This document shows positions 1 through 64,000 of a stretch of DNA of 64,000 nt, in pieces. Location: positions 73,379-137,378 of the forward strand of contig JBFWLR010000007.1 of assembly GCA_050252035.1 (NCBI GenBank), in the 5' to 3' direction. How positions within the stretch are numbered: position 1 is the first letter of the stretch; the number at the start of each line of letters is the position of its first letter. The notes beneath the pieces were generated by a model. The model ran no database searches. It was not told the origin of the DNA and saw nothing but the letters and a program-made list of their open reading frames with translations. The translations under genes and the position numbers were made by a program. The DNA comes from Xanthobacter sp. (GTDB lineage: Bacteria > Pseudomonadota > Alphaproteobacteria > Rhizobiales > Xanthobacteraceae).

Positions 1-1015
1 GGCGAAAGTTCGCGCTTTTCAGCTTCAAGGTCACGGTGCGGCCGGCAATCTCACCGCGTTTCAGCCGGGCGCTGACTTCTTCCGCAAGCACATACAGCTT
101 CTGTTCCAGCGGACGCAGATCCCGGATATCCGTTTCAAAGGTGGTTTCGGTGGAAACGCTTTTGACGGGCCTGTCCGGGGTCACCTTGCGGCGGTCCTCA
201 CCCCGACACAGCCGGGCTAAACGGAGCCCTTCCATGCCGTAGCGACGCGCCAGTTCCGATGCATCCGCACGTTGGAGATCGGCGATCGTGTGGAAGCCAT
301 CCCGCGCCAGCTTTGCCCCGAAGGCCGCACCCACACCCCAGAGGAAGGTGACGGGCCGGGGGGCGAGGAAGCGCGCGGCCTCAGCCTCTCCAAGCACGGA
401 ATAACCGCGAGGTTTATCGAGATCTGAGGCTGTTTTGGCGAGAAACTTGTTGCTCGCCAGTCCGACGGAAACTGTGATGCCGATCTGCCGCTCAACCTCC
501 TTCGCAAAATGGGCGAGCGTGCGGGCGGGGCTCAGGCCATGGAGGGCTTGGGTGCCGGTCAGATCTAGAAAGGCCTCATCGATGGAGAGCGGCTCGACCA
601 ATGGTGTCAGGGCCTGCATCATGGCGCGCACCTCGCGCCCGGCCTTGCGGTATTTTTCCATGCTGGATGGCAGCACCACCGCTTCGGGGCACAGTTCCAG
701 CGCCTTGAACATGGGCATGGCTGAGCGCACGCCCTTGATGCGGGCGATATAGCAAGCGGTGGCCACCACCCCGCGTTTGCCGCCACCAATGATGAGGGGC
801 ACATCCGCCAGATCCGGATTGTCGCGCTTTTCCACCGAGGCGAAGAAGGCATCACAATCCACATGCGCTATGGCCAGTTGATCAATCTCGGCATGGCGAA
901 CCAGGCGCGGGCTGCCGCATTGCGGACAACGCAAACCCGCCCCGGCATCACCAAGGCAATCGCGGCAAAAGCCGGGGGCAGGAGGATGTGAAGAGGTGTG
1001 CGGGGCCGTTTTCAT
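1..1015 (-). CDS. dinB: DNA polymerase IV (Y-family), runs off the left window edge
   Basis: Manual translation from ATG at 1015: MKTAPH...FCRDC...CPQCGSPRL...[29 protein letters not shown] is the DinB catalytic motif. Absent from the ORF track because its stop lies outside the window. Confidence 0.95.
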
Positions 1016-1166
1016 GGGTGTGAGACATATGAGAAGTTCTGCTTCTGTTCATATATCACGCCCCAAAGGATGTGACGGATCTTTCTGCGGTTCCGCCACA
1101 TGGCTTTTGCGGCACATGAATCGCCATGTGAATGACGATTCGCCGGAAGTGTGCCTGTGGAAGGCT

Positions 1167-1493
1167 TCAGTCCGCGCGGGTGATGATGGCATCCGGGTCG
1201 AAACTTGGTGCTAGAATTTCATGCGCCCCGGCAACATGTTCCGGCTTCAGGCCCTGGGCATCTGAAAAAGCGAGCAGCAGGGGTTCATCAGCGAGGATAT
1301 AAGCCAGAATTGCGGCTCCGAAATCCTTCTGGGAAGCGGATTCGCGCAGGGTTTGCGGGGTCAGGCCCGTTTCCCCCATGAAGCGCACGAGGCGCTCCGG
1401 GTCGGAGGCCAGATAGGTCAATGCCGTCGCGGCCAGTTCACGGGCGGCGGCCATATGGGCTTCGGGTCTTTTGGAGGTCTCTTTGATGAGCAT
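1167..1493 (-). CDS. DUF3572 family protein
   Basis: [27 protein letters not shown]...[13 protein letters not shown] pattern; usual divergent neighbour of divK. Confidence 0.8.
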
Positions 1494-1595
1494 TTGCGCT
1501 TCCGCAAGGAATGGGGTCTAGCTTTTCCTATTCCAGCACGTTCGCGGCGCGGTGCGAAGGGTGTACCGGCGCAGACCTTGGAGCAGAGACAGGCT

Positions 1596-1964
1596 ATGGC
1601 GAAAACAGTAATGATCGTGGAAGACAATGAGCTGAACATGAAGCTCTTCCACGACCTTCTGGAAGCCCATGGCTACAGGACGGTGGAAACACGCTCTGGC
1701 GTTGAAGCTGTGGAACTGGCGCGCGAACATCGGCCGGATCTCATCATCATGGATATTCAGTTGCCGGAAATCTCGGGGCTGGATGTGACACGGAATCTGA
1801 AAGCCGACCCGGAGTTGAGGGCGATTCCCGTCGTGGCGGTCACGGCTTTTGCCATGAAGGGTGATGAAGAGCGCATTCGCGCAGGCGGTTGCGAGGCCTA
1901 TCTTTCCAAGCCCATTTCCGTGATGAAGTTTCTTGAAACGGTGCGCGAATTCACTGGTGGCTGA
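1596..1964 (+). CDS. divK: Single-domain cell-cycle response regulator DivK
   Basis: [27 protein letters not shown]...[14 protein letters not shown]...[22 protein letters not shown]. True start is the ATG at 1596 inside ORF 1353..1964. Confidence 0.95.
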
Positions 1965-2181
1965 AACCGGGTGACAATGGCCTGCGCTTCTCCGGCCATA
2001 CGGGACATGTGCTTTTTCTTGAAACTGTTTTAGAAAATTGCTTAACAACCCTGTCGGCCACATGCGTCGTGAACGGCCATGACTCTGTTCATGACTCCGG
2101 CTGTGCATTGCGATATGGTGGCGTCAACAGGTGGATGCTGAATGCGGCTTTATCCACCTTAGGGTTTCAAGGGTTTCAGAC

Positions 2182-2295
2182 AACCCTGCGGAGTGCTCAG
2201 GTCCGCCGCATCTCCTGGGTCCGTAGGGTTTGGCCGGTGGGTCAGAGCTTCGGGTGGCCTCCCCGTGCTCCCCACCGGCCAGCCTTTCCCTTTTC
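2182..2295 (+). ncRNA. ecpR1: EcpR1 (SmelC291)-like small RNA
   Basis: Stem-loop 2182-2230 with CAGG-TCCGCCGCATCT-CCTG apex, a second hairpin GGCCGGTGGG...CCCACCGGCC (2232-2280), then a pyrimidine/U-rich tail. Located just downstream of divK. Loop matches my recollection of the EcpR1 seed; ends approximate. Confidence 0.7.
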
Positions 2296-2459
2296 GCTTT
2301 CCTGATAGTTCCAGTCTCGGTATTCCATTTTTGGCATTGTGGTATTCTAGTCCGCATGTATGCGCAAAGTGATGATCTGGCGGCGATAGACAGGGCCCTT
2401 TCCCCGCGCCACGGTATAAGATTGAGCAGGGGATGATCTGAGGGGTGCGGTTCAGCCGT

Positions 2460-3188
2460 TCAGGGGGCTGCAATGCCGCGGAGAATGAGCCTGTCGCCCC
2501 GGAACTCGAATCCATCCAGCCGACGCAGAAAGCTCATGCCCAGAAGGGAACTGCGCAATGCACCGGGCGGGGAGACCAGCGCCGGCACCTGACGCTCCAC
2601 AATGCCGCCAACGATGATGTTGTCCAGCACAACGGCTGCGGCTCTCACGCGGCCATTGGCCGTATCAACGGGGATGTCATAGGTCAGGAATTCCAGTGGC
2701 AGCCCTGCTTCGCGGGCATCATCCTGAGTAAGAACGACGGAGGATGCGCCGGTATCCACCAGCATGGTGAGGCTGGCCCCATTGATGGTTGCATGGACCG
2801 AGAAACCGCCACCACTGGAACGGGTGATCTCGACCATTTCCAGCGGGCCTGTGCCGGAACTTACGACATAACCGGGCACGAGTTCGCCCATCACCCGCTC
2901 GCCAACCGCACGCATCTGATCGCGATAGGTGTAGACAACAGCGAGCAAGGCGGCGATGAGGCACCAGAACAGGGCGGCCTTCAGTGATTTCATCATGCGG
3001 CTGTGCCAGCCGCCCCAAATGCCCGCACCAATGAAAATGGCAATGGAGAGCAGCACGACCATCTGGCCGAACTGGTCAAGGCCCAGCCCGGCGATCTCGC
3101 CTTCTTTATGATGGGTGACAAGAAGCACCAGCCCAACCAGAAGCCCGAGAAGAAGCACCAGCAGAAGGCGATCTCCGCCGCGTCTCAT
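2460..3188 (-). CDS. Clan AA aspartic protease, TIGR02281-like, membrane anchored
   Basis: MLVDTGASSVVLT catalytic motif, SLLGMSFL motif, N-terminal TM helices. Confidence 0.9.
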   Translation of the reverse strand: MRRGGDRLLLVLLLGLLVGLVLLVTHHKEGEIAGLGLDQFGQMVVLLSIAIFIGAGIWGGWHSRMMKSLKAALFWCLIAALLAVVYTYRDQMRAVGERVMGELVPGYVVSSGTGPLEMVEITRSSGGGFSVHATINGASLTMLVDTGASSVVLTQDDAREAGLPLEFLTYDIPVDTANGRVRAAAVVLDNIIVGGIVERQVPALVSPPGALRSSLLGMSFLRRLDGFEFRGDRLILRGIAAP

Positions 3189-3442
3189 TAGGGTGCCGCC
3201 TTTTCATCGGCCTGTTCCGCCGCAAGCCGAGCAAGCCGTGCGGGAAGCTCCGCCATGATGCGGCTACGTTCTTCAGGATTGAAGCTGGACCAGTTGGCGA
3301 TTTCCATCAACCTGCGTCCGCAGGCCCGGCACAGGGTGCGGTCATCTGTCAGTTCGCAGATGTTGAGGCAGGGGCTTTCAATGGTTTCCGGCACATATGT
3401 GTCTGAAGATGTCATGGGCTGGATGGGCTCCGATCCATTCAT
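3188..3442 (-). CDS. DUF1289 family protein
   Basis: IESPCLNICEL...LCRACGRRLMEIANW motif; stop overlaps the protease ATG. Confidence 0.85.
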   Translation of the reverse strand: MNGSEPIQPMTSSDTYVPETIESPCLNICELTDDRTLCRACGRRLMEIANWSSFNPEERSRIMAELPARLARLAAEQADEKAAP

Positions 3443-3446
3443 TTCA

Positions 3447-4238
3447 TCAGGCGTAGATAAGCACAGCCAGCAGGAAGACAATCTCGCTGATTTGCTGGGT
3501 CGCCCCGGAAACATCACCCGTCTGCCCGCCCAGCAGGCGTCGGGAAAAGCCGACCATCACATAAAGGGACAGTACCAGACCCAGTAGCCCGGAAAAGGCT
3601 GCGCCAACCCCATAAAGTGGTACCAGAATGGCGATGACGGTCAGGGCTGCCATCAGCAGGCAGGCCATGGCAGCCCGAGCGGAAGGCTGGCCGAAGGATG
3701 CGGATGCACCGTCCATGCGGGCCGGCGGCAGGGCGCGCAAAAGGGCGATGCCCATGGCGCGCGATGATGCTGCCGCAGCAACAAGTACAAGCCCGGCTCG
3801 CGCAGGGTCGCTCGCCACTATCAGGGCCGAGATCGCTCCCACGCGCAGCAGGAGCGAAAGCACCAACGCCACAGCGCCAAAGCTGCCCACGCGACTGTCC
3901 CGCATGATGGCGAGGCGTTTTTCCTTGTCCCGTCCTCCGCCCCAGCCATCGGCTGTATCTGCCAGCCCGTCTTCATGAATGGCGCCACTGGCCAGCACCA
4001 TCACGCTCAGAGCCAGAGCGGCGCACAGATAGGGTGGAAAGCTCAGTGCCACGGCAACCACCAGCATGATTGCACCAAGAGCCCCCATCGCGGCACCAGC
4101 CAGGGGAATGGCGTAAGCGAGCTGGTCCATATCCGGTGGGCCATAGGCATCTGCACCATTCGCACGGCTGGGAATAGGCAGGCGCGAATAGAAGCGCAGC
4201 GCTGAAAGCGTATCCTGGATAATCCGATCCAGCGTCAT
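3447..4238 (-). CDS. cobS: Adenosylcobinamide-GDP ribazoletransferase (cobalamin synthase)
   Basis: SGAIHEDGLADTADG, IMRDSRVGSFG and GGQTGDVSGA motifs. Confidence 0.95.
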   Translation of the reverse strand: MTLDRIIQDTLSALRFYSRLPIPSRANGADAYGPPDMDQLAYAIPLAGAAMGALGAIMLVVAVALSFPPYLCAALALSVMVLASGAIHEDGLADTADGWGGGRDKEKRLAIMRDSRVGSFGAVALVLSLLLRVGAISALIVASDPARAGLVLVAAAASSRAMGIALLRALPPARMDGASASFGQPSARAAMACLLMAALTVIAILVPLYGVGAAFSGLLGLVLSLYVMVGFSRRLLGGQTGDVSGATQQISEIVFLLAVLIYA

Positions 4239-4508
4239 GTGAGGTCCATCGCGAAGGTGAGGGGAAGCCCATCGGTGCGCGGTGCCTTACATTCCACAGG
4301 GGAGATGTAACGCGCTATTGGGCGGCGCGAAAATACCTGTCCCTTAGGGCCCGAAATAAGAGCGTCGTCAAGATCGGCGCATGTCTCATCGGGGCGTATG
4401 TGAGGTGTGGATCTGCTATGGCGCAAGGTGGAGGGGACATGCACCGGGTTGTGTTTTTGCCACAATCCAGGCCGGAAAGTGGGGAAGACGTGTTCCGGGA
4501 GTGCTCCC

Positions 4509-4524
4509 TTAAGGTGACGTTTAC
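4509..4524 (+). promoter_or_regulatory. CtrA-like box
   Basis: TTAA-GGTGACG-TTTAC, one mismatch to TTAA-N7-TTAAC, ~55 bp upstream of the LysM/M23 gene. Confidence 0.45.
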
Positions 4525-4577
4525 GCCTGCCCTTTCTAATGGGCTCATGTTCTTTTGTGGCGTGCGAGTGCGGGCAT

Positions 4578-5792
4578 ATGCGTAATTCAGACGGAACCAG
4601 GGGGCGTAAAGTCTTTGCGCGAGTGGCCGTACTTGGCCTCGTTTCCGGTGCTATCGCCGGATGCAGCTCGGATGTGAGCCGTTTTGGTGCGGGTGGCAAC
4701 CAGGCTGGCGCTTATTCCGCTCCCGAAGTGACAGGTTCACTTGGTGCAGGAAACTCTGCGCAAAACTATGGTGCACCTGCCTATGGCAACCAGCAATATG
4801 GTGCGCAGGGCTATGGCAGCCAGGCGGCATCCTATGCCTCCGCGGCTGTTCCCCGGCAAGGTTATGGCTCCAATTATGTCACGACGCATGTGGTGCAGCA
4901 GGGTGAAACCCTGAACTCCATCGCGCAGCGTTATGGCGTGCAGGCCTCTGCGTTGGAAACAGCCAATAACATGACAGGCGGCTATGGCTTGCGTGCGGGC
5001 CAGAATCTGATCATTCCTCAGATTGCGGCTGCTACAGCGCCCTTCCAGTCTGCTGCGCAGAATCTGAATCAGGGTGTGAGTAATGCGCAGTCCCAGATGC
5101 GGACTGCAGCGACGACAGCGACGACGTCCGCAACTACGGCTGCGACCAGCACAATGGGTGCGCCAGCATCGACGCTGGGCGCGCAGGCTGCCGCCATTGT
5201 GCCGGCGGCTGTCGCGGCGACAACGGCTATGCCGGTTCCCTCAACCCGCCCGACTGTCGCGGCCACGCAGGCCGCTGTGACAACGGCTGCGACCACGGCC
5301 GGTACGGCTGCCATTGCCCGCACGGAAGTACCGGCGCCGGCGGAAACCGCAGCCAAGGTGACTGAAGCCGTGAGTACGGTGGAGGATGAGCCGCGCAAGG
5401 CCGGTGTCAGCGGTCCCCAATTCCGTGCGCCGGTGCGTGGGCGTGTGATTGCGTCCTTCGGACCCAAGCCGGGGGGTACGCGCAATGAAGGTGTGAACTT
5501 CGCCGTGCCGGAGGGAACCTCCGTGCGTTCCGCGGAAGATGGCGTCGTGGCCTATGCCGGCAATGAGCTGAAGGGGTATGGCAATCTTGTGCTGGTGAAG
5601 CATGCGGATGGTTATGTCACCGCCTATGCCCACAATAGCGAGCTGACCGTGAAGCGTGGCGACAAGGTGCGTCGCGGCCAGATCATCGCCAAGGCCGGGC
5701 AGAGCGGAAATGTCCAGTCTCCGCAGCTCCATTTCGAGATCCGCAAGGGCTCGAAGGCGGTTGATCCCAGCCAGTATGTGGCCGGTCTCTGA
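4578..5792 (+). CDS. nlpD: LysM + M23 peptidase-family lipoprotein (NlpD/DipM-like)
   Basis: Lipobox-like AIAGC, Tyr-Gly repeats, LysM (HVVQQGETLNSIAQRYGV), Ala/Thr linker, M23 domain (NEGVN...GYGNLVLVKH...YAH...PQLHFEIR). NEG in place of HxxxD suggests a degenerate LytM. Confidence 0.88.
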   Translation: MRNSDGTRGRKVFARVAVLGLVSGAIAGCSSDVSRFGAGGNQAGAYSAPEVTGSLGAGNSAQNYGAPAYGNQQYGAQGYGSQAASYASAAVPRQGYGSNYVTTHVVQQGETLNSIAQRYGVQASALETANNMTGGYGLRAGQNLIIPQIAAATAPFQSAAQNLNQGVSNAQSQMRTAATTATTSATTAATSTMGAPASTLGAQAAAIVPAAVAATTAMPVPSTRPTVAATQAAVTTAATTAGTAAIARTEVPAPAETAAKVTEAVSTVEDEPRKAGVSGPQFRAPVRGRVIASFGPKPGGTRNEGVNFAVPEGTSVRSAEDGVVAYAGNELKGYGNLVLVKHADGYVTAYAHNSELTVKRGDKVRRGQIIAKAGQSGNVQSPQLHFEIRKGSKAVDPSQYVAGL

Positions 5793-5812
5793 GAGCCGGG
5801 GAATCTGATGGG

Positions 5813-5838
5813 CGGCCGGGGTAAACCCGGCCGTTTTT
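5813..5838 (+). terminator. Rho-independent terminator
   Basis: CGGCCGGG-gtaaa-CCCGGCCG-TTTTT after the nlpD stop. Confidence 0.8.
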
Positions 5839-6007
5839 ATTTGGCAGGCTGAGTTCTGACGTCTCATCGCCCGTGGGCACTGACGCTTGACGCTGTACGG
5901 GCGTGATTCATACGATCCATTCAATCATGGCCGCTGGCGGGATTGGACCGCACGCGGCAAAGCTGTCGGTGACAGGGCCTTCATCACCGATCTGGCAGAG
6001 GCAAGGC

Positions 6008-7021
6008 ATGACATCACGAGCCTTTATTGCAGGTTGTTCCGGTTTGCGCCTCACGGTGGACGAGCGGGATTTCTTTGCCTCCAGCAATCCGTGGGGGTTC
6101 ATCCTTTTTGCGCGGAATGTGGAAACGCCGGATCAGGTGCGGGCTCTGGTCGCCGAGATGCGTGCCGCCGTGGGCTGGAAAGCCCCGGTGCTCATTGATC
6201 AGGAAGGGGGGCGGGTTCAGCGCCTGCGTGCACCGCACTGGCCGGAATATCCGCCTGCGGAACTGTTCGGTGCGCTTTACCAGAAAAACAAGGCTCATGG
6301 TCTGGAAGCTGTGCGCCTGAATTCCCGCGCCATTGCATCGGATCTGTTTGCGCTCGGCATTGATGTGGACTGCCTGCCCGTGGTGGATCTGCGCCATCCG
6401 GATGGGCATGGCATCATTGGCAATCGCGCCTATGGGGAAACGGTGAAGGTTGTTTCCGCCCTTGCCCGCGCCGCAGCCGAAGGACTGATGGAAGGCGGAG
6501 TTCTGCCTGTCATCAAGCACATTCCCGGCCATGGTCGTGCGCCGGTGGACAGCCATGAAAAACTGCCTGTGGTGACTGCCAGCCGGGATGAACTGGAAAA
6601 AGCGGATTTCGCCGCCTTCCAGCCGCTGGCAGATCTGCCGATGGCCATGACGGCCCATGTTGTCTATGCTGATCTGGACCCTGACGCACCAGCGACCACA
6701 TCGCCCCTGATGATTGGTGAGATCATTCGTGGACAGATCGGTTTTGATGGGCTGCTGATGAGTGACGACCTCTCCATGGGTGCGTTGGCCGGTGACATGG
6801 CCACCCGTTGCCAGAGCGCCATTGCGGCCGGCTGTGACATGCTGCTTCACTGCAATGGCAAGATGGCGGAGATGGAAGTGGTGGCCGGCCATGCACCACT
6901 TCTGGAGGGGCAGGCGGGCGAACGAGCCGAGCGTGCGCTGGGTTTCCGGCGCGCTCCTGAGCCTGTCGATGGCGTGACACTGCGCGCCCAGCTGGTGCGG
7001 CTTCTTGGAGTTTCAGCCTGA
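6008..7021 (+). CDS. nagZ: Beta-N-acetylhexosaminidase
   Basis: IDQEGGRVQRL and VIKHIPGHG...DSH motifs; start MTSRAFIAG. Confidence 0.95.
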   Translation: MTSRAFIAGCSGLRLTVDERDFFASSNPWGFILFARNVETPDQVRALVAEMRAAVGWKAPVLIDQEGGRVQRLRAPHWPEYPPAELFGALYQKNKAHGLEAVRLNSRAIASDLFALGIDVDCLPVVDLRHPDGHGIIGNRAYGETVKVVSALARAAAEGLMEGGVLPVIKHIPGHGRAPVDSHEKLPVVTASRDELEKADFAAFQPLADLPMAMTAHVVYADLDPDAPATTSPLMIGEIIRGQIGFDGLLMSDDLSMGALAGDMATRCQSAIAAGCDMLLHCNGKMAEMEVVAGHAPLLEGQAGERAERALGFRRAPEPVDGVTLRAQLVRLLGVSA

Positions 7022-7023
7022 CG

Positions 7024-7851
7024 ATGCAGGATGATGACGACACCTTTGACCTTTCGGGTGAAGATCGCCCCGAAAATGCGGGAGAAGGTGCGTTCGTCGT
7101 CGATCTGGAGGGCTTTGAAGGTCCGCTCGATCTCCTGCTGACGCTCGCGCGCACACAGAAGGTGGACCTGACGCATATTTCCATTCTTGCGCTGGTTGAC
7201 CAATATATCGCGTTCATCGAGCAGGCACGCCGGGGGCGGCTGGAGCTGGCGGCGGATTATCTGGTGATGGCCGCCTGGCTGGCATATCTCAAATCCCGCC
7301 TGCTGTTGCCGGCGCCTCCGCAGGAGGAGGGGCCAAGCGCGGAAGAGATGGCCGCCGCCATTACCCGGCGTCTGCGCCATCTGGAGCGTATCCGCATTGC
7401 CGGTGCGCGGCTGATGGCGCGTGAGCAGACAGGGCGCGACAGATTCACGCGGGTGGTACCGGTGGCCGAAGCCGGGGAGGGGCATTCCGTGATCTACACG
7501 GCCTCCCTGTTCGATCTGCTTTCCGCCTATGCCCGGCAAAGACAGACCCAGGTGCTTTCCTCTGTCACGCTGAAGATGCGGGCTGTCTGGTCGCTCGCGG
7601 ATGCGCGGGCGCGACTGGAGCGGTTGTTGGGTGCAGAGGTTCTGGCGGACTGGATGCGGCTGGATCAGTTCCTTCTGGAATATTGCACGACACCCGAGCA
7701 GCGCACTACGGCGATAGCTTCCAGCTTTTCCGCCAGCCTTGAAATGGTTCGGGAGGGGGTGCTGGATATTCGGCAGGATGCACCGTTTGCACCGCTCTGG
7801 CTGCGGGCAAAGCTGCAGCCGGTTGAAGCTGCGCGCGGGGAAGAGGCATGA
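7024..7851 (+). CDS. scpA: Segregation and condensation protein A
   Basis: FEGPLDLLLTLARTQKVDL...ADYLVMAAWLAYLKSRLLLP. Confidence 0.95.
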   Translation: MQDDDDTFDLSGEDRPENAGEGAFVVDLEGFEGPLDLLLTLARTQKVDLTHISILALVDQYIAFIEQARRGRLELAADYLVMAAWLAYLKSRLLLPAPPQEEGPSAEEMAAAITRRLRHLERIRIAGARLMAREQTGRDRFTRVVPVAEAGEGHSVIYTASLFDLLSAYARQRQTQVLSSVTLKMRAVWSLADARARLERLLGAEVLADWMRLDQFLLEYCTTPEQRTTAIASSFSASLEMVREGVLDIRQDAPFAPLWLRAKLQPVEAARGEEA

Positions 7852-8564
7852 AGCGCCCAATCCCCCGTATCGACCTGTTCGATGTGCGCCCGGATGATGA
7901 GCGCGCCTTTGTGTTTGCACAGGATCTGCGGATCATCGAGGCGCGTCTCTTCACCTCTGCCGAGCCGCTGACGTCCGCAGCCCTGCGACCGCATTTATCC
8001 GCAAAGGCGGATGTCGAAGCCCTGATGGAAGCCCTGCAGCGTGATTATGCCCCAAGAGGGGTGAATCTGCTGCGTGTGGCAGGTGGCTGGATGTTATGCA
8101 CAGCTCCGGACCTTGCGCCGGTGCTCAATGAGCAGGCACCGGAACAGCGCAAACTCTCCCGTGCAGCGATAGAAGTGCTGGCGATCATCGCCTATCACCA
8201 ACCTGTGACACGTGCGGAAATTGAAGAGATCCGGGGTGTTTCCACCTCCCGTGGCACGCTGGATGTGCTGCTGGAGACGGGCTGGATCCGCTTGCGGGGG
8301 CGGCGCAGAACACCCGGAAGACCGGTGACTTATGGCACGACGCCGGCCTTTCTGGTGCAGTTCGGGCTGGACAATGTCCAGGATCTGCCGGGCCTTGATG
8401 AACTGAAAGGGGCTGGGCTTCTGGATGGGCGCATTCCTGCCGGTTTTTCCATCCCTCTGCCTTCAGATGATCCTCAATTGCAGGAAGATGAGGAGCCGGT
8501 GGAGCCAGAGCCGCTGGATTTCACCCTTTCACCACTGCCTGCGCACGAAGAAGGTGAAAACTGA
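7848..8564 (+). CDS. scpB: Segregation and condensation protein B
   Basis: LSRAAIEVLAIIAYHQPVTRAEIEEIRGV...GRPVTYGTT. Confidence 0.95.
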   Translation: MKRPIPRIDLFDVRPDDERAFVFAQDLRIIEARLFTSAEPLTSAALRPHLSAKADVEALMEALQRDYAPRGVNLLRVAGGWMLCTAPDLAPVLNEQAPEQRKLSRAAIEVLAIIAYHQPVTRAEIEEIRGVSTSRGTLDVLLETGWIRLRGRRRTPGRPVTYGTTPAFLVQFGLDNVQDLPGLDELKGAGLLDGRIPAGFSIPLPSDDPQLQEDEEPVEPEPLDFTLSPLPAHEEGEN

Positions 8565-8707
8565 GGCGTGTTGCCCCATATTTGTGCAATTGATGAAACA
8601 GCTTGTCAGGTGTCCTTGTTTTCGCCTTTTCGCATGCTTAGTGTCTGTATCTGAAGAGTCCCAGCCGATGTGCGGCGGGAGCAAGTTACCTCTCGGAGGA
8701 AGACGGG

Positions 8708-8953
8708 ATGGGTTCACTGAGCATCTGGCACTGGGTGATCGTGCTGGTCGTGGTGCTCCTGCTGTTTGGTCGCGGCAAGATTTCCGATCTGATGGGCGAC
8801 GTGGCAAAGGGTATCAAGTCCTTCAAGAAGGGCCTTGCTGACGACGAGGATCAGGACAAGCCAGCCGCAGGCAACAGCGCTGAGAGCGCCGAGCCGCGCC
8901 CCCTTCCGCATCAGGCGACCAAGAGTGCCGAGGCGGAGAAGAAGCCGGTCTGA
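8708..8953 (+). CDS. tatA: Twin-arginine translocase TatA
   Basis: [42 protein letters not shown]. Confidence 0.97.
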
Positions 8954-9029
8954 TTGTTGCACATGCGGAACTATCGCATGTGCGAAACCCGTGTAAGGAG
9001 CGCGGCTGAGCCGCGGGCTTGAGGCGCAA

Positions 9030-9737
9030 ATGTTCGAGATCGGCTGGTCTGAATTATTGCTGGTCGGGAGCGTGGCGCTGATTGTCATCGGCCCGAAAGA
9101 ACTGCCCACGGTCCTGCGGACCGTGGGGCGCACCGTGACCAAGGTGCGCCGCATGGCTGGCGATTTTCAAAGCCAGTTTCAGGATGCGCTGCGCGAGGCC
9201 GATATGCAGGATGTCGCCAAGGATATTTCCTCCATTGCGCAAACAGCCCGTAATACGGCTTCCCCCAAGGCGCTGTTCGATCCCCTGAACAATATCCGCG
9301 ATGAAATCCGCTCCACGGTGGCGGGAGCGGGTGCAGCTGTTGCATCCATTCCGGCCGCGGTGGAAGCGTCCGCGCAGACATCTGCTGACACCCAGGCTGC
9401 AGAAAGCAAGGTTGCAGATGCGACCGTTGAGACACCGGAAAACGCGGCTTTGCAGGATATGCGTGATGAAATTCGCAAGGCCATGGGGGGGCGCGAGACA
9501 GCGGGGAACCAGACGATCGCAAGTGCGACGGGGCAGGAAGTGGACGCTTTTGCTACACTTCCCGCAAGTGATGCGCTGGAGGATTTGCTGCCTCCTCCAC
9601 CAGCTTCTCCCGTCGAAATGGTTCCTCTGGATCCGCCTGTTGCAGAGGAACCAGCCCCCATTTTGAAAGCGGCGCCTGATCCAAATATGGACAGGCCGGC
9701 GGAAGACAACCTCTCAGACCACCCTAAGGCATCGTGA
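9030..9737 (+). CDS. tatB: Twin-arginine translocase TatB
   Basis: [26 protein letters not shown]; long C-terminal tail. Confidence 0.95.
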
Positions 9738-9750
9738 GCTATCCTCTCCC

Positions 9751-10572
9751 ATGAATGATACCCGCATGACGGCCGAGGATGAGGTCGACGCCTCCAAGGC
9801 ACCACTGATTGAGCATCTCGTTGAGCTGCGCAGCCGGTTGATCAAATCATTGGCCGCGTTTCTGGTGACATTCTTTCTGTGTTTCCTGTTTGCTAAGCAG
9901 ATCTATAATCTCCTGCTGTGGCCTTATGAGTTCGCGAATGATTTCGCGCCGGGGATGAAGCTGATCTACACCGCGCCACAGGAATTTCTGTTTACGCAGA
10001 TCAAGCTGGCGCTTTTCGGGGCGGCTTTCCTGTCGTTTCCCGTGGTGGCCACACAGGTTTACATGTTCGTGGCGCCGGGCCTGTACCGGAATGAGCGGGC
10101 GGCTTTTCGGCCTTATCTGATCGCGACGCCGCTGTGCTTCCTCGCCGGTGCAGCCTTTGTGTATTTTGTCGCCATGCCTATGGCGATGATCTATTTTCTC
10201 AGCATGCAGCAGGTGGGGGGAGACGGGCAGCCGGAAATTTCGCTGCTGCCGCGAGTCTCTGAATATCTCTCGCTGATCACCACGCTCATCCTTGCCTTCG
10301 GCTTGTGTTTCCAGTTGCCTGTCGTTCTAACCTTGCTGGCGCGCATTGGTGTGGTGAACCAGAAAATGCTGCGAAAAGCCCGCCGCTACGCCATTGTTGG
10401 CATTTTCATCATTGCGGCTGTGGCCACTCCACCAGATGTTGTTAGTCAGCTCGCCCTTGCCCTGCCGACACTCCTTCTCTACGAGATATCCGTCTATCTG
10501 GTCGGGGCGGTTGAGAAGCGCCGGGCGCGGGAAGATGCAGCGCAGGATGCGTCTGAATCTGCCGCGGACTGA
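9751..10572 (+). CDS. tatC: Twin-arginine translocase TatC
   Basis: APLIEHLVELRSRL, APGLYRNE and TPPDVVSQ motifs. Confidence 0.97.
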   Translation: MNDTRMTAEDEVDASKAPLIEHLVELRSRLIKSLAAFLVTFFLCFLFAKQIYNLLLWPYEFANDFAPGMKLIYTAPQEFLFTQIKLALFGAAFLSFPVVATQVYMFVAPGLYRNERAAFRPYLIATPLCFLAGAAFVYFVAMPMAMIYFLSMQQVGGDGQPEISLLPRVSEYLSLITTLILAFGLCFQLPVVLTLLARIGVVNQKMLRKARRYAIVGIFIIAAVATPPDVVSQLALALPTLLLYEISVYLVGAVEKRRAREDAAQDASESAAD

Positions 10573-10581
10573 ACGCTTTGA

Positions 10582-12162
<1,581 letters not shown>

Positions 12163-12167
12163 TATGA

Positions 12168-12197
12168 AAAAGGCACCGGAGAAATCCGGTGCCTTTT
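12168..12197. terminator. Bidirectional terminator between serS and the convergent cassette
   Basis: AAAAGGCACCGGA-gaaa-TCCGGTGCCTTTT. Confidence 0.85.
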
Positions 12198-12231
12198 CTG
12201 TCTGTCCTGCCCCAGTCGTGTGAGCTTAGAT

Positions 12232-13017
12232 TCAGTCCCGGGATGGCTCATGAATGCGGATGGCCTTGTAATCAGCCATCCAGCCCAGCGTCTGTTCCGT
12301 GGGGCCCATCGTGCGATATTCTGCCCCGATGGGCCGAGACCAACCCAGCGCGCCAATTCTGGAGAGGGTGTAGCCATAATCGAGCTCGCCTTCATCCGGG
12401 CGGGTGCGCGCCGGTATAGAGGCCATCTGAACATGCCCGATAATGGGGAGCAGCCGCTTAAAGGTGCGGTAGACATCCCCTCCCGTGATCTGCTGGTGAT
12501 AGCAATCGAACATCAGACGCAGTTGAGGCAAGCACAACTCCTGAATGATATCGGCGGCTTGCTGTGCGGTATTGAGAAAATAGCCCGGCGCATCATAGGG
12601 GTTCAGCGGCTCGATCAGGATTGTCAGGCCATGTGGGGCTGCACGTGAGCAGGCATAGTAAAGATTGTTGCAAAAGCTATGGTGGGCATCCGGGCCTGAG
12701 GCGATTCCAGCCATGACATGAATGGATTGTGCCTGAATGGCCACGGCATATTCAATTGCCTGATCAATGGCTGCGCGGGCGTCTGCCTCGCGTCCCGGCA
12801 GGGCTGCCAGCCCGTTCTCACCTGCCTTGCCACGGCTCGTATTGAGCCCCAGCATGCTCAGGCCGGTTTCTTCAAGGGCTGAGGCGATCTGTTCGGCTGG
12901 CGTCTCATAAGGCCAGTGGCACTCCACCGCATCAAATCCGGCCCGGGCTGCGGCACGTATGGCTTCGGATAGAGACAACTCATTCCACAGAAAGCCAAGA
13001 TTGGCGGAGAACTGCAT
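12232..13017 (-). CDS. Hydroxypyruvate isomerase-family TIM barrel (Hyi/OtnI-like)
   Basis: FSANLGFLW, ILIEPLNPYDAPGYFL, LMFDCYHQQ and GHVQMAS...RTRPDEGELDY motifs. Confidence 0.85.
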   Translation of the reverse strand: MQFSANLGFLWNELSLSEAIRAAARAGFDAVECHWPYETPAEQIASALEETGLSMLGLNTSRGKAGENGLAALPGREADARAAIDQAIEYAVAIQAQSIHVMAGIASGPDAHHSFCNNLYYACSRAAPHGLTILIEPLNPYDAPGYFLNTAQQAADIIQELCLPQLRLMFDCYHQQITGGDVYRTFKRLLPIIGHVQMASIPARTRPDEGELDYGYTLSRIGALGWSRPIGAEYRTMGPTEQTLGWMADYKAIRIHEPSRD

Positions 13018-13062
13018 CAGATCCTCATTTCCCCAAATCGGGCATCAGTCAAAGCGGGGGCT

Positions 13063-13095
13063 GGCCGGTACATGCCATAAAGGCATGTACCGGCC
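13063..13095. other. Perfect 14-bp-stem hairpin between lldD and the hyi-like gene
   Basis: GGCCGGTACATGCC-ataaa-GGCATGTACCGGCC; terminator or mRNA stabiliser. Confidence 0.6.
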
Positions 13096-13126
13096 GAAAT
13101 GGAGTAAAGGGAGAGGGAGGATCCCT

Positions 13127-14260
13127 TCACTCCGCAAGCAGGTTGCGATCAATGTCCGCGATAGTGCGCGCGCCGGTGAGTGTCATGGCCACGCGCATTT
13201 CCTTGGCCACAATCTCCAGCATGTTGGACACACCCGCCTCTCCGTCTGTCGCTAGGGCATAGATGAAGGCGCGGCCCATCATGGTGCAATCTGCTCCAAG
13301 AGCCAGAAGGCGCACCACATCCAGCCCCGAGCGCACACCGGAATCGGCGAGGATGGTGATATCGCCCTTGACGGCATCGGCAATGGCCGGCAGGGCTCGC
13401 ACCGAGGACAGCACACCATCCAACTGACGGCCGCCATGGTTGGATACGATGATGCCATCTGCACCAAAGCGAACAGCATCCCGGGCATCCTCGACATCCA
13501 GAATGCCCTTGATGACCATGGGGCCCTTCCAGAAATCACGGATCCACTCCAGATCCTTCCAGCTGATGGAGGGATCGAAATTGGCACCGAGCCAGCCAAT
13601 ATAATCTTCCAGCTTGGTGGGCTGGCCGCGATAGGCGGAGATATTGCCAAGATCATGCGGCGTGCCCTGCAGCCCGACATCCCAGGCCCAGACGGGGTGT
13701 GTCATGGCCTGAAAATACTGGCGCAGTTTGGCGTTTGGTCCGGACATGCCGGAATGCATATCGCGGTAACGCGCGCCCGGTACAGGCATATCCACCGTGA
13801 AGATGAGGGTATTGATGCCGGCTGCCTGCGCCCTTTCCAGCACATTGCGCATGAAGCCCCTGTCCTTCAGCACATAGAGCTGGAACCAGATGGGTTTTGC
13901 CGATTGCGGCTGCACTTCCTCAATGGGGCACACTGAAACCGTAGAAAGCGTGAAGGGCACGCCATGTGCAGCAGCTGCCCGGGCAGCCTGCACCTCGCCA
14001 CGGCGTGCAAACATGCCTGTGAGACCGACAGGCGCCAGTGCGACGGGCATGGCCAGTTTCTGGCCGAAAACCTCCGTACGCAAATCCAGATCGCTCATGT
14101 TTCGCAGAACACGCTGCCGCAACGCGATTTCCGCAAGGTCCGAAACATTGTGGCGCAGGGTGTGCTCGGCATAAGCACCGCCATCAATATAGTGGAACAG
14201 GAAGGGCGGCAGCCGACGCCGGGCCGCTTCGCGATAGTCGGAAAGCGATGACACGATCAT
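13127..14260 (-). CDS. lldD: FMN-dependent L-lactate dehydrogenase
   Basis: [37 protein letters not shown] motifs. Confidence 0.93.
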
Positions 14261-14472
14261 GTTTTCAATCCCAGCTCAAGAGCAACGGGTGGTGCAGGCC
14301 GGACGTGCCTGCCAGATTGGATAGTATCGCGAAGCGGAGTGGAGCCCACGCACCCTGTGGTGGAATTCGTCTCCGCAGCGCACCATTCACCATGTTGCGA
14401 CGCCAAATCGGGGCGGGGAAGGCGTGCAGAAGGGGGCAGGGGCCGTATGACGGCCGCCTGCACAGAGCCGGA

Positions 14473-15930
14473 TCAGCCCTGAATGTAAATCACGTGTGTT
14501 TCCGTGAATTCGTACAGCCCGTGCTTGCCATCTGCACCGCCAATGCCGGATTTACGACGGCCGGCATGGAAGCCCTGCATCGCCTCGAAATTTTCGCGAT
14601 TGATATAGGTCTCGCCAAACTTCAATTCGCGGCTGGCCTTGAGAGCAGCGTTGAGGTCTCGCGTATAGATGGAAGATGTCAGGCCATAATCCGAGTCATT
14701 GGCCAAAGCGATGGCTTCATCCAGACTGGTGACCGCCTGAACCGGAAGTACCGGGCCGAAAGTCTCACGCTGCATGATATCCATCTTCTGGGTCGCACCT
14801 GTGATCAGGGTCGGCTCATAATGGAACCCAACACTGCGATCGGCGATCTTGCCGCCCGTGATGACGGTTGCGCCCTGTTCACGCGCCTTTTCAACCGCCT
14901 TGGCCACCTTCTCCAGACCGATCCGGTTGACCAGCGGCCCCATATGCAGATCTTCTTCCAGTGAAGGGTCACCATAGCGGGTGGCTTCAAACAGGCTCTT
15001 GAGCTTCTCAACCAGCGCGTCATGCACCTCGCGCGCGACATAGACACGCTCCGCGCAGTTGCAGACCTGCCCGGTATTGATGATGCGGGAATCGTAGATT
15101 GCCTTGGCCGCCAGATCGAGATCTGCATCCTTCAGCACTATGGCAGGGGCTTTCCCGCCCAGTTCCAGATTGACGCGTGTGAGGTTCTTGGCAGCCAGCT
15201 GCATGATGTGTGAGCCGGTGGCCACGCTGCCTGTAAAGGTGACCATATCAATGCCGGGATGCGCCGCCAGCGCCTCACCAGATACTGCACCTCGTCCGCC
15301 AATCAGATTGAAGACCCCCTTGGGCAGGTCTGTCTGGCTGGCGAGTTCTGCAAACAGATAGGCGTTAAGAGGGGTTTCCTCGCTGGGCTTGATGACAATG
15401 GTATTGCCTGTCACCAGAGCCGGAGCCAGCTTGCGGGCGATGAGGAAGAAGGGGAAGTTCCAGGGCAGAATGCCGGCCACAACGCCTACCGGCTTACGCA
15501 GCAGCAGCATTGTTTCGTTCGGGCGATCGCTTGTCAGCACCTCGCCTTCGATCCTGCGGGCCCATTCGGCCATATAGTCCATATAATCTGCGGTGAAATC
15601 CACCTCGACCTGCGCCAGCCCGCGCACCTTGCCCTGCTCCTGTACGATGCAGTCAGCCAGGTCTGTGCGATTTTCACGCAACTTGGCGGCGATCTGGCGC
15701 AGGAAGCCGGCACGCTCTATGGCAGGGCGCTTTTCCCAGTCGGCTTGCGCTGTGCGGGCGGCAGTGACGGCGCGATCCACTTCGGCCGGGTCAGTTTCCG
15801 GAATACGCCCGATCACCTGCCCTGTTGCCGGATTGAGCACATCAATGAGTGCTCCATCATGATCGACAAATGCACCGTCGATGTAATTGCGATAGGCGTG
15901 GTCAATGTTGACCAGTGGATTGGCGGCCAT
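14473..15930 (-). CDS. aldA: NAD-dependent aldehyde dehydrogenase, lactaldehyde/glycolaldehyde type
   Basis: ILPWNFPFFLIARK, ELGGKAP, GQVCNC, EAMQGFHAGRRKSGIGGADGKHGL; RBS GGAGG before ATG 15930. Confidence 0.88.
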   Translation of the reverse strand: MAANPLVNIDHAYRNYIDGAFVDHDGALIDVLNPATGQVIGRIPETDPAEVDRAVTAARTAQADWEKRPAIERAGFLRQIAAKLRENRTDLADCIVQEQGKVRGLAQVEVDFTADYMDYMAEWARRIEGEVLTSDRPNETMLLLRKPVGVVAGILPWNFPFFLIARKLAPALVTGNTIVIKPSEETPLNAYLFAELASQTDLPKGVFNLIGGRGAVSGEALAAHPGIDMVTFTGSVATGSHIMQLAAKNLTRVNLELGGKAPAIVLKDADLDLAAKAIYDSRIINTGQVCNCAERVYVAREVHDALVEKLKSLFEATRYGDPSLEEDLHMGPLVNRIGLEKVAKAVEKAREQGATVITGGKIADRSVGFHYEPTLITGATQKMDIMQRETFGPVLPVQAVTSLDEAIALANDSDYGLTSSIYTRDLNAALKASRELKFGETYINRENFEAMQGFHAGRRKSGIGGADGKHGLYEFTETHVIYIQG

Positions 15931-16004
15931 GTTTTCCTCCACTCGTGTTTGTCATGCGGGCCACCCGGTGGGGGTAGCCCGCAGCCGTTTTGTCGCGAGT
16001 TAAT

Positions 16005-17087
16005 TCAGCTTATTGGGTTTTGCTGGAGATGGTCTGTAGCCAATTCCTTCTTGCCAGATGCAATCCACGTCTCTTCAGCCTCTGGCGAAATGCCACGCGC
16101 CTTCTGCCAGCGTGAAACCGCAATGACCAGGAAGGGCACCAGCAGGGCCGTAGTGATTGTGGCAGCTGCAATCTGGGAGGTCGCCAGCGGCTCAATCGCC
16201 TTATAGGTGGGGTCCAGCAGGGCGACTGCGGCCGGGGTGGCTACGGCATTGCCGGCGACTGTCGCTTCTGCTGCGCCGGCAATTACATTGCGGGTCGCCG
16301 GGGGGCGGTTAGTGATGACATGCATGATCTTGAGGAAGAGAATAGCCGCGCCACCCGAAAGGATAACAGTGGCAATACCTAGCAGTACGCCCTGAAGGCC
16401 GGCCTGACCCAGGGTGGAAAAATCAATGCCACGGCCCACGACGAAGCCCAGGAAGGGAATGAGCAGCGCCTCACCCGGCTCAAGGAACTTGCGCGCTGTC
16501 TGGCTCATATTGCCTATGATGAAGCCAATGAAGAGCGGCAGAAGACAGCCCAGAAGCATTAACAGGGGAAAGGCCGCAAGACCCGCCGTGCCGAGAATGA
16601 GCAGGGTGATGAAGGGGCCGTCATTCAGCGAGATCACAGAGACTGCACCGCGGTCACTGCTGTTGCCGAACTGCTTGGTGAGCGCCACGAACAGGGCTGA
16701 ATTGGAGTTTGTCATGCCCGCAATAATGGCCAGAGGCGTCAGGCCCCAAAGCACACCACCCGGCAGATAGAAGGCGACCAGAAGGCCGATAAGGCCGCCG
16801 ACTGCCGCCTTGCCCAGCAGAATGGCCGCTCCCTTTTGCAAGGTGGCGGATGTCTGCCGGAAATCAATCTGCGAACCCATGCAGAAGAAGAACAGACCAA
16901 GAAGGGCGCCGGTTCCATTACGGAACAGGGCCGTTGCAAAACTGCCGATTTCCAGAACCTGAGGGCAGAATGTATTGATTGTCGCCCCTAGGAAGAGCGG
17001 CACAATCATGGCTGCTCCCGGAATTTTGCAGATCCATACGCCAAATTTTTGCAGGACAGACAGGTTTTTATAGGCGTCTGTTGTCAT
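16005..17087 (-). CDS. kdgT: 2-keto-3-deoxygluconate permease family transporter
   Basis: KIPGAAMIVPLFLGATINTF, NSNSAL, SLNDGPF and AGNAVATPAAVA motifs. Confidence 0.88.
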   Translation of the reverse strand: MTTDAYKNLSVLQKFGVWICKIPGAAMIVPLFLGATINTFCPQVLEIGSFATALFRNGTGALLGLFFFCMGSQIDFRQTSATLQKGAAILLGKAAVGGLIGLLVAFYLPGGVLWGLTPLAIIAGMTNSNSALFVALTKQFGNSSDRGAVSVISLNDGPFITLLILGTAGLAAFPLLMLLGCLLPLFIGFIIGNMSQTARKFLEPGEALLIPFLGFVVGRGIDFSTLGQAGLQGVLLGIATVILSGGAAILFLKIMHVITNRPPATRNVIAGAAEATVAGNAVATPAAVALLDPTYKAIEPLATSQIAAATITTALLVPFLVIAVSRWQKARGISPEAEETWIASGKKELATDHLQQNPIS

Positions 17088-17146
17088 GATTTCCTCCCAG
17101 ATCTATATTTTATATTTTCTGGAAATATATTTTGTGCAGATATCTG

Positions 17147-17782
17147 CTATGTTGTGACTGAAACTACATTCTGTATGTTCTTGTTCCAGATAAGTTTTCC
17201 ACATTCAACGACATTAGAGGTGCTCATGACTGGAAAACGGATTTCCTCTACATCGCCTGTATGTGCGATATAATCATCACCACTCTGAATCGAGGCTGTT
17301 TCCTTGGTGGGGAAGAAACTGGTCGGTTCTGAATAGTTGTACACCATGGTGAAGGTGCCATCCGAAATCGTGCCGTCAGGCAGGAGGATGCCGGGCGGGC
17401 AGGCATTCCAAGTGTGGGGCAGGCCGGGGGGAATATCCACAAGGGTGCCAGGCGCGACCACGAAATATTCGCCGCCCAGTTCAGTGATGCCGACACCATT
17501 GAGAACAAGAATACGCTCAGGAAGAATGCGGTACTTTCCGGTTTCCTCATCAAGAATCATATGGACGTGACGGGGCAGGCGACAGTCTGTATTGAATTCG
17601 ATGTATCCGAACTGTCCTTCGAAGGAGAGGTTCCCGTCCTCATCATCGCCTGTATACAGTTCATGCATCGTCACAGGTGCATTTTTAAGCGGGTTCTTGA
17701 TATTGCCGCCGCTGCCATGTGTAATGCGGGTGCCATTCTCAAGCTTCACCCCCAGAATTTGAGGGGTCTTCTGCTGGGACAT
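17147..17782 (-). CDS. Cupin-domain protein, function unknown
   Basis: HVH...E (motif 1) and GTLVDIPPGLPHTWN (motif 2). Confidence 0.7.
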   Translation of the reverse strand: MSQQKTPQILGVKLENGTRITHGSGGNIKNPLKNAPVTMHELYTGDDEDGNLSFEGQFGYIEFNTDCRLPRHVHMILDEETGKYRILPERILVLNGVGITELGGEYFVVAPGTLVDIPPGLPHTWNACPPGILLPDGTISDGTFTMVYNYSEPTSFFPTKETASIQSGDDYIAHTGDVEEIRFPVMSTSNVVECGKLIWNKNIQNVVSVTT

Positions 17783-17875
17783 CTCCAGTCCTCCGATGGG
17801 TTTTCTGAATGAAGTCGCCGGGCCGGCCAGCTGTGTTTTGCAGGCCCGGCATTGACTGTCTGGGGCAGACAGGGC

Positions 17876-19222
17876 TCAGCTTTTTGCCAGGAAGGCGGTT
17901 TCCATCTCCTTGCGGAGCATGATGGTTGCGTCTGCCGCGTCATACTGAACATCGGACCAGCACACGACTTGGCCTTCAGCCACGTCCCGCTTCAGGGTCA
18001 TGCCATGCGCAAGACCAATTGGAACGGCATCCAGCTTGCTGGAGGTCGCTGCAGGGATGACCTTGCCGTAAACGGTGAAGCCGCCCTCACCATCCAGCAC
18101 TTCACCCGATGCAAGCTTGCGCTTGGCCACCGCAACCACATCCGCACTCCAGCCCTTGGTGCGTCCGGTCGGTTCCTTGCGGGTGGCAATGCTGGCGACG
18201 GAAAGACCCAGCTCCAGGCCGATGAGATGATAGGGCTTGTAGGTGGCTGCGAAACGACCGGTGCTGTCGGTCAGCAGGCCATATTGCTTGAAACAGTCGC
18301 GGACATAATCCGTTTCGCCCTCAATGACGACATAGACCCCCCAGCGCAGATCGCGATAGACCGGCCGACCATCACGTTCGATGGATGACACCACCTCCAC
18401 GGTACCCTTGCGCTTGAGAATGCCGCCATGTTCGACGGGGCGCAGAATGGTCTGCAAATCATCGGCGCCGCAGGGAGGGAACTGGAGGCCATCATCGGGC
18501 GGACTGAGTTCGCAGGCATTGGAGACCGCTGCCATTTCGAGCGCTGATTTGGTGCCATCCAGAAAGGAGTTGAACATTTTGGGGTTGAAGTCGCCGCCAG
18601 CGACCTGCTCGGGGCTGAAGCCATAATGGCCCCATACGGTATCCGGGGTCGATTTGTGGTAGATGGGCAGATATTTCGTGCCCTTGCCGGCGCAGACGAC
18701 ATCAAAACCCGTGCAGCGCGCCCAATCGACCATTTCGGCAATAAGAGCGGGCTGGTCGCCAGAAGCCATGGAATAGATGATGCCGGCATCGGCGGCTTTT
18801 CGGGCCAGCAGCGGGCCAGCCAGCACATCGGCTTCAACATTCACCATGATGATGTGCTTGCCATGCTCACAGGCCGCCAGCACATGCTTGACGCCCGCAG
18901 CCGGATGGCCTGTCGCGTCAATCACGATATCGATGAAGGGGCTGGCGATGAGCTCTGCCGAATTGTCAGTTACATGGGTTGCCCCGGTCCGGTGTGCTTC
19001 CTCCAGTGAGCGGGCGGAGAACTGCTCGGCAGTCCAGCCCACACGCCGCAGCGACGCCTGAGCGTGGGTGGGAGAGAGGTCGGCAATGCCCACGAGGTGT
19101 ACACCCGGTGTCCGCCTGACCTGGGCGAGGTACATGGAGCCGAACTTGCCGGCACCAATGAGTCCGACGCGGGCCGGCCGCTCTTCAGCCTGTAATGCGC
19201 GCAATTTATCGAACATGGACAT
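17876..19222 (-). CDS. NAD(P)-dependent oxidoreductase with C-terminal SAF domain (COG4091-like)
   Basis: VGLIGAGKFG Rossmann motif, VNVEAD, GDQP, NSFLDGTKSALEM, C-terminal DVVAVAKRKL...LDGEGG SAF domain. Confidence 0.85.
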   Translation of the reverse strand: MSMFDKLRALQAEERPARVGLIGAGKFGSMYLAQVRRTPGVHLVGIADLSPTHAQASLRRVGWTAEQFSARSLEEAHRTGATHVTDNSAELIASPFIDIVIDATGHPAAGVKHVLAACEHGKHIIMVNVEADVLAGPLLARKAADAGIIYSMASGDQPALIAEMVDWARCTGFDVVCAGKGTKYLPIYHKSTPDTVWGHYGFSPEQVAGGDFNPKMFNSFLDGTKSALEMAAVSNACELSPPDDGLQFPPCGADDLQTILRPVEHGGILKRKGTVEVVSSIERDGRPVYRDLRWGVYVVIEGETDYVRDCFKQYGLLTDSTGRFAATYKPYHLIGLELGLSVASIATRKEPTGRTKGWSADVVAVAKRKLASGEVLDGEGGFTVYGKVIPAATSSKLDAVPIGLAHGMTLKRDVAEGQVVCWSDVQYDAADATIMLRKEMETAFLAKS

Positions 19223-19313
19223 GGGCGTTTTCCCTTATGCGGATTATCCGTCGCGGCTGGCATTTGCTGGGCCAGAAGCGCGTTTTTCTTGTGCTAGCGA
19301 ATGCGCGCGGTTT

Positions 19314-19357
19314 ATGTAAATTCGCAGACATACAAAGCCGGTGTGCAGGAATTCGCA
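19314..19357. promoter_or_regulatory. Candidate LysR binding region in the divergent promoter
   Basis: ATGT-N10-ACAT inverted repeat (19314-19331) and repeated AATTCGCA. Confidence 0.35.
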
Positions 19358-19358
19358 T

Positions 19359-20267
19359 ATGATGGAGTTGGATTGGGATGACCTGCGCGCCTTTCTCGCG
19401 GTTGCGAGAGTGGGGCGGCTGACTGTTGCAGCGCGGCGTCTTGGACTGGATCATTCTACGCTGAGCCGGCGCATTTCCGGGTTGGAAGCCACGCTTGAGA
19501 TTGCCCTCTTCGAGCGCTCTCCTGCCGGTTACAAGATTACCGAGGCTGGCCAGAAGCTGGCAGCGGAAGTGCAGCAAATGGAGCATTCCGTCATTCGCAT
19601 TCAAACCCATGTTGCGGATGAATTGCACAAGTTGACCGGGCCGACGCGGTTGACAATGCCGGAAGGATTTTCAACCAGTTTCTTTGTGTATCAGCTTCAC
19701 TTGCTGCGGCAGATACACCCGGAAATATCCATTGAGCTGATCGCCGACCCCAGTATTGTGAGCCTCACCAAACGTGAGGCCGATATCGCTATCATGATGG
19801 AGCGCCCCACGCAGGGACCGCTGGTTTCCCGCAAACTGAGCGATTATGAATATGGCCTGTATTGCAGCGCACAATACCGGGCTGAGCATTCGCAAATCCG
19901 GTCCATTCACGATATCCGGGATCATATCGTTATCGGCTATATTCCCGATCTGATCCCAACGCCTGCACATGATTATCTGAAGGATTATCTGCCGGGCCGC
20001 GATGCCGATCTTCAGGTCTCGAATATTCTTACGCAGGTTGAGGCGACCATGAATGGGCTGGGCATTGCGCTTTTGCCCTGCTTCATGGCCGCTCGGCATC
20101 AAAATCTGGAGCGGTTGCTGGTGGATGATATCAGCTTCACGCGTTCCTACTGGATCGTCACCCATCAGGAATCCCGATACCCGGTGCGAACAGGACGTGT
20201 GAAGGATTTCATTATTGGTCAGGTGCATGAAAACCGGGCACTGTTCATCCCGACAGCTTTTGGGTGA
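19359..20267 (+). CDS. LysR family regulator
   Basis: LDWDDLRAFLAVARVGRLTVAARRLGLDHSTLSRRI HTH; divergent from the cassette. Confidence 0.95.
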   Translation: MMELDWDDLRAFLAVARVGRLTVAARRLGLDHSTLSRRISGLEATLEIALFERSPAGYKITEAGQKLAAEVQQMEHSVIRIQTHVADELHKLTGPTRLTMPEGFSTSFFVYQLHLLRQIHPEISIELIADPSIVSLTKREADIAIMMERPTQGPLVSRKLSDYEYGLYCSAQYRAEHSQIRSIHDIRDHIVIGYIPDLIPTPAHDYLKDYLPGRDADLQVSNILTQVEATMNGLGIALLPCFMAARHQNLERLLVDDISFTRSYWIVTHQESRYPVRTGRVKDFIIGQVHENRALFIPTAFG

Positions 20268-20415
20268 AAGCACCGCGGCTGTGGCTTGTGCGCTTGCGAG
20301 GAGATGAGCACGCCGCAATATGATCTGTGCATGCCTAATGAATTCAATAGCTTGCTCTGGTGGAGGCGGACCACTATCGTGCAGCCCGGCTTCGCTGAAG
20401 GATTGAGAGGAACTG

Positions 20416-21183
20416 ATGCGCATTCTGGTCACCAATGATGATGGCATTCATGCGCCCGGTCTTGATGCCTGCGCGCGCATCGCGCGGCACTTCTCGGATG
20501 ATGTGTGGGTCGTGGCGCCTGAGACGGACCAGTCCGGCGTGGCGCATTCGCTGTCTCTGTCCGATCCGCTGCGGCTGAGGCAGATCGATACCCAGCGTTT
20601 TGCCGTGAAGGGCACGCCGACCGATTGCGTCATCATGGCTGTGCGCCATCTGTTGCATGACAATCCGCCGGATCTGGTGCTCTCAGGCATCAATCGCGGG
20701 CAGAATATTGCCGAAGATGTGAGCTATTCTGGCACTGTTGCCGGGGCGATTGAAGGCACGATTCTTGGCATCCCCTCCATCGCGCTGTCGCAGGCCTTTG
20801 GTCCTCAAAGCCCGGTCTATCCCGGTTATGAAACGGCCGAGCGCCATGCCCCGGCAGTGATCCGCCGGCTGCTGGATGAAGGCATTCCCGCCGGCATCGT
20901 GATGAACCTGAATTTTCCTGATTGCCTGCCCGGTGAGGTGCAGGGCGTCTCCGCCACGTTCCAGGGCACGCGCGATCAGCAGCTTCTCAAGATTGATCCG
21001 CGCCGGGATGGACGAGGCAATCCCTATTACTGGATTGCCTTTGAGCGTCGCACGTACAATGCGGCGCCGGGCTCTGATCTGCAGGCGCTGGACGATAAGC
21101 GTGTTTCCGTGACCCCGCTGCGTCTGGATATGACGGATGAGCCGTTGATGACGCGCCTTGCCCTTCTGTTTTCTGAAAAATAG
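20416..21183 (+). CDS. surE: 5'/3'-nucleotidase SurE
   Basis: [17 protein letters not shown] and YSGTVAGA motifs. Confidence 0.97.
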
Positions 21184-21351
21184 CCGGCTCTGACAGATGC
21201 CCGCCATGCTCTGCCCCCCGGAGGGCGTGCCGTTCTGCGCCATTGAAGCAGTTCTGGAATTGAACGGCACATGCACCTATAAGCTAAATCTCAAGCGTTC
21301 AGGCACGGGCGGGCGGTGGGCCCGGCCGCCATCTTTCTTTGGAGAGTACCC

Positions 21352-21648
21352 ATGAAAGGCTCCCCCCGTACCAGTGCTGATCTGGACCCGCGCCGTCGTC
21401 GCCTTCTATATCGGGCCTGGCACCGGGGCATTCGCGAAATGGACCTTGTGATGGGCCGTTTTGCAGATGTCGAAATCTGCAATCTCTCCGACAGCGAGCT
21501 GGATGATTTCGAGCGTCTGGTGGATGCGCAGGACCATGATATCTTCTCATGGGTGAGCGATACGGTGCCCCTGCCGACCGAATATGACACGCCGCTGTTC
21601 CACAAGATGAAAGACTTTCATCTCTCCGGTCGCGGCCTGCCGGAATAA
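21352..21648 (+). CDS. sdhE: Succinate dehydrogenase assembly factor (SdhE/Sdh5)
   Basis: RRRLLYRAWHRGIREMDL motif. Confidence 0.93.
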   Translation: MKGSPRTSADLDPRRRRLLYRAWHRGIREMDLVMGRFADVEICNLSDSELDDFERLVDAQDHDIFSWVSDTVPLPTEYDTPLFHKMKDFHLSGRGLPE

Positions 21649-21772
21649 GAGGGTGCCGCGGCCTTCTCCGGCCGTGCCTCCTGATCTGCGGTCGTATCCC
21701 GATTGCCCTGACTGAAGTGCCCCCTCATTCTCGTGCCCATCCCTGCTCGCGCCATCTGGCGAGGGCGGTCCG

Positions 21773-24700
21773 TTGCCCCGGAGTTCACCCGTGAAGCGCC
21801 CCCGTCTTGTCGCCGAAGCGCTGGTCAAAGGCCGGCCTGTCCATTTTGCCCGTGTGGCGGATGGGATGGAGGCCATGGTTGTCGGGGATCTGGCCCGTGT
21901 CATCGCCGCGGAAAAGAAAGCGCCCTGGCCCAGCCTGACAGTGGTGTGCCGGGATGGGCAACGGCTGGCGGCGCTGGAGCGGGGCCTCAGCTTTTTCGCG
22001 CCTGAGCTTGAAGTACTCTCTTTCCCGTCATGGGATTGTTTGCCCTATGACAGGGCCTCGCCCAATGCTGCCATTGTCGCTCGGCGCATGGCCACTCTGG
22101 CCCGGCTGGCGCGGGTGGAGGGTGGTGCCGCCAGTGTTCTGCTGACCACGGTGAACGCCACGGTGCAGCGTGTTCCGGCCAAGGCGCTGGTTGCGGCACA
22201 GTCTCTTTCAGCCGCACCCGGCCATATCATCGCTCTGGATGGGGTGGTGGAATGGGCGGAGCGCAATGGCTTTCTGCGCTCTTCCACCGTGCGCGATACC
22301 GGCGAATATGCCGTGCGTGGCGGGCTGATTGACCTCTATCCGCCCGGATATGATGCGCCCCTTCGGCTGGATTTCTTCGGCGACACACTGGAAAGCATCC
22401 GCGCGTTTGATCCGGAAACCCAGCGCACCACCGGCCAGATGCGATCTCTGGAACTGGTGCCGATGGCGGAGTTCCAGCTCACCTCAGATACGATGCGCCG
22501 GTTCCGCATGGCCTATGTGGCCGAATTCGGTGCGGCCCAGAAGGGCGATACGCTGTATGAAGCGGTGAGCGAAGGCCGCCGCCATGCGGGAATGGAACAC
22601 TGGCTGCCGCTGTTCCATGAGCGCATGGACACGCTGTTCGATTATCTGGATGACGGCCCGCTTCTGCTGGACAATCTTGCGGAAGAGGCGGCCGGCGAGC
22701 GTGTGGCGCAGATCCGCGATTATTATCAGGCCCGCAAGGATGCGCTGGAAATGGGGGCCGTGGGCACGGTCTATAATCCCCTGCCGCCCGATCAGCTTTA
22801 TCTTTCGGGTGATGAATGGAGCGCGCACGCCGCTGCGGCCCGGCTGGCGCATATGACGCCCTTCGCCATTCCGGAAGGCGCAAAGGGTGAGGTGTTCGAT
22901 CTGGCAGGCGCTGCCGGACGCTCCTTCGCCGCCGAGCGGGCGGACCCGGAAGGCAATGTGTTCGATGTCGCCGTCAACCATGTGCGCGAACTGCAAAAGC
23001 ACAAAAAGGTCATTCTCGCTGGCTGGTCTGAAGGGTCGCGGGACCGTTTGGGCACAGTGCTCGCAGATCATGGGCTGACGAACGCCGCGCCCGTTTCGCG
23101 TTATGCCCTGCTGGCCGCCATGCCCCGCAATCAGGCCGCTCTGGCGGTTCTGGGGGTGGAAACCGGGTTTGAAACGCCGGAACTGGCTGTCATTGGCGAG
23201 CAGGACATTCTCGGCGACAGGCTGGTGCGCCCCAAGCGCCGGGCGCGCAAGCCGCAGGATGTGATCTCGGAGCTCACAGCGCTGACGGCTGGTGATCTGG
23301 TGGTGCATGTGGACCATGGTATCGGCCGCTTTGTGGGGCTGAAGACCATCACCGCCATGGGCCAGCCGCATGATTGCCTGGAACTACATTATGCCGGTGG
23401 CGACAAGCTCTTCCTGCCCGTGGAGAATCTGGAGCTTCTGAGCCGCTATGGCTCAGAAGATACCGAGGCCCAACTCGACAAGCTGGGCGGCGGGGGCTGG
23501 CAGGCCCGCAAGGCGCGGATGAAGAAGCGCATCCGCGAGATGGCCTCGGCCCTCATCAAGATCGCGGCCCAGCGCCAGCTTGGTGAAGCGCCGAAATTCG
23601 AACCTGCCGCTGGCCTCTATGATGAATTCCGCGCCCGCTTTCCCTATGAGGAAACGGACGATCAGGATGCCGCGATTGATGCGGTGCTGGATGATCTGGC
23701 CTCCGGCCACCCGATGGACCGGCTGGTCTGCGGTGATGTGGGCTTCGGCAAGACAGAAGTGGCCCTGCGGGCGGCGTTTGTCGCGGCTCTTTCCGGCAAG
23801 CAGGTGGCCGTTGTGGTGCCGACCACGCTTCTGGCCCGCCAGCATTTCAAGACCTTCGAGGAGCGTTTTCAGGGACTGCCTGTGAATATCGGCCAGGCAT
23901 CGCGTATGGTCACGGGCAAGGCGCTAACCGCTGTGAAGAAGGGCCTTGCCGATGGCACGGTCGATATCGTGATCGGTACCCATGCGCTGTTGGGTAAATC
24001 CATCCACTTCAAGGATCTCGGCCTTGTCATCGTGGATGAGGAACAGCATTTCGGCGTCAGCCACAAGGAGCGCCTGAAGCAGTTGCGCGCTGAGGTGCAT
24101 GTGCTGACGCTGACGGCCACGCCCATTCCGCGCACGCTGCAACTGGCCATGACGGGTGTACGCGAACTGTCCATCATCGCAACCCCGCCAGTGGATCGCC
24201 TTGCGGTGCGCAGCTTCGTGACGCCATTCGATCCGCTGATCGTGCGCGAGGCCCTGCTGCGCGAGCGGTATCGTGGCGGGCAGAGCTTCTATGTGGTGCC
24301 GCGCATCGATAATCTGGCCGAAGTGCGTGACTTCTTGGCCACCGCCGTGCCGGAGGTGAAGGTGGCGGTGGCGCACGGGCAGATGGCCGCCAGTGCGCTG
24401 GAAGACATCATGACCGCCTTCTATGACGGCCAATATGATGTGCTGCTCTCCACCACTATCGTCGAATCTGGTCTGGATGTGCCCAATGCTAACACGCTGA
24501 TCGTGCACCGGGCGGATATGTTCGGTCTGGCCCAGCTTTATCAGTTGCGCGGGCGTGTCGGCCGGGCCAAGGCACGGGCCTATGCCATCTTCACCGTGCC
24601 CGAAAACAAGCCGATGACCGTGCAGGCCGAAAAGCGGCTGAAGGTGCTGCAGTCTCTGGAAACGCTGGGGGCAGGCTTCCAATTGGCGAGCCATGATCTG

Positions 24701-25300
24701 GATATTCGCGGCGCGGGCAACCTGCTGGGCGATGAGCAATCCGGCCATATCAAGGAGGTCGGTTACGAGCTCTATCAGGAGATGCTGGAAGAGGCGATCG
24801 CGCATCTCAAGGCCGGTATCACCGACTATGTGGACGACAAGTGGTCACCCAACATTACCATCGGCACACCGGTGTTGATCCCCGAGGACTATGTGGGTGA
24901 TCTGCATGTGCGGCTGGCGCTGTATCGCCGTCTGGCCGATATGGTCGAGGATCAGGATATTGATGCCTTCGGCGCCGAACTGACGGATCGTTTCGGCTCC
25001 GCACCGCCAGAGGTGGAGCAGTTGCTCCAGCTCGCCAAGATCAAGGCACTGGCGCGTGCAGCCAATGTCGAGAAGGTGGATGCCGGGCCGAAGGGGCTGG
25101 TGCTGGCCTTCCGCAATAATGAATTCGTCGATCCTTCCGGCCTTGTGAAGCTGATCGCCAATGAGGGGACAGCGGCCAAGGTACGGCCGGATTTCAAGGT
25201 GGTGTTCATCCGCGAATGGCCTTCCGCAGAAGCCCGTCTGAAAGGCACGCTGGATGTATTGAAAAAACTGGCGGTGCTGGCGCAGAAAAAGAAATTGTAG
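21773..25300 (+). CDS. mfd: Transcription-repair coupling factor
   Basis: 1175 aa; CGDVGFGKTEVA, DEEQHFGV, TATPIPRTL, QLRGRVGR motifs. Confidence 0.98.
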   Translation: MPRSSPVKRPRLVAEALVKGRPVHFARVADGMEAMVVGDLARVIAAEKKAPWPSLTVVCRDGQRLAALERGLSFFAPELEVLSFPSWDCLPYDRASPNAAIVARRMATLARLARVEGGAASVLLTTVNATVQRVPAKALVAAQSLSAAPGHIIALDGVVEWAERNGFLRSSTVRDTGEYAVRGGLIDLYPPGYDAPLRLDFFGDTLESIRAFDPETQRTTGQMRSLELVPMAEFQLTSDTMRRFRMAYVAEFGAAQKGDTLYEAVSEGRRHAGMEHWLPLFHERMDTLFDYLDDGPLLLDNLAEEAAGERVAQIRDYYQARKDALEMGAVGTVYNPLPPDQLYLSGDEWSAHAAAARLAHMTPFAIPEGAKGEVFDLAGAAGRSFAAERADPEGNVFDVAVNHVRELQKHKKVILAGWSEGSRDRLGTVLADHGLTNAAPVSRYALLAAMPRNQAALAVLGVETGFETPELAVIGEQDILGDRLVRPKRRARKPQDVISELTALTAGDLVVHVDHGIGRFVGLKTITAMGQPHDCLELHYAGGDKLFLPVENLELLSRYGSEDTEAQLDKLGGGGWQARKARMKKRIREMASALIKIAAQRQLGEAPKFEPAAGLYDEFRARFPYEETDDQDAAIDAVLDDLASGHPMDRLVCGDVGFGKTEVALRAAFVAALSGKQVAVVVPTTLLARQHFKTFEERFQGLPVNIGQASRMVTGKALTAVKKGLADGTVDIVIGTHALLGKSIHFKDLGLVIVDEEQHFGVSHKERLKQLRAEVHVLTLTATPIPRTLQLAMTGVRELSIIATPPVDRLAVRSFVTPFDPLIVREALLRERYRGGQSFYVVPRIDNLAEVRDFLATAVPEVKVAVAHGQMAASALEDIMTAFYDGQYDVLLSTTIVESGLDVPNANTLIVHRADMFGLAQLYQLRGRVGRAKARAYAIFTVPENKPMTVQAEKRLKVLQSLETLGAGFQLASHDLDIRGAGNLLGDEQSGHIKEVGYELYQEMLEEAIAHLKAGITDYVDDKWSPNITIGTPVLIPEDYVGDLHVRLALYRRLADMVEDQDIDAFGAELTDRFGSAPPEVEQLLQLAKIKALARAANVEKVDAGPKGLVLAFRNNEFVDPSGLVKLIANEGTAAKVRPDFKVVFIREWPSAEARLKGTLDVLKKLAVLAQKKKL

Positions 25301-25482
25301 GGCAGGGGAGAAACTCTGGTTTAGAAGAGATCAGAAGCGGCGGGTGCATCTCCTGTCTGGGATGAGATCTCCGCTTTTTCTGGCAGGAAAGAGACTTTTT
25401 CCCTGATTTTCGTTTGCGTCACGCCTCCTGCATGCAACTTGCCTTATGAAGGCCCTTGAGAGCGTTTGTGGAGGAGACATTC

Positions 25483-27555
25483 ATGCCGCAAGACGCGCGC
25501 ACTGCTTTCAGCCGGGCGACGGAACTGCATCGTCAGGGGCGCTATGAGGAGGCGATAGAGATCTATCGCCATCTGCTCAAGGCGCAGCCTGCCGCATTGG
25601 AGACCCAGCGCCTGCTGACCTTCGCGCTGCTGCAGGCCGGCCATGGCGATGATGCCATGGCGAGTGCGCGTCAGGCCTGTGCCTTGCATCCCAAACGCCC
25701 GGAAGCACAGATGCTGATGGGGGCTGTATTTCAGGTTTCACGCCAATGGGAGAAGGCTCTTGCAGCCTTTGATGCGGCCTGCGCCCTTCAGCCATCCTTC
25801 GCCGAGGCACATTATCTTGCGGGTAATACGCTTTCAGCGCTTGGGCGTCATGCTGATGCCGTTGGGCGGTATGATCGCGCGGTGACGCTGGATCCGAAGG
25901 CAACGGAAGCGCTGGCCAACCGGGCGCGGGCCTATGCGCGCCTGAACCGGCAGGAAGAGGCGCTGGCAGATTGTGAGCGCCTTGCGGCGCACCAGCCGAA
26001 CGAATCTGGCCCTCTGGTTCTGAAAGCGGCTGTACTGCTTGATTTCGCACATTTCGAGGACGCTGTTCTTGCCGCAGAACAGGCCCTGAATCTTGAGCCC
26101 CGCCAGTATGAGGCGCATTTGCTGCGCGGGCAGGGACTGGAAGGACAGGGCCGGTTTGAGGAGGCGCGGAAAGCCTTCAACACGGCTCTTTCCTGCGCGC
26201 CGCGACACACTGATATTCTGGCGCGTCTGGCAGGGCTCGAACGTCGCCGGAGCCAGCCGGATCGGGCGGCCGCCATCTGTGATACGGCTCTTGCACTGGA
26301 TCCGGCCTGTACCACGCTGCTGTATGAGCGGGGCGAGGCGCGGCGGGAGCTGGGGGATGTTGAGGGCGCGCTGGCCGATGTGAATGCGGCTCTGGAGCGC
26401 TGGCCCGATGATGCCCCGGCCCTGACCCTGAAAGCACGGCTAATGGCCGATCTGGGGAATGTTGAGCAGGCGCGGATTTGCATTGATGCGGCCTGCCGTA
26501 TGGATGCGCATTATCCGCCAGCCGTTTATCTGCGGGCAACAGATCAGCTTGCCAGAGGGCTGTGGCGCGAGGGCTGGGCCGGATATGAAAGCCGCTCGTG
26601 GTTTCTTCCTGCACCCTATGATCCCCTATCCTTCCCGCGCTGGGATGGCGTGGAGATGCCGGAAGAGCTGATCGTGGTTGGCGAAGCGCATCTGCCGGAT
26701 CTGTTGTTGTTTGCCAGGCATCTGCGTGCTCTTGCAGATCGCGGTATTCCCACCCGTCTGCTCACCGGCGCTCGCAATGTACCCTTGCTGAGCCGGGTGG
26801 ATGCGCGGGTTCTGGTGCAGTCAGATTTGTCCTCCGTAGATGTCTCCCGCCCTGGCCTGCGCTGGGTGCCATTGGGCAGCCTGCCCGGTTTGATGAATCC
26901 AGACCCGGCCCAGTGGCCGCGTCCACCCTATCTCATGGCGGACCCGGAACGGGTTCTGCGCTGGCGTCATCTGGCTGAGGGGGAGGGGAGGTTCTTCCAT
27001 ATCGGAATCTGCTGGCAGGAAGATCCGGCGCGTACGGTGGATGGCGGGCGCTCCATTCCGCTGGAAGCGTTTGCGCCGCTGGCCGATATGCCAGGTGTCT
27101 CGCTCATCAGTCTGCAACAAGGGGGGGCGGCCACTCAGCTTGAAAAGGTGCCTTTTGCTGATCACATCATGAAACTGGAGCAGTCCTGTGATGTAGACGG
27201 CACATTTCTGGATACCTCTGGCATTCTTCAGCAACTTGATCTGGTGGTGACATGTGACAGTGCCCTTTGTCATCTTGCAGGCGCACGTGGACGACCTGTT
27301 TTCACGGCGCTACGGGCCGTGCCGGATTGGTATTGGGGGCTTTCTGGAGACGAGACGCCACTTTATCCCACCATGCGCTTGTTTCGGCAGGAGAAGGCAG
27401 GTGAGTGGGGCGACGTCTTCGCGGCCATAGCTAATGCCGTTGAGGTGCAGCTTGAGGAGAGAAAGGCGGCTGTGGCAGCAAGAGCGGCCGCTCTCAAGGC
27501 CCGGCAAGATGCTGAGGTGCTTGCCGCCGAGATGGAGCGTCAATCGCACAACTGA
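25483..27555 (+). CDS. TPR-repeat protein with C-terminal GT9-like glycosyltransferase domain
   Basis: About 10 TPR-like repeats, then RSIPL, DLVVTCDSALCHLAGARG and YPTMRLFRQ; RBS GGAGGAG. Confidence 0.8.
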   Translation: MPQDARTAFSRATELHRQGRYEEAIEIYRHLLKAQPAALETQRLLTFALLQAGHGDDAMASARQACALHPKRPEAQMLMGAVFQVSRQWEKALAAFDAACALQPSFAEAHYLAGNTLSALGRHADAVGRYDRAVTLDPKATEALANRARAYARLNRQEEALADCERLAAHQPNESGPLVLKAAVLLDFAHFEDAVLAAEQALNLEPRQYEAHLLRGQGLEGQGRFEEARKAFNTALSCAPRHTDILARLAGLERRRSQPDRAAAICDTALALDPACTTLLYERGEARRELGDVEGALADVNAALERWPDDAPALTLKARLMADLGNVEQARICIDAACRMDAHYPPAVYLRATDQLARGLWREGWAGYESRSWFLPAPYDPLSFPRWDGVEMPEELIVVGEAHLPDLLLFARHLRALADRGIPTRLLTGARNVPLLSRVDARVLVQSDLSSVDVSRPGLRWVPLGSLPGLMNPDPAQWPRPPYLMADPERVLRWRHLAEGEGRFFHIGICWQEDPARTVDGGRSIPLEAFAPLADMPGVSLISLQQGGAATQLEKVPFADHIMKLEQSCDVDGTFLDTSGILQQLDLVVTCDSALCHLAGARGRPVFTALRAVPDWYWGLSGDETPLYPTMRLFRQEKAGEWGDVFAAIANAVEVQLEERKAAVAARAAALKARQDAEVLAAEMERQSHN

Positions 27556-27698
27556 TGCCTAGCTTCAGAAAGGGAGCCATTCACCAACTCTATCCAGTCG
27601 TATTTTTCCACACCCCCTCAGGAAAATGACCCTTCTCTCTGTGGAACCTGCCCGCACAGCTTGCAAAATCCGCTTCGGTTCGGCATAGGAGGGGTGCC

Positions 27699-27790
27699 GG
27701 AGACGTGGCCGAGAGGCTGAAGGCACTCGTTTGCTAAATGAGCAGACCCCCAAAAGGGTCTCGAGGGTTCGAATCCCTCCGTCTCCGCCA
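27699..27790 (+). tRNA. tRNA-Ser (GCT)
   Basis: Acceptor GGAGACG/CGTCTCC, anticodon loop TTGCTAA, long variable arm, TTCGAAT, encoded CCA. Confidence 0.97.
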
Positions 27791-28069
27791 TTCCAGCCAG
27801 TTGCCCGCACTAACGCGATATTGCGGCCGATCACCGCATACCCACCAGCCGGCATGGAAAACCGCCGGTTCTACGCTTGGGCGTGATAAATCCTGAGGCA
27901 CAGCGTACGGCAACTTTCGACCCCAAAGGAGACGAACGGTGTGCTTCCGTCATGGCCTGAAAGCTGTCAGTTCCCGCACGCGGATCGGCTTTCGGACCGC
28001 TCGCTGATCGGCAGCGTTGGAGAAATGACAATCACAATTTGCGCGCCTGAACGCGCGGTCAAGTATTAC

Positions 28070-28612
28070 CTATTGTTTCTGTAGGAGACGTTCGAAGACA
28101 CTCTCTACGTCGTCAAAATAGGCACTCCATTCCCCGCTTTCGTCTATGCCGGAAATACGCAGCATAAACAGTCCCTCGACTGCCAGCAGGGCGACCCGCG
28201 CCGCCTTCGCGTCGCTCGTTCCTTCGCCCAGGCGCTTGAACATCGAACGGTACCACTCCCGCGTTTCCGGGACGTTTTCCGGGTTCTGGATGTAGGCGAT
28301 CATCAGCCCGGCCATTTTGGCATTCATGGCCGCCTGCGAACTGCGCATGACCTTGATGTACTTGCGGACCAGATCGGCCGGCGGAACGTCGTCCATTTCG
28401 CCAAGCAACTCGTCAAACTGATGCGTCCATCTCTCGATCAGCGCGCGGACCAGATCGTCTTTCGATGAGAACGAGTACTGGACGCCACCTTTCGAGATAC
28501 CGGCTGCCTTGGCCAAGGCATCGATGGTCAGGCCGGCTGCGCCTTCACTGCGAACGATCCCTTCCGCGATCTCGAGCAAACTCTCACGCGTGATCGTCGG
28601 CTTTCTGCCCAA
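28070..28612 (-). CDS. TetR family regulator
   Basis: LTIDALAKAAGISKGGVQYSFSSKDDL HTH. Confidence 0.93.
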   Translation of the reverse strand: MGRKPTITRESLLEIAEGIVRSEGAAGLTIDALAKAAGISKGGVQYSFSSKDDLVRALIERWTHQFDELLGEMDDVPPADLVRKYIKVMRSSQAAMNAKMAGLMIAYIQNPENVPETREWYRSMFKRLGEGTSDAKAARVALLAVEGLFMLRISGIDESGEWSAYFDDVESVFERLLQKQ

Positions 28613-28643
28613 CTCGTTGCTCCTTCATCGCCAAAAGTTATTG

Positions 28644-28663
28644 AAATCCATACGTATGTATTT
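28644..28663. promoter_or_regulatory. Palindromic TetR operator candidate
   Basis: AAATCCATACGTATGTATTT with perfect core CATACGTATG, between divergent tetR and MFS genes. Confidence 0.65.
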
Positions 28664-28701
28664 ATATCAACAAGCGCAATCCTTGTTCAGGCGAATGGTG
28701 A

Positions 28702-30225
28702 ATGATGTCGTCCGCTTCTGTCCCGGCCAACCGTTGGCTTGTCCTGGTCGCTGTTATGCTGGCCTTCCTCCCCGTGGTCCTCGACATGACGATCCTGCAT
28801 GTCGCCGTCCCGACGCTGACGCGATCGCTGAATGCTTCCGGGACCGAAGTGCTGTGGATCATCGACATCTATCCGCTTCTCATGGCAGGGCTTCTGGTGC
28901 CAATGGGGACCCTCGCAGACCGGGTCGGCAACCGCAAGATCCTGCTCATCGGCCTTGTCACCTTCGCGATCGCCTCGTCATTCGCCGCCTTTGCGCAAAG
29001 CCCCGCCATGCTGATTGCCGCGCGCGTGCTTCTGGCTGTGGGCGGATCGATGATCATGCCATGCGTGCTGGGCCTTATCCGCAAGACCTTCGAAAATGAG
29101 GGCGAGCGTGCCATGGCCCTCGGCCTTTGGGGCATGGTCGGAGCCGCCGGCGCTGCGGTTGGGCCGCTCGTCGGCGGCTCTCTTCTGGAGCACTTCTGGT
29201 GGGGCTCGGTATTCCTGGTCAATGTGCCGGTCATGCTGGTGATCGCGCCGACCTGCTATCTCCTGCTCCCGCGCATCGAAAAGACGACGCCCGGAAGGTG
29301 GGCCATCGGCCAGGCGCTGCTACTGATCGTCGGCATGATATCACTCGTCTACGGCATCAAGGCCGGGTTCGGCGGCAAGCAGCCCCTGCCGATCATCGTC
29401 CTCGTCATTGTCCTCGGCATTGCGGCTCTGGCGCTGTTCGTGCGCAAGCAATTCCGTTCGTCCGAGCCGATGCTGGACCTGTCGCTCCTGTCTCATCCCG
29501 CGATCGTCACCGGCCTGATAATGGCCATCGTCGCATCGGGCGCCCTGGCTGGCGTCGAGCTGGCGCTGGCGCAGGAACTGCAATATGTGCTGGGCAAGAC
29601 GCCACTCCAGGCTGGCATCTTCATAATCCCCATCATGGCGGCGGCGGCCGTGGGCGGGCCGGTCGCGGCCTATCTCTCTAATCTGTTTGGGTTGCGGCTG
29701 GTCGCCACGCTTTCGCTTGCGATCTCAGCGAGCGCTCTGCTATTTCTCGCGCAAAGCGACTTCCACGATCCCGGCGTCCTCGTACCGCTCGCCCTTGCCA
29801 TCCTCGGACTCATGCTGAGCATCGGATTGACGGCCTCGTCGATCGCCATCATGGGCTCCGTGGATGCCAGCAAGGGCGGCGCGGCGGGGTCGCTGGAGGC
29901 GACGGGTTATGAGCTGGGCACCGGTCTCGGGATCACCCTGTTCGGCGTCTTCCTGTCGGGCGCGTTCAGCAGCGCCATCGAACTGCCCTCCAGCCTGTCG
30001 CCGGATTTGGCCGAACAAGCTTCGCGCACGATCGGCGATGCCTACATCGTCGCCAGCGAGCTCCCGGGTGAGCAGGGCGCGGCATTGATCGAGGCAGGCA
30101 AGGCCGCCTTCTCCCAGACCCACGCGGTCCTGCTGACGACGGCTGCCGTGGTGATCACGACGCTGGCGGTCGTCGTGTTCTTCACCTTGGGCGGATATCG
30201 CAGACTTTCCAGTGCGCATCACTGA
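28702..30225 (+). CDS. DHA2 (14-TMS) MFS efflux pump, SmvA/QacA-like
   Basis: LDMTILHVAVPTL, WIIDIYPL, GTLADRVGNRK, WWGSVFLVNVP. Confidence 0.9.
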   Translation: MMSSASVPANRWLVLVAVMLAFLPVVLDMTILHVAVPTLTRSLNASGTEVLWIIDIYPLLMAGLLVPMGTLADRVGNRKILLIGLVTFAIASSFAAFAQSPAMLIAARVLLAVGGSMIMPCVLGLIRKTFENEGERAMALGLWGMVGAAGAAVGPLVGGSLLEHFWWGSVFLVNVPVMLVIAPTCYLLLPRIEKTTPGRWAIGQALLLIVGMISLVYGIKAGFGGKQPLPIIVLVIVLGIAALALFVRKQFRSSEPMLDLSLLSHPAIVTGLIMAIVASGALAGVELALAQELQYVLGKTPLQAGIFIIPIMAAAAVGGPVAAYLSNLFGLRLVATLSLAISASALLFLAQSDFHDPGVLVPLALAILGLMLSIGLTASSIAIMGSVDASKGGAAGSLEATGYELGTGLGITLFGVFLSGAFSSAIELPSSLSPDLAEQASRTIGDAYIVASELPGEQGAALIEAGKAAFSQTHAVLLTTAAVVITTLAVVVFFTLGGYRRLSSAHH

Positions 30226-30248
30226 CTGCCATTTGAAGAGGCCCGGAT

Positions 30249-30812
30249 ATGCAAATCCTTGAAACCGAGCGCCTGATCCTGAGGCCCTTCCGGGAGGGGG
30301 ATGCAGACGACCTCTTCGCCTATCTGCGCGCGCCCGCCGCCTCGTGCTTTCTCTCGCTCAAGCTCGCAGACCTGGCGGAGGCGGAGATCGAGGTCAGGAG
30401 GCGAGCCCTCGACGAGAGCAGCGTGGCGATATGCCTGAAACAAACCGGGCTGCTCATCGGCGATCTGTTCGGCGGCGCCGCGGAAGCCGAGGAGGACGAA
30501 ACGGCCTCGGTAGGCTGGCACCTCAATCCGCAATTCGGTGGTCAGGGATATGCCTTCGAGGCCGCACGGGCCCTGCTCGACCATCTATTTCGGGCCCAGG
30601 ATTTTCGCCGAATCTATGCTTATGTCGAAGACCACAACAAGCCATCGCAGCGCCTCTGCGAAAAGCTCGGCATGCGCCTGGAAGGCGTGTTCATCGAGTT
30701 CGTATCGTTCATAAAGGACGATGCAGGTAATCCGATCTACGAAAACACCATGCAATATGCCATCCTGCGCAGGGAATGGATGTCTGGCGCCTTTGGAATG
30801 CTGACTGAATGA
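30249..30812 (+). CDS. GNAT N-acetyltransferase (RimJ/RimL-like)
   Basis: LETERLILRPF, GGQGYAFEAA, NKPSQRLCEKLGM. Confidence 0.9.
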   Translation: MQILETERLILRPFREGDADDLFAYLRAPAASCFLSLKLADLAEAEIEVRRRALDESSVAICLKQTGLLIGDLFGGAAEAEEDETASVGWHLNPQFGGQGYAFEAARALLDHLFRAQDFRRIYAYVEDHNKPSQRLCEKLGMRLEGVFIEFVSFIKDDAGNPIYENTMQYAILRREWMSGAFGMLTE

Positions 30813-31518
30813 CCTACAAGGTTCTGGTCGGCCAGACATTCCGCCCTAACGGTAGGTGCAGTTTGAATTGCCGCTTACGCAACTTCTTGCCCCAAAGCGG
30901 TCGGGCAGGATCCACCCCATTGGAGCCATTCGCTCGTGCCTCAATTTAGAGGGCTATAGCGTAGGTGTAGTTCTCTGTTTCATCGGCTTCGGCCCGCCAC
31001 TTACCTTTCGCATACACAAACATTCCTTCTCAAAGGCGTTGAAAACGCTGGTTTTTCGCGTCATTATCGTTCTCACTTTGTTTCATTCATTATCATCCAA
31101 GCTCACGAATTGCCGGGCACAACCCGGGCATCCGCGGGTTGGAAAACCGGGCACATTATTCCCGATCCTTCCACCTTCACGACTCGCGGTGGTGACGTGC
31201 CCGGCCCATGCCGTGAAGCGCGATAGCAAGATCAGGTTTTCACAAGCTGTGCCTGCCCATTATCCGGGGCTGCACTCGCGTATGGCAGGGCACCACCGCA
31301 TGAACGGTCCCTCTATGAGGAGGGCAAGTTCGCACGCTGGTTCGCAGGCCCTACGCGCGTGTCCCTGGTGGCGGGCGCGCTACTAGGGATTTGAGGCCGG
31401 GTGGTTCCCGGCTTTAGCCATGGGGCTCGGGACCGGAGAGAGCCGTTTTTTCGTGCATGCGTCGAATTGGGCGTTTTAACCCTGTGTCATGGAATGATGG
31501 GGGATACCTGAAAATCTA

Positions 31519-32360
31519 GCCTCAGGACACATTGCTCAGAGCCAGAAGATAACGGTTGCGGCAAGGGCAATGGCGGAGAAATAGACAGTGGGGCATCTGT
31601 CATATCGCGTAGCGATGCGCCTCCAGTCCTTCAGGCGCCCGAACATGATCTCAATGCGGTTGCGCCGTTTGTATCTGCGCTTGTCGTATCTGATGGGTTT
31701 GGCTCGCGATTTGCGACCGGGGATACAGGGTTTTATGCCCTTTTCCTCCAGGGCAGCCCTGAACCAGTCAGCATCATAACCCCGGTGAGCAAGCAGCCAT
31801 TGGGCCCTTGGCAGACGCTCCAGCAAGGCTGCCGCACCGATGTAATCGCTGATTTGGCCAGCCATCATGAAGAAGCTAAGCGGGCGACCATTGGCATCCG
31901 TTACGGCATGAAGCTTCGTGTTCATGCCACCTTTGTACGTCCAATCAGCCTGCCGGCATCCCCTTTTTACCCGCAGCCTTGATGCCGTGCGGTGCGCCTT
32001 CAAATAGGTGGCGTCGATCATGACTGTCCCGGGCTCAGCGTCAGCACAGGCCATGCCTTCCATCATCCGGCAGAATACGCCCATGGCCCTCCAGCGCTTC
32101 CACCGGTTGTACGTACAGTGTCTTGTGAGGGCCACATTCTTTGGGCGCATCGCGCCAGCGCAAGCCGTTGCGGTTCACGAAAATGATCCCGCTCACCACC
32201 CGCCGGTCATCTGCCCGGGGCTTACCGTGGCTGCGGGGGGGGGGGCATACGGCGCAAGCCGTGCCATCTGCGCCTCTGTCAGCCAATCAGGTTGCTCATG
32301 TTCAGTCTCCTCAGGGAGCCTGAATCACATCCAAATTCCTAAATCAATCGGTCCTCAGCC
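31519..32360 (-). mobile_element. IS5-family element (two-ORF, IS427-like), degenerate, 842 bp
   Basis: Imperfect IRs gcctcaggacacattg / ggctgaggaccgattg flanked by TA on both sides; transposase pieces DDRRVVSGI..NRNGLRWRD, IDAT, RRNRIEIMFGRLKDWRRIATRYD; frameshifts and a G11 run. Confidence 0.88.
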
Positions 32361-32362
32361 TA

Positions 32363-32470
32363 AAGAGCGGCGCGTTGGGCGGCGTCAAAAGCGTATGCCC
32401 GGATGGATGGGTCAAGGACCGAGAAGTCCGCCGCCATTTTGGATGAAATCCACAAGGGCTGCTCGTTCAT
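32363..32470 (-). pseudogene. 5' gene remnant cut by the IS, possibly DUF3141-like
   Basis: AAGGA RBS, then MNEQPLWISSKMAADFSVLDPSIRAYAFDAAQRAAL ending exactly at the IS TA; resembles the YxxDAxQR start of DUF3141 proteins (recollection). Confidence 0.4.
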
Positions 32471-32537
32471 AGTCCTTGACCTGCTCCATGTTTGTTGCCG
32501 GGCATGCCCAAAAGGGGCAGCTAAATCTATGGAGTGA

Positions 32538-32849
32538 TCAACGGGGTTTCCCCGCCGATGCGAGAGTCGAGCGCACGCCTTCGAACAGCGCGGTATTGTC
32601 GTCCCAAAGACGCTTCATGGACGTCTGGGTATAGGTTGTACTCAATTGGAGCGCAGTGGCGGGGTCACTGCATTGAGAGAATTGGCGAATGAAGCCGGCC
32701 TGCTCCTCGAGCCGGTCTGCGATGAGATTGAGGGCGGTACTCCAGCTCGGGCCAAACCCCTGAACGGGTGTGGTGCTCCAGGCCTTTACCCAAGGCAGGT
32801 TGGCATAGCTCGTAAGGGTCGCATCCAGGGTAGCCGTCTCCGAGGTCAT
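32538..32849 (-). CDS. Phasin-like protein
   Basis: LNLIADRLEEQAGFIRQFSQCSDPATALQLSTTY resembles the Phasin_2 helical pattern. Confidence 0.55.
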   Translation of the reverse strand: MTSETATLDATLTSYANLPWVKAWSTTPVQGFGPSWSTALNLIADRLEEQAGFIRQFSQCSDPATALQLSTTYTQTSMKRLWDDNTALFEGVRSTLASAGKPR

Positions 32850-32912
32850 GGCATCGGTCCTTTCAGGTCGGGCGGTAGCGTGGTGATCCGTTGTGCGCTA
32901 CCACCGTTCGAA

Positions 32913-32944
32913 TTGACAACACATGTTGATTAAATCAAGGTGTT
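32913..32944. promoter_or_regulatory. -35 TTGACA and nested inverted repeat (TetR operator candidate)
   Basis: TTGACA, then AACAC-atg-TTGAT-taa-ATCAA-g-GTGTT. Confidence 0.5.
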
Positions 32945-32984
32945 TTTTGTGAGGTAAGCGGCTAGAAGAGGTCAGGAGGCTTGG

Positions 32985-33593
32985 ATGGCTCGATCCACAG
33001 CGCTCGATGCAGCGGCGAAAAGAAAACAGATCCTGCAGGCCGCAATCCTCAGGTTTGCGCGGCAGTCCTATGAGGACACCACGCTGCGGGCTATCGCTGC
33101 GGACGTGGATGTCGATGTCGCGCACGTGCATCGCTCTTTCGGCTCCAAGGAGAACCTCCTCATGGCCGCCGTGCTTGCGACTGCCCAGCCGCAGCGATTT
33201 CGCAGCGAGACCCGTCAGGGGTTCGTGACCAAGCTGGTCGATGAGATCTTCGAGCGGGATACCGGGCGCGCGGATGAAGAGGTGGGGTCGCTTGACATCT
33301 TCATGCGCTCGCTGACGAGCCGCGAGGCGGCGCATGTCATGCACGACGGGCTGCTCACGGAGCTGATCGTGCCGTTTGCGGAGATGCTGGACCCGCCGTC
33401 CACGCAGCGGGCGGCGCTGATGGTCGCGGTCCTCGTGGGCATCGGCGTGCTAAGGGACGTTCTCGGCATAGAGCCGCTCCGTGAAAAGGGAGATGGAGAG
33501 CTCCGCCGTCTCATCATCGAGATGCTGGAGCAGCTGATTGGCGACGATCCGCCGGTGACGAAACATGAGGCTGGTAGGTCAGGAGACGCTTAA
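32985..33593 (+). CDS. TetR family regulator
   Basis: TTLRAIAADVDVDVAHVHRSFGSKENL HTH. Confidence 0.9.
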   Translation: MARSTALDAAAKRKQILQAAILRFARQSYEDTTLRAIAADVDVDVAHVHRSFGSKENLLMAAVLATAQPQRFRSETRQGFVTKLVDEIFERDTGRADEEVGSLDIFMRSLTSREAAHVMHDGLLTELIVPFAEMLDPPSTQRAALMVAVLVGIGVLRDVLGIEPLREKGDGELRRLIIEMLEQLIGDDPPVTKHEAGRSGDA

Positions 33594-33710
33594 GTCCGTG
33601 CCCGTGCGTGGCACGTGGCCTAGTGGCTGTTGCCCGACACGCGGGGCAATTTTGACAGGACAAGCCGGCAAGCGGCCCGTTGGCCGCGCTCCGGCACAGG
33701 AGGATTGATT

Positions 33711-34829
33711 ATGCCCGTGAAAACCGCCCCGCGCTTTGGCGGCCAGGGATCCGCGCGCGCCGGCCAGCCGCGTCGCTTTTTGCTGTGCAGTGTGTTGCTC
33801 GGATTGGTGTTGTTGGCGGGCTTGTCCGGCTCGGGCCTCCTGATCCGTTCCGCGCAGGCGCAGCAGAGCGGCGGAACCCCGCTTGAAAAGGCAAAGGCAG
33901 CGGTTGAGACGCTGATCAATCACCTGCGTGGCATCGACATGCCGGAAGGAATCGTGAAGTCGAATGGGCGGATCGAGGCGACGGAAGTCGACGTGTCGGC
34001 AAAATACCCGGGCCGCCTCGCGAGCGTGACCGTGAACGAGGGAGACAACGTGACCGCGGGGCAGGTGGTCGCCACCATCTCCTCGCCGGAGACCGAGGCC
34101 GAGCTGCGCGGCGCGCAGGCGCAGCTGATGAAGGCCAAGCAGGCGCTGGCCGAAGCCACGGCCTTGATCGCCCAGCGCAAGAGTGATCTTGATTTCACCC
34201 GAACCGACTATGATCGCGCGGTGGCCTTGGTCGGGAAGGGCTTCATCACCCAGCAGGTCGCCGACCAGAGACGGAACAGGTTCGATGCGGCGGAGGCCGC
34301 GTACGTCGCGGCGAATGCCCAGCGCGACCAGGCCGATTCCGAGATTCGGGCGGCGCAGGCGAATGTCGAGCGCTGGCAATCGGTGCTAGTCGATCTCACG
34401 CTGGTGTCGCCGCGCAGCGGGCGCGTGCAGTACCGCCTCGCGCGTGCGGGCGAGGTGGTCGCACCCGGGCAGCGGGTCCTCACCATTCTCGACCTGAACG
34501 ACGTCTACATGACCATCTATCTGCCGGCGAACCAGGCCGGCCGGCTCACCTTGGGCGACGAGGCGCGGGTGATCCTCGATCCGCTTCCCCAATACGTGTT
34601 TCCCACCACGGTCAGTTTCGTGGCCACTGAGGCGCAGTTCACGCCCAAGAGCGTGGAAACCGCCGAGGAGCGGGAGAAGCTGATGTTTCGCGTGAAATTG
34701 CAGGCACCCGCCGATCTGCTGAGTAAATACTATCGTCAGGTGAAGACGGGCGTGCGGGGGCTCGGGTTCGTGCGGCTCGATCCGCGGATTGCCTGGCCGG
34801 AAGACCTCCAGGTGAGGCTCCCGCAATGA
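33711..34829 (+). CDS. HlyD-family periplasmic adaptor (YhiI-like)
   Basis: SNGRIEATEVDVSAKYPGRL, FTPKSVETAEEREKLMFRVK; AGGAGG RBS before ATG 33711. Confidence 0.9.
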   Translation: MPVKTAPRFGGQGSARAGQPRRFLLCSVLLGLVLLAGLSGSGLLIRSAQAQQSGGTPLEKAKAAVETLINHLRGIDMPEGIVKSNGRIEATEVDVSAKYPGRLASVTVNEGDNVTAGQVVATISSPETEAELRGAQAQLMKAKQALAEATALIAQRKSDLDFTRTDYDRAVALVGKGFITQQVADQRRNRFDAAEAAYVAANAQRDQADSEIRAAQANVERWQSVLVDLTLVSPRSGRVQYRLARAGEVVAPGQRVLTILDLNDVYMTIYLPANQAGRLTLGDEARVILDPLPQYVFPTTVSFVATEAQFTPKSVETAEEREKLMFRVKLQAPADLLSKYYRQVKTGVRGLGFVRLDPRIAWPEDLQVRLPQ

Positions 34830-37597
34830 CGGGGGCCATCGCCGTCAAGGTCGAAGGCATCACGCATCGCTACGGCAAGGTCCTCGCCCTCGACGATCTC
34901 ACGCTTGAAATTCCCGCCGGCTGCATGGCGGGCCTGATCGGGCCAGACGGTGTGGGCAAGTCCACCTTGCTGGCGCTCATTGCTGGCGTGCGGAAGATCC
35001 AGACCGGCACGGTCCTGGCGCTCAATGGCGACATCGCGGACGAGAACCATCGCCGGCAGAGCTACGCCCGCATCGCCTACATGCCGCAGGGGCTCGGGCG
35101 CAACCTCTATCCCACCCTCAGCGTCTTCGACAATATCGATTTTTTCGGGCGGCTATTCGGCCAGAGCGCGCCGGAGCGGCGCGCCCGTATCGAGGAGTTG
35201 CTGAAAGCCACGGGGCTCGATCCATTCGCGGACCGCCCCTGCGGCAAGCTTTCGGGCGGCATGAAGCAGAAGGCGAGCCTGTGCTGCTCGCTGATGCACG
35301 ATCCCGACCTGCTCATTCTCGACGAACCCACCACGGGCGTCGATCCGCTTTCGCGCCGCCAGTTCTGGGACCTGATCGATTCCATCCGCGCCCGCCGTCC
35401 GCTCATGAGCGTCATCGTCGCCACGGCCTACATGGATGAGGCAAGCCGATTCGATTGGCTCGCGGCCATGGACGAGGGCAAGGTCATCGCCGAGGGCTCG
35501 CCCGCGGAGATTCTTAAGCGCGCGAGCAAAAGCTCGCTCGACGAGGCCTTCATCGCCCTCCTGCCTCCCGAGAAACGCGGACAGCATCAGGCGGTGGTCG
35601 TGCCGCCGCGCCCCGAGGAGCCGGACGCGACACCCGCGATCGAGGCCGAGGGGTTGACGCGGCGGTTCGGTGACTTCGTCGCGGTGGATCATGTGAGCTT
35701 CCGCATCGGGCGCGGCGAGATCTTCGGCTTCCTCGGCTCCAATGGCTGCGGCAAGACGACGACGATGAAGATGATGACCGGTCTGCTGCCGGTGAGCGAA
35801 GGGTCGGCCAAGCTGTTCGGCAAGCCCATGCTGACGGACGACGCGGCGGCGCGCGAGAATGTCGGCTACATGTCGCAGGCCTTCTCGCTTTATAGCGAGC
35901 TGACGGTTCGGCAGAACCTGGAGCTGCATGCCCACCTCTATCACCTGCCGGAAGACCAGATCGAGCCACGGATCGCCGAGTTGTTGGAGCGGTTCGACCT
36001 GAAGGCCGACGCGGATGCGAAGCCGGAAAGCCTGCCGCTCGGCATCAAGCAGCGTCTGCAGCTGGCGGTGGCGGTGCTCCACCGTCCGGCCATGCTGATT
36101 CTCGATGAGCCGACCTCGGGGGTCGATCCGGTGGCGCGTGACAGCTTCTGGAGAACGCTGATCGATCTGTCGCGCAATGACGGCGTCACCATCTTCCTTT
36201 CCACCCATTTCATGAACGAGGCGGAGCGCTGCGACCGCATCTCGCTGATGCACCAGGGCCGCGTACTCGCGGTGGGTTCGCCCGCGACGCTCGCCGCGGA
36301 ACGTGGCTGTGCCACTTTGGAAGACGCCTTCATCTCCTATCTGGAGGAGGCCAGCGGAACGGCAGGCAGCAAGAGAGAGGATGCGGCCGGTGCCGCAGCT
36401 GCGGCACCGGCGCTCGCGCCACCACTTGCGGAATGGGCGCAACGGCATGCCTCCTGGCGGTTCGATCCGCGGCGGCTGTGGGCCTATGCCCGTCGTGAGG
36501 CCATGGAGCTGCTGCGCGATCCGATCCGGCTGATGTTCGCGTTCGTCGGTCCACTCGTCCTGATGCTGGCCATGGGCTATGGCATCACATTCGACGTCGA
36601 GAATCTGAAGTACGCCGCCTTCGATCAAGACCAGACGCCGGAGAGCCGCCGGTTGCTCGAGAGCTTTTCTGGCTCTCATTATTTTTTGGAGCAGCCGCCC
36701 ATCCGCTCCGAGGAGGAGCTGGAACAGCGCATGCGCAGCGGCGAGCTTGCCCTTGCGATTGAGATTCCGCCGGGCTTCGGCCGAGACCTCACGAATTTGA
36801 GGCCGCCTGAAATCGCCTTCTGGGTGGATGGCGCCATGCCGTTCCGAGGCGAGACCGCGAGCGGCTACGTCTCAGGGCTGCTACTGCGCTACGTGAAGGA
36901 TCTCGTGGTCGAGCGCTTCGGTCCCAATGGGCTTTCCTCCGCCTATCTGGCCAACATCAACATCGAGAACCGCTTCCGCTACAATCCGGCGTTCAAGAGC
37001 GTGTTCAGCATGGTGCCGAGCGTCATCGTCATCATGCTGGTGCTGATCCCCGCCATCATGGCCACCATCGGCATCGTGCGCGAGGTGGAGACGGGCTCCA
37101 TCGCCAATTTCCGTTCCACGCCCATCACCAAGATGGAATTCCTGCTGGGCAAGCAGTTTCCCTATGTCGTGGTCGGGATGATGACCTTCCTCCTCCTGGT
37201 GGTCATGGCACGGGTGGTGTTCGGCGTGCCGGTGAAGGGCTCTTTCGGCGCGCTGGCCTTCGGCGCTCTGCTCTATGTGTTCGCCACCTGTGGCTTCGGG
37301 CAGCTCATCTCCACCTTCACCCGGACCCAGGTCGCAGCGGTGTTCGCCACCACGGTGCTCGCCGTCATTCCGGTGGTGAACTTCTCCGGCCTGCTGGTGC
37401 CCGTCTCCTCCCTCACCGGCACGGGCCGGCTCATCGGCCTCCTGTTTCCGTCGGCCTGGTTCCAGCCGATCAGCGTCGGTGTCTTCACCAAAGGGCTGGG
37501 CTGGTCCGAGATCTGGCTCAACGCCCTCGTCCTCGCCCTGTTCGCGCTGGCCTATTTTCTCGGCGCGCACATGATGCTGCGCAAGCAGGAGAGCTGA
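34826..37597 (+). CDS. rbbA: RbbA-like double-ATPase ABC protein with C-terminal permease
   Basis: GPDGVGKST and GSNGCGKTT Walker A motifs, LSGGMKQK, C-terminal ABC-2 membrane domain, 923 aa. Confidence 0.92.
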   Translation: MTGAIAVKVEGITHRYGKVLALDDLTLEIPAGCMAGLIGPDGVGKSTLLALIAGVRKIQTGTVLALNGDIADENHRRQSYARIAYMPQGLGRNLYPTLSVFDNIDFFGRLFGQSAPERRARIEELLKATGLDPFADRPCGKLSGGMKQKASLCCSLMHDPDLLILDEPTTGVDPLSRRQFWDLIDSIRARRPLMSVIVATAYMDEASRFDWLAAMDEGKVIAEGSPAEILKRASKSSLDEAFIALLPPEKRGQHQAVVVPPRPEEPDATPAIEAEGLTRRFGDFVAVDHVSFRIGRGEIFGFLGSNGCGKTTTMKMMTGLLPVSEGSAKLFGKPMLTDDAAARENVGYMSQAFSLYSELTVRQNLELHAHLYHLPEDQIEPRIAELLERFDLKADADAKPESLPLGIKQRLQLAVAVLHRPAMLILDEPTSGVDPVARDSFWRTLIDLSRNDGVTIFLSTHFMNEAERCDRISLMHQGRVLAVGSPATLAAERGCATLEDAFISYLEEASGTAGSKREDAAGAAAAAPALAPPLAEWAQRHASWRFDPRRLWAYARREAMELLRDPIRLMFAFVGPLVLMLAMGYGITFDVENLKYAAFDQDQTPESRRLLESFSGSHYFLEQPPIRSEEELEQRMRSGELALAIEIPPGFGRDLTNLRPPEIAFWVDGAMPFRGETASGYVSGLLLRYVKDLVVERFGPNGLSSAYLANINIENRFRYNPAFKSVFSMVPSVIVIMLVLIPAIMATIGIVREVETGSIANFRSTPITKMEFLLGKQFPYVVVGMMTFLLLVVMARVVFGVPVKGSFGALAFGALLYVFATCGFGQLISTFTRTQVAAVFATTVLAVIPVVNFSGLLVPVSSLTGTGRLIGLLFPSAWFQPISVGVFTKGLGWSEIWLNALVLALFALAYFLGAHMMLRKQES

Positions 37598-37598
37598 G

Positions 37599-38816
37599 AT
37601 GTCGCGTACGGATCGGGCCGAGCCGCCGCCGCGTGAGCCGGCATCACCGGTTGAAACGGCCCAGCGTCTCGATCGCCGGGGCGGGGCGCTGTGGTGGCAC
37701 CTCACCAACATCTATCGGCTGACCCTCAAGGAGCTGCGCAGCATTCGCGCCGATCCCATCATGCTGGCGCTGGTCGCCTTCTCCTTCACCATCGCCATCT
37801 ATGCCGCCGCCACCGGTGCCTCGACAGAGGCGACCAACCTGTCCGTCGGCATCGTGGACGAGGACCATTCCGACCTGTCGCGACGCATCGCGGCAAGTCT
37901 CACTCCGCCGACGTTCAAGCCTGCGGTGGAGATTTCCGTGCGCGAGATCGACTCGTCCCTGGATGCGCAGCGCTTCATCTATGTGATCGAGATCCCGCCC
38001 CGCTTCGAGCAGGATGTTCTGGCCGGACGCGAGGTGTCGGTGCAGATCAATGTCGATGCCACGGCTGCCGCGCAGGCCTTCAATGGCATGACCTACATTC
38101 AGAACATCATCCTCACCGAAACCGCGAGATTCATCGCCCATCGCGAGGTGTCGGGCTCTCTCCCGGTGAAGGTGGTCATGCGCTCGAAGTTCAATCCGAA
38201 CTTCAAGTCGAGCTGGTTCACCTCGGTGATGCAGATCATCAGCAACCTAACCATGATCACGGTGATGCTCAGCGGCGCTGCCCTTATTCGCGAGCGTGAG
38301 CAGGGCACGGTGGAACATTTGCTGGTCATGCCGGTGGTCCCCTTCGAGATCATGTTCGCAAAGGTGCTGGCCAACGGCATCGTGGTGCTGGTGGCCACCG
38401 GCCTATCCCTGGTGCTGGTCGTGGAGTGGTGGCTGCAGGTGCCGATCGCGGGCTCGCTACTGCTCTTCCTGGCGGGGGCCTGCGTCTATGTGTTCACGGT
38501 GGCCTCGCTCGGCATCGCGCTGGGCACGGTGGCGACTACCATGGCGCAGTTCGGCCTGCTCTCCATCCCGGTGCTGCTGGTGATGATGCTGCTGTCCGGT
38601 AGCACGACACCGCTGGAAAGCATGCCCGTCTGGCTGCAGTACCTCATGCGGCTCATCAGCCCGACGCCTCATTTCGTGATCTTTGCGCAGGACGTCCTCT
38701 ATCGCGGAGCCGGAGCATCCATTGTCTGGCCGCAGATCCTGGCGACGGCGACCATCGGTGCCCTCTACTTCATCGTCGCCCTGCGGCGGTTTCGTCGGGT
38801 CATCTTCACCGGGTGA
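37599..38816 (+). CDS. ABC-2 permease (YhhJ-like)
   Basis: KELRSIRAD, REREQGTVEHLLVMP, SGSTTPLESMP. Confidence 0.9.
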   Translation: MSRTDRAEPPPREPASPVETAQRLDRRGGALWWHLTNIYRLTLKELRSIRADPIMLALVAFSFTIAIYAAATGASTEATNLSVGIVDEDHSDLSRRIAASLTPPTFKPAVEISVREIDSSLDAQRFIYVIEIPPRFEQDVLAGREVSVQINVDATAAAQAFNGMTYIQNIILTETARFIAHREVSGSLPVKVVMRSKFNPNFKSSWFTSVMQIISNLTMITVMLSGAALIREREQGTVEHLLVMPVVPFEIMFAKVLANGIVVLVATGLSLVLVVEWWLQVPIAGSLLLFLAGACVYVFTVASLGIALGTVATTMAQFGLLSIPVLLVMMLLSGSTTPLESMPVWLQYLMRLISPTPHFVIFAQDVLYRGAGASIVWPQILATATIGALYFIVALRRFRRVIFTG

Positions 38817-38833
38817 AGTCAGATTCCAGCGGA

Positions 38834-38868
38834 GCGCCCTTCCGCCTGAGGAACAGGCGGAAGGGCGC
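38834..38868. terminator. Perfect 15-bp hairpin after the permease gene
   Basis: GCGCCCTTCCGCCTG-aggaa-CAGGCGGAAGGGCGC; no U-tract. Confidence 0.5.
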
Positions 38869-39389
38869 CGGGGAAGACGCGCTCCCTAGCGAATGTCTGG
38901 GAAGGCGGCCACGACGGGATGGTCACGAGCCTGCTGGGCGCGGCCTGGCTCTCGCGGACGACGATCCGGGCGCCTCGCTTCTCAGCCTCGCGCGGACTGC
39001 GCCACCCCGCAGAAATCGTCGATTTCTAATGGCAGTGGCAGGCTGGCGATGGGCGCAATTCAACCCCTCCCGAGAGGGGGAGGGCGACGGGTTGGCGCGA
39101 ACGGACGAACGCGGAATGGATGATCATCGCCCCGTTGTTGTCGAGCAAGCCGCGTGGTGTGACGCGGCGGGATGACGCGCGGGGGAGCGACGGCAATCTT
39201 GCGGTGGCGCCAGCGCGCGGCATCTTCGCACGTCCGCAAAAATTCAACGCATGCCTTTGGGCTTACTCTCCAAAGCCTTGGGCGACGATCTTGAAGCGAA
39301 GCTGGATATGACCATCAGGTTCATGCCGCACAACCCCGAGACGAAGCGCATGCCGCCCCCCCCGCCGATGATCGATCCGCGGCACGCGT

Positions 39390-40985
39390 TCAGCGACGGG
39401 TTTTTTCCTCCTCGATCAGCGAAATCTTCGACAGCTTGCCGACAGCCGTGCGTGGGAGCGCGTCGCGAATCTCAAGGGCTTTAGGCATCTCGATGCGCGA
39501 GATCTGCGTTCTCAGAAACGCGAAGATCTCCTCCACCGTTGCCCGTGCGCCGGTGCGCAGGCTCACATAAGCTTTCGGCGCTTGTCCGCGGTAAGGATCA
39601 GGAAGACCGATCACCACAGCCTCCAGCACCGCGGGATGCCGATAGAGCGCCTCCTCGATCACCCGTGGATAGACATTATAGCCCCCACAGATGATGAGGT
39701 CCTTGGCGCGATCGACCAGGAAGTAAAATCCATCCTGGTCTCGATACCCGATATCACCCGTCCGCAGCGCCCCCGCGATGAACGTATCGTGGGTCTCATC
39801 GGGGCGCTGCCAATATCCCGCCATGACCTGCGGCCCGCGAACGAAAAGCTCCCCCCGCTCGCCGTCGGGCAGCACCCGCGACAAGTCGGCCGGATCCCGC
39901 ACCTCGATGATCGTGTCGTCCAAGGCGGTGCCGATCGATCCGGGGCGCGCCGGGCCGGTGAATGGGTTGCAGGTCACGACGGGCGAGGCCTCGGACAAGC
40001 CATAGCCCTCGACGAGCGTACAGCCCGTGAGTCCCTCGAAACGCTCAAGCACGTCGAGAGGCAGCGGCGCACCACCCGAGATGCAGAAGCGTATCGACGA
40101 CAGATCGGCCGTCCGGTTCTCCATCGCGCTGTTGATCGCGGTGTAGAGGGTCGGCACACCGGGAAAGAGCGTGGGTCGCCTGGCCTCGATGAGGGCGAGC
40201 ACCTCCTCGATGTCGAACCGCGCCACGAGGATGAGCTCGGCGCCGCGTGCGACCGCGAGATTCATCACCGCCGTCATCGCAAACGCGTGGAACAACGGCA
40301 GCACGCCGAGCAAACGGTCCTGAACCGCCTCCATTTCCGGAATTCGGCGGTTCAGCTGCATGGCGTTCGCCCAGATGTTCGCATGGGTGAGCATGGCGCC
40401 TTTGGGGCGGCCCGTCGTCCCGCCCGTATATTGAAGGACCGCCAGGTCACGCTCCGGGACGACCTCCACCGGGGCAGGCATCTCGCCATAGGTGAGCAGC
40501 GACGTGAAGCCGACGATTCGCGGATCATCGCCCGACACCGGGGCCTCCTCACCCATGGGGCACAGAATGATCGTGCGCAGAGAGCTGGTATCGAGAACGG
40601 ACGTGACCTTCTTCGCCACCTCGGGGCTGTCGGCCGCAACCATGATCGAAGTCCCTGAATCCTCGATCTGGTGATGCAGTTCGCGCTCCACATAGAGCGG
40701 GTTGAAATTGACCACGACGCCCCCCGCGCGCAGCACAGCGAAGTAAAGAACCACGAAATGAAGCGAATTCGGCAGGCATAGACCAACCCGTGTTCCCTTC
40801 GCCACTCCCATCTCCTGCAGCCCGCAGGCCGCTTTGTTCACGAGCGCACCCAATCGCGCGTAGGAGAGGCTCCTTCCCGCGTGATCGACGGCGGCGCGGT
40901 CGGGAAACCGCGCCACGGCGTCTTGAAGGAGATCGAAGACCGGACGCGCGACGATCGCAGCGCTCCGCTGCGGCTCCTGCCTCAT
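39390..40985 (-). CDS. Long-chain acyl-CoA synthetase (FadD-like)
   Basis: YTGGTTGRPKG, VEGYGLSEASP, LRTGDIG, KDLIICGGYNVYP. Confidence 0.92.
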   Translation of the reverse strand: MRQEPQRSAAIVARPVFDLLQDAVARFPDRAAVDHAGRSLSYARLGALVNKAACGLQEMGVAKGTRVGLCLPNSLHFVVLYFAVLRAGGVVVNFNPLYVERELHHQIEDSGTSIMVAADSPEVAKKVTSVLDTSSLRTIILCPMGEEAPVSGDDPRIVGFTSLLTYGEMPAPVEVVPERDLAVLQYTGGTTGRPKGAMLTHANIWANAMQLNRRIPEMEAVQDRLLGVLPLFHAFAMTAVMNLAVARGAELILVARFDIEEVLALIEARRPTLFPGVPTLYTAINSAMENRTADLSSIRFCISGGAPLPLDVLERFEGLTGCTLVEGYGLSEASPVVTCNPFTGPARPGSIGTALDDTIIEVRDPADLSRVLPDGERGELFVRGPQVMAGYWQRPDETHDTFIAGALRTGDIGYRDQDGFYFLVDRAKDLIICGGYNVYPRVIEEALYRHPAVLEAVVIGLPDPYRGQAPKAYVSLRTGARATVEEIFAFLRTQISRIEMPKALEIRDALPRTAVGKLSKISLIEEEKTRR

Positions 40986-41046
40986 GGCACAATCCTTCCT
41001 TCTCTTTCGGTGTGATGGCGGCGCAGCCCGGCAAGGACCTTGCAGG

Positions 41047-42303
41047 TCACCATTTGTAGTTCACAGTAAGGGCTGCGATGTCCACCTGGGCGTGGGCGCT
41101 GCCAATGAACGGCACCCCGGTGAAGCGTGGGTTGGAGGTGTCGGTCAAAACGATGTCGCCTTCGCGCATAAACACATGGGCATATCCGAAGTCGAATGAG
41201 AGGTTTTTCGAGTACTGGTAGCTGCCCCCCAGACCGACCATGATGCGGTTACTGTCGGGAAGCCTTGGGTCGCGGGTTTGTGCGGTGATCGGAGATTCTT
41301 CGTAATTGATACCCGCGCGCAGCGTGGTTTCGGCGCTCCATTTATATTCGAGGCCGCCGGCGACCAACCATCCGTCCCTGTAGTCGAAATTCAAGGGGAC
41401 GACCGGCCCGCTGTCCGAACTGACGATAAACCGGTTGAAGGCCGACCAGTTTGTCCATTGATAGGTCATGTTCAAGGTGAAGTCCGGCGTCAGGACCTGT
41501 CTCAGTCCAACATTCAGCTGTGCCGGCAGAGTGAGGTCGAGACTGATGTCCCGCCGTCCGGGGAGGACGAGGCCGGACAATCCGGGGAAGGGAATGTTGT
41601 TCTCCAAAGTCCCATCCAGGCTGGGAGAGACTTCCGAGCGATAGCCGACACCGATCACCGTTCCCTCGAACGGCTTCAGGAGCACCCCGAGCTTATAACC
41701 CAAGCTCATGCCGTCAGCGTTGAGATTCAGATAGCCCTCGGGCATCAGTGGGGTGAGGCGTGAATTCAGTTTTGTATTCAAGTAATTGATTTGCAGTCCG
41801 GCACCAATGGAGAGCCAGTCCGTGATTTTATAGGCAATGGTGGGCGTCACATTGATGTCCACCACCTCGGTCTTCGTTCCGTAATAGGATGTATAGAGTT
41901 CGGGAGCGATGTCGGTCATGAGGCCGAACGGCGCATCGACGGAAACGCCGATCCAAAAACGGCCATTCACTTGGTAGGAGAGCTGGGCGGCCGGCACCGG
42001 GCGGCCACCGTTCGCGATGTCATCGGTGTTTCCCGTCGGCGCGTCGACGTGGATGAGCGGCTTGATGTAGGAGAGGGTCGCTGATGCTTGCAGCCCGTCG
42101 AATTCGGACAGCGTCGCCGGATTGAAGGCCATCGAGGCCAGCCCGGCGCTGCCGGCGGCCGTGCCGGACGCGGCAAGGCCCGTCCCCGCTGCGCCATATT
42201 CATTGAGCCCAAAAGCTCCCGCTTGGGCATGCTCAACCGAAAGCCCCGTCGCGCCGCCCGCAACCAGAAGCAGGCGGCCAACTTTAGCCACATCTATTTT
42301 CAT
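41047..42303 (-). CDS. FadL/OmpP1/TodX-family outer-membrane channel
   Basis: Signal peptide, AGAFGLNEY, NPAT motif, PFGLMTD, RDPRLPDSNR, C-terminal YKW. Confidence 0.9.
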   Translation of the reverse strand: MKIDVAKVGRLLLVAGGATGLSVEHAQAGAFGLNEYGAAGTGLAASGTAAGSAGLASMAFNPATLSEFDGLQASATLSYIKPLIHVDAPTGNTDDIANGGRPVPAAQLSYQVNGRFWIGVSVDAPFGLMTDIAPELYTSYYGTKTEVVDINVTPTIAYKITDWLSIGAGLQINYLNTKLNSRLTPLMPEGYLNLNADGMSLGYKLGVLLKPFEGTVIGVGYRSEVSPSLDGTLENNIPFPGLSGLVLPGRRDISLDLTLPAQLNVGLRQVLTPDFTLNMTYQWTNWSAFNRFIVSSDSGPVVPLNFDYRDGWLVAGGLEYKWSAETTLRAGINYEESPITAQTRDPRLPDSNRIMVGLGGSYQYSKNLSFDFGYAHVFMREGDIVLTDTSNPRFTGVPFIGSAHAQVDIAALTVNYKW

Positions 42304-42735
42304 TTTTCACCACCGGTTTTTTTATGACCGTGCGGCGCCGTACGCTGACCTATCTGCGATCATTCCCTGAGGGGGGCAGAGAACTGCACCGAGCGATACT
42401 TCGTCACTCAGGCCTTCTCCAGGCTCGCCTCTATCCTGATTGCTCCGGATCGTGCTGTACTGGCCCTCGGCATTCCTCCACAGATGTCATTTAGATTTCC
42501 ATTCCCGGCGCGGAAAAGGTTCTGGACGGCCAAACACCGGTTCTTTTCGGCCAAAGCGGACGAAATACGTACTGGATGCCTTGAAAAGGCGAATATATAT
42601 TCAGATGAACCATTTATTTTGATAAATATTTGGGTAAAATAGTTTGAAAGCTCGACAACAGAGATGGCGCAGGCGGATTTTCATATCTTGTCATGCGGGG
42701 CGACGGGTGAAAAATCTCAAGGTGTGACTGCGGAC

Positions 42736-43797
42736 TTAAGCGGATCGAAAGTCCCCAGCTTCGACCGATTGCCGCACCGTTTCGCGCCATGCCGTCCGTT
42801 CGCGAAACGCGGTCGGCGTTTCGTTGGCCCAACGCTTGAAGGCCTTTCGGAAGCTGGACGCGTCGGAAAACCCAAGACGTGCGGCCACTTTCTCGGTGGT
42901 CAGATTCGTATTGGACAGGAGTTCGCACGCAAGGCGACCGCGGATGTCCTCGGTGAGGTTCTGATAACTCACGCCAACTTCCATCAGGCGGCGCGTCAAC
43001 GTGCGTGGCGACATGTCGAACTGGTCGGCGATATGGGCAAGAGAGGGCGGGCGGCCGTTCGCGCTCCCTTCAAGGCATGCGGCCTTCACCGCATGGACGA
43101 TGGCCGGAGCGTCACCTTGGAGCGCGACGGTCATCTGCGTGCACATCTGCGCAGCCGCGCGATGGGCGAAAGAGCTTGCATTGGGGCAGGCTCGGTCGAG
43201 AATTGGGGCTTCGAAATGCCACTCGATGACTCCGGCATCGAAGATGACCTTATGACCAAAGGCCCGCGCATAGTCTGAGGCATGCGCAGGCGCTGGATAT
43301 GGCAGCAGAACCCGGAGGGGAATGACCTTGTCGCAGACCACCTGCTCGAAGAGTCGCCGCATCTTGCTGAAGGAGAATTCAACGATGGTCGGCAGCAACT
43401 GCCTAAACCCGATAATATCGTGTGCCTCTATGATGGCGGTGTCCCCCTGGAGGCGGAAAGAGCGCTCCAGGACCGAACCGGCGAGCCGAGCGTGAGTGAG
43501 GCCGAATCGCAGCGCGTCATGCACCGTTGGACAGGTGGAGACGGCAAAGCCGTAAATGCCATAGTCGCTCAGGCGATGTCGCAGCCCGGCTTTCATGGCG
43601 AAGCTCGGATCCCGACTAACCCGTCGCGCCAGTTCGAAAAACTTCAGCTTCTGGCCGAGAGAGATCCTGAGCGAGGGGTCATCGAGACCGGAAGGTTTGA
43701 GTCCGATGGGCCGCAGCAAATCCTCTCGCAATTCTCCCTGCTGTTCCAGTTCCTGGCAGAGCGCTCCCAGACCGACCGTGGACACGGTGTATTCCAT
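42736..43797 (-). CDS. AraC family regulator
   Basis: C-terminal MSPRTLTRRL...LGFSDASSFRKAFKRW; start MEYTVSTVG. Confidence 0.9.
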   Translation of the reverse strand: MEYTVSTVGLGALCQELEQQGELREDLLRPIGLKPSGLDDPSLRISLGQKLKFFELARRVSRDPSFAMKAGLRHRLSDYGIYGFAVSTCPTVHDALRFGLTHARLAGSVLERSFRLQGDTAIIEAHDIIGFRQLLPTIVEFSFSKMRRLFEQVVCDKVIPLRVLLPYPAPAHASDYARAFGHKVIFDAGVIEWHFEAPILDRACPNASSFAHRAAAQMCTQMTVALQGDAPAIVHAVKAACLEGSANGRPPSLAHIADQFDMSPRTLTRRLMEVGVSYQNLTEDIRGRLACELLSNTNLTTEKVAARLGFSDASSFRKAFKRWANETPTAFRERTAWRETVRQSVEAGDFRSA

Positions 43798-44166
43798 CTG
43801 TAGCACTCTGGCTGGCGAATGCGCGCGTCGAGAGCAACCGCGCGAGGAGAATGCCGCCTGTGCATTTCGAGTCTTCTCCTTCATCCTCTTCCTCCCCCGG
43901 AGAATGGCGGCGAGCCGCCCGAATGATGACCCACCGACGCATCGTTCCGATTCCCGGCGAGGCGTCGGCGTTTCGTTGCGGCGCAGGGTCAGCTCCACAA
44001 GGCCGTCTCAACACCGCGCGAAGGGCCACACGGGACATATGCCGCAAGGAACGGAAGGGGGGAGCCCGGGAAATGGCCTGGAGACCTCGGCGCGTGACGT
44101 CGCTCTGCTTTTGCGTGGAAGGTCCGTTCCCCTCTCTCATTCACGAACTGGCCATTTCAGCCCTTT

Positions 44167-45051
44167 TCACTGAGCAGCCTTCGCTTCGCGGGCTTTGAGG
44201 ATATTGAGTGCGACGTCGACGATCATGTCTTCCTGGCCACCGATCATGCGGCGCTTGTCGAACTCGGTGAGGATGTCTCGGGCGTCGACGCCATAGGTCT
44301 TCGCGGCATTTTCCACATGACGCAGGAAGCTTGAATAGACTCCGGCATAGCCCAGCGACAGGCTCTCGGGATCCACCCGAACCGGGCGATCCTGAAGCGG
44401 ACGCACAATGTCGTCGGCGGCGTCGATGAGCATGTGCAGGTCGCAGCCTGTTTCGATGCCCATCCGGTCGAGCACCGCGATGAGTGCCTCCAGCGGCGCG
44501 TTGGCCGCGCCCATGTGCCGGCGAGGGACGAATCCACCCGCACCGCGCCGGCCTCGATGCCCGCCACGGCATTGGCGACGCCGAGCGTAAGGTTGTGATG
44601 GGTGTTGCACGCCGATCTCGGTCTCCGGCTTCAGCGCCCCACACACCGCCGTCACCCGCTCGGCATACTGGGGCGGCAGAAGCGCGCCGGTGGAGTCCGT
44701 CACATAGACGCATTCGGCGCCATAGCTCTCCATGAGCAGCGCCTGCTCCACGGGCGCGATCTCCCAACCGTCCGGCCCCGCCATGTCGTCGAACAACATG
44801 CCGTAATCGGGCTGGTCCATGCCGAGATGCTTCTGCACCGCCAGCGAGGTGAGGCCGATCTTGCGGCCCACCAGACGCCGGCCCTCATCGAGCGCGCGCT
44901 TGGTGTTCACCTCCTGCGCCGCATAGGCAAGGTCTAGCGCGCCTTTAGGCAGGAACTCGCGCACCGGCGAGCACGCCTTGCCAGAGCCATGCGCGGCAAA
45001 CAGCTGTGCGGCGACATCATCGACCACAGAGCTCCAGATTGGATCCCACAT
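44167..45051 (-). pseudogene. mhpD'-'mhpE: In-frame fusion of 2-oxopent-4-enoate hydratase 5' part to 4-hydroxy-2-oxovalerate aldolase 3' part
   Basis: N-terminal GRKIGLTSLAVQKHLGMDQPDYGML (MhpD/HsaE-type) joined near 44751 to LMESYGAECVYVTDSTG...LGYAGVYSSFL...GGQEDMIVDVAL (MhpE/DmpG-type); two compensating frameshifts near the HHNL motif. Confidence 0.9.
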
Positions 45052-45074
45052 AATGACCTCTTAGCGGTATTCCG

Positions 45075-45614
45075 TCAGCCGGGGCGAAACTCATCCAGAG
45101 GACTGAAGCCGCCATAGCGGGCATCCAGATAGATCAGGGGTTCGACGCATTCTCGCCGTGCCGCCTCCAGGACCGTGCCGAAGACCACAACATGAGTGCC
45201 CTGAGGAACGATGACGGTGCAGCGGCAAGCGAAGCTCGCCTGGGCGCCAGACACCACCGGCGCGCCGGTGCTTTCGGCAGGCTCGAAGAACTTCTCACGG
45301 TCCTGATGCGGCGTTCCGCCGGCACAGTCCTGCGCCACCGCCATCTGGTCGCGGGTCAGGGCCGAAACTGAGAAGAGCATGCCTTCCTGAAGCTCCTTTG
45401 CCAGGGCACCCGTCGTGTTCAGGCACAGCGCAAGCATCGGCGGTTCCAGGCAGACGGACACCACCGCCGTCGCCGTGGTGGCGAAGAAAGCGGCATCCTC
45501 TCTTTTCATGGCGACTACATGCACGGTCGCCGCCACGCCGCGCAACACTTGCCGCATGGCGGCAGGCTCCATGACCGCCTCGGATAAGCTATGCATGCCG
45601 ACCTCGATCTTCAT
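45075..45614 (-). CDS. Flavin reductase (HsaB/HpaC-like)
   Basis: ATAVVSVCLEPP, FSVSAL, GTHVVVFGTV...PLIY...YG. Confidence 0.88.
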   Translation of the reverse strand: MKIEVGMHSLSEAVMEPAAMRQVLRGVAATVHVVAMKREDAAFFATTATAVVSVCLEPPMLALCLNTTGALAKELQEGMLFSVSALTRDQMAVAQDCAGGTPHQDREKFFEPAESTGAPVVSGAQASFACRCTVIVPQGTHVVVFGTVLEAARRECVEPLIYLDARYGGFSPLDEFRPG

Positions 45615-45649
45615 CTTCCACCTCAATTCCCCAAATCCGGCACTCGACC

Positions 45650-46090
45650 TCAAGCGCATGGCGCGCCGCCATTTTCGACGCCCCGGGCGATCTGGACACG
45701 CAGCCCTTGGGATGCGCTCTTCTGGGCGATCCATTTCAGATGGGCCGTGAAGATGCCCCTGTCCCGGATGCTTCGAAGGCATTCCTCTGCGTCGTCCGAG
45801 AGCACGAGGGGCGGTCCGTCCGGCGCGCGCGAAAGCGCATCCAATCCGGCCGCACGCACCATCTTCTCGTGAATGCGGCCGGCCTCGACCCGCATTTGCT
45901 CGACAATCGCGCCCTCGGTCGCGCCGGGTCCCAAGGGGCGGCGTCGGAAGCCGAGAAAGGGGTGCCCGTTCTCGACCAGCACGAAACATTCGAGCCACCC
46001 GCCGCCACCAGCCTCCACCGCGACCGTCAGAGCCGCGGCGAAGGGGAAAGGGCAGGTCGTGGACGCGCGAAAGAAGCAGATCACCTCCAT
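45650..46090 (-). CDS. Hypothetical protein (146 aa) inside the catabolic operon
   Basis: Co-oriented, GGGAG RBS before ATG 46090, fills the gap between hydrolase and reductase. Confidence 0.5.
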   Translation of the reverse strand: MEVICFFRASTTCPFPFAAALTVAVEAGGGGWLECFVLVENGHPFLGFRRRPLGPGATEGAIVEQMRVEAGRIHEKMVRAAGLDALSRAPDGPPLVLSDDAEECLRSIRDRGIFTAHLKWIAQKSASQGLRVQIARGVENGGAPCA

Positions 46091-46130
46091 GGACGCTCCC
46101 GCCCTCTTCCAGAGCCCGAGGCGGGCAGCC

Positions 46131-46973
46131 CTAATGTGCCGCCAGAAAACGAATGGCCTCGGAGTTGAACGTCTCTCGATGTTCGACCTGAGCCCAATGA
46201 CCGCACCGAGACAGCAAGATGATCCGGCAATCGGCGATGCCGCGGGCAAGGATCGGTGCCGTGTCCACCGGGCAGAAATTGTCCTGCGCACCCCAGAAGG
46301 CGAGGGTCGGACAGGTGATCGCAGCGATCTGTTTCGACATATCGTCGATCTTCAATGTCGAGAGCACCTGACGTGGCTGCGTTTTGGCCACCGCCAGCCG
46401 TTCCTGGATGAGCGCATCCGAAATCAGTCCCCGATCGAACACCTGCAGATCGAACACCTGTCTCAGCTTCGCGGCCGTGGGGCCTCCGGGCCCCAGCAGC
46501 GCCCACATCATTGCCCGGATGCCGGACATCCGGATATAGCGCAGCTTGCCAGCAAGTCCGCCCGGCGCCAGCAGAACCAGTTTCCGCACAAGCTTCGGAT
46601 GGTCCAAAGCGAAGCGCAACGCGACTGCGCCGCCCAGGGAATTGCCGACGATGTTGACCGCCCCGAGGTCAAGGCGTTCGACCAGCGCCGTGAGCGCCTT
46701 CACATGGAAAGCAAGGTCATAGCGCTGATCGGCGGGCTTGGTTGAGTTGCCGTAGCCGATGAGATCAAGGCCGATGCAACGAAACCCCGCCTCGGCGAAT
46801 TCCGGCATATTGCCGCGAAAATTGCTCCAGGCGCTCGCCCCTGGCGCACTGCCATGGATGAACACGGTCGGGGAACCCTCCCCGACCTCCACATAGTGCG
46901 CCCGCAAACCCGGCTCAATGTCGACGAACCCTTCCGTCTTCCGGATCGGTGCCATTGCCTCAGCCATGCTCAC
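46131..46973 (-). CDS. Meta-cleavage product hydrolase (BphD/HsaD/MhpC-like)
   Basis: FIHGSAPGASAWSNF, GNSLGG nucleophile elbow, CGHWAQVE. Confidence 0.92.
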   Translation of the reverse strand: MSMAEAMAPIRKTEGFVDIEPGLRAHYVEVGEGSPTVFIHGSAPGASAWSNFRGNMPEFAEAGFRCIGLDLIGYGNSTKPADQRYDLAFHVKALTALVERLDLGAVNIVGNSLGGAVALRFALDHPKLVRKLVLLAPGGLAGKLRYIRMSGIRAMMWALLGPGGPTAAKLRQVFDLQVFDRGLISDALIQERLAVAKTQPRQVLSTLKIDDMSKQIAAITCPTLAFWGAQDNFCPVDTAPILARGIADCRIILLSRCGHWAQVEHRETFNSEAIRFLAAH

Positions 46974-47293
46974 AGTACCGTCATGATTTTCGGCGCGAGG
47001 GTCAGCCCACGCAGCCGATCACCCTCGAAGCGGATCTTGCGGGTCATCGCAGCAACGTGCGGCGCGAGCTTCTTCGAGCGCAGATCAAGCCAGACGTTCA
47101 TTGGCGCAAGGATGGTGAAGTCGGCTTCCCCTTCCACGTCGCGCGTCAGCGTCGGCTCGTCCTGGCGCGCGTCGATGAAGACATTTCCCTCCCCATCGAA
47201 GACGAACTTCATGGTGATCCCGAGGTTTCCGAGGCCGCGGACCTTGTTGGAGAGTTCTTCCGCGAGAGCATCAAAAGTCGGCTGATCGGACAT
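46970..47293 (-). CDS. SCP2 sterol/lipid-binding domain protein
   Basis: 107 aa; EADFTI...AAMTRKIRFEGD pattern typical of SCP2. Confidence 0.75.
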   Translation of the reverse strand: MSDQPTFDALAEELSNKVRGLGNLGITMKFVFDGEGNVFIDARQDEPTLTRDVEGEADFTILAPMNVWLDLRSKKLAPHVAAMTRKIRFEGDRLRGLTLAPKIMTVL

Positions 47294-47330
47294 GTTTTAA
47301 TCCCTTCATCAAATTTCGATGTGCCTGACG

Positions 47331-48215
47331 TCAGTCCTTATGACCCCAGGAGCTGATGGCGTCATAGGTCTGGACTTCCCATCGATCCTCGTCGTCGATC
47401 AGGACCCCGTCGGTGCCGTATTCGATCGCGAAATGACTGGGCGTGCAGACATAGAAGGACAGCATCCGGTCATTGGGATGCCGGCCGATATTCATGTAGA
47501 AGTTGATCTCCTGCCGTTTCGCCCGCTCGAGCGCGAGCCCGACCGTATCGACGGTTTCCACTTCGAACATCACATGGTTGAGCCGGTGCGGCATGGGCAC
47601 CCCGGCGAGGGCGAGGGTGTGGTGCCGCGGGTTCACATGAAAGAAGGTGAAGTTGATCGGCAGGCCCTGGATGTCCTGCACGATATAGTCCGATAGCTTG
47701 AATCCCAGCACGTCGCGATAGAAGACCTCGCACGCGGGAAGATCCATCGCCCCGATGGCGATGTGGCCGAAGCCCAATTCCCCCGTCAGATAGCCTCCGG
47801 GCACCAAGGGAAGCACGAGGTCATCGCACTTCTCCTTCGGATTACATGAAATCTCAATCCGAAGCCCCTCCGGATCGCGAAGCCAGATCATCGCCTCCAC
47901 GTCGCGTTCGGTCAGTTCAGACGCCGTGGCGGGAAAAACCTCGACCCCTTTGTGCCGCAGATCCTGCTCGAACGCCTTCAGCGCGTCGACATGAGCCACC
48001 TGGAAGCCCGCTGCCCAGATGTCCTCGCTCGCCTCGCCGCCTTTGACGCCCTTGATCAGGAGCCGATAGGAGCGATTGTCCATGCGGACCCGCAAAAAGG
48101 TGCCGTCGGGGTCTTCACTACAGGTCATGCCGAGAAAGTCCGTCACATAGGACTTCCAGGCCTCGCTCTTGTTCGATTCGATGATGATATAGCTGAGTTG
48201 CCGGATGCCGCTCAT
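47331..48215 (-). CDS. Type I extradiol ring-cleavage dioxygenase (BphC/HsaC-like)
   Basis: Two VOC domains; FGHIA, RHHTLAL, LNHVMFEV, GRHPNDRMLSFYVCTPS..IEYG with Fe ligands H,H,E present. Confidence 0.93.
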   Translation of the reverse strand: MSGIRQLSYIIIESNKSEAWKSYVTDFLGMTCSEDPDGTFLRVRMDNRSYRLLIKGVKGGEASEDIWAAGFQVAHVDALKAFEQDLRHKGVEVFPATASELTERDVEAMIWLRDPEGLRIEISCNPKEKCDDLVLPLVPGGYLTGELGFGHIAIGAMDLPACEVFYRDVLGFKLSDYIVQDIQGLPINFTFFHVNPRHHTLALAGVPMPHRLNHVMFEVETVDTVGLALERAKRQEINFYMNIGRHPNDRMLSFYVCTPSHFAIEYGTDGVLIDDEDRWEVQTYDAISSWGHKD

Positions 48216-48236
48216 GGTCGTAAGGCTCCGTCTTGC

Positions 48237-49448
48237 TCAGATGAACAGGCCGAGCATGTCGCTCGGAACGTCTCCGAGGGCGATACGCCCGAACACGCTG
48301 CCCCATTTCGTGCGATTGTTGATTGCGTGGACGCGTGCGGCCTGGATGTCCCGGTACAGGCACTGAATGGGCTGACTCATGACCAGCGAGCGGGCGCCGC
48401 TGGCGACGAAGATCTTGTCCGCCGCAAGCTGGGCGAATTCCACGAGGTTGCAATGATCGAAGCGGTAGCGGGCACGCTGTGCAAGATCCAGAATGTCGCC
48501 GCTGTCGACCTTATCCATGATTTCATTGTAATTGGCCGCCAGTTGCAGGCGTGCCGCGCGCAGATAGGCATCAGCTTCGGCGATACGGAGCTGCGTCGAT
48601 TGCTCTTCGGCCCAGCGGCTGCCCGTATAAACGCTCGCCGCCTGGGCGCAGTTCTCGACAAAAATGTCGAGCATGCGCTGCGCGGCACCCAGGGCGGGTG
48701 TGGTGATGCACGCGCCGAAGATCGTCGGGAAGGGCACCATGAACAAAGGCGCATCCGCCGTTCCCTCGGCCAGGCCCGGCGTCGAGAAAGTCTGGCTGGC
48801 CACGATCGGTAACTGCCGATACAGCGGAACGAAAGCGTTCTTGACCTCGACGCTCTTGCTGCCCGTGCCCCGAAGGCCCATCACATCCCAGTCTTCGATG
48901 ATCTCGAAGTCGCTCTTGGGAAGCAGAAAAGTGCGATAGTCGGGAAAAGGCGCATCGCTCTTGATCGTGCCGCCCAGGAGAATCCACTGCGCATGGTCCA
49001 CGCCGCTGGAATAATGCCAACGGCCGCTCAGAATGCATCCCCCCTCGACCTCTTCCACTGTTCCAGTGGGCGCGTAGGACGACGACAACAGGACGGTGGG
49101 GTCCTCTGCCCAGACATCCTCCTGCGCTTTCTTCGAAAAATGAGCGAGCTGCCAGTTGTGGACGCCGAGGACACCCATGATCCACGCGCTGGACGGACAA
49201 GCCTGCGCCAAGAGTTCCTGCACGTGGAAGATATCGGCGGGATGGGACTGGTATCCACCCCAATAGGCGGATTGGAACATCCTGAAAAAGCCAGCCGACT
49301 GGAAATCGCGGATGGTGTCAGGACGCACGGATCCGAGACGTTCGGTTTCCCGTGCCCTCTCACGAAGGCGTGCTTGAATATTTTCAGCTCTTTTTAGGAG
49401 TTCTGAGGCTTTAAGCTCAGGTGCATCCACCGTTGCATTGATATTCAT
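48237..49448 (-). CDS. Two-component flavin monooxygenase, oxygenase subunit (HsaA-like, ACAD fold)
   Basis: ACPSSAWIMGVLGVHNWQLA, LSSSYAP, GRWHYSSGVDHAQW, DWDVMGLRGTGS, YRDIQAARVH. Confidence 0.9.
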   Translation of the reverse strand: MNINATVDAPELKASELLKRAENIQARLRERARETERLGSVRPDTIRDFQSAGFFRMFQSAYWGGYQSHPADIFHVQELLAQACPSSAWIMGVLGVHNWQLAHFSKKAQEDVWAEDPTVLLSSSYAPTGTVEEVEGGCILSGRWHYSSGVDHAQWILLGGTIKSDAPFPDYRTFLLPKSDFEIIEDWDVMGLRGTGSKSVEVKNAFVPLYRQLPIVASQTFSTPGLAEGTADAPLFMVPFPTIFGACITTPALGAAQRMLDIFVENCAQAASVYTGSRWAEEQSTQLRIAEADAYLRAARLQLAANYNEIMDKVDSGDILDLAQRARYRFDHCNLVEFAQLAADKIFVASGARSLVMSQPIQCLYRDIQAARVHAINNRTKWGSVFGRIALGDVPSDMLGLFI

Positions 49449-49783
49449 GGCTGGCGTTTCCTCCAATGAAAGCGAGCAGGAACGTCGTCGCAAAGTTGTC
49501 CTTTGCGCGCGCGGAGTGTTCAGACGAGAAAATGACGTCGCGCATGGTTCATGCGCGCATGTCTCAGCCTTCGCGCGAAGTGTTCCTTGCGCCAAAAGGG
49601 AAGCGGAAGACTTCGTGCGTTATCGCAGACCACTCAGGGGCGCATCGTCGATGGCACCGGGTGGCAGTGCGGTCTTTGCCGCCCCGCGATGGGCCCACGT
49701 CAAATGACGCGTCAAATTTCAGGGTTTGGCGTAAAAGCCGTGATTATGTTTTTTCGGCATCGTTATTCCTCTGAGTTCAAAAA

Positions 49784-49799
49784 TGAACACATGTGATCA
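49784..49799. promoter_or_regulatory. Palindromic operator candidate
   Basis: TGAACACATGTGATCA (core CACATGTG) between the monooxygenase operon and the divergent tetR. Confidence 0.55.
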
Positions 49800-49973
49800 A
49801 TTCTGTCAATAGGCGGAGTTGCCGTTTCCGGCGCCCCTGCGGCATAGCGCATGAGCATGGCTTGCGCCGAGTGTGGTAAGAGTCGGCCAGATATCGCTCG
49901 CGGCCGGGTGCGAGCCGGCTTTCGTGCAGTTTTAAACAGCAATGTATCGCGGCCCACCGGAGCGGACCTGGCG

Positions 49974-50615
49974 ATGGAGAGTCGATTGGTGATGGCGGGA
50001 AACAGTTCGCAGCAACAGATCTATAGGGCGGCGGTTCATCTTTTCGCCGAGCGCGGCGTGTCACAGGTGACCGTCAAGGACCTAGCCCAGGTGGCTGGCG
50101 TCGCCAGGGGTACAATATACAATAATATCAAGGATATGGATCAACTTTTCGAGGACGTCGGGCTCAGTCTTGCCAGCGACATGAACGACCGTGTCATCCG
50201 CAGCTGCGGAGATTTGGCGGACCCGGCGGTCAGGCTTGCGACCGGCATGCGCCTTTATGTGCGCCGGGCGCACCAGGAACCGGATTGGGGCCGCTTCGTC
50301 CACCGTTTCGGGTTCTCCATCACCTCGATGAAGGGCATCTGGAACAATCGGCCCCTGGATGATTTGCGTGACGGGATTCGAATGGGGCGTTATTCTATCC
50401 AGAACGAGCAATTGACGTCGGCCATCAGCTTCGTCGCCGGCACGACGATTGGGGCGATTTATCTGGTTCTTGAGGGTGCCAATACTTGGCGTGCCGCCGG
50501 CTCGGACGCTGCGGAACTGACCCTGACTGGCCTGGGGGTGCCCCGGCATGAAGCGCGAGCCATCGCCGCAGCCGAACTGCCGCAGCTTGTCTCTTCCGAA
50601 GCCTGGGCGGACTGA
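49974..50615 (+). CDS. TetR family regulator
   Basis: VTVKDLAQVAGVARGTIYNN HTH; start 49974 or 49992. Confidence 0.9.
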   Translation: MESRLVMAGNSSQQQIYRAAVHLFAERGVSQVTVKDLAQVAGVARGTIYNNIKDMDQLFEDVGLSLASDMNDRVIRSCGDLADPAVRLATGMRLYVRRAHQEPDWGRFVHRFGFSITSMKGIWNNRPLDDLRDGIRMGRYSIQNEQLTSAISFVAGTTIGAIYLVLEGANTWRAAGSDAAELTLTGLGVPRHEARAIAAAELPQLVSSEAWAD

Positions 50616-50636
50616 AGTAATCCTCGTTCGGTCGTA

Positions 50637-51477
50637 GGCCGTGGCCCCATATATTTCCGTGGCTGGGCGTGTCGGGATTCAAGCTTTCGAACCGGAAGCC
50701 TGAGAGATGCACCGCTACGAACCGGCCGAGGAGGAATGGGCATTCTTCTTGCCCTTCGTGACGATGCGCGGACCACGCAGCGGTTGGCGGCCTTGGGATC
50801 ATCGGCTTGTCCTCGACGGCGTCTTTTGGATTGCCAGAACCTGTGCGCAATGGCGTTATTTGCCTGATTTCTTCGGCAAATGGTCGTCGGTCTATCGCCA
50901 GTTCAGCCGATGGACCCTCGCAGGCCTCAGGGATCTCCTGCTTAATGCCTTGAACGCCCCAAGGGCGTCGGGGAGACGGTCCAGATGATCGACAGCACCG
51001 TCATTCGGGCGCTCCACTGTGCCGCCGGCGCAAAAAGGGGACACAGCAACAGGGTCTTGGGCGCTAGCAAGGTGGGTTTTCGACCAAAATTCATCTCTGC
51101 ACCAACGGTGCAGGCCTTCCCATAGCAGTCGACATAGGCTTCGGCCAAGCCTCCGACTACACGGGCGCTTTGCCTTTCCTTGACGCCGAAGGACCGGAGC
51201 CGAAGGTTCTTCCTGCCGATCGCGGATATGATGCCGGCGAAATCCGAACGGTGATGGAAGCACGTGGCCTCATTCCGATGCGGTGTGGAGCCGAAAGGTC
51301 CAGGTTCTCATCGACGACCACTTCTACGCGCTACGTAACCGGATCGAGCGCTGCTTCAACAACTTGAGGAATTGGTGCCGCCTGGTCACCCGCTAGGACA
51401 AAACCGCCGACAGTTATCTCGGTTTCGTCCTCATCGCAGCCGTACGATTATGGACGAGCGTATTCGTCAACAGGATC
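50637..51477 (+). mobile_element. IS5-family element, degenerate, 841 bp
   Basis: TA-flanked; DHRLVLDGVFWIARTCAQWR, IDST and RNRIERCFN pieces broken by frameshifts and stops. Confidence 0.85.
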
Positions 51478-51479
51478 TA

Positions 51480-52325
51480 GGATGGGGACTCGTTCATATC
51501 CATTCGCTTACAGCAGCGACGAGAGCAACGGCGGACAGGTAGTTTGTTGCCAGTCGATCATATCGTGTTGCGATGCGGCGCCAGTTCTTGAGGCGGCAGA
51601 AGAGGCGTTCGATGACGTTTCGTCTTCGATATGCTTTTCGGTCGAGAGGATATGGGGTTCTTCTTGCGGCAGATGATGGGATCACGGCCTCGACCTTCGA
51701 TTTTGCCAGCCATTGCCACAGGCTGTCAGCATCGTAAGCCTTGTCGGCGAGGAATCTGCTCGCTGGGCGGGCGGCCTCCAGCAAAGGGATGGCCATTTTG
51801 ATGTCTGCGACGTTTCCGGGTGTCAGGGCGAAAGCGACCGGTCTGCCGCGATCATCGGCCAGACAATGGATTTTGCTTGTTCTTCCGCCACGCGAGGTGC
51901 CAATCGCCTGAGCCCACGCCCCCCTTTTGAGCCTTGGGCGGAGCGATGTGCCTTGATGTGCGTGCTGTCGACGGAAAGCTCTTCGGGCACAGGGCCCGAT
52001 GCAGCCATCCTTTCGAAGAGGCGGTGCCAGATGCGCCGTTGCGACCAGCGATGATAACGGTTGTAGATGGTTTTTGCTGGTCCGTATTCAACCGGAACAT
52101 CACGCCAGCGGCATCCGACTTTCAACACATGAAGAATGCCCGAGATGACCCGTCTATCATCGACACGCCGTGCTCCAGGCTGGTTCTTGGGTAGATGTGG
52201 TTCAAGCGCCTTCCAGGCTGCATCTAAAAGCCAAAACAGATCGCTCATCACTGTCTCCTCCGCGAAAAACTCAATCACACGAGGAAACAATCAATTACGA
52301 CAATAACTTGATTAGGTCCACATCC
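51480..52325 (-). mobile_element. IS5-family element, 846 bp
   Basis: IRs GGATGGGGAC / GGATGTGGAC; DDRRVISGILHVLKVGCRWRD, VDSTHIKAHR, RRNVIERLFCRLKNWRRIATRYD; internal stop in orfA. Confidence 0.9.
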
Positions 52326-52327
52326 TA

Positions 52328-52895
52328 GGGCGTAGACTCATAAGCTCTGACACCAGATCCTCGCTGCGACGAGTTTTAGGGCGGCCATGTAGTTGTCTGG
52401 CCGTTTGTCGTAGCGCGTGGCGATGCCCCGGAACTGTTTGATCCGGTTGAAGAACCGCTCCACGAGGTTTCGCTGGCGGTAAACCCATCGCGAGAAGGCG
52501 AAGGTTCCCTTGCCGGTTGGCCTTCGGTGGGATGTTGGCCCAGGCTTTTCGCTGGGCAGCCTTTGCGCGTATGGCGTTGCTATCGTAGCCCTTGTCGGCC
52601 AGCAGGATGTCGCCCTCCCCAAGGCCGTCGATCAATACTTCGGCCTCGGCGCAGTCGGCAACCTGACCGCCGGTCAAGCGGAGGGTGACGGGGCGACCTT
52701 CGGCGTCGACGAGCGCGTGGATCTTGCTGGTGAGCCCGCCGCGGGAACGTCCCATGCCGCCATCATCTGCATCCCCCTTTTTCCCGTGGCCGCGTGCTGG
52801 TGGACGCGAACACTGGTCGCGTTGATTATGACGATGTCGCCGTCGTAAGCCTCGGAAACTGCTTCGAGAAGTCGATCCCAGACCCCGATTTTCGC
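52328..52895 (-). mobile_element. IS5-family element lacking its 5' end
   Basis: IGVWDRLLE, SRGGLTSKIHALVD, ADKGYDS, RNLVERFFNRIKQFRGIATRYDK; fused directly to the MFS remnant. Confidence 0.85.
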
Positions 52896-53391
52896 CAGTG
52901 CGCGACCTTGCAAATGCTCCGGCGCAAGCCGGCGTGCATAGCCTGCCACTAATCCCCAGACCACGCCCGCCGACATGCCTGTAATGAAGCGTGCCAAAAG
53001 CGTCAGGCACATAATGTGCGGATACGGCCGTCAAGGTGTTGAAGGCCAGCAGGCTCGCAATTGCCTGCAGGAACAAAAATCGTCGATTCCAACTGCGTGT
53101 GACGGCGATGATGGGAAACGCGGCAACCACTGAGCCCAGTGCATAGAGCGTCACCGTCTGTCCTGCCGTGGCTTCAGAGATGCCAAGGCCCTTGCCAATC
53201 TGCGGCAGAAGTCCAGCGGGCATGTTCTCCGTCATGATGGCAAGGAATCCGGCCACCGTAAAAGCGAGCAATTGGCCGATTGGGAGGCGTTGTTGAGAGC
53301 GCTCTCCTGTTTTCGAGTGTGTTCGGGCGCTCTGTTTCATCATGTACGTGAGCTGTCTGGCCAGTTTTGTGCTTGTGAGGTGTGAGGTCAC
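52896..53391 (-). pseudogene. Truncated MFS transporter (DHA1-like)
   Basis: TENMPAGLLPQI, GQTVTLYALGS; frameshift near 53010; 3' half replaced by IS sequence. Confidence 0.85.
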
Positions 53392-53397
53392 CCCATA

Positions 53398-53435
53398 TAA
53401 CTTGATATAGAGATATATATCTTTACGTCAAGATA
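53398..53435. promoter_or_regulatory. Tandem MarR-type operators
   Basis: TATCTTTACGTCAAGATA (53418-53435, near-perfect palindrome) and the related TAACTTGATATAGAGATA. Confidence 0.65.
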
Positions 53436-53443
53436 GGTGACAT

Positions 53444-53932
53444 ATGGACAGGGCATTGAAGGCTGCAGAGCAATGGGCGCATGAGAGGCCTGATCTTGAT
53501 ACGGAACCGATGATACTGCTTGGTCGGCTAAACGAATCTGCGCTTGTCATTTCTCGGGATCGGCTCAATCCGCTTTTTGCAGAGTATGGATTGCAGACGG
53601 GGGAGTTTGATGTGCTGGCAACCCTGCGGCGTAGCGGAAAGCCTTACGCCCTGACGCCTACAGAACTCTATGAAGCTGCAATGATTTCATCTGGCAGCAT
53701 GACGAACAGGATTGATCGGCTCGAAAAAACCGGGCTGGTGACACGTCAGCCGAACCCGGCGGACAAGCGGGGGACGTTGGTTGTCCTCACCACCAAGGGG
53801 CTGGCTTTGATCGAGCACGCAGTGGGCGCTCATGTGGCAAACCAGCATGCTATCGTGAACGGATTGAATGACGAAGAGCGACATCAGCTGTCTGAGCTAC
53901 TGGCAAAGTTATTGAAGACGCAAAAGGCCTAA
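53444..53932 (+). CDS. MarR family regulator
   Basis: EFDVLATLRRSG..LTPTEL...MTNRIDRLEKTGLV.R..NPADKRG. Confidence 0.93.
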   Translation: MDRALKAAEQWAHERPDLDTEPMILLGRLNESALVISRDRLNPLFAEYGLQTGEFDVLATLRRSGKPYALTPTELYEAAMISSGSMTNRIDRLEKTGLVTRQPNPADKRGTLVVLTTKGLALIEHAVGAHVANQHAIVNGLNDEERHQLSELLAKLLKTQKA

Positions 53933-53985
53933 CCGGTAAGGCTCGTCGTGCTGATATCGGACCCTGGCTGAGGGGGGAGGGGGAT

Positions 53986-54537
53986 ATGAGTGAACGTTTT
54001 TTCGTTATCACAGGCGGTCCTGGAGTCGGCAAAACAACACTGATCCAGGGATTGGCAAGTTATGGTCTTCAGACTATGCTTGAGGCCGGACGCGCTATTA
54101 TATGCGACCAAACTCGGATCAATGGGCCCGGGCAACATATACAGGACAGGCAGCTGTTTGCTGAATTGATGCTGGGGTGGGATTTGCGCTCTTGGCATGA
54201 GGCGCAGGCTCTGTCGGAGCCTGTGATTTTTGATAGGGGAGTGCCAGATACCATCGGCTATCTGGACTTATATGACGGGCGCGTGCCCGCGCATTTCTAT
54301 CGTGCGGCAGAACGCTTCCGTTATCATCCACTCGTCTTTTTTGCGCCGCCCTGGCTGGAAATTTTTGAGCAGGATACAGAGCGCACGCAAGATTTTGATG
54401 AAGCCGTCGCGACAGCGCAAGCGATGGAGAAGGCCTACGCTGCAGCAGGCTATGAGTTGCTCCCTCTGCCATATGATACTGTAGAGGCGCGTGCACGGTT
54501 CATGCTGGAGCAGATTGGTGCGATCTGGCAGGATTGA
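53986..54537 (+). CDS. AAA_28-like small P-loop ATPase/kinase
   Basis: VITGGPGVGKTT, IFDRGVPD. Confidence 0.85.
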   Translation: MSERFFVITGGPGVGKTTLIQGLASYGLQTMLEAGRAIICDQTRINGPGQHIQDRQLFAELMLGWDLRSWHEAQALSEPVIFDRGVPDTIGYLDLYDGRVPAHFYRAAERFRYHPLVFFAPPWLEIFEQDTERTQDFDEAVATAQAMEKAYAAAGYELLPLPYDTVEARARFMLEQIGAIWQD

Positions 54538-54703
54538 ATGTTCTGGCAACAATCGGATGGCAGGCCGCACTTTTCAAGGAAGTTGGCAAAATATTTGGTC
54601 CTGAGGGTGATGTTCTGGACCCCGATTCACTTCTCATGCCCGTCGTCTTTATCGCAAACACCGGAATTTTCGTATCCCTTCGGTGAAGCCTGTCTGCGCT
54701 GGT

Positions 54704-55906
54704 TGATCTACTCCCCGATCCTTGGACAGATTTCCGGCTGCTTTAAGCTACTGCCTGCGCCTGCTGGTCGGTTTCGATCTGGTTGAAGTAGACCACGGCG
54801 GACGACTGTCCGCCATGGGCGGCGTGAGGCCGCTGGTGGTTGTAGAAGGTGAGCCATCGGGCAACGCCGGCCTTCGCCTGCGGGCCGGTCTCCCAGGCGT
54901 GCAGATAGACGCACTCATACTTCAGGGACCGCCAGAGGCGCTCAATGAAGATGTTGTCGAGGCAGCGCCCCTTGCCGTCCATCGAGATCCGGGTGCCGAT
55001 CCGTTTCAGCCGGCCGGTCCAGGCGAAGGACGTGAGCTGCAAGCTCTGATCGGTATTCATGATCTCGGGCGGGCCGAAGCGGTGGACCGCCTCGTTCACA
55101 GGGCTCAACGCAGAAGTCCGCCTCCAGCGTGTTCGAGATGCGCCAGGCCAGGACCTTGCGGGTGAACCTGTCCATGATGGCGACCAGGTAGAGGAAGCCC
55201 CGCCGCATCGGCAGGTAGGGGTAGGTTTGTGCCCCTTGGCGGGCTTGCTGGTGTTGGGCTTTTGGTAGATCGGCATCAGACGCATGAGCCGCATAGGCGT
55301 CGGATCCGCTTCACGTTCACGGCGTGGCCCTCGTTCTGCAGGTGCCAGGTCATCTGCTGGACGCCGTAAACAGAGTTTCCAGGAACTGCCGGGCGATCAG
55401 CTGCATGAGCGTCAGGTTCATCTCGGTCTTGCCCAGCGGCGCGTAGTAGAACGACGGCCGCGAGATCGACAGTAGGCGGGATTGCGCCCCGACCGACAGC
55501 GTGGGGTGAGAGCCTTTGATCATCCCGCGCCTCACTTGCCGGTCCAGAGCTTGAGCTTTCGTGACAAAAAATCGTTGGCGACGGCTAGCTCTCCGATCTT
55601 GGCGTGCAGCGACCGCCCCGTCTCCTCGTCGACCTCGGCCGTCTTCTTCCCACCGCGCTCGAAGATGTCCGATGCCCCCTCAAGCAGCGCCTTCTTCCAC
55701 TGATGGGTCATCGTCGGATACACGCCGTATTCCGCGGCCAGCTCCGACACGGTGCGCTCGCCCTTCACGGCTTCCAGCGCCACGCGAGCCTTGAAGCCCG
55801 CGTCATGGTTCCTGCGTTTCGGCATGTTCTGATCTCCTCGTTCTTGGAGACCAGCAGACGTCAGATCGTAGCTTCCGTCACTGTCCGATTTTCAGGGAGG
55901 ACCTCA
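54704..55906 (-). mobile_element. IS3-family element, degenerate, 1203 bp
   Basis: TG...CA ends with IRs TGATCTACTCCCCGATCCTTGGACAG / TGAGGTCCTCCCTGAAAATCGGACAG; orfA FKARVALEAVKG, orfB NTDQ...DNIFIERLWRSLKYE with frameshifts. Confidence 0.92.
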
Positions 55907-55930
55907 TCATGGGACTTCAGTGCAGCTTGA

Positions 55931-56371
55931 TCAGGCGGGAATGATCTTGCTGTTGCCAAGCTGCTGGGTCAGAGATTCTTGTGTCTGGGACTGCAGTTTT
56001 TTCAGTTCAGTGATGGTTTCTTCCAAGGCGAGGCGCTGTCGTTCAAGAAGGCCCAGGCGTTCATCCAGCTTATCCAGAAGCATGCGCATCTGTTCAACCT
56101 GGGTGGGGTCCATGTCATAAAGGTCGAGATATTCCTTGATATCCCGCAAGGAGAAGCCCAGCCGCTTCCCGCGCTGGATAACAACCATGCGAGCTCTGTC
56201 ACGCTTGGTGTAGATGCGGATATTGCCAGCACGACGGGGGGAGATAAGGCCCTTGTCTTCATAAAAACGAATGGTGCGCGGTGTCACAGAAAGCTCACGC
56301 GCTAATTCTGTGATGGTAAAAAAGGAGTCGGTAATGGCACTCCCCTTTCCGCCTTTGCGCTTTTCCGTCAC
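55931..56371 (-). CDS. MerR-family regulator (LiuR-like)
   Basis: FTITELARELSVTPRTIRFYEDKGLISP...GKRLGFSLRDIKEYLDLY. Confidence 0.88.
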   Translation of the reverse strand: MTEKRKGGKGSAITDSFFTITELARELSVTPRTIRFYEDKGLISPRRAGNIRIYTKRDRARMVVIQRGKRLGFSLRDIKEYLDLYDMDPTQVEQMRMLLDKLDERLGLLERQRLALEETITELKKLQSQTQESLTQQLGNSKIIPA

Positions 56372-56374
56372 AGC

Positions 56375-56390
56375 TTCACCTATACGTCAC
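56375..56390 (-). promoter_or_regulatory. LiuR-type operator candidate
   Basis: GTGACGTATAGGTGAA immediately upstream of the start, resembling TTGACGTAAACGTAAA-type boxes (consensus from memory). Confidence 0.45.
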
Positions 56391-56607
56391 CATCAAACCA
56401 GACGATACATGCTTTGCCCTCTGGCGCAAGCCTTCCGCCAGAGGGTTTATGTTGCGTGCTTTTTATTCGGCATGTGAAGCCCGGAACCGAGCTTGCATCA
56501 AGCACGATGAAAGAGGCATCTCATTAGCGCAAAATGCCTTTTATGTGCAGGGGATATAATGATTCTTTCGGCTTGGGCAAAAGCAGGCCCGGATCATGTC
56601 GGGCCGC

Positions 56608-57318
56608 TTAAAGCGGAGGTGGAGCCAGGAGCGTTGGGCCGAAAATTTTCTCAAAAGCCACGCGGAGCACAGCATCCACTTCCGGCATGGTCACTGGCAG
56701 GCCCAGGTCCACAAGGCTTGTGACCCCATGGTCGCGGATGCCGCAGGGTACGATGCCGGAAAAGTGGTTCAGGTCAGGTTCGACATTCAGGGAGATGCCA
56801 TGGAATGTCACCCATCGACGCAATCGGATGCCGATGGCGGCGATCTTGTCTTCCTGTCCCTGATGCTGCACCCAGACGCCCACCCGGTCTTCGCGTCGTT
56901 CTCCAGTGATGTTGAAAGCGGAGAGGGTGCCGATCAGCCAGCTTTCCAGCGCACTGACATAGCGGCGGACATCCGGTTCGCGACGCTTGAGATCCAGCAT
57001 CACATAAGCCACACGCTGCCCTGGCCCATGATAGGTATATTGCCCCCCGCGCCCTGCATCGAACACGGGAAAGCGTTTCTCGACCAGATCTTCCGGGTGG
57101 GCGCTGGTTCCCGCTGTGTAGAGCGGGGGATGCTCCAGCAGCCAAACAGCCTCTGGCGCCAGATCTTCTGCAATGGCGGTGGCCCTGCGCTCCATTGCGG
57201 CAAGAGCATCGGGATAGGGCACCAGCTCTTCACTGACGATCCACTCAACGGGCGGCGATTCCATTCTCGGCCGCATGCTGGTGGTCAGGCTGTCACGGGT
57301 GGGCAAGGGGTGAGGCAT
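56608..57318 (-). CDS. lipB: Octanoyltransferase
   Basis: [39 protein letters not shown]. Confidence 0.97.
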
Positions 57319-57526
57319 GAGCTGTTCTTTTAACTTTATGACAATTCAGGATAAAGCAGCATAATGTGGCTGGGAAGAGGTGTTTTCCAAATGCGTCATC
57401 CACAGGCTGGATGGGCTTTCGGCTTGTCCGGGCAGAAGGGGCTTGTAGCCAGAACAGTGATCTGTTAGACGATGGCTCCCGGTCGGCGGTGCTCAACGCA
57501 CTGGATGGCCGGATACATCACTGACT

Positions 57527-57611
57527 GCGGTCGTGGCGGAATTGGTAGACGCGCTAGCTTGAGGTGCTAGTGGGGAGACCCGTGGAGGTTCGAGTCCTCT
57601 CGTCCGCACCA
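57527..57611 (+). tRNA. tRNA-Leu (GAG)
   Basis: GCGGTCGTGGCGGAATTGGTAGACGCG, anticodon loop TTGAGGT, TTCGAGT, encoded CCA. Confidence 0.95.
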
Positions 57612-57641
57612 GTGAATGTAAAAAGACTTTGGTCTTGAAAC

Positions 57642-57666
57642 AAGGGTGGCTGTTGCCGCCCTTTTT
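57642..57666 (+). terminator. Rho-independent terminator after tRNA-Leu
   Basis: AAGGGTGGC-tgtt-GCCGCCCTT followed by a T run. Confidence 0.75.
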
Positions 57667-57783
57667 CATTTTTGATCTTCAGGCCAAGAATTTTACCTCG
57701 CTTTTTCCGGGTCGGGTCGTTCTCAGCAATATTCGCCTCGGGGGCGATAAATTAGAGCCTGGCTATTCCGTCACCGCTCATAG

Positions 57784-57800
57784 ATTGGAAAGTTTCTGAT
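57784..57800. promoter_or_regulatory. Irr/ICE-like box candidate
   Basis: ATTGGAA-AGT-TTCTGAT versus TTTRGAA-N3-TTCYAAA (11/14). Confidence 0.3.
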
Positions 57801-57871
57801 CTTTTCCCATTGCCTTGTCGCCACTTTTTCTTTCGATATATCAATGTGGCGGTGTCGTTGATGTGGAGCGG

Positions 57872-58585
57872 ATGTGCAACATGCGCCAGTTTTCCAAAAG
57901 CCCTGATCCTGGTGCGGAGAAAAAGCGCAAAAGTGCACATAAAAAATCCAAGATAAAAGCGCGCAAGCATGACGCCAAGTCGCGCACTCATTCCAGGCGT
58001 GAGTACCATACGCATGTTTATGGTGATGCCTTTGGTACAGCCGCCCATGCCGCGCATACATCACAACACGATGCCGCAGGGCTCATTCTGGCGCGAGGTA
58101 TCCATCTGTTGGGTGCTCTGGTGGAGTGGGGCCTCAGCCGGCGTTTTGGTGCGGATGCGCAGGCAGGGAGTTCATATTCTGCCGGGCATCAGAATGCTGG
58201 GGCCCAGTCTGCCAGAGGGTGGGGTGCTGCCGGCGCATATCAGCAGCCATCCGGCGTAGGCTGGCAGCAAGGCACTTATCGGGCGCCTGAGCCCCCGGGC
58301 GCTTACTATCCTTCTACTCCGCAGCAGTCTTCCAGCTGCATTACCGTTTGCACGGGTAAAAAGTGTCGTTCCCGCTGGGGGAATGGGAGTTTGCTGGCGG
58401 AGATTCAAAGGACGGCGGCCTATCAGGGGCTGGCCGTTGAAATTGCGTCCTGCGATTGCATGGATTTTTGTGACGAAGCGCCACTTGTTACTGTGACGTC
58501 TGGGCGCGCAGAGGAATATTTCTCCGGCGTTGGCCTGCAAGATGTGCCCAATATCATAGCCATGGCGACGGGTGGTCGCGTTTAA
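57872..58585 (+). CDS. Protein with Lys/His-rich N-terminus and C-terminal thioredoxin-like [2Fe-2S] ferredoxin domain
   Basis: VCTGKKC (Cx4C) and CMDFC (Cx3C)...APLVTV; start uncertain (57872 or 57881). Confidence 0.65.
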   Translation: MCNMRQFSKSPDPGAEKKRKSAHKKSKIKARKHDAKSRTHSRREYHTHVYGDAFGTAAHAAHTSQHDAAGLILARGIHLLGALVEWGLSRRFGADAQAGSSYSAGHQNAGAQSARGWGAAGAYQQPSGVGWQQGTYRAPEPPGAYYPSTPQQSSSCITVCTGKKCRSRWGNGSLLAEIQRTAAYQGLAVEIASCDCMDFCDEAPLVTVTSGRAEEYFSGVGLQDVPNIIAMATGGRV

Positions 58586-58639
58586 CGGCAGACCTCACAC
58601 GCTATCGTTGGTCCTTTTGCTAAAGTAAAGGTTGTTTTT

Positions 58640-59395
58640 ATGGCTGTAGAGGCTTTGCGCCATCAGTTTGAACGTGTGCGCCATGGTATCAAGCGGCGCA
58701 CGCTTACGGTCGTGTCTATTCTTGATATCACCCCCCATATGCGTCGCATCACGTTCAGTTGCAAAGACATGGATGGTTTCCAGAGCCCTTCGGCGGATGA
58801 CCATATCAAGCTCTTCCTTGGTCATGAGGCGAATGGGGAAGAATGCATGCGGGATTATACACCCCGATATTATGACCTTGAGAGGAAACTTCTGGTCATT
58901 GATTTTGCCATGCATGAAACGGGCGTAGCCACCAACTGGGCACGTCAGGCGCAGTCCGGTATGCCTCTGGAGATAGCGGGTCCGCGCGGATCCGTCATCG
59001 TTCCTGATGATTTTGATTATTATCTACTTGTGGGCGATGAAACAGCCTTGCCGGCCATCGGACGGCGCTTGGAAACCATGCGTCCGGGTGTGCCTGTGAC
59101 TGTTGTTTGCCTTGTGCAGAATGCAGTAGAAATTCAGGGTTTTCGAACGCGAGCGGATTTGAACGTCATTTGGCTTTATCGTTCCGAAGGCAAGGGGGAT
59201 GACGCAACCCGCTTTCTGAAGACTTTGGAAGGCTGGTGTGCCCCGCAGGGAGATGGGTTTGTGTGGATTGCCGCGGAAGCGATGGCTGCCCGCGACGTGA
59301 AAAACTATATACTCAATGAGCGCGGCCATAATGCCCAGTGGCTGAAATCATCCGGCTATTGGGTGCAGGGCGCAGCAGGGGCTTCTGAAAAATAA
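58640..59395 (+). CDS. Siderophore-interacting protein (ViuB/YqjH family)
   Basis: DDHIKLF, RDYTPR, AGPRGS, LLVGDETALPAI, WIAAE, SGYW. Confidence 0.93.
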   Translation: MAVEALRHQFERVRHGIKRRTLTVVSILDITPHMRRITFSCKDMDGFQSPSADDHIKLFLGHEANGEECMRDYTPRYYDLERKLLVIDFAMHETGVATNWARQAQSGMPLEIAGPRGSVIVPDDFDYYLLVGDETALPAIGRRLETMRPGVPVTVVCLVQNAVEIQGFRTRADLNVIWLYRSEGKGDDATRFLKTLEGWCAPQGDGFVWIAAEAMAARDVKNYILNERGHNAQWLKSSGYWVQGAAGASEK

Positions 59396-59468
59396 GTCAT
59401 TAAGATTGGTGCCTTGGTCCGCAGGAGGATCTCTGCTCCCTCTGCGGGTTTTGCAGGATCGAAAATAA

Positions 59469-59639
59469 TCAGGCTTCTGGAGCGCCCCGGGCTTCCGCAA
59501 CAGCCATAGCGATATTGAGACCACCGAGGCCAAATGCCATGGCGCACCAGAAATACATGCCGCGTTCAAGACCCCAGCCTGCAAGCGCCAGAATAAAAAT
59601 TGCGCAAACGGACAAGCTTATGACGTGCAGCCATTTCAT
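59469..59639 (-). CDS. Small two-TM membrane protein (56 aa)
   Basis: GAGGGG RBS, then MKWLHVISLSVCAIFILALAGWGLERGMYFWCAMAFGLGGLNIAMAVAE. Confidence 0.6.
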   Translation of the reverse strand: MKWLHVISLSVCAIFILALAGWGLERGMYFWCAMAFGLGGLNIAMAVAEARGAPEA

Positions 59640-59720
59640 GCCTGCCCCCTCTGTTCTGGTCTCATGCTGCAAATTTAGGTCAACAAGGGGGAGGTGCTCA
59701 AGGCGACTTGTGACTTTACC

Positions 59721-59735
59721 TTAATGAAACCTTAA
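59721..59735. promoter_or_regulatory. Perfect CtrA box
   Basis: TTAA-TGAAACC-TTAA in a GC-rich genome, ~80 bp upstream of the 56-aa gene. Confidence 0.65.
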
Positions 59736-59838
59736 GCCCGTGATGCTCTCTGCTATGCGATAGGCATTTGAGAACGCTGAGTGTCACAGGCTTCGATTTT
59801 TGAACATCTCATTGTGATGTGGAGAGCTTTCAGCCATT

Positions 59839-59869
59839 AAAAAAGCCCGCCCCCAGTAGGGGCGAGCTC
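59839..59869 (-). terminator. Rho-independent terminator of the Gly-rich gene
   Basis: Minus strand GCTCGCCCC-tactg-GGGGCGGGC-TTTTTT. Confidence 0.75.
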
Positions 59870-59911
59870 AAGTGTGACTGACGACGACATTTCATGCCGT
59901 GCGTCGAGATC

Positions 59912-60265
59912 TCACTTCTTGCTGGAATCGTCGCCAATGATGCCCTTCACGGTGCCGGTCACGCCGCCAACGGCGCCACCCACCACGGCACCCACAGGGC
60001 CTGCAGCTTCATTGCCCTTCTTGGCACCTTCAGCTACGCCGTCGGTTGCGCCGGTCACGCCACCAACCACGCCGCCGGCAACGCCGCCAACAGCACCACC
60101 AACGGTGCCGCCAACTGCCTTACCCACAGTGCCGGCCGGCTGGCCAGCGGCAGCACCGCTATTCGCACCCTGCTCAGCACCCTTGACGATACCCTGCGCA
60201 GAAGCAGCCGCCGGGGCCAACGCGAGAGCGAGAAGCGCGGCGCCTGCCATCATGGTCTTCTTCAT
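59912..60265 (-). CDS. Secreted Gly-rich (glycine-zipper-like) small protein
   Basis: AGGAAAGGA RBS; signal peptide MKKTMMAGAALLALALAPAAASA; repeated VGGxVGG. Confidence 0.75.
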   Translation of the reverse strand: MKKTMMAGAALLALALAPAAASAQGIVKGAEQGANSGAAAGQPAGTVGKAVGGTVGGAVGGVAGGVVGGVTGATDGVAEGAKKGNEAAGPVGAVVGGAVGGVTGTVKGIIGDDSSKK

Positions 60266-60484
60266 GGCCGATCCTTTCCTCATTCAACACCCCCTTCTGC
60301 CAAGCATCGCAGGCCAGCGAGGGGAGACTCAGCGCTATCCTTCGAGCGCCTGATATACACATAGCGATGCGCGCACGGACTTGCTACCTCACAATATGAA
60401 TTACTCTCCAAAAGAGCAGCTCATACCATTTGGAAGAAATGAAACAGCAAGTATGTTCAGAATCCTGAAGCTGCAGTATTCATT

Positions 60485-61018
60485 TTACTTCACATATAAT
60501 CCTGAGGTTGCGCTGCCTGTGGGTGAGGGGGGACGAGAAATTGAGCCTGTTTCAATGGGGCCAGTTTCAACAAATACCGATGCCGTAACTGGGGCGGTCA
60601 GGCGCTGTGCCGGCAGGATCGAGGCCGTGACTTGAATCGGCCCTCCGTAGAGCGCACCTAGCGAGATCCCGGATTTCTGCATGTGCAGGCCGAGCAGAGC
60701 TCCGCCCCCAAGAACCATGACCGTGGCCGATGTCGCCAGAGTGCGCCAGAATGCGCTTCTGTCGAAAGTTGTTGTTTGTGGCTCTTGACGCTCAGGGCGC
60801 GGACCCATGCCAAAGCGAGGCTGAATGGCCTGAATCATGGGTTCGTAAACCTGCCCAGGCGCTCCGGAGGCTTGTGAAATATGCGCGCTTCTGCCCGCTG
60901 CATATGCGGGATTGGCGGACCGGAGCGGGGCCATGGCTCTTACCTTGTTACCTGAACGAACCGAAGCCGAACTATGGCCGCGCGGCGGTTGATGTTTGGT
61001 GAAATCCAGCTCTTCCAT
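60485..61018 (-). CDS. Hypothetical single-TM protein with a C-terminal ETGSI motif
   Basis: TM segment ATVMVLGGGALLGL; ETGSI resembles the rhizobial TGSI motif. Confidence 0.5.
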   Translation of the reverse strand: MEELDFTKHQPPRGHSSASVRSGNKVRAMAPLRSANPAYAAGRSAHISQASGAPGQVYEPMIQAIQPRFGMGPRPERQEPQTTTFDRSAFWRTLATSATVMVLGGGALLGLHMQKSGISLGALYGGPIQVTASILPAQRLTAPVTASVFVETGPIETGSISRPPSPTGSATSGLYVK

Positions 61019-61158
61019 TGGCCGGAGGAATTGAGTGGGGCTTCCAGAAATGCGATTATCTAACTGATAAATAAAGAAAAATTAAATCTTCGCTTGCGGA
61101 AGCGCAGAGGATTGGATCCCTCCTCATGGTTAGCCGACGGTAAACACTGGGTGGGCAT

Positions 61159-63072
61159 CTACTTGCCGGGAACACGCCACCATGTCTCGCTCAATGTCCC
61201 ATACAGGGAGGGGTGATCAGGGTGTGCGATCCGGCTCCAGCGTGCCAGCCACTGGCCAGGTGTATGAAACAGGGGAATGGCGTATGCGCCTGAAACCAGA
61301 ACCCTGTCCAGAGCGCGGGTGGCGGCAACGAAATGCGCTTCATCCCGGGCGAGAACGAGGGCTGTGATGGCTGCATCCGCAGCCGGGCTTTGCATCCCCA
61401 TATAATTGCGTGTGCCTGGCTGCTGCGCGGCTTTTGAGCCAAAATAGAAGGCCTGTTCATTGCCCGGAGAGAGGGATTGCTGCCAAGTGTTGGGCATCAT
61501 GTCGAAATCAAAGCTTTTCCGGCGTGCATTGAACTGCACATTATCGACATAACGGACGTGCGCTGTGATGCCCGCGCGGCGGAGTTGGTTGGCATAAGCG
61601 AGTGCAAGGCGCTCCTGCTCACGGGTGGCGACCATAATTTCAAAGGCAAATAGTGCGCCATCCGTCTCATGCACCATGTGTTGATCGCGCAAAACCCATC
61701 CGGCAGAAGACAGCAACTGCAATGCGTCTTGCAAATGAGTGCGATCACGCCCGGAGCCATCGGAAACGGGGGGGAGATATGTCCCTTCCAGCACATTTGG
61801 CACAATCTCTGCCGCAAAAGGCGCGAGCAGCTGGCGTTCCAGGGCATTGGCCGGTTGGTTAAGGGCTGAAAGATGGGACCCCTGAAAGAAGCTGCCCGTG
61901 CGGGCATATAGGCCATAGTAGAAATTGCGGTTCAGCCACTCAAAATCAAACAGTTCGATCAGGGCCTGCCGGACGCGGATATCCGCGAACAGGGGGCGTC
62001 TCGTATTGAAAACAAGAGCAGAATAGGGCTGCGGCACCCCCGTTGGAATGGTCTCTTTCACCACCGCGCCATCGCGCATGGCTGGAAACACATAGCCGGT
62101 CTGCCAGCGCGTCGGATCCGTTTCGAAGCGCGCGTCGATCAGCCCCTTCTTGAAGGCTTCAAACTCGCTGTTGGCATCGCGAAAATACACGAAGCGCAAC
62201 GTCTCGAAATTATGCATGCCGCGGTTCACGGGCAGATCTCGGCCCCAATAGTTAGGGTTGCGTTTCAGAGTGATGGAGGCCCCGGCCTCCATATCCTGAA
62301 TGCGGTAGGGGCCCGAGCCCAGAAGCGGTGTGAGGCCCCCTTCCTCAAACGTTTCCGGGTCTTGCTGAGACGACAGAACCGGCATGAGGCCCATGATCAG
62401 CGCCAGCTCCGGGTCCGGCCCTGAAAAGGTGAAGCGCACCGAGTGAGCATCTGGAGCTTCAGCTTGCGCGACCTTGCCATAATAGAGCCGGTAGTTTGGG
62501 CGGCCTTTGGCCTTCAACAAGGCGAAGGAAAAAAGCACATCCGCACTTGTCAGGGCCGAGCCATCGGAAAAGCGGGCATTCGGATCAAGGTGGAATTCCA
62601 CGAAACTGCGTGCAGTGTCTGTAGTGATGGTTCGGGCAATGAGGGGGTAGAGCGTGAAAGGTTCATCATAGGCCCGCATCATGAGGCTTTCATACATCTT
62701 GCCGCGCAGGAAACCGGGAGCGGACCCCTTGATGATGAAGGGGTTGAGGCTATCGAATGTGCCCAGTGCGGAGAGCGTGAGACGCCCTCCTTGTGGCGCA
62801 TTCGGGTTCACATAGGCAAAGGCACTGAAGCCGGGCTCCATGGCGGGCTGCCCATGCATGGCGATGGCGGAAGCTGTGACGGTTTTACTGATTTCGCGCG
62901 ACAGGGAGCCTGGCTGCGTCGTCATTTCACCATGTGCAAAATTTCCTGCGCATACTGCAACCGCGAGCCCCATCATGAATGGGGCCCCCGACCTGAGGAG
63001 GGGCCTGAGGGCTTTTGCGCGGCGTGGCATGTCTCTTCTCCAGCTTGGGCGCTTTACCGATGGGCAGGCCAT
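61159..63072 (-). CDS. ABC family-5 extracellular solute-binding protein (YejA-like)
   Basis: AIAMHGQP, YVNPNAPQGG, GTFDSLNPFIIKG, LGSGPY, YWGRDLPVNRG; start may be ~63030. Confidence 0.9.
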   Translation of the reverse strand: MACPSVKRPSWRRDMPRRAKALRPLLRSGAPFMMGLAVAVCAGNFAHGEMTTQPGSLSREISKTVTASAIAMHGQPAMEPGFSAFAYVNPNAPQGGRLTLSALGTFDSLNPFIIKGSAPGFLRGKMYESLMMRAYDEPFTLYPLIARTITTDTARSFVEFHLDPNARFSDGSALTSADVLFSFALLKAKGRPNYRLYYGKVAQAEAPDAHSVRFTFSGPDPELALIMGLMPVLSSQQDPETFEEGGLTPLLGSGPYRIQDMEAGASITLKRNPNYWGRDLPVNRGMHNFETLRFVYFRDANSEFEAFKKGLIDARFETDPTRWQTGYVFPAMRDGAVVKETIPTGVPQPYSALVFNTRRPLFADIRVRQALIELFDFEWLNRNFYYGLYARTGSFFQGSHLSALNQPANALERQLLAPFAAEIVPNVLEGTYLPPVSDGSGRDRTHLQDALQLLSSAGWVLRDQHMVHETDGALFAFEIMVATREQERLALAYANQLRRAGITAHVRYVDNVQFNARRKSFDFDMMPNTWQQSLSPGNEQAFYFGSKAAQQPGTRNYMGMQSPAADAAITALVLARDEAHFVAATRALDRVLVSGAYAIPLFHTPGQWLARWSRIAHPDHPSLYGTLSETWWRVPGK

Positions 63073-63284
63073 AGGCTTGTGATCTTATTCAAGCGAATCG
63101 TGTCTTTGTCGTGTATTGGCCTCATTCATCGGCCAGTTAGGCGATGAAGAGAAATATGGGGCTCAGGCATTGGCTTTTGCCAATTTGTTGCCTTAATTGC
63201 CTCTGAGAGAGCCGAATTGAAAAAGGGCTGATGCTTCGCGCGGCAAGGGATATGAAAGCGGCGGAGCGCACCACAGGAAAGGCC

Positions 63285-63986
63285 ATGATGAACAAGACCC
63301 ATTCCAACGCGAAGCTCAAGCTGGGGCTCGTTGCCACGCTGTTTACTGCTGTGCTCGCGGGGCCGGCCTTTGCCCAGTCGCAGCCTGCTGCGGGTGCCAA
63401 GGACCAGCAGGCGGAAGAGAAGGTTAACTTCTCGGCTTCGCCCTGGCAGAAGATTTGTCAGGAAAATCCGCAGAATAAGAAGAAGGTCTGTGTGATCAGC
63501 CAGATCCTCGGTGTCGACAACCAGGCGATTGCCAAGGTCGATATCGTTGAGATGGATGGTGAACCGAAGAAGCGTCTCAACGTTTCTGTGCCGCTTGGTA
63601 TGCGTCTGCAGCCGGGTATGCGCATCACGCTGGACAAGGACCCTGTTGCGATCCCCTTCATCATCTGCCAGCCCATCCAGGGTGGTGGCGCGACATGTGT
63701 GGGTGATGTGGAAGTGGATGCCAGCTTCATTGCCAAGCTGAAGAAGGCCAATGCCGTTTACCTGCAGATGGTGAATGGCCCCGGGCGCACCCTTTCCCTG
63801 CCTATCTCCAACGGTGATTTCGGCAAGGCCTATGATGGGCCTGGCGTGGACGCCAAGGTGGCCATGGAGCAGGAAAAGAAGCGCATGGAAGAGGCTATGG
63901 CCCAGCAGCAGAAGCTGGAAGAACAGAACAAGGCTGCCCTTCTGAAGAAGGGGCAGGAGCTGGAAAAGGCCAATTCTGGCAAGTAA
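63285..63986 (+). CDS. Invasion associated locus B (IalB) family protein
   Basis: Signal peptide, SPWQKIC...VC, VPLGMRLQPG, FIIC...C, GDFGKAYDGP. Confidence 0.85.
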   Translation: MMNKTHSNAKLKLGLVATLFTAVLAGPAFAQSQPAAGAKDQQAEEKVNFSASPWQKICQENPQNKKKVCVISQILGVDNQAIAKVDIVEMDGEPKKRLNVSVPLGMRLQPGMRITLDKDPVAIPFIICQPIQGGGATCVGDVEVDASFIAKLKKANAVYLQMVNGPGRTLSLPISNGDFGKAYDGPGVDAKVAMEQEKKRMEEAMAQQQKLEEQNKAALLKKGQELEKANSGK

Positions 63987-64000
63987 TCTGGTAAGTGATG

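Follow-up and report, generated by a model that had tools for sequence, protein, structure and literature searches.

Which compound is broken down by a gene cluster in which lactaldehyde- and lactate-type dehydrogenases stand beside an orphan cupin and an oxidoreductase related to an isoprenoid enzyme? We addressed this question for the genes between serS and surE in a 64,000-nucleotide stretch of Xanthobacter sp. DNA (the window). This DNA was obtained from a landfill metagenome; the genome to which it belongs is 99.8% complete. A single search for sequencing runs of any kind, as opposed to one for RNA, listed only DNA-type metagenome runs.

Results

All seven open reading frames of a preliminary description of the locus were recovered in place. 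They are flanked on the left by serS (10660-12162, plus strand; TIGR00414, 476 bits) and on the right by surE (20416-21183, plus strand; NF001490, 373.6 bits). A lysR gene (19341-20267, plus strand; Pfam HTH_1 and LysR_substrate) diverges from six minus-strand genes, which encode, in the order of reading, a DXR-II-like oxidoreductase of the DLO branch (17876-19222; DRL_cat, Rossmann, and SAF domains), an orphan cupin predicted to be of the metal type (17147-17782; weak Cupin_2 match), a KdgT-family permease (16005-17087; PF03812), an AldA of the lactaldehyde/glycolaldehyde dehydrogenase type (AldA/PRK10090; 14473-15942; NF007497), an FMN-dependent L-lactate dehydrogenase, LldD (13127-14260; NF033901), and a Hyi/OtnI-like TIM-barrel isomerase (12232-13017; AP_endonuc_2). 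The minus-strand genes are spaced 59 to 212 bp apart, most gaps measuring 59 to 109 bp and the 212-bp gap preceding lldD, and 118 bp separate lysR from the oxidoreductase gene. The cluster had been described as having no aldolase, kinase, or dehydratase, and indeed we found such a domain in none of the seven products.

The earlier claim that the block is an insertion was also substantiated: serS directly adjoins surE in 11 relatives, with 13 to 230 bp between them, and the 8-kb block is therefore an insertion. A search of its borders for repeats found none of at least 8 bp. We regard this LysR-controlled block as horizontally acquired. The divergent control region (19223-19340) contains a dyad, ATGT-N10-ACAT (19313-19330), that is a putative LysR binding site; alignment and pattern search showed its core, TGCGAATTTACA (19315-19326, minus strand), to be invariant in five genomes. 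LysR itself is 65 to 72% identical to its same-position counterparts in six of the related loci considered below (L002 to L005, L007, and L008). At the other end of the block, a bidirectional terminator-like hairpin (12167-12197) lies between the convergent serS and isomerase genes and, read directly from the sequence, is built of an A-run, GGCACCGG, a loop, CCGGTGCC, and a T-run. A scan for promoter and terminator consensus sequences gave counts no higher than in shuffled sequence.

The oxidoreductase contains PF21135 (DRL_cat, 197 bits), PF01408, and PF08666 (SAF) and matches DXR-II (DRL) of Brucella abortus (PDB 3UPL/3UPY) at an E value of 2e-55, the Rossmann, DRL_cat, and SAF domains being the same in both. 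The previous statement that no assigned substrate was known for COG4091 proteins thus has to be corrected, since Brucella DXR-II/DRL is a characterized member. The oxidoreductase retains Lys191 and Lys193 as well as the NVEAD and DGxK..E motifs of DXR-II, with which it has two phosphonate-binding lysines in common, and the anion-binding lysines and metal/catalytic motifs of DXR-II are invariant among its orthologs. In contrast, Thr229 and His250, given as DXR-II-specific residues (PMC3847144), are aligned to Ser226 and Gln247, replacements that have been described for DLO2 (PMC3847144) and that are invariant in 18 orthologs of the oxidoreductase. The DLO1 and DLO2 clades form an uncharacterized sister branch of DXR-II (Carretero-Paulet et al. 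2013, PMC3847144), and it is to this branch, not to DXR-II proper, that the protein belongs by its residues.

DLO clades are present in 132 of the 401 sampled genomes of the order. Orthologs of 70 to 75% identity adjoin LysR and ACS-type (galactonate-like) MFS acid transporters; with the KdgT-family permease found here, two unrelated acid-transporter families are therefore coupled to DLO. The neighborhoods of 38 DLOs sampled from the order at 52 to 67% identity had no single theme, the neighbors being PhyH, DctP, GST, aminotransferase, MFS, and TctC. The DLO and cupin sequences were also compared with each other directly.

The cupin gene, which encodes 211 amino acids, has the lowest GC content in the cluster (0.506). 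Its product matches Cupin_2 at 20 bits, below the cut-off, and neither Pfam scans of all 34 family members nor a PDB profile search with the family returned anything above threshold. Six residues are invariant, namely, R68, R71, H72, H74, E89, and H123, which make up an HxH...E...H site and two arginines. Given this site and the double-stranded beta-helix of the AF2 model (pLDDT 92.9), the protein is predicted to bind a metal and to be a cupin of the metal-dependent type. Foldseek and VIA-align retrieved generic cupin folds alone (TM of at most 0.44, Z of at most 10.3); the best structural neighbors were RmlC-type epimerases (Z of about 10), followed at a Z of about 7 by isomerases, dioxygenases, and one decarboxylase. 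Isomerase or dioxygenase chemistry would be as compatible with the modeled fold as C-C cleavage. The family comprises 109 clusters among 1.84 billion proteins, is carried by 2 of the 32 genomes of the genus, and occurs in ascomycete fungi as well, where its homologs lie near flavocytochrome b2.

The AldA and LldD identities proposed earlier were upheld at equivalog level, with 759.7 bits against NF007497 (cut-off, 500) and 752.9 bits against NF033901 (cut-off, 550). LldD is the only full-length FMN_dh of the genome. In relatives, the lldD slot is filled by a different FMN dehydrogenase or by none; because of this variability and the 212-bp gap, lldD may have its own promoter and serve general lactate use. 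The KdgT assignment stood for the family (PF03812, 336 bits) and not for the function, as the permease scores 223.2 bits against the KDG-permease equivalog TIGR00793 (cut-off, 453.8); a 2-keto-3-deoxy cargo is therefore just one possibility. Similarly, the Hyi-like isomerase proved to be an AP_endonuc_2 protein, the only one in the genome, with matches to PDB 3NGF and 1K77 (YgbM), and fell short of the equivalog cut-offs for both OtnI (257.8 bits; cut-off, 325) and Hyi (222.2 bits; cut-off, 353.45). At the level of sequence, it is assignable only to the wider AP_endonuc_2 TIM-barrel family. A classical Hyi role together with glyoxylate carboligase was ruled out, as the genome has no Gcl.

Co-conservation of the genes, as previously suggested, is borne out by seven other genomes (L002 to L008), which have in common the order DLO-cupin-kdgT-aldA-(FMN dehydrogenase)-isomerase, divergent from lysR. 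These genomes are labeled Pseudochrobactrum, Brucella oryzae, Mesorhizobium, Brucellaceae MAG, "Xanthobacter" MAG, and, in one case, "Bacillus subtilis," a record that is probably mislabeled. Neither serS nor surE was seen in their fetched flanks (8 kb). Altogether, the oxidoreductase-cupin pair was found at 12 loci, where an aldehyde dehydrogenase and an acid transporter usually accompany it. L009, L011, L087, and L088 likewise carry the DLO-cupin core, the two genes overlapping translationally in L088; these four loci and L004 have no isomerase. L087 combines a divergent LysR, DLO-cupin, and an FMN dehydrogenase; as far as it was fetched, this locus lacks an aldehyde dehydrogenase. For ten pairs of DLO and cupin matches, the longest contig was equal in size within the pair. 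The cupin is also paired with aldehyde dehydrogenases of another subfamily and a lactate permease (L021, L064, and L063). DLO orthologs are often found in the absence of the cupin, which in turn occurs without DLO, indicating that the two are not obligate partners. Our literature search found no paper describing this gene set, in agreement with its earlier designation as a candidate undescribed pathway.

Discussion

Our data lead us to propose that the locus was acquired horizontally and works as a LysR-controlled operon for the catabolism of a small hydroxy-carboxylate, a deoxy or short sugar acid being the likeliest kind. We see the balance for and against this proposal as even. The operon probably represents an undescribed breakdown route. 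In this route, the KdgT-family permease would import the anion, and DLO, with NAD(P)+ and a divalent metal, would oxidize a secondary alcohol beside another oxygen function to an alpha-hydroxy-keto acid, an oxidation that a DXR-type rearrangement may accompany. With its His3-Glu metal site and its two arginines, the cupin would hold the keto acid and then break a C-C bond, whether by decarboxylation of a 3-oxo acid, retro-aldol cleavage, or beta-diketone cleavage, leaving an alpha-hydroxyaldehyde. AldA would convert this aldehyde to a 2-hydroxy acid and LldD would convert the latter to a 2-oxo acid, the most likely sequence in this genome being L-lactaldehyde to L-lactate to pyruvate. A search of the genome for malate synthase and glyoxylate carboligase found neither, which would make glyoxylate hard to assimilate and favors a route ending in the conversion of lactate to pyruvate. 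The Hyi/OtnI-like isomerase might shift a carbonyl between C2 and C3, acting on an intermediate or on the second fragment, in the latter case in a reaction of the hydroxypyruvate/tartronate-semialdehyde type.

According to published work, 3-oxo sugar acids either lose their carboxyl group spontaneously or depend on an "unidentified decarboxylase" (PMC13753588, PMC12994016). We tentatively suggest, at clearly less than even confidence, that DLO and the cupin form a new two-enzyme sugar-acid module in which an oxidative DXR-type enzyme, possibly rearranging a branched or deoxy acid, is followed by a cupin C-C lyase or decarboxylase, replacing dehydratase/aldolase or kinase/decarboxylase steps. 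The D-apionate oxidoisomerase ApnO oxidizes a branched sugar acid with coupled rearrangement, the chemistry expected of a DXR-type enzyme run in the catabolic direction. Membership of DLO in the ApnO-type family was rejected, however, because ApnO, whose fold is KARI-like, shares no homology with DLO (PMC13753588). DLO may still run similar chemistry.

Other readings assign the same genes to different substrates. Zhang et al. reportedly described in 2016 a four-carbon acid-sugar pathway with the DUF1537 kinase OtnK and the class II aldolase-type decarboxylase OtnC. Our cluster, too, has an OtnI-like gene, but its dehydrogenase comes from an unrelated family, and it has the cupin, AldA, and LldD instead; no DUF1537 kinase (PF07005) was found in the 99.8%-complete genome, nor an Aldolase_II domain (OtnC type) in the cluster. 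The four-carbon routes (LtnD/DenD-OtnI-OtnK-OtnC; Ltn3D) and the D-ribonate route, which includes an "unidentified decarboxylase," share with our cluster the logic of a dehydrogenase, a Hyi/OtnI-type isomerase, and removal of C1 from a 3-oxo acid (PMC12994016, PMC13753588). A nonphosphorylative four-carbon (tetronate-type) pathway would have DLO or the FMN dehydrogenase make 2-oxo-tetronate, the OtnI-like isomerase form the 3-oxo acid, the cupin serve as the missing decarboxylase yielding glyceraldehyde or dihydroxyacetone, and AldA deliver glycerate to glycerate kinase. While the higher score of the isomerase on OtnI than on Hyi, a MOFRL glycerate kinase in this genome that is devoid of the phosphorylative kinase, and the known decarboxylation of 3-oxo-tetronate to dihydroxyacetone (PMC12994016) all argue for such a pathway, the scores of AldA and LldD are those of genuine lactaldehyde and L-lactate enzymes, the isomerase falls short of the OtnI cut-off, and several DLO-cupin loci (the five named above) do without the isomerase altogether, so that we consider this pathway unlikely.

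The nonphosphorylative L-rhamnose/L-fucose and pentose routes employ a KD-acid aldolase, or a 4-dehydrogenase and a hydrolase, and share with our cluster an end part in which AldA converts lactaldehyde or glycolaldehyde to lactate or glycolate (PMC6336799). Their cargo belongs to the 2-keto-3-deoxy acids, which KdgT carries. In contrast to these routes, our cluster encodes none of their known enzymes (dehydratase, HpcH/DHDPS aldolase, SDR, and FAH). In a 6-deoxyhexose variant, the permease would import 2-keto-3-deoxy-6-deoxyhexonate, DLO would replace the SDR 4-dehydrogenase, and the cupin would replace the FAH-type diketone hydrolase or the aldolase, giving pyruvate plus L-lactate or L-lactaldehyde. 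The KdgT-family permease, the equivalog-level AldA and LldD, the gene content of L087, and the absence of glyoxylate assimilation from the genome are in line with this variant. Nevertheless, the permease scores under the KdgT equivalog, upstream rhamnose or fucose genes are absent from the cluster, the isomerase finds no place in the scheme, and AldA, the best-conserved accessory gene, would be dispensable; we therefore regard this variant as unlikely.

It is also conceivable that no single pathway exists and that independent modules (LysR-DLO, cupin-ALDH, LldD, and isomerase) lie together by chance. Every module is found separately elsewhere, and the lldD slot varies and follows the longest gap, yet most gaps are short and the order is kept in seven other genomes, none with serS or surE within 8 kb, making a chance mosaic improbable. 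That the oxidoreductase is a true DXR-II making MEP for isoprenoids, as its homology to Brucella DRL and its catalytic motifs might imply, is hardly credible in view of the canonical Dxr encoded in the same genome (430 bits; cut-off, 315.7), the replacement of Thr229 and His250, the failure of the assayed DLO-clade proteins to complement a dxr mutant (PMC3847144), and the presence of acid transporters in the catabolic operon to which the gene belongs.

Returning to the proposed sugar-acid operon, its cultured carriers (Pseudochrobactrum asaccharolyticum DSM 25619, Brucella oryzae DSM 17471, and Mesorhizobium sp. 1B3) make the question amenable to direct testing. The operon sets DLO and the cupin beside enzymes of clear function, AldA and LldD, and acid transporters, a context that limits the candidates for screening to small hydroxy, deoxy, or keto carboxylates yielding an alpha-hydroxyaldehyde. 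We see it as a good lead for enzyme discovery rather than a surprise. It may supply the "unidentified decarboxylase" step of nonphosphorylative sugar-acid routes. The DLO clades, widespread relatives of DXR-II, have been recognized since 2013, and none has an assigned function; if the two-enzyme module is real, it would provide the first function for these clades and for the orphan cupin family.

RESULTS

ORF mapping together with Pfam and NCBIfam scans matched exactly the seven genes listed in the preliminary description. A LysR gene (19341-20267) diverges across 118 bp from six genes on the reverse strand, encoding in order a Rossmann/DRL_cat/SAF oxidoreductase, here called DLO for DXR-II-like oxidoreductase (17876-19222), a 211-aa cupin placed by the ORF map (17147-17782), a KdgT-family permease (16005-17087), the lactaldehyde/glycolaldehyde dehydrogenase AldA (14473-15942; 760 bits against a cutoff of 500), the FMN-dependent L-lactate dehydrogenase LldD (13127-14260; 753 bits against a cutoff of 550), and a Hyi/OtnI-like TIM-barrel isomerase (12232-13017). 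The intra-operon gaps are 93, 59, 62, 212, and 109 bp. As first described, none of the seven products has an aldolase, kinase, or dehydratase domain in the Pfam and NCBIfam scans. Within the divergent control region lies a dyad (19313-19330); its core, TGCGAATTTACA, is unchanged across five genomes.

The block is flanked by tatC-serS on one side and surE on the other. In 10 genomes of the same genus and in 1 more distant relative, surE directly follows serS at a distance of 13 to 230 bp; by this comparison, the 8-kb block is an insertion, which bears out the earlier claim. No border repeats of 8 bp or more were found, and all genes of the block but two, the cupin gene (0.506) and lysR (0.543), have a GC content close to that of the genome. 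The cupin was detected in only 2 of the 32 genomes of the genus, the second copy lying on another contig away from serS-surE. The window originates from a landfill metagenome, near-identical DNA is present in wastewater metagenomes, and another DLO-cupin locus, L087, adjoins conjugation-type and IS66 genes. The serS-surE spacers of congeners (L068 to L075) contain GC-rich palindromic, REP-like elements that vary in length. As for serS itself, its ORF (10660-12162) is listed as 500 aa, but translation probably starts downstream of 10660: relatives align only from about residue 13 to 27 onward, and the Pfam N-terminal domain begins at residue 14.

The gene order is conserved beyond the window. 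A scan for cupin relatives yielded eight genomic loci, seven of which (L002 to L008) show the order lysR|DLO-cupin-kdgT-aldA as far as their contigs reach; the L006 contig ends just upstream of the cupin gene, and the order there is visible only in part. These seven records are labeled Pseudochrobactrum asaccharolyticum, Brucella oryzae, Mesorhizobium sp. 1B3, a Brucellaceae MAG, a "Xanthobacter" MAG, a "Rhizobiales" isolate, and Bacillus subtilis, and in none of them does serS or surE lie within 8 kb. The last of these, L005 (JAHREI010000003.1, titled "Bacillus subtilis strain SK6B4"), has almost the same cluster as Pseudochrobactrum (L003), and the assembly is probably mislabeled or contaminated. 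In most of the seven, an FMN dehydrogenase and the isomerase come next. A bona fide LldD fills the position between aldA and the isomerase gene in the window. In relatives, either this lldD slot is occupied by another FMN dehydrogenase that shares just 35% identity and does not reach the LldD cutoffs, as in the Brucellaceae-type clusters (L002:11401-12513), or it is empty, as in L004 and L008. This pattern looks like repeated replacement at a single position. The eighth locus, L009 from a Beijerinckiaceae MAG, retains only DLO-cupin, with aldA further downstream. The pair likewise occurs in L011, L087, and L088; in L088 its genes share a 4-bp overlap. For ten DLO/cupin match pairs, the longest contigs are of identical length, which suggests further shared contigs, two of which were confirmed directly.

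DLO is homologous to the characterized Brucella DXR-II/DRL (PDB 3UPL/3UPY; E value, 2e-55), and the initial premise that COG4091 lacks an assigned substrate was thus inaccurate. We nevertheless reject DLO as a true DXR-II because the genome encodes a canonical DXP reductoisomerase, Dxr (430 bits), because the DXR-II-specific residues Thr229 and His250 are replaced in the alignment by Ser and Gln, a pattern described for the uncharacterized DLO2 clade (PMC3847144), and because the DLO representatives tested failed to complement a dxr mutant (PMC3847144). Compared with Brucella DXR-II, DLO keeps both lysines to which the phosphonate of fosmidomycin binds, along with the motifs NVEAD and DGxK..E; all of these are invariant across 18 DLO orthologues (68 to 100% identity). 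From these retained features, it is likely that DLO acts on an anionic alpha-hydroxy-carbonyl compound in a metal-dependent reaction.

Orthologues with 70 to 75% identity in Methylobacterium, Herbaspirillum, and Burkholderia have the arrangement LysR|DLO; an ACS-type (galactonate-like) MFS transporter accompanies some of them, and the cupin is absent. Considering the KdgT-type and ACS-type MFS contexts together, two unrelated families of acid transporters are coupled to the same enzyme. At 52 to 67% identity, the neighbors are heterogeneous (DctP in four cases), and the wider family is common: of 401 genomes sampled from the order, 132 have a match. In Herbaspirillum (L017:1-1859), the stretch about 6 kb upstream of LysR|DLO-MFS encodes a RuBisCO-like protein together with a DUF1537 kinase, the signature pair of phosphorylative apionate/tetronate routes; a functional link is possible.

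The cupin family is small. Searched exhaustively with a profile, 1.84 billion representatives yielded only 109 clusters, of which many are fragments; ascomycete fungi are among the members. No Pfam model exceeded its threshold for any of 34 members, and no sequence relative was found in the PDB, even by profile search. Invariant in the alignment are R68, R71, H72, H74, E89, H123, W125, Y150, and Y171. AlphaFold modeled the fold confidently (pLDDT, 92.9), but the model matches only generic cupins, first RmlC-type epimerases and ketoisomerases (Z of about 10) and then metal-dependent isomerases, dioxygenases, and oxalate decarboxylase (Z of about 7). Outside DLO loci, the neighbors are aldehyde dehydrogenases of another subfamily, a lactate permease, a block with PQQ dehydrogenase, or a class II aldolase-MFS-LysR set, and in one fungus the homologue lies near flavocytochrome b2. 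These neighborhoods repeatedly point to metabolism of small alpha-hydroxy aldehydes and acids. Just downstream of the lactate permease in two DLO-less loci (L021:8720-9004 and L064:8729-9004), a conserved ORF of 91 to 94 aa without a Pfam family overlaps the cupin start and may encode a partner subunit. In both L009 (12155-15509) and L063 (12752-16113), the cupin is adjoined by the same set of genes, for an aldehyde dehydrogenase, an unknown protein (about 295 aa), a Rieske protein, and a PQQ dehydrogenase.

DISCUSSION

The enzyme inventory of the genome, which is 99.8% complete, constrains the lower pathway. DUF1537 kinase, class I glycerate kinase, and malate synthases A and G are absent from it, no glyoxylate carboligase scores above the cutoff, and a single MOFRL glycerate kinase is present. 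The cluster LldD is its sole full-length FMN_dh protein, and the cluster isomerase is its sole AP_endonuc_2 protein. With this inventory, including the lack of glyoxylate carboligase and malate synthase, a route from glycolate to glyoxylate would be hard to assimilate. Glyceraldehyde to glycerate is a possible lower pathway, and the best-fitting candidate on gene content is lactaldehyde to lactate to pyruvate.

We propose a model in which a hydroxy-carboxylate would be imported and oxidized by DLO to an alpha-hydroxy-keto acid, from which the cupin, by C-C cleavage or decarboxylation, would release an alpha-hydroxyaldehyde for AldA and then LldD, with the Hyi/OtnI-like enzyme shifting a C2/C3 carbonyl. 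For nonphosphorylated 3-oxo sugar acids, the loss of CO2 has been described as spontaneous or as catalyzed by an "unidentified decarboxylase" (PMC13753588, section 4; PMC12994016, section 6), and the cupin could fill this role. Three specific versions of the pathway remain rivals: a tetronate route, a 2-keto-3-deoxy-6-deoxyhexonate route, and the cleavage of a 2-keto-aldonate to hydroxypyruvate and lactaldehyde.

The literature searched, itself incomplete, contained no account of this gene set. The cluster is a LysR-controlled acid-sugar operon of a familiar kind, with two functionally uncharacterized enzyme families at its center.

Follow-up and report, generated by a model that had tools for sequence, protein, structure and literature searches.

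The gene cluster described here lies in the window (the whole stretch of 64,000 nucleotides from Xanthobacter sp. that was analysed) and is a genuine, horizontally acquired cluster, probably for the ring opening of a water-insoluble phenol, as well as a member of a rare family. The locus probably encodes an upper meta-cleavage pathway, by which a hydrophobic phenol would be converted through a 3-substituted catechol, as an operon that was acquired horizontally and is repressed by a RolR-like TetR protein. The gene set and gene order of the first-pass annotation, i.e. ten minus-strand genes with a divergent TetR gene, were confirmed by coordinates and by family matches far above chance (Table 1), and so was the proposed meta-cleavage system with a two-component flavin hydroxylase, which was assigned to group D. 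The core consists of the TetR gene and, divergent from it, the genes for the HsaA-like oxygenase, the BphC/HsaC-like extradiol dioxygenase, SCP2, the BphD/HsaD-like hydrolase, the 146-aa protein, and the flavin reductase. The core genes are tightly packed (gaps of -4 to 40 nt; the SCP2 stop overlaps the hydrolase start in GTGA) and are full length in comparison with those of the related locus L004 (identities, 80/72/78/74/45/57/71 %). The same module was found in about 15 independent loci of Alpha-, Beta-, and Gammaproteobacteria.

Table 1. Features of the cluster (positions in the window)
Feature	Position	Strand	Basis
TetR-family repressor with TetR_C_40 (RolR-type) ligand domain, divergent from operon	49989..50615	+	Pfam TetR_N + TetR_C_40
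Operator palindrome TGAACACATGTGATCA, consensus TGAAC-N6-GTTCA	49784..49799	.	Conserved; ~335 nt upstream of oxygenase start
Oxygenase subunit of two-component flavin monooxygenase (group D, acyl-CoA-dehydrogenase fold), HsaA-like	48237..49448	-	NF045629, PDB, tree
Type I extradiol dioxygenase, BphC/HsaC kind	47331..48215	-	TIGR03213, HsaC model, PDB
Stand-alone SCP2 lipid-carrier protein, 107 aa	46970..47293	-	Pfam SCP2 35 bits (cut-off 21)
Meta-cleavage-product C-C hydrolase (alpha/beta fold), BphD/HsaD kind	46131..46973	-	HsaD/BphD models, PDB, motifs
Conserved 146-aa protein, no assigned fold family	45650..46090	-	Homologs in relatives
NAD(P)H:flavin reductase, oxygenase partner	45075..45614	-	Pfam Flavin_Reduct
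Pseudogene, hydratase/aldolase remnant	44167..45051	-	Split NCBIfam matches, alignment to relatives
AraC-family regulator (Arabinose_bd + HTH_18)	42736..43899	-	Pfam + NCBIfam; QhpR and CypR all below cut-off
FadL/TodX-family outer-membrane channel for hydrophobic molecules	41047..42303	-	Pfam Toluene_X 276 bits
FadD-like acyl-CoA ligase	39390..40985	-	AMP-binding domains; long-chain ligase models all below cut-off

In the mechanism that we propose from the gene families, FadL would admit the hydrophobic substrate across the outer membrane, SCP2 would hold it in the cytoplasm and hand it to the soluble enzymes, and the oxygenase, fed with reduced flavin by the flavin reductase, would hydroxylate the ring ortho to the phenolic hydroxyl group to give a catechol with the bulky substituent at position 3. 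The dioxygenase would then cleave the ring beside the substituent, and the hydrolase would yield 2-hydroxypenta-2,4-dienoate and a carboxylic acid bearing the substituent, which may be activated by an acyl-CoA ligase; in intact relatives, the hydratase, acetaldehyde dehydrogenase, and aldolase would complete the pathway. An upper pathway for a 3-substituted catechol is suggested because the dioxygenase and the hydrolase are nearest to BphC, HsaC, BphD, and HsaD, which take 3-substituted catechols with large substituents. Para-alkylphenols (e.g. nonylphenol) would be ill-suited to a BphC/HsaC-type dioxygenase, judging by type I.3 enzymes.

The oxygenase scored 366 bits with the HsaA model NF045629 (cut-off, 450), and its closest PDB entries (2RFQ and 3AFE) are both HsaA. 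It is about 42 % identical to true HsaA and belongs to a clade of about 50 sequence clusters with 64-81 % identity, beyond which the next sequences drop to 42 %. A phylogeny of the oxygenase against HsaA had been proposed in the first-pass annotation; in the tree, the clade was monophyletic (support, 100/100; branch, 1.05) and separate from both actinobacterial and proteobacterial HsaA. The clade has no characterised member, which was counted against our explanation. The oxygenase was not found when 138 genomes sampled from the family and 72,556 plasmids were searched. The flavin reductase is 57 % identical to that of L004, and other sub-clades use non-orthologous reductases (20-23 % identity). 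The dioxygenase scored 253 with TIGR03213 (cut-off, 366) and 223 with the HsaC model (cut-off, 450), and was equidistant from 23AL/9X2G, HsaC (2ZI8), and BphC (1HAN); the conserved His and Glu positions, which we take to be the metal ligands as in BphC, were aligned when the alignment was read by eye. The hydrolase, of which the closest PDB entries were BphD (2OG1), MhpC (1U2E), and HsaD (7ZJT), scored 187 with the HsaD model (cut-off, 400) and 170 with the BphD model (cut-off, 462), and carries the nucleophile motif GNSLGG and a C-terminal CGHW. The HsaA/B/C/D and BphC/D equivalog cut-offs were reached by none of the enzymes of the cluster. With the oxygenase in a clade of its own and no paper describing the cluster found in the literature search, the view that the cluster is not a close ortholog of a characterised one was retained.

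In enzyme logic and families, the cluster is the same as HsaAB-HsaC-HsaD-HsaEFG of Mycobacterium tuberculosis and Rhodococcus jostii RHA1 (TesA1A2/B/D/EFG in Comamonas testosteroni), in which a group D flavin hydroxylase giving a 3-substituted catechol is followed by a type I extradiol dioxygenase, an MCP hydrolase, and hydratase/dehydrogenase/aldolase, and the Hsa proteins were its best sequence and structure matches. The first-pass annotation had kept a secosteroid as an alternative substrate. In such a reading, the cluster would be the proteobacterial equivalent of HsaAB/C/D (TesA1A2/B/D) and would break down the A ring of an estrogen or a 9,10-secosteroid. In its favour, HsaA, HsaC, and HsaD rank first or close to first among the NCBIfam and PDB matches, and the name SCP2 stands for sterol carrier protein. 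We nevertheless regard such a substrate as very improbable, because the four Hsa equivalog cut-offs were all missed widely and KshA_C was found neither in the 99.8 %-complete genome nor in the window. The long branch that splits the oxygenase clade from HsaA also argues against it, as does the MhpD type of the hydratase in the relatives, and KshA, KstD, and Ipd were not called in the flanks of six relatives with precomputed Pfam annotation. Unlike the Hsa systems, the cluster stands alone without KshAB, KstD, and ring C/D genes, its regulator is RolR-like instead of KstR-like, and it includes an SCP2 gene, which to our knowledge the hsa operon does not. The biphenyl enzymes BphC (1HAN) and BphD (2OG1) are as similar to the cluster enzymes as HsaC and HsaD are, and the products expected from the biphenyl upper pathway are the same (dienoate and an acid carrying the substituent). 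However, in that pathway the catechol is formed from an arene by a Rieske dioxygenase and a dehydrogenase, whereas here it would be formed from a phenol by a flavin monooxygenase, and the cut-offs of the biphenyl models TIGR03213 and TIGR03343 were not reached.

The SCP2 family comprises 56 clusters (105-107 aa, 54-78 % identity), matches the oxygenase clade in size and spread, and adjoins the oxygenase in all clade loci whose contig extends far enough. SCP2 is therefore a dedicated, co-inherited partner of the oxygenase, in agreement with its earlier inclusion in the system. In the AF2 model (pLDDT, 90.9), the SCP2 fold was matched at TM 0.72-0.75, and the model resembles lipid carriers including UbiJ and the substrate-recruiting domain of the alkylsulfatase SdsA1. 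The predicted fold is common to these proteins and the 107-aa SCP2, with just 14-22 % sequence identity; unlike them, the SCP2 of the cluster is free-standing and lies within a catabolic ring-cleavage operon, an arrangement of which no description was found in the literature. In both UbiJ and SdsA1, enzymes receive a substrate with a lipid tail from the SCP2 module, and those served in the Ubi pathway include flavin hydroxylases acting on a polyprenylphenol. A long alkyl chain on the substrate is plausible, and a sharper form of our explanation, in line with the first-pass annotation, takes the substrate to be a long-chain phenolic lipid (3-/2-alkyl(en)ylphenol, cardanol/urushiol-type alkylcatechol, or polyprenylphenol), from which the hydrolase would free a fatty or isoprenoid acid for beta-oxidation. 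We hold this form only tentatively. The dedicated SCP2 is predicted to fold like carriers of C16 acids, sterols, and polyprenyl tails, FadL is tied to the core in two loci, many loci are flanked by acyl-CoA ligases, and members of the clade occur in the oil-/lipid-associated Thalassolituus and Oleiphilaceae. HsaA hydroxylates a meta-alkyl phenol between the hydroxyl and alkyl groups; by analogy, HsaA-like chemistry would convert a 3-alkylphenol to a 3-alkylcatechol. On the other hand, SCP2 folds bind bulky non-chain ligands too, beta-oxidation genes are not among the conserved neighbours of the core, and the neighbouring ligases are non-orthologous.

Linkage of AraC and FadL to the core, as noted at first, was borne out by a second, differently arranged locus (L071), in which a 45 % AraC ortholog lies beside a 54 % FadL ortholog that adjoins the core and has the TetR operator upstream. 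FadL of the window has no recognisable operator of this kind within one mismatch, and no close homolog of it was found among 400 genomes of the class. Since FadL-family channels also transport small aromatics, e.g. toluene, FadL is no proof of a long chain. FadD lies 61 nt downstream of FadL and is only weakly linked to the core, with which it is not conserved. The window FadD resembles a paralogous FadL-FadD pair (36 % and 57 %) that belongs to the native gene stock of members of the genus in which the core is missing, and the ligases beside relatives share only 25-32 % identity. The accessory genes other than SCP2 (FadL, ligases, efflux) differ from locus to locus, and most of them are non-orthologous.

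The closest solved structure to the TetR protein was 3AQS/3AQT (E, 4e-16), i.e. RolR, the resorcinol repressor of Corynebacterium glutamicum (PMC3086911). RolR and the TetR protein have the TetR_C_40 ligand domain in common, and each represses an operon of aromatic catabolism from which its own gene diverges; the similarity is distant, and ligand and operator may differ. The TetR protein is 71 % identical to that of L004, and its start was placed near position 49,989 because the alignment spans residues 1-201. The palindrome noticed beside the TetR gene proved to be conserved: it aligns to the consensus, with one mismatch, in comparison with four relatives, with the remaining intergenic region not conserved. 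When the intergenic regions of L004, L001, and L067 were aligned with that of the window, no other block was conserved. Exact copies of the operator were found in 12 of 73 loci, each time in an intergenic region beside cluster genes. Besides FadL in L071, the operator precedes an ABC-2 efflux operon in L068, and DUF1302-DUF1329 and Amidohydro_2 genes in Thalassolituus.

The kinship of the TetR protein with a sensor of a small phenol, and the efflux systems that adjoin several loci (one with the operator), suggesting a toxic inducer, point to another substrate, a compact hydrophobic phenol (an ortho-substituted one, e.g. 2-hydroxybiphenyl, 2-isopropyl-/2-sec-butylphenol, thymol, or carvacrol, or else a naphthol or a phenolic diterpenoid), for which SCP2 and FadL would merely cope with low solubility and toxicity. 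The dioxygenase and hydrolase, being no further from biphenyl than from steroid enzymes, are in keeping with this. We hold this reading, too, only tentatively, as known pathways for such phenols work without a lipid carrier and SCP2 is here strictly co-inherited. AphA is an HpaB-type enzyme acting on para-alkylphenols. In AphAB-AphC of Rhodococcus (PMC6710988) and IppA1A2-IppB of Rhodococcus sp. D-6 (PMC12442392), a two-component flavin hydroxylase starts alkylphenol catabolism and extradiol cleavage follows, as in the cluster; unlike in the cluster, no SCP2 or FadL partner was seen in either. Other group D oxygenases, e.g. IppA1 (HsaA-related) and MpdA, do use small alkylphenols, but IppA1 is only ~32 % identical to HsaA, hydroxylates the para position, and feeds a different, hydroquinone cleavage route (PMC12442392).

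The gene between the flavin reductase and AraC, previously read as a hydratase::aldolase, is a dead remnant, so that the pathway of this copy is incomplete. At the junction 44752/44753, the first ~100 codons of a 2-keto-4-pentenoate hydratase run directly into a 4-hydroxy-2-oxovalerate aldolase, of which the last ~215 codons (from codon ~130) are left, and the NCBIfam matches are split accordingly (hydratase positions 4-98, aldolase positions 120-333). In comparison with L004, L001, and G011, ~1.9 kb is missing from the assembled sequence, and with it the C-terminus of the hydratase, the acetaldehyde dehydrogenase, and the N-terminus of the aldolase. Two indels in the alignment (+1 near 44,608 and -4 near 44,516) bracket the HxH motif, and the metal motif of the aldolase is therefore out of frame. 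A hydratase::aldolase fusion enzyme was rejected on account of the deletion and the indels. In relatives, the MhpD-type hydratase, the acetaldehyde dehydrogenase, and the aldolase are usually all intact; Crenobacter oryzisoli SG2303 and Thalassolituus sp. LLYu03 are examples of intact relatives. With the lower pathway destroyed here, either the dienoate would have to be taken over by lower-pathway genes elsewhere in the genome, where an intact aldolase and further copies are present, or the pathway is a relic.

The cluster lies within a variable island ridden with IS elements (transposase fragments at 31536-32150, 51823-53391, and 54743-55294), and in three relatives within the genus the flanks are adjacent, with the stretch of ~25.3-59.9 kb missing between them. 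At 3.26 Mb, the genome is small against the about 5 Mb of most of the genus. Together with the broken lower pathway, the island suggests that this copy is perhaps decaying and unexpressed, a non-functional relic that arrived on an IS-flanked island and is heading for deletion. We find this reading, to which the deletion, the indels, the missing stretch, and the small genome all lend weight, somewhat doubtful: the seven core genes are intact over their full length, as are AraC, FadL, and FadD, the operator is retained, and genes for the missing steps are present at other places in the genome.

The 146-aa protein is specific to the alphaproteobacterial sub-clade. It had no match in the Pfam search, and its AF2 model (pLDDT, 84.9) had no fold match in the PDB (best E, 0.036). 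Its homologs in L004, L001, and L067 share 34-45 % identity with it; further homologs were found in L040 and L074, and in L071 the homolog and the flavin reductase form a single in-frame fusion.

The genes named for this locus in the first-pass annotation were recovered with the ORF list and profile searches, and they are listed below together with the other features referred to in the text. Seven ORFs, of which the oxygenase is the first and the hydratase/aldolase remnant the last, follow one another with a spacing of -4 to 40 nt, and AraC and the FadL-FadD pair are set off by gaps of 267 and 432 nt. The core proteins (TetR, oxygenase, dioxygenase, SCP2, MCP hydrolase, 146-aa protein, and flavin reductase) were full length in comparison with those of L004, an intact reference cluster.

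Features of the locus and related sites (window positions, or contigs C3 to C21 of the same genome, G000), with identity to L004
Feature	Position	Strand	Identity to L004
TetR	49989-50615	divergent from the minus-strand genes	71 %
HsaA-like oxygenase	48237-49448	minus	80 %
BphC/HsaC-like extradiol dioxygenase	47331-48215	minus	72 %
SCP2	46970-47293	minus	78 %
BphD/HsaD-like hydrolase	46131-46973	minus	74 %
146-aa protein without assigned family	45650-46090	minus	45 %
Flavin reductase	45075-45614	minus	57 %
Hydratase/aldolase ORF (remnant)	44167-45051	minus	
AraC	42736-43899	minus	
FadL	41047-42303	minus	
FadD-like ligase	39390-40985	minus	
Transposase fragments (IS5-/IS3-type)	31536-32150, 51823-52290, 52312-53391, 54743-55294		
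tRNA-Ser	27699		
tRNA-Leu	57527		
Contig-end lower-pathway copies in G000	C14:2-948, C21:2-972, C5:241149-249573, C11:134436-134561, C3:256768-257654		

The oxygenase matched PF08028 and PF02771 and the separate reductase matched PF01613, the domain set of group D two-component flavin monooxygenases; the two-component flavin hydroxylase supposed earlier was thus borne out as an acyl-CoA-dehydrogenase-fold oxygenase with a Flavin_Reduct partner in the operon. Its PDB matches were HsaA and C2-HpaH. Against the HsaA model NF045629 it scored 366.2 bits, under the curated equivalog cut-off of 450, and in a search of 5.8 billion proteins about 50 clusters were 64-81 % identical to it, followed by a gap down to about 42 %, the identity to the proteins named HsaA. 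The comparison with HsaA and TesA that the first-pass annotation had proposed placed the oxygenase apart from the steroid (HsaA/TesA1) type: in a tree of 80 sequences, 50 members of its clade formed one group (100/100 support), which a branch of 1.05 changes per site parts from 29 HsaA-type sequences of Actinomycetota, Sphingomonadaceae, and Pseudomonadales. Few carriers of a clade member have a name: Crenobacter oryzisoli SG2303, Thalassolituus sp. LLYu03, and metagenome-assembled genomes assigned to Alphaproteobacteria, Rhodoblastus, Burkholderiales, Oleiphilaceae, and Rhodospirillaceae. Clade members made up 10 of the best 80 of 390 metagenome relatives; none was found in the 39 matching plasmid records (best match, 40 % identical) or among 18 genomes of the genus and 120 of the family (best match, 38 %). 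Intact copies, also proposed as a check, were found: the order oxygenase-dioxygenase-SCP2-hydrolase is repeated in about 15 independent loci, the majority of which add the reductase and intact hydratase, dehydrogenase, and aldolase genes. As judged by sequence comparison, the core is a rare, conserved module. A second, unrelated HsaA-like oxygenase (37 %) lies in the same genome (C21:1041-3637; locus L038); its neighbours are a hydratase and an MCP hydrolase (33 %), and SCP2 is absent from this cluster.

The remaining enzymes of the core were assigned to families and likewise fell short of the Hsa and Bph equivalog cut-offs. The dioxygenase has the two-domain vicinal oxygen chelate architecture of type I extradiol enzymes (BphC_D1 PF22632 and Glyoxalase PF00903), and its conserved His/Glu positions, presumably the 2-His-1-Glu iron ligands by analogy with BphC, align with those of HsaC (2ZI8) and BphC (1HAN). 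The hydrolase belongs with the alpha/beta-fold (Ser-His-Asp) MCP hydrolases: it has their GxSxG nucleophile elbow (GNSLGG at residue 110) and a C-terminal catalytic His (CGHW near the C-terminus), with full-length matches to the BphD, MhpC, and HsaD structures. The scores were 223.2 bits (cut-off, 450) for the dioxygenase against HsaC NF045631 and 253.2 bits (cut-off, 366.45) against BphC TIGR03213, 187.3 bits (cut-off, 400) for the hydrolase against HsaD NF045632 and 169.9 bits (cut-off, 462.15) against BphD TIGR03343, and 47.2 bits (cut-off, 230) for the reductase against HsaB NF045630. In the full-text literature searched, no description of an HsaA-like/SCP2 meta-cleavage cluster was found, and the PDB codes 9X2G and 23AL gave unrelated matches only; the earlier failure to recognise a described pathway agrees with the missed HsaA/B/C/D and BphC/D cut-offs and with the lack of a literature match.

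The SCP2 protein scored 35.1 bits against PF02036 (gathering threshold, 21.3), and the AlphaFold (AF2) model of its 107 residues (pLDDT, 90.9) has the alpha/beta SCP2 fold, with TM scores of 0.72-0.75 to human and rabbit SCP2 and to the SCP-2L domain of MFE-2; the SCP2 domains of the alkylsulfatases SdsA1 and Pisa1, and UbiJ, were also matched. Its 56 relatives of 105-107 aa (54-78 % identity) parallel the oxygenase clade in count and spread. In all loci with a contig that extends far enough, SCP2 adjoins the oxygenase, and this adjacency holds in two loci (L003, of Thalassolituus sp. LLYu03, and L045) despite the dioxygenase or hydrolase being located elsewhere. The 146-aa protein had no Pfam match even at an E value of 5, and its confident AF2 model had no PDB fold match (best E, 0.036; TM, 0.33 or less); the 218-220-aa hypothetical proteins of L003 and L005 were considered as its homologs and ruled out as unrelated. 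In one relative, L071, the flavin reductase carries the 146-aa protein as an in-frame N-terminal extension (9146-9796), and this fusion suggests that the two function together.

The hydratase::aldolase that had been read as a fusion is not a fusion enzyme. Nucleotide and protein comparison with the intact clusters L004 and L001 and with the genus relative G011 identified the ORF as a pseudogene, with the junction located at 44752/44753. The 294-aa ORF matched positions 4-98 of the hydratase model and 120-333 of the aldolase model, and about 1.9 kb, comprising the hydratase C-terminus, the entire acetaldehyde dehydrogenase, and the aldolase N-terminus, is absent from the assembly at the junction, where no long shared repeat able to explain mis-assembly was found. 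As assembled, the aldolase remnant also has two indels, +1 near 44608 and a loss of 4 bp near 44516, between which the reading frame is shifted, so that the His-x-His stretch is no longer read in frame. For 4-hydroxy-2-oxovalerate aldolase we looked for a full-length match of more than 286 bits to TIGR03217 in an intact reading frame; the remnant scored 216 bits over model positions 120-333 only, and an intact aldolase elsewhere in the genome (C11:56682-57683) scored 543.9 bits. Further hydratase, acetaldehyde dehydrogenase, and aldolase copies end at contig edges, and the genome seems to hold at least three near-identical lower meta-pathway sets left unresolved by the assembler. Given these copies and the intact aldolase on C11, the steps lost at the window locus could be supplied in trans. 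The remnants at 44183-44958 are closer in DNA identity to the own lower-pathway genes of G011 (86-87 %) than to those of L004, the intact foreign cluster (67-80 %), a pattern suggestive of recombination or gene conversion with native paralogs. The lower pathway of L004 consists of an MhpD-type hydratase (under its cut-off), a canonical acetylating acetaldehyde dehydrogenase, and an equally canonical 4-hydroxy-2-oxovalerate aldolase.

The TetR protein has a TetR_C_40 domain, and its nearest solved relative is the resorcinol repressor RolR (3AQS/3AQT). The palindrome reported earlier (consensus, TGAAC-N6-GTTCA) proved to be the single conserved block of the TetR-oxygenase intergenic region, and it overlaps a TTGACA-like hexamer some 300-380 nt ahead of the oxygenase start. 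The distance from this operator to the oxygenase start codon was about 290-380 nt in five loci (the window, 49449-49783; L001; L004; L067; L071), among which the spacer sequence is not conserved. Exact copies were present in 12 of 73 loci, all intergenic and beside cluster genes: upstream of the oxygenase, of FadL (L071), of a 220-aa hypothetical gene and of divergent Amidohydro_2 / DUF1302-DUF1329 genes (both Thalassolituus), and of an HlyD-ABC2-OEP efflux operon (L068). L003 has three exact copies (9328, 11632, and 14640), one of which sits between two Amidohydro_2 (decarboxylase-type) genes and the DUF1302-DUF1329 outer-membrane pair; this position hints that the phenol could arise by decarboxylation of a carboxylated precursor, e.g., an alkylsalicylate. 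Within one mismatch, no operator was found near FadL, AraC, or the ABC-2 genes of the window, so that FadL is tied to the shared regulon through L071 only.

AraC, FadL, and FadD had all been counted as part of the system. For AraC and FadL this stands, since both occur with the core a second time in L071, in another gene order (AraC, 45 %; FadL, 54 %; TetR, 61 %; core, 65-77 % identical). Members of the FadL subfamily at 50-57 % identity adjoin TetR_C_40 regulators in L072 and L073, and no close homolog of the window FadL was found in 400 genomes of the class. FadD was not upheld: genus relatives without the core have FadL and FadD as a native pair (identity to the window proteins, 36 % and 57 %), and the ligases adjoining other loci are only 25-32 % identical to the window FadD. 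Efflux systems recur beside the core (RND in L007, AaeAB-like in L004, ABC-2 in L068), and the window also has an ABC-2 system (33630-38816). A recurrent triad of a 365-386-aa glyoxalase-fold dioxygenase, an approximately 318-aa FAH-family hydrolase, and a 633-656-aa PRK07529-type acyl-CoA synthetase lies near the core or a related FadL in L005, L007/L044, L068, and L072, and is reminiscent of the ipp genes for hydroquinone cleavage (PMC12442392). Molybdopterin enzymes like the large subunit of pyrogallol hydroxytransferase (PF21423) are encoded near the core in Crenobacter (L006:17639-20611) and near a related TetR-FadL pair (L072:1132-4119).

In the proposed pathway, FadL would take up the substrate, SCP2 would carry it within the cytoplasm, the reductase and oxygenase would hydroxylate it ortho to the phenolic OH to yield a 3-substituted catechol, the dioxygenase would perform proximal (extradiol) ring cleavage, and the hydrolase would release 2-hydroxypentadienoate and an acid bearing the substituent. 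That this substituent is large and hydrophobic is suggested by the kinship of the two ring-cleavage enzymes with BphC/HsaC and BphD/HsaD and by the presence of a dedicated SCP2. A secosteroid, the other substrate offered at first, is unlikely: the HsaA/B/C/D and BphC/D cut-offs were missed, KshA_C (PF19298) had no match in the genome (99.8 % complete), and KshAB, KstD, or ring C/D genes, the company of a steroid ring-A system, were not called beside the six relatives whose flanks had precomputed Pfam annotation. The idea of an alkylresorcinol was prompted by the RolR-like TetR and by the molybdenum enzymes of L006 and L072. On chemical grounds, a hydroxylated resorcinol would give acetylpyruvate on ring cleavage, not 2-hydroxypentadienoate, and we set this substrate aside because the intact relatives keep the MhpD-type hydratase, dehydrogenase, and aldolase that process the latter. 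For the preferred large-substituent phenol, we offer as a tentative and rather doubtful possibility that the cluster represents a catabolic route of a type not described so far: an SCP2 carrier in the cytoplasm, dedicated to this route, would pass membrane-soluble phenolic lipids (polyprenylphenols, or alkylphenols or alkylcatechols with a long chain, as in cardanol and urushiol) to a soluble hydroxylase-dioxygenase-hydrolase trio, with the ring going to pyruvate and acetyl-CoA and the tail to a fatty or isoprenoid acid. Such a route would mirror, in catabolism, the ubiquinone metabolon that depends on UbiJ. The pathway logic is conventional and the window copy is damaged; what is distinctive within known phenol meta-cleavage is the separate oxygenase clade, the obligate SCP2 partner, and the RolR-like regulon.

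In the literature searched, there is almost no genetic basis for how bacteria degrade natural phenols that are bulky or long-chained, examples being phenolic lipids of plants, alkylphenol pollutants, and precursors of quinones. The cluster is a rare mobile module whose genes form a constant set (a hydroxylase of a separate clade, a dedicated putative lipid carrier, and a phenol-type repressor with a recognisable operator, joined in some copies by an outer-membrane channel), and its 8 to 10 concrete genes make a well-defined orphan pathway that can be expressed and screened. If SCP2 is needed, a carrier can feed water-insoluble substrates to soluble ring-cleavage enzymes, which would be of use in bioremediation and in valorising cashew-shell or lignin-derived phenols.

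For the window's own genome the meaning is more modest: there the cluster is a foreign catabolic island, partly decayed. The flanks at about 25.3 kb and about 59.9 kb of the window are adjacent in three genus relatives (G005, G008, and G017), from which the intervening 34.6 kb or so is absent, and the stretch 25300-59900 has the look of a variable island of mosaic composition, being made up in part of IS5- and IS3-type transposase fragments, mosaic pieces, and two tRNA genes. One of its ORFs (52312-53391, minus strand) combines an MFS-transporter fragment and a DDE transposase domain in one frame and is probably a transporter gene interrupted by an IS element.
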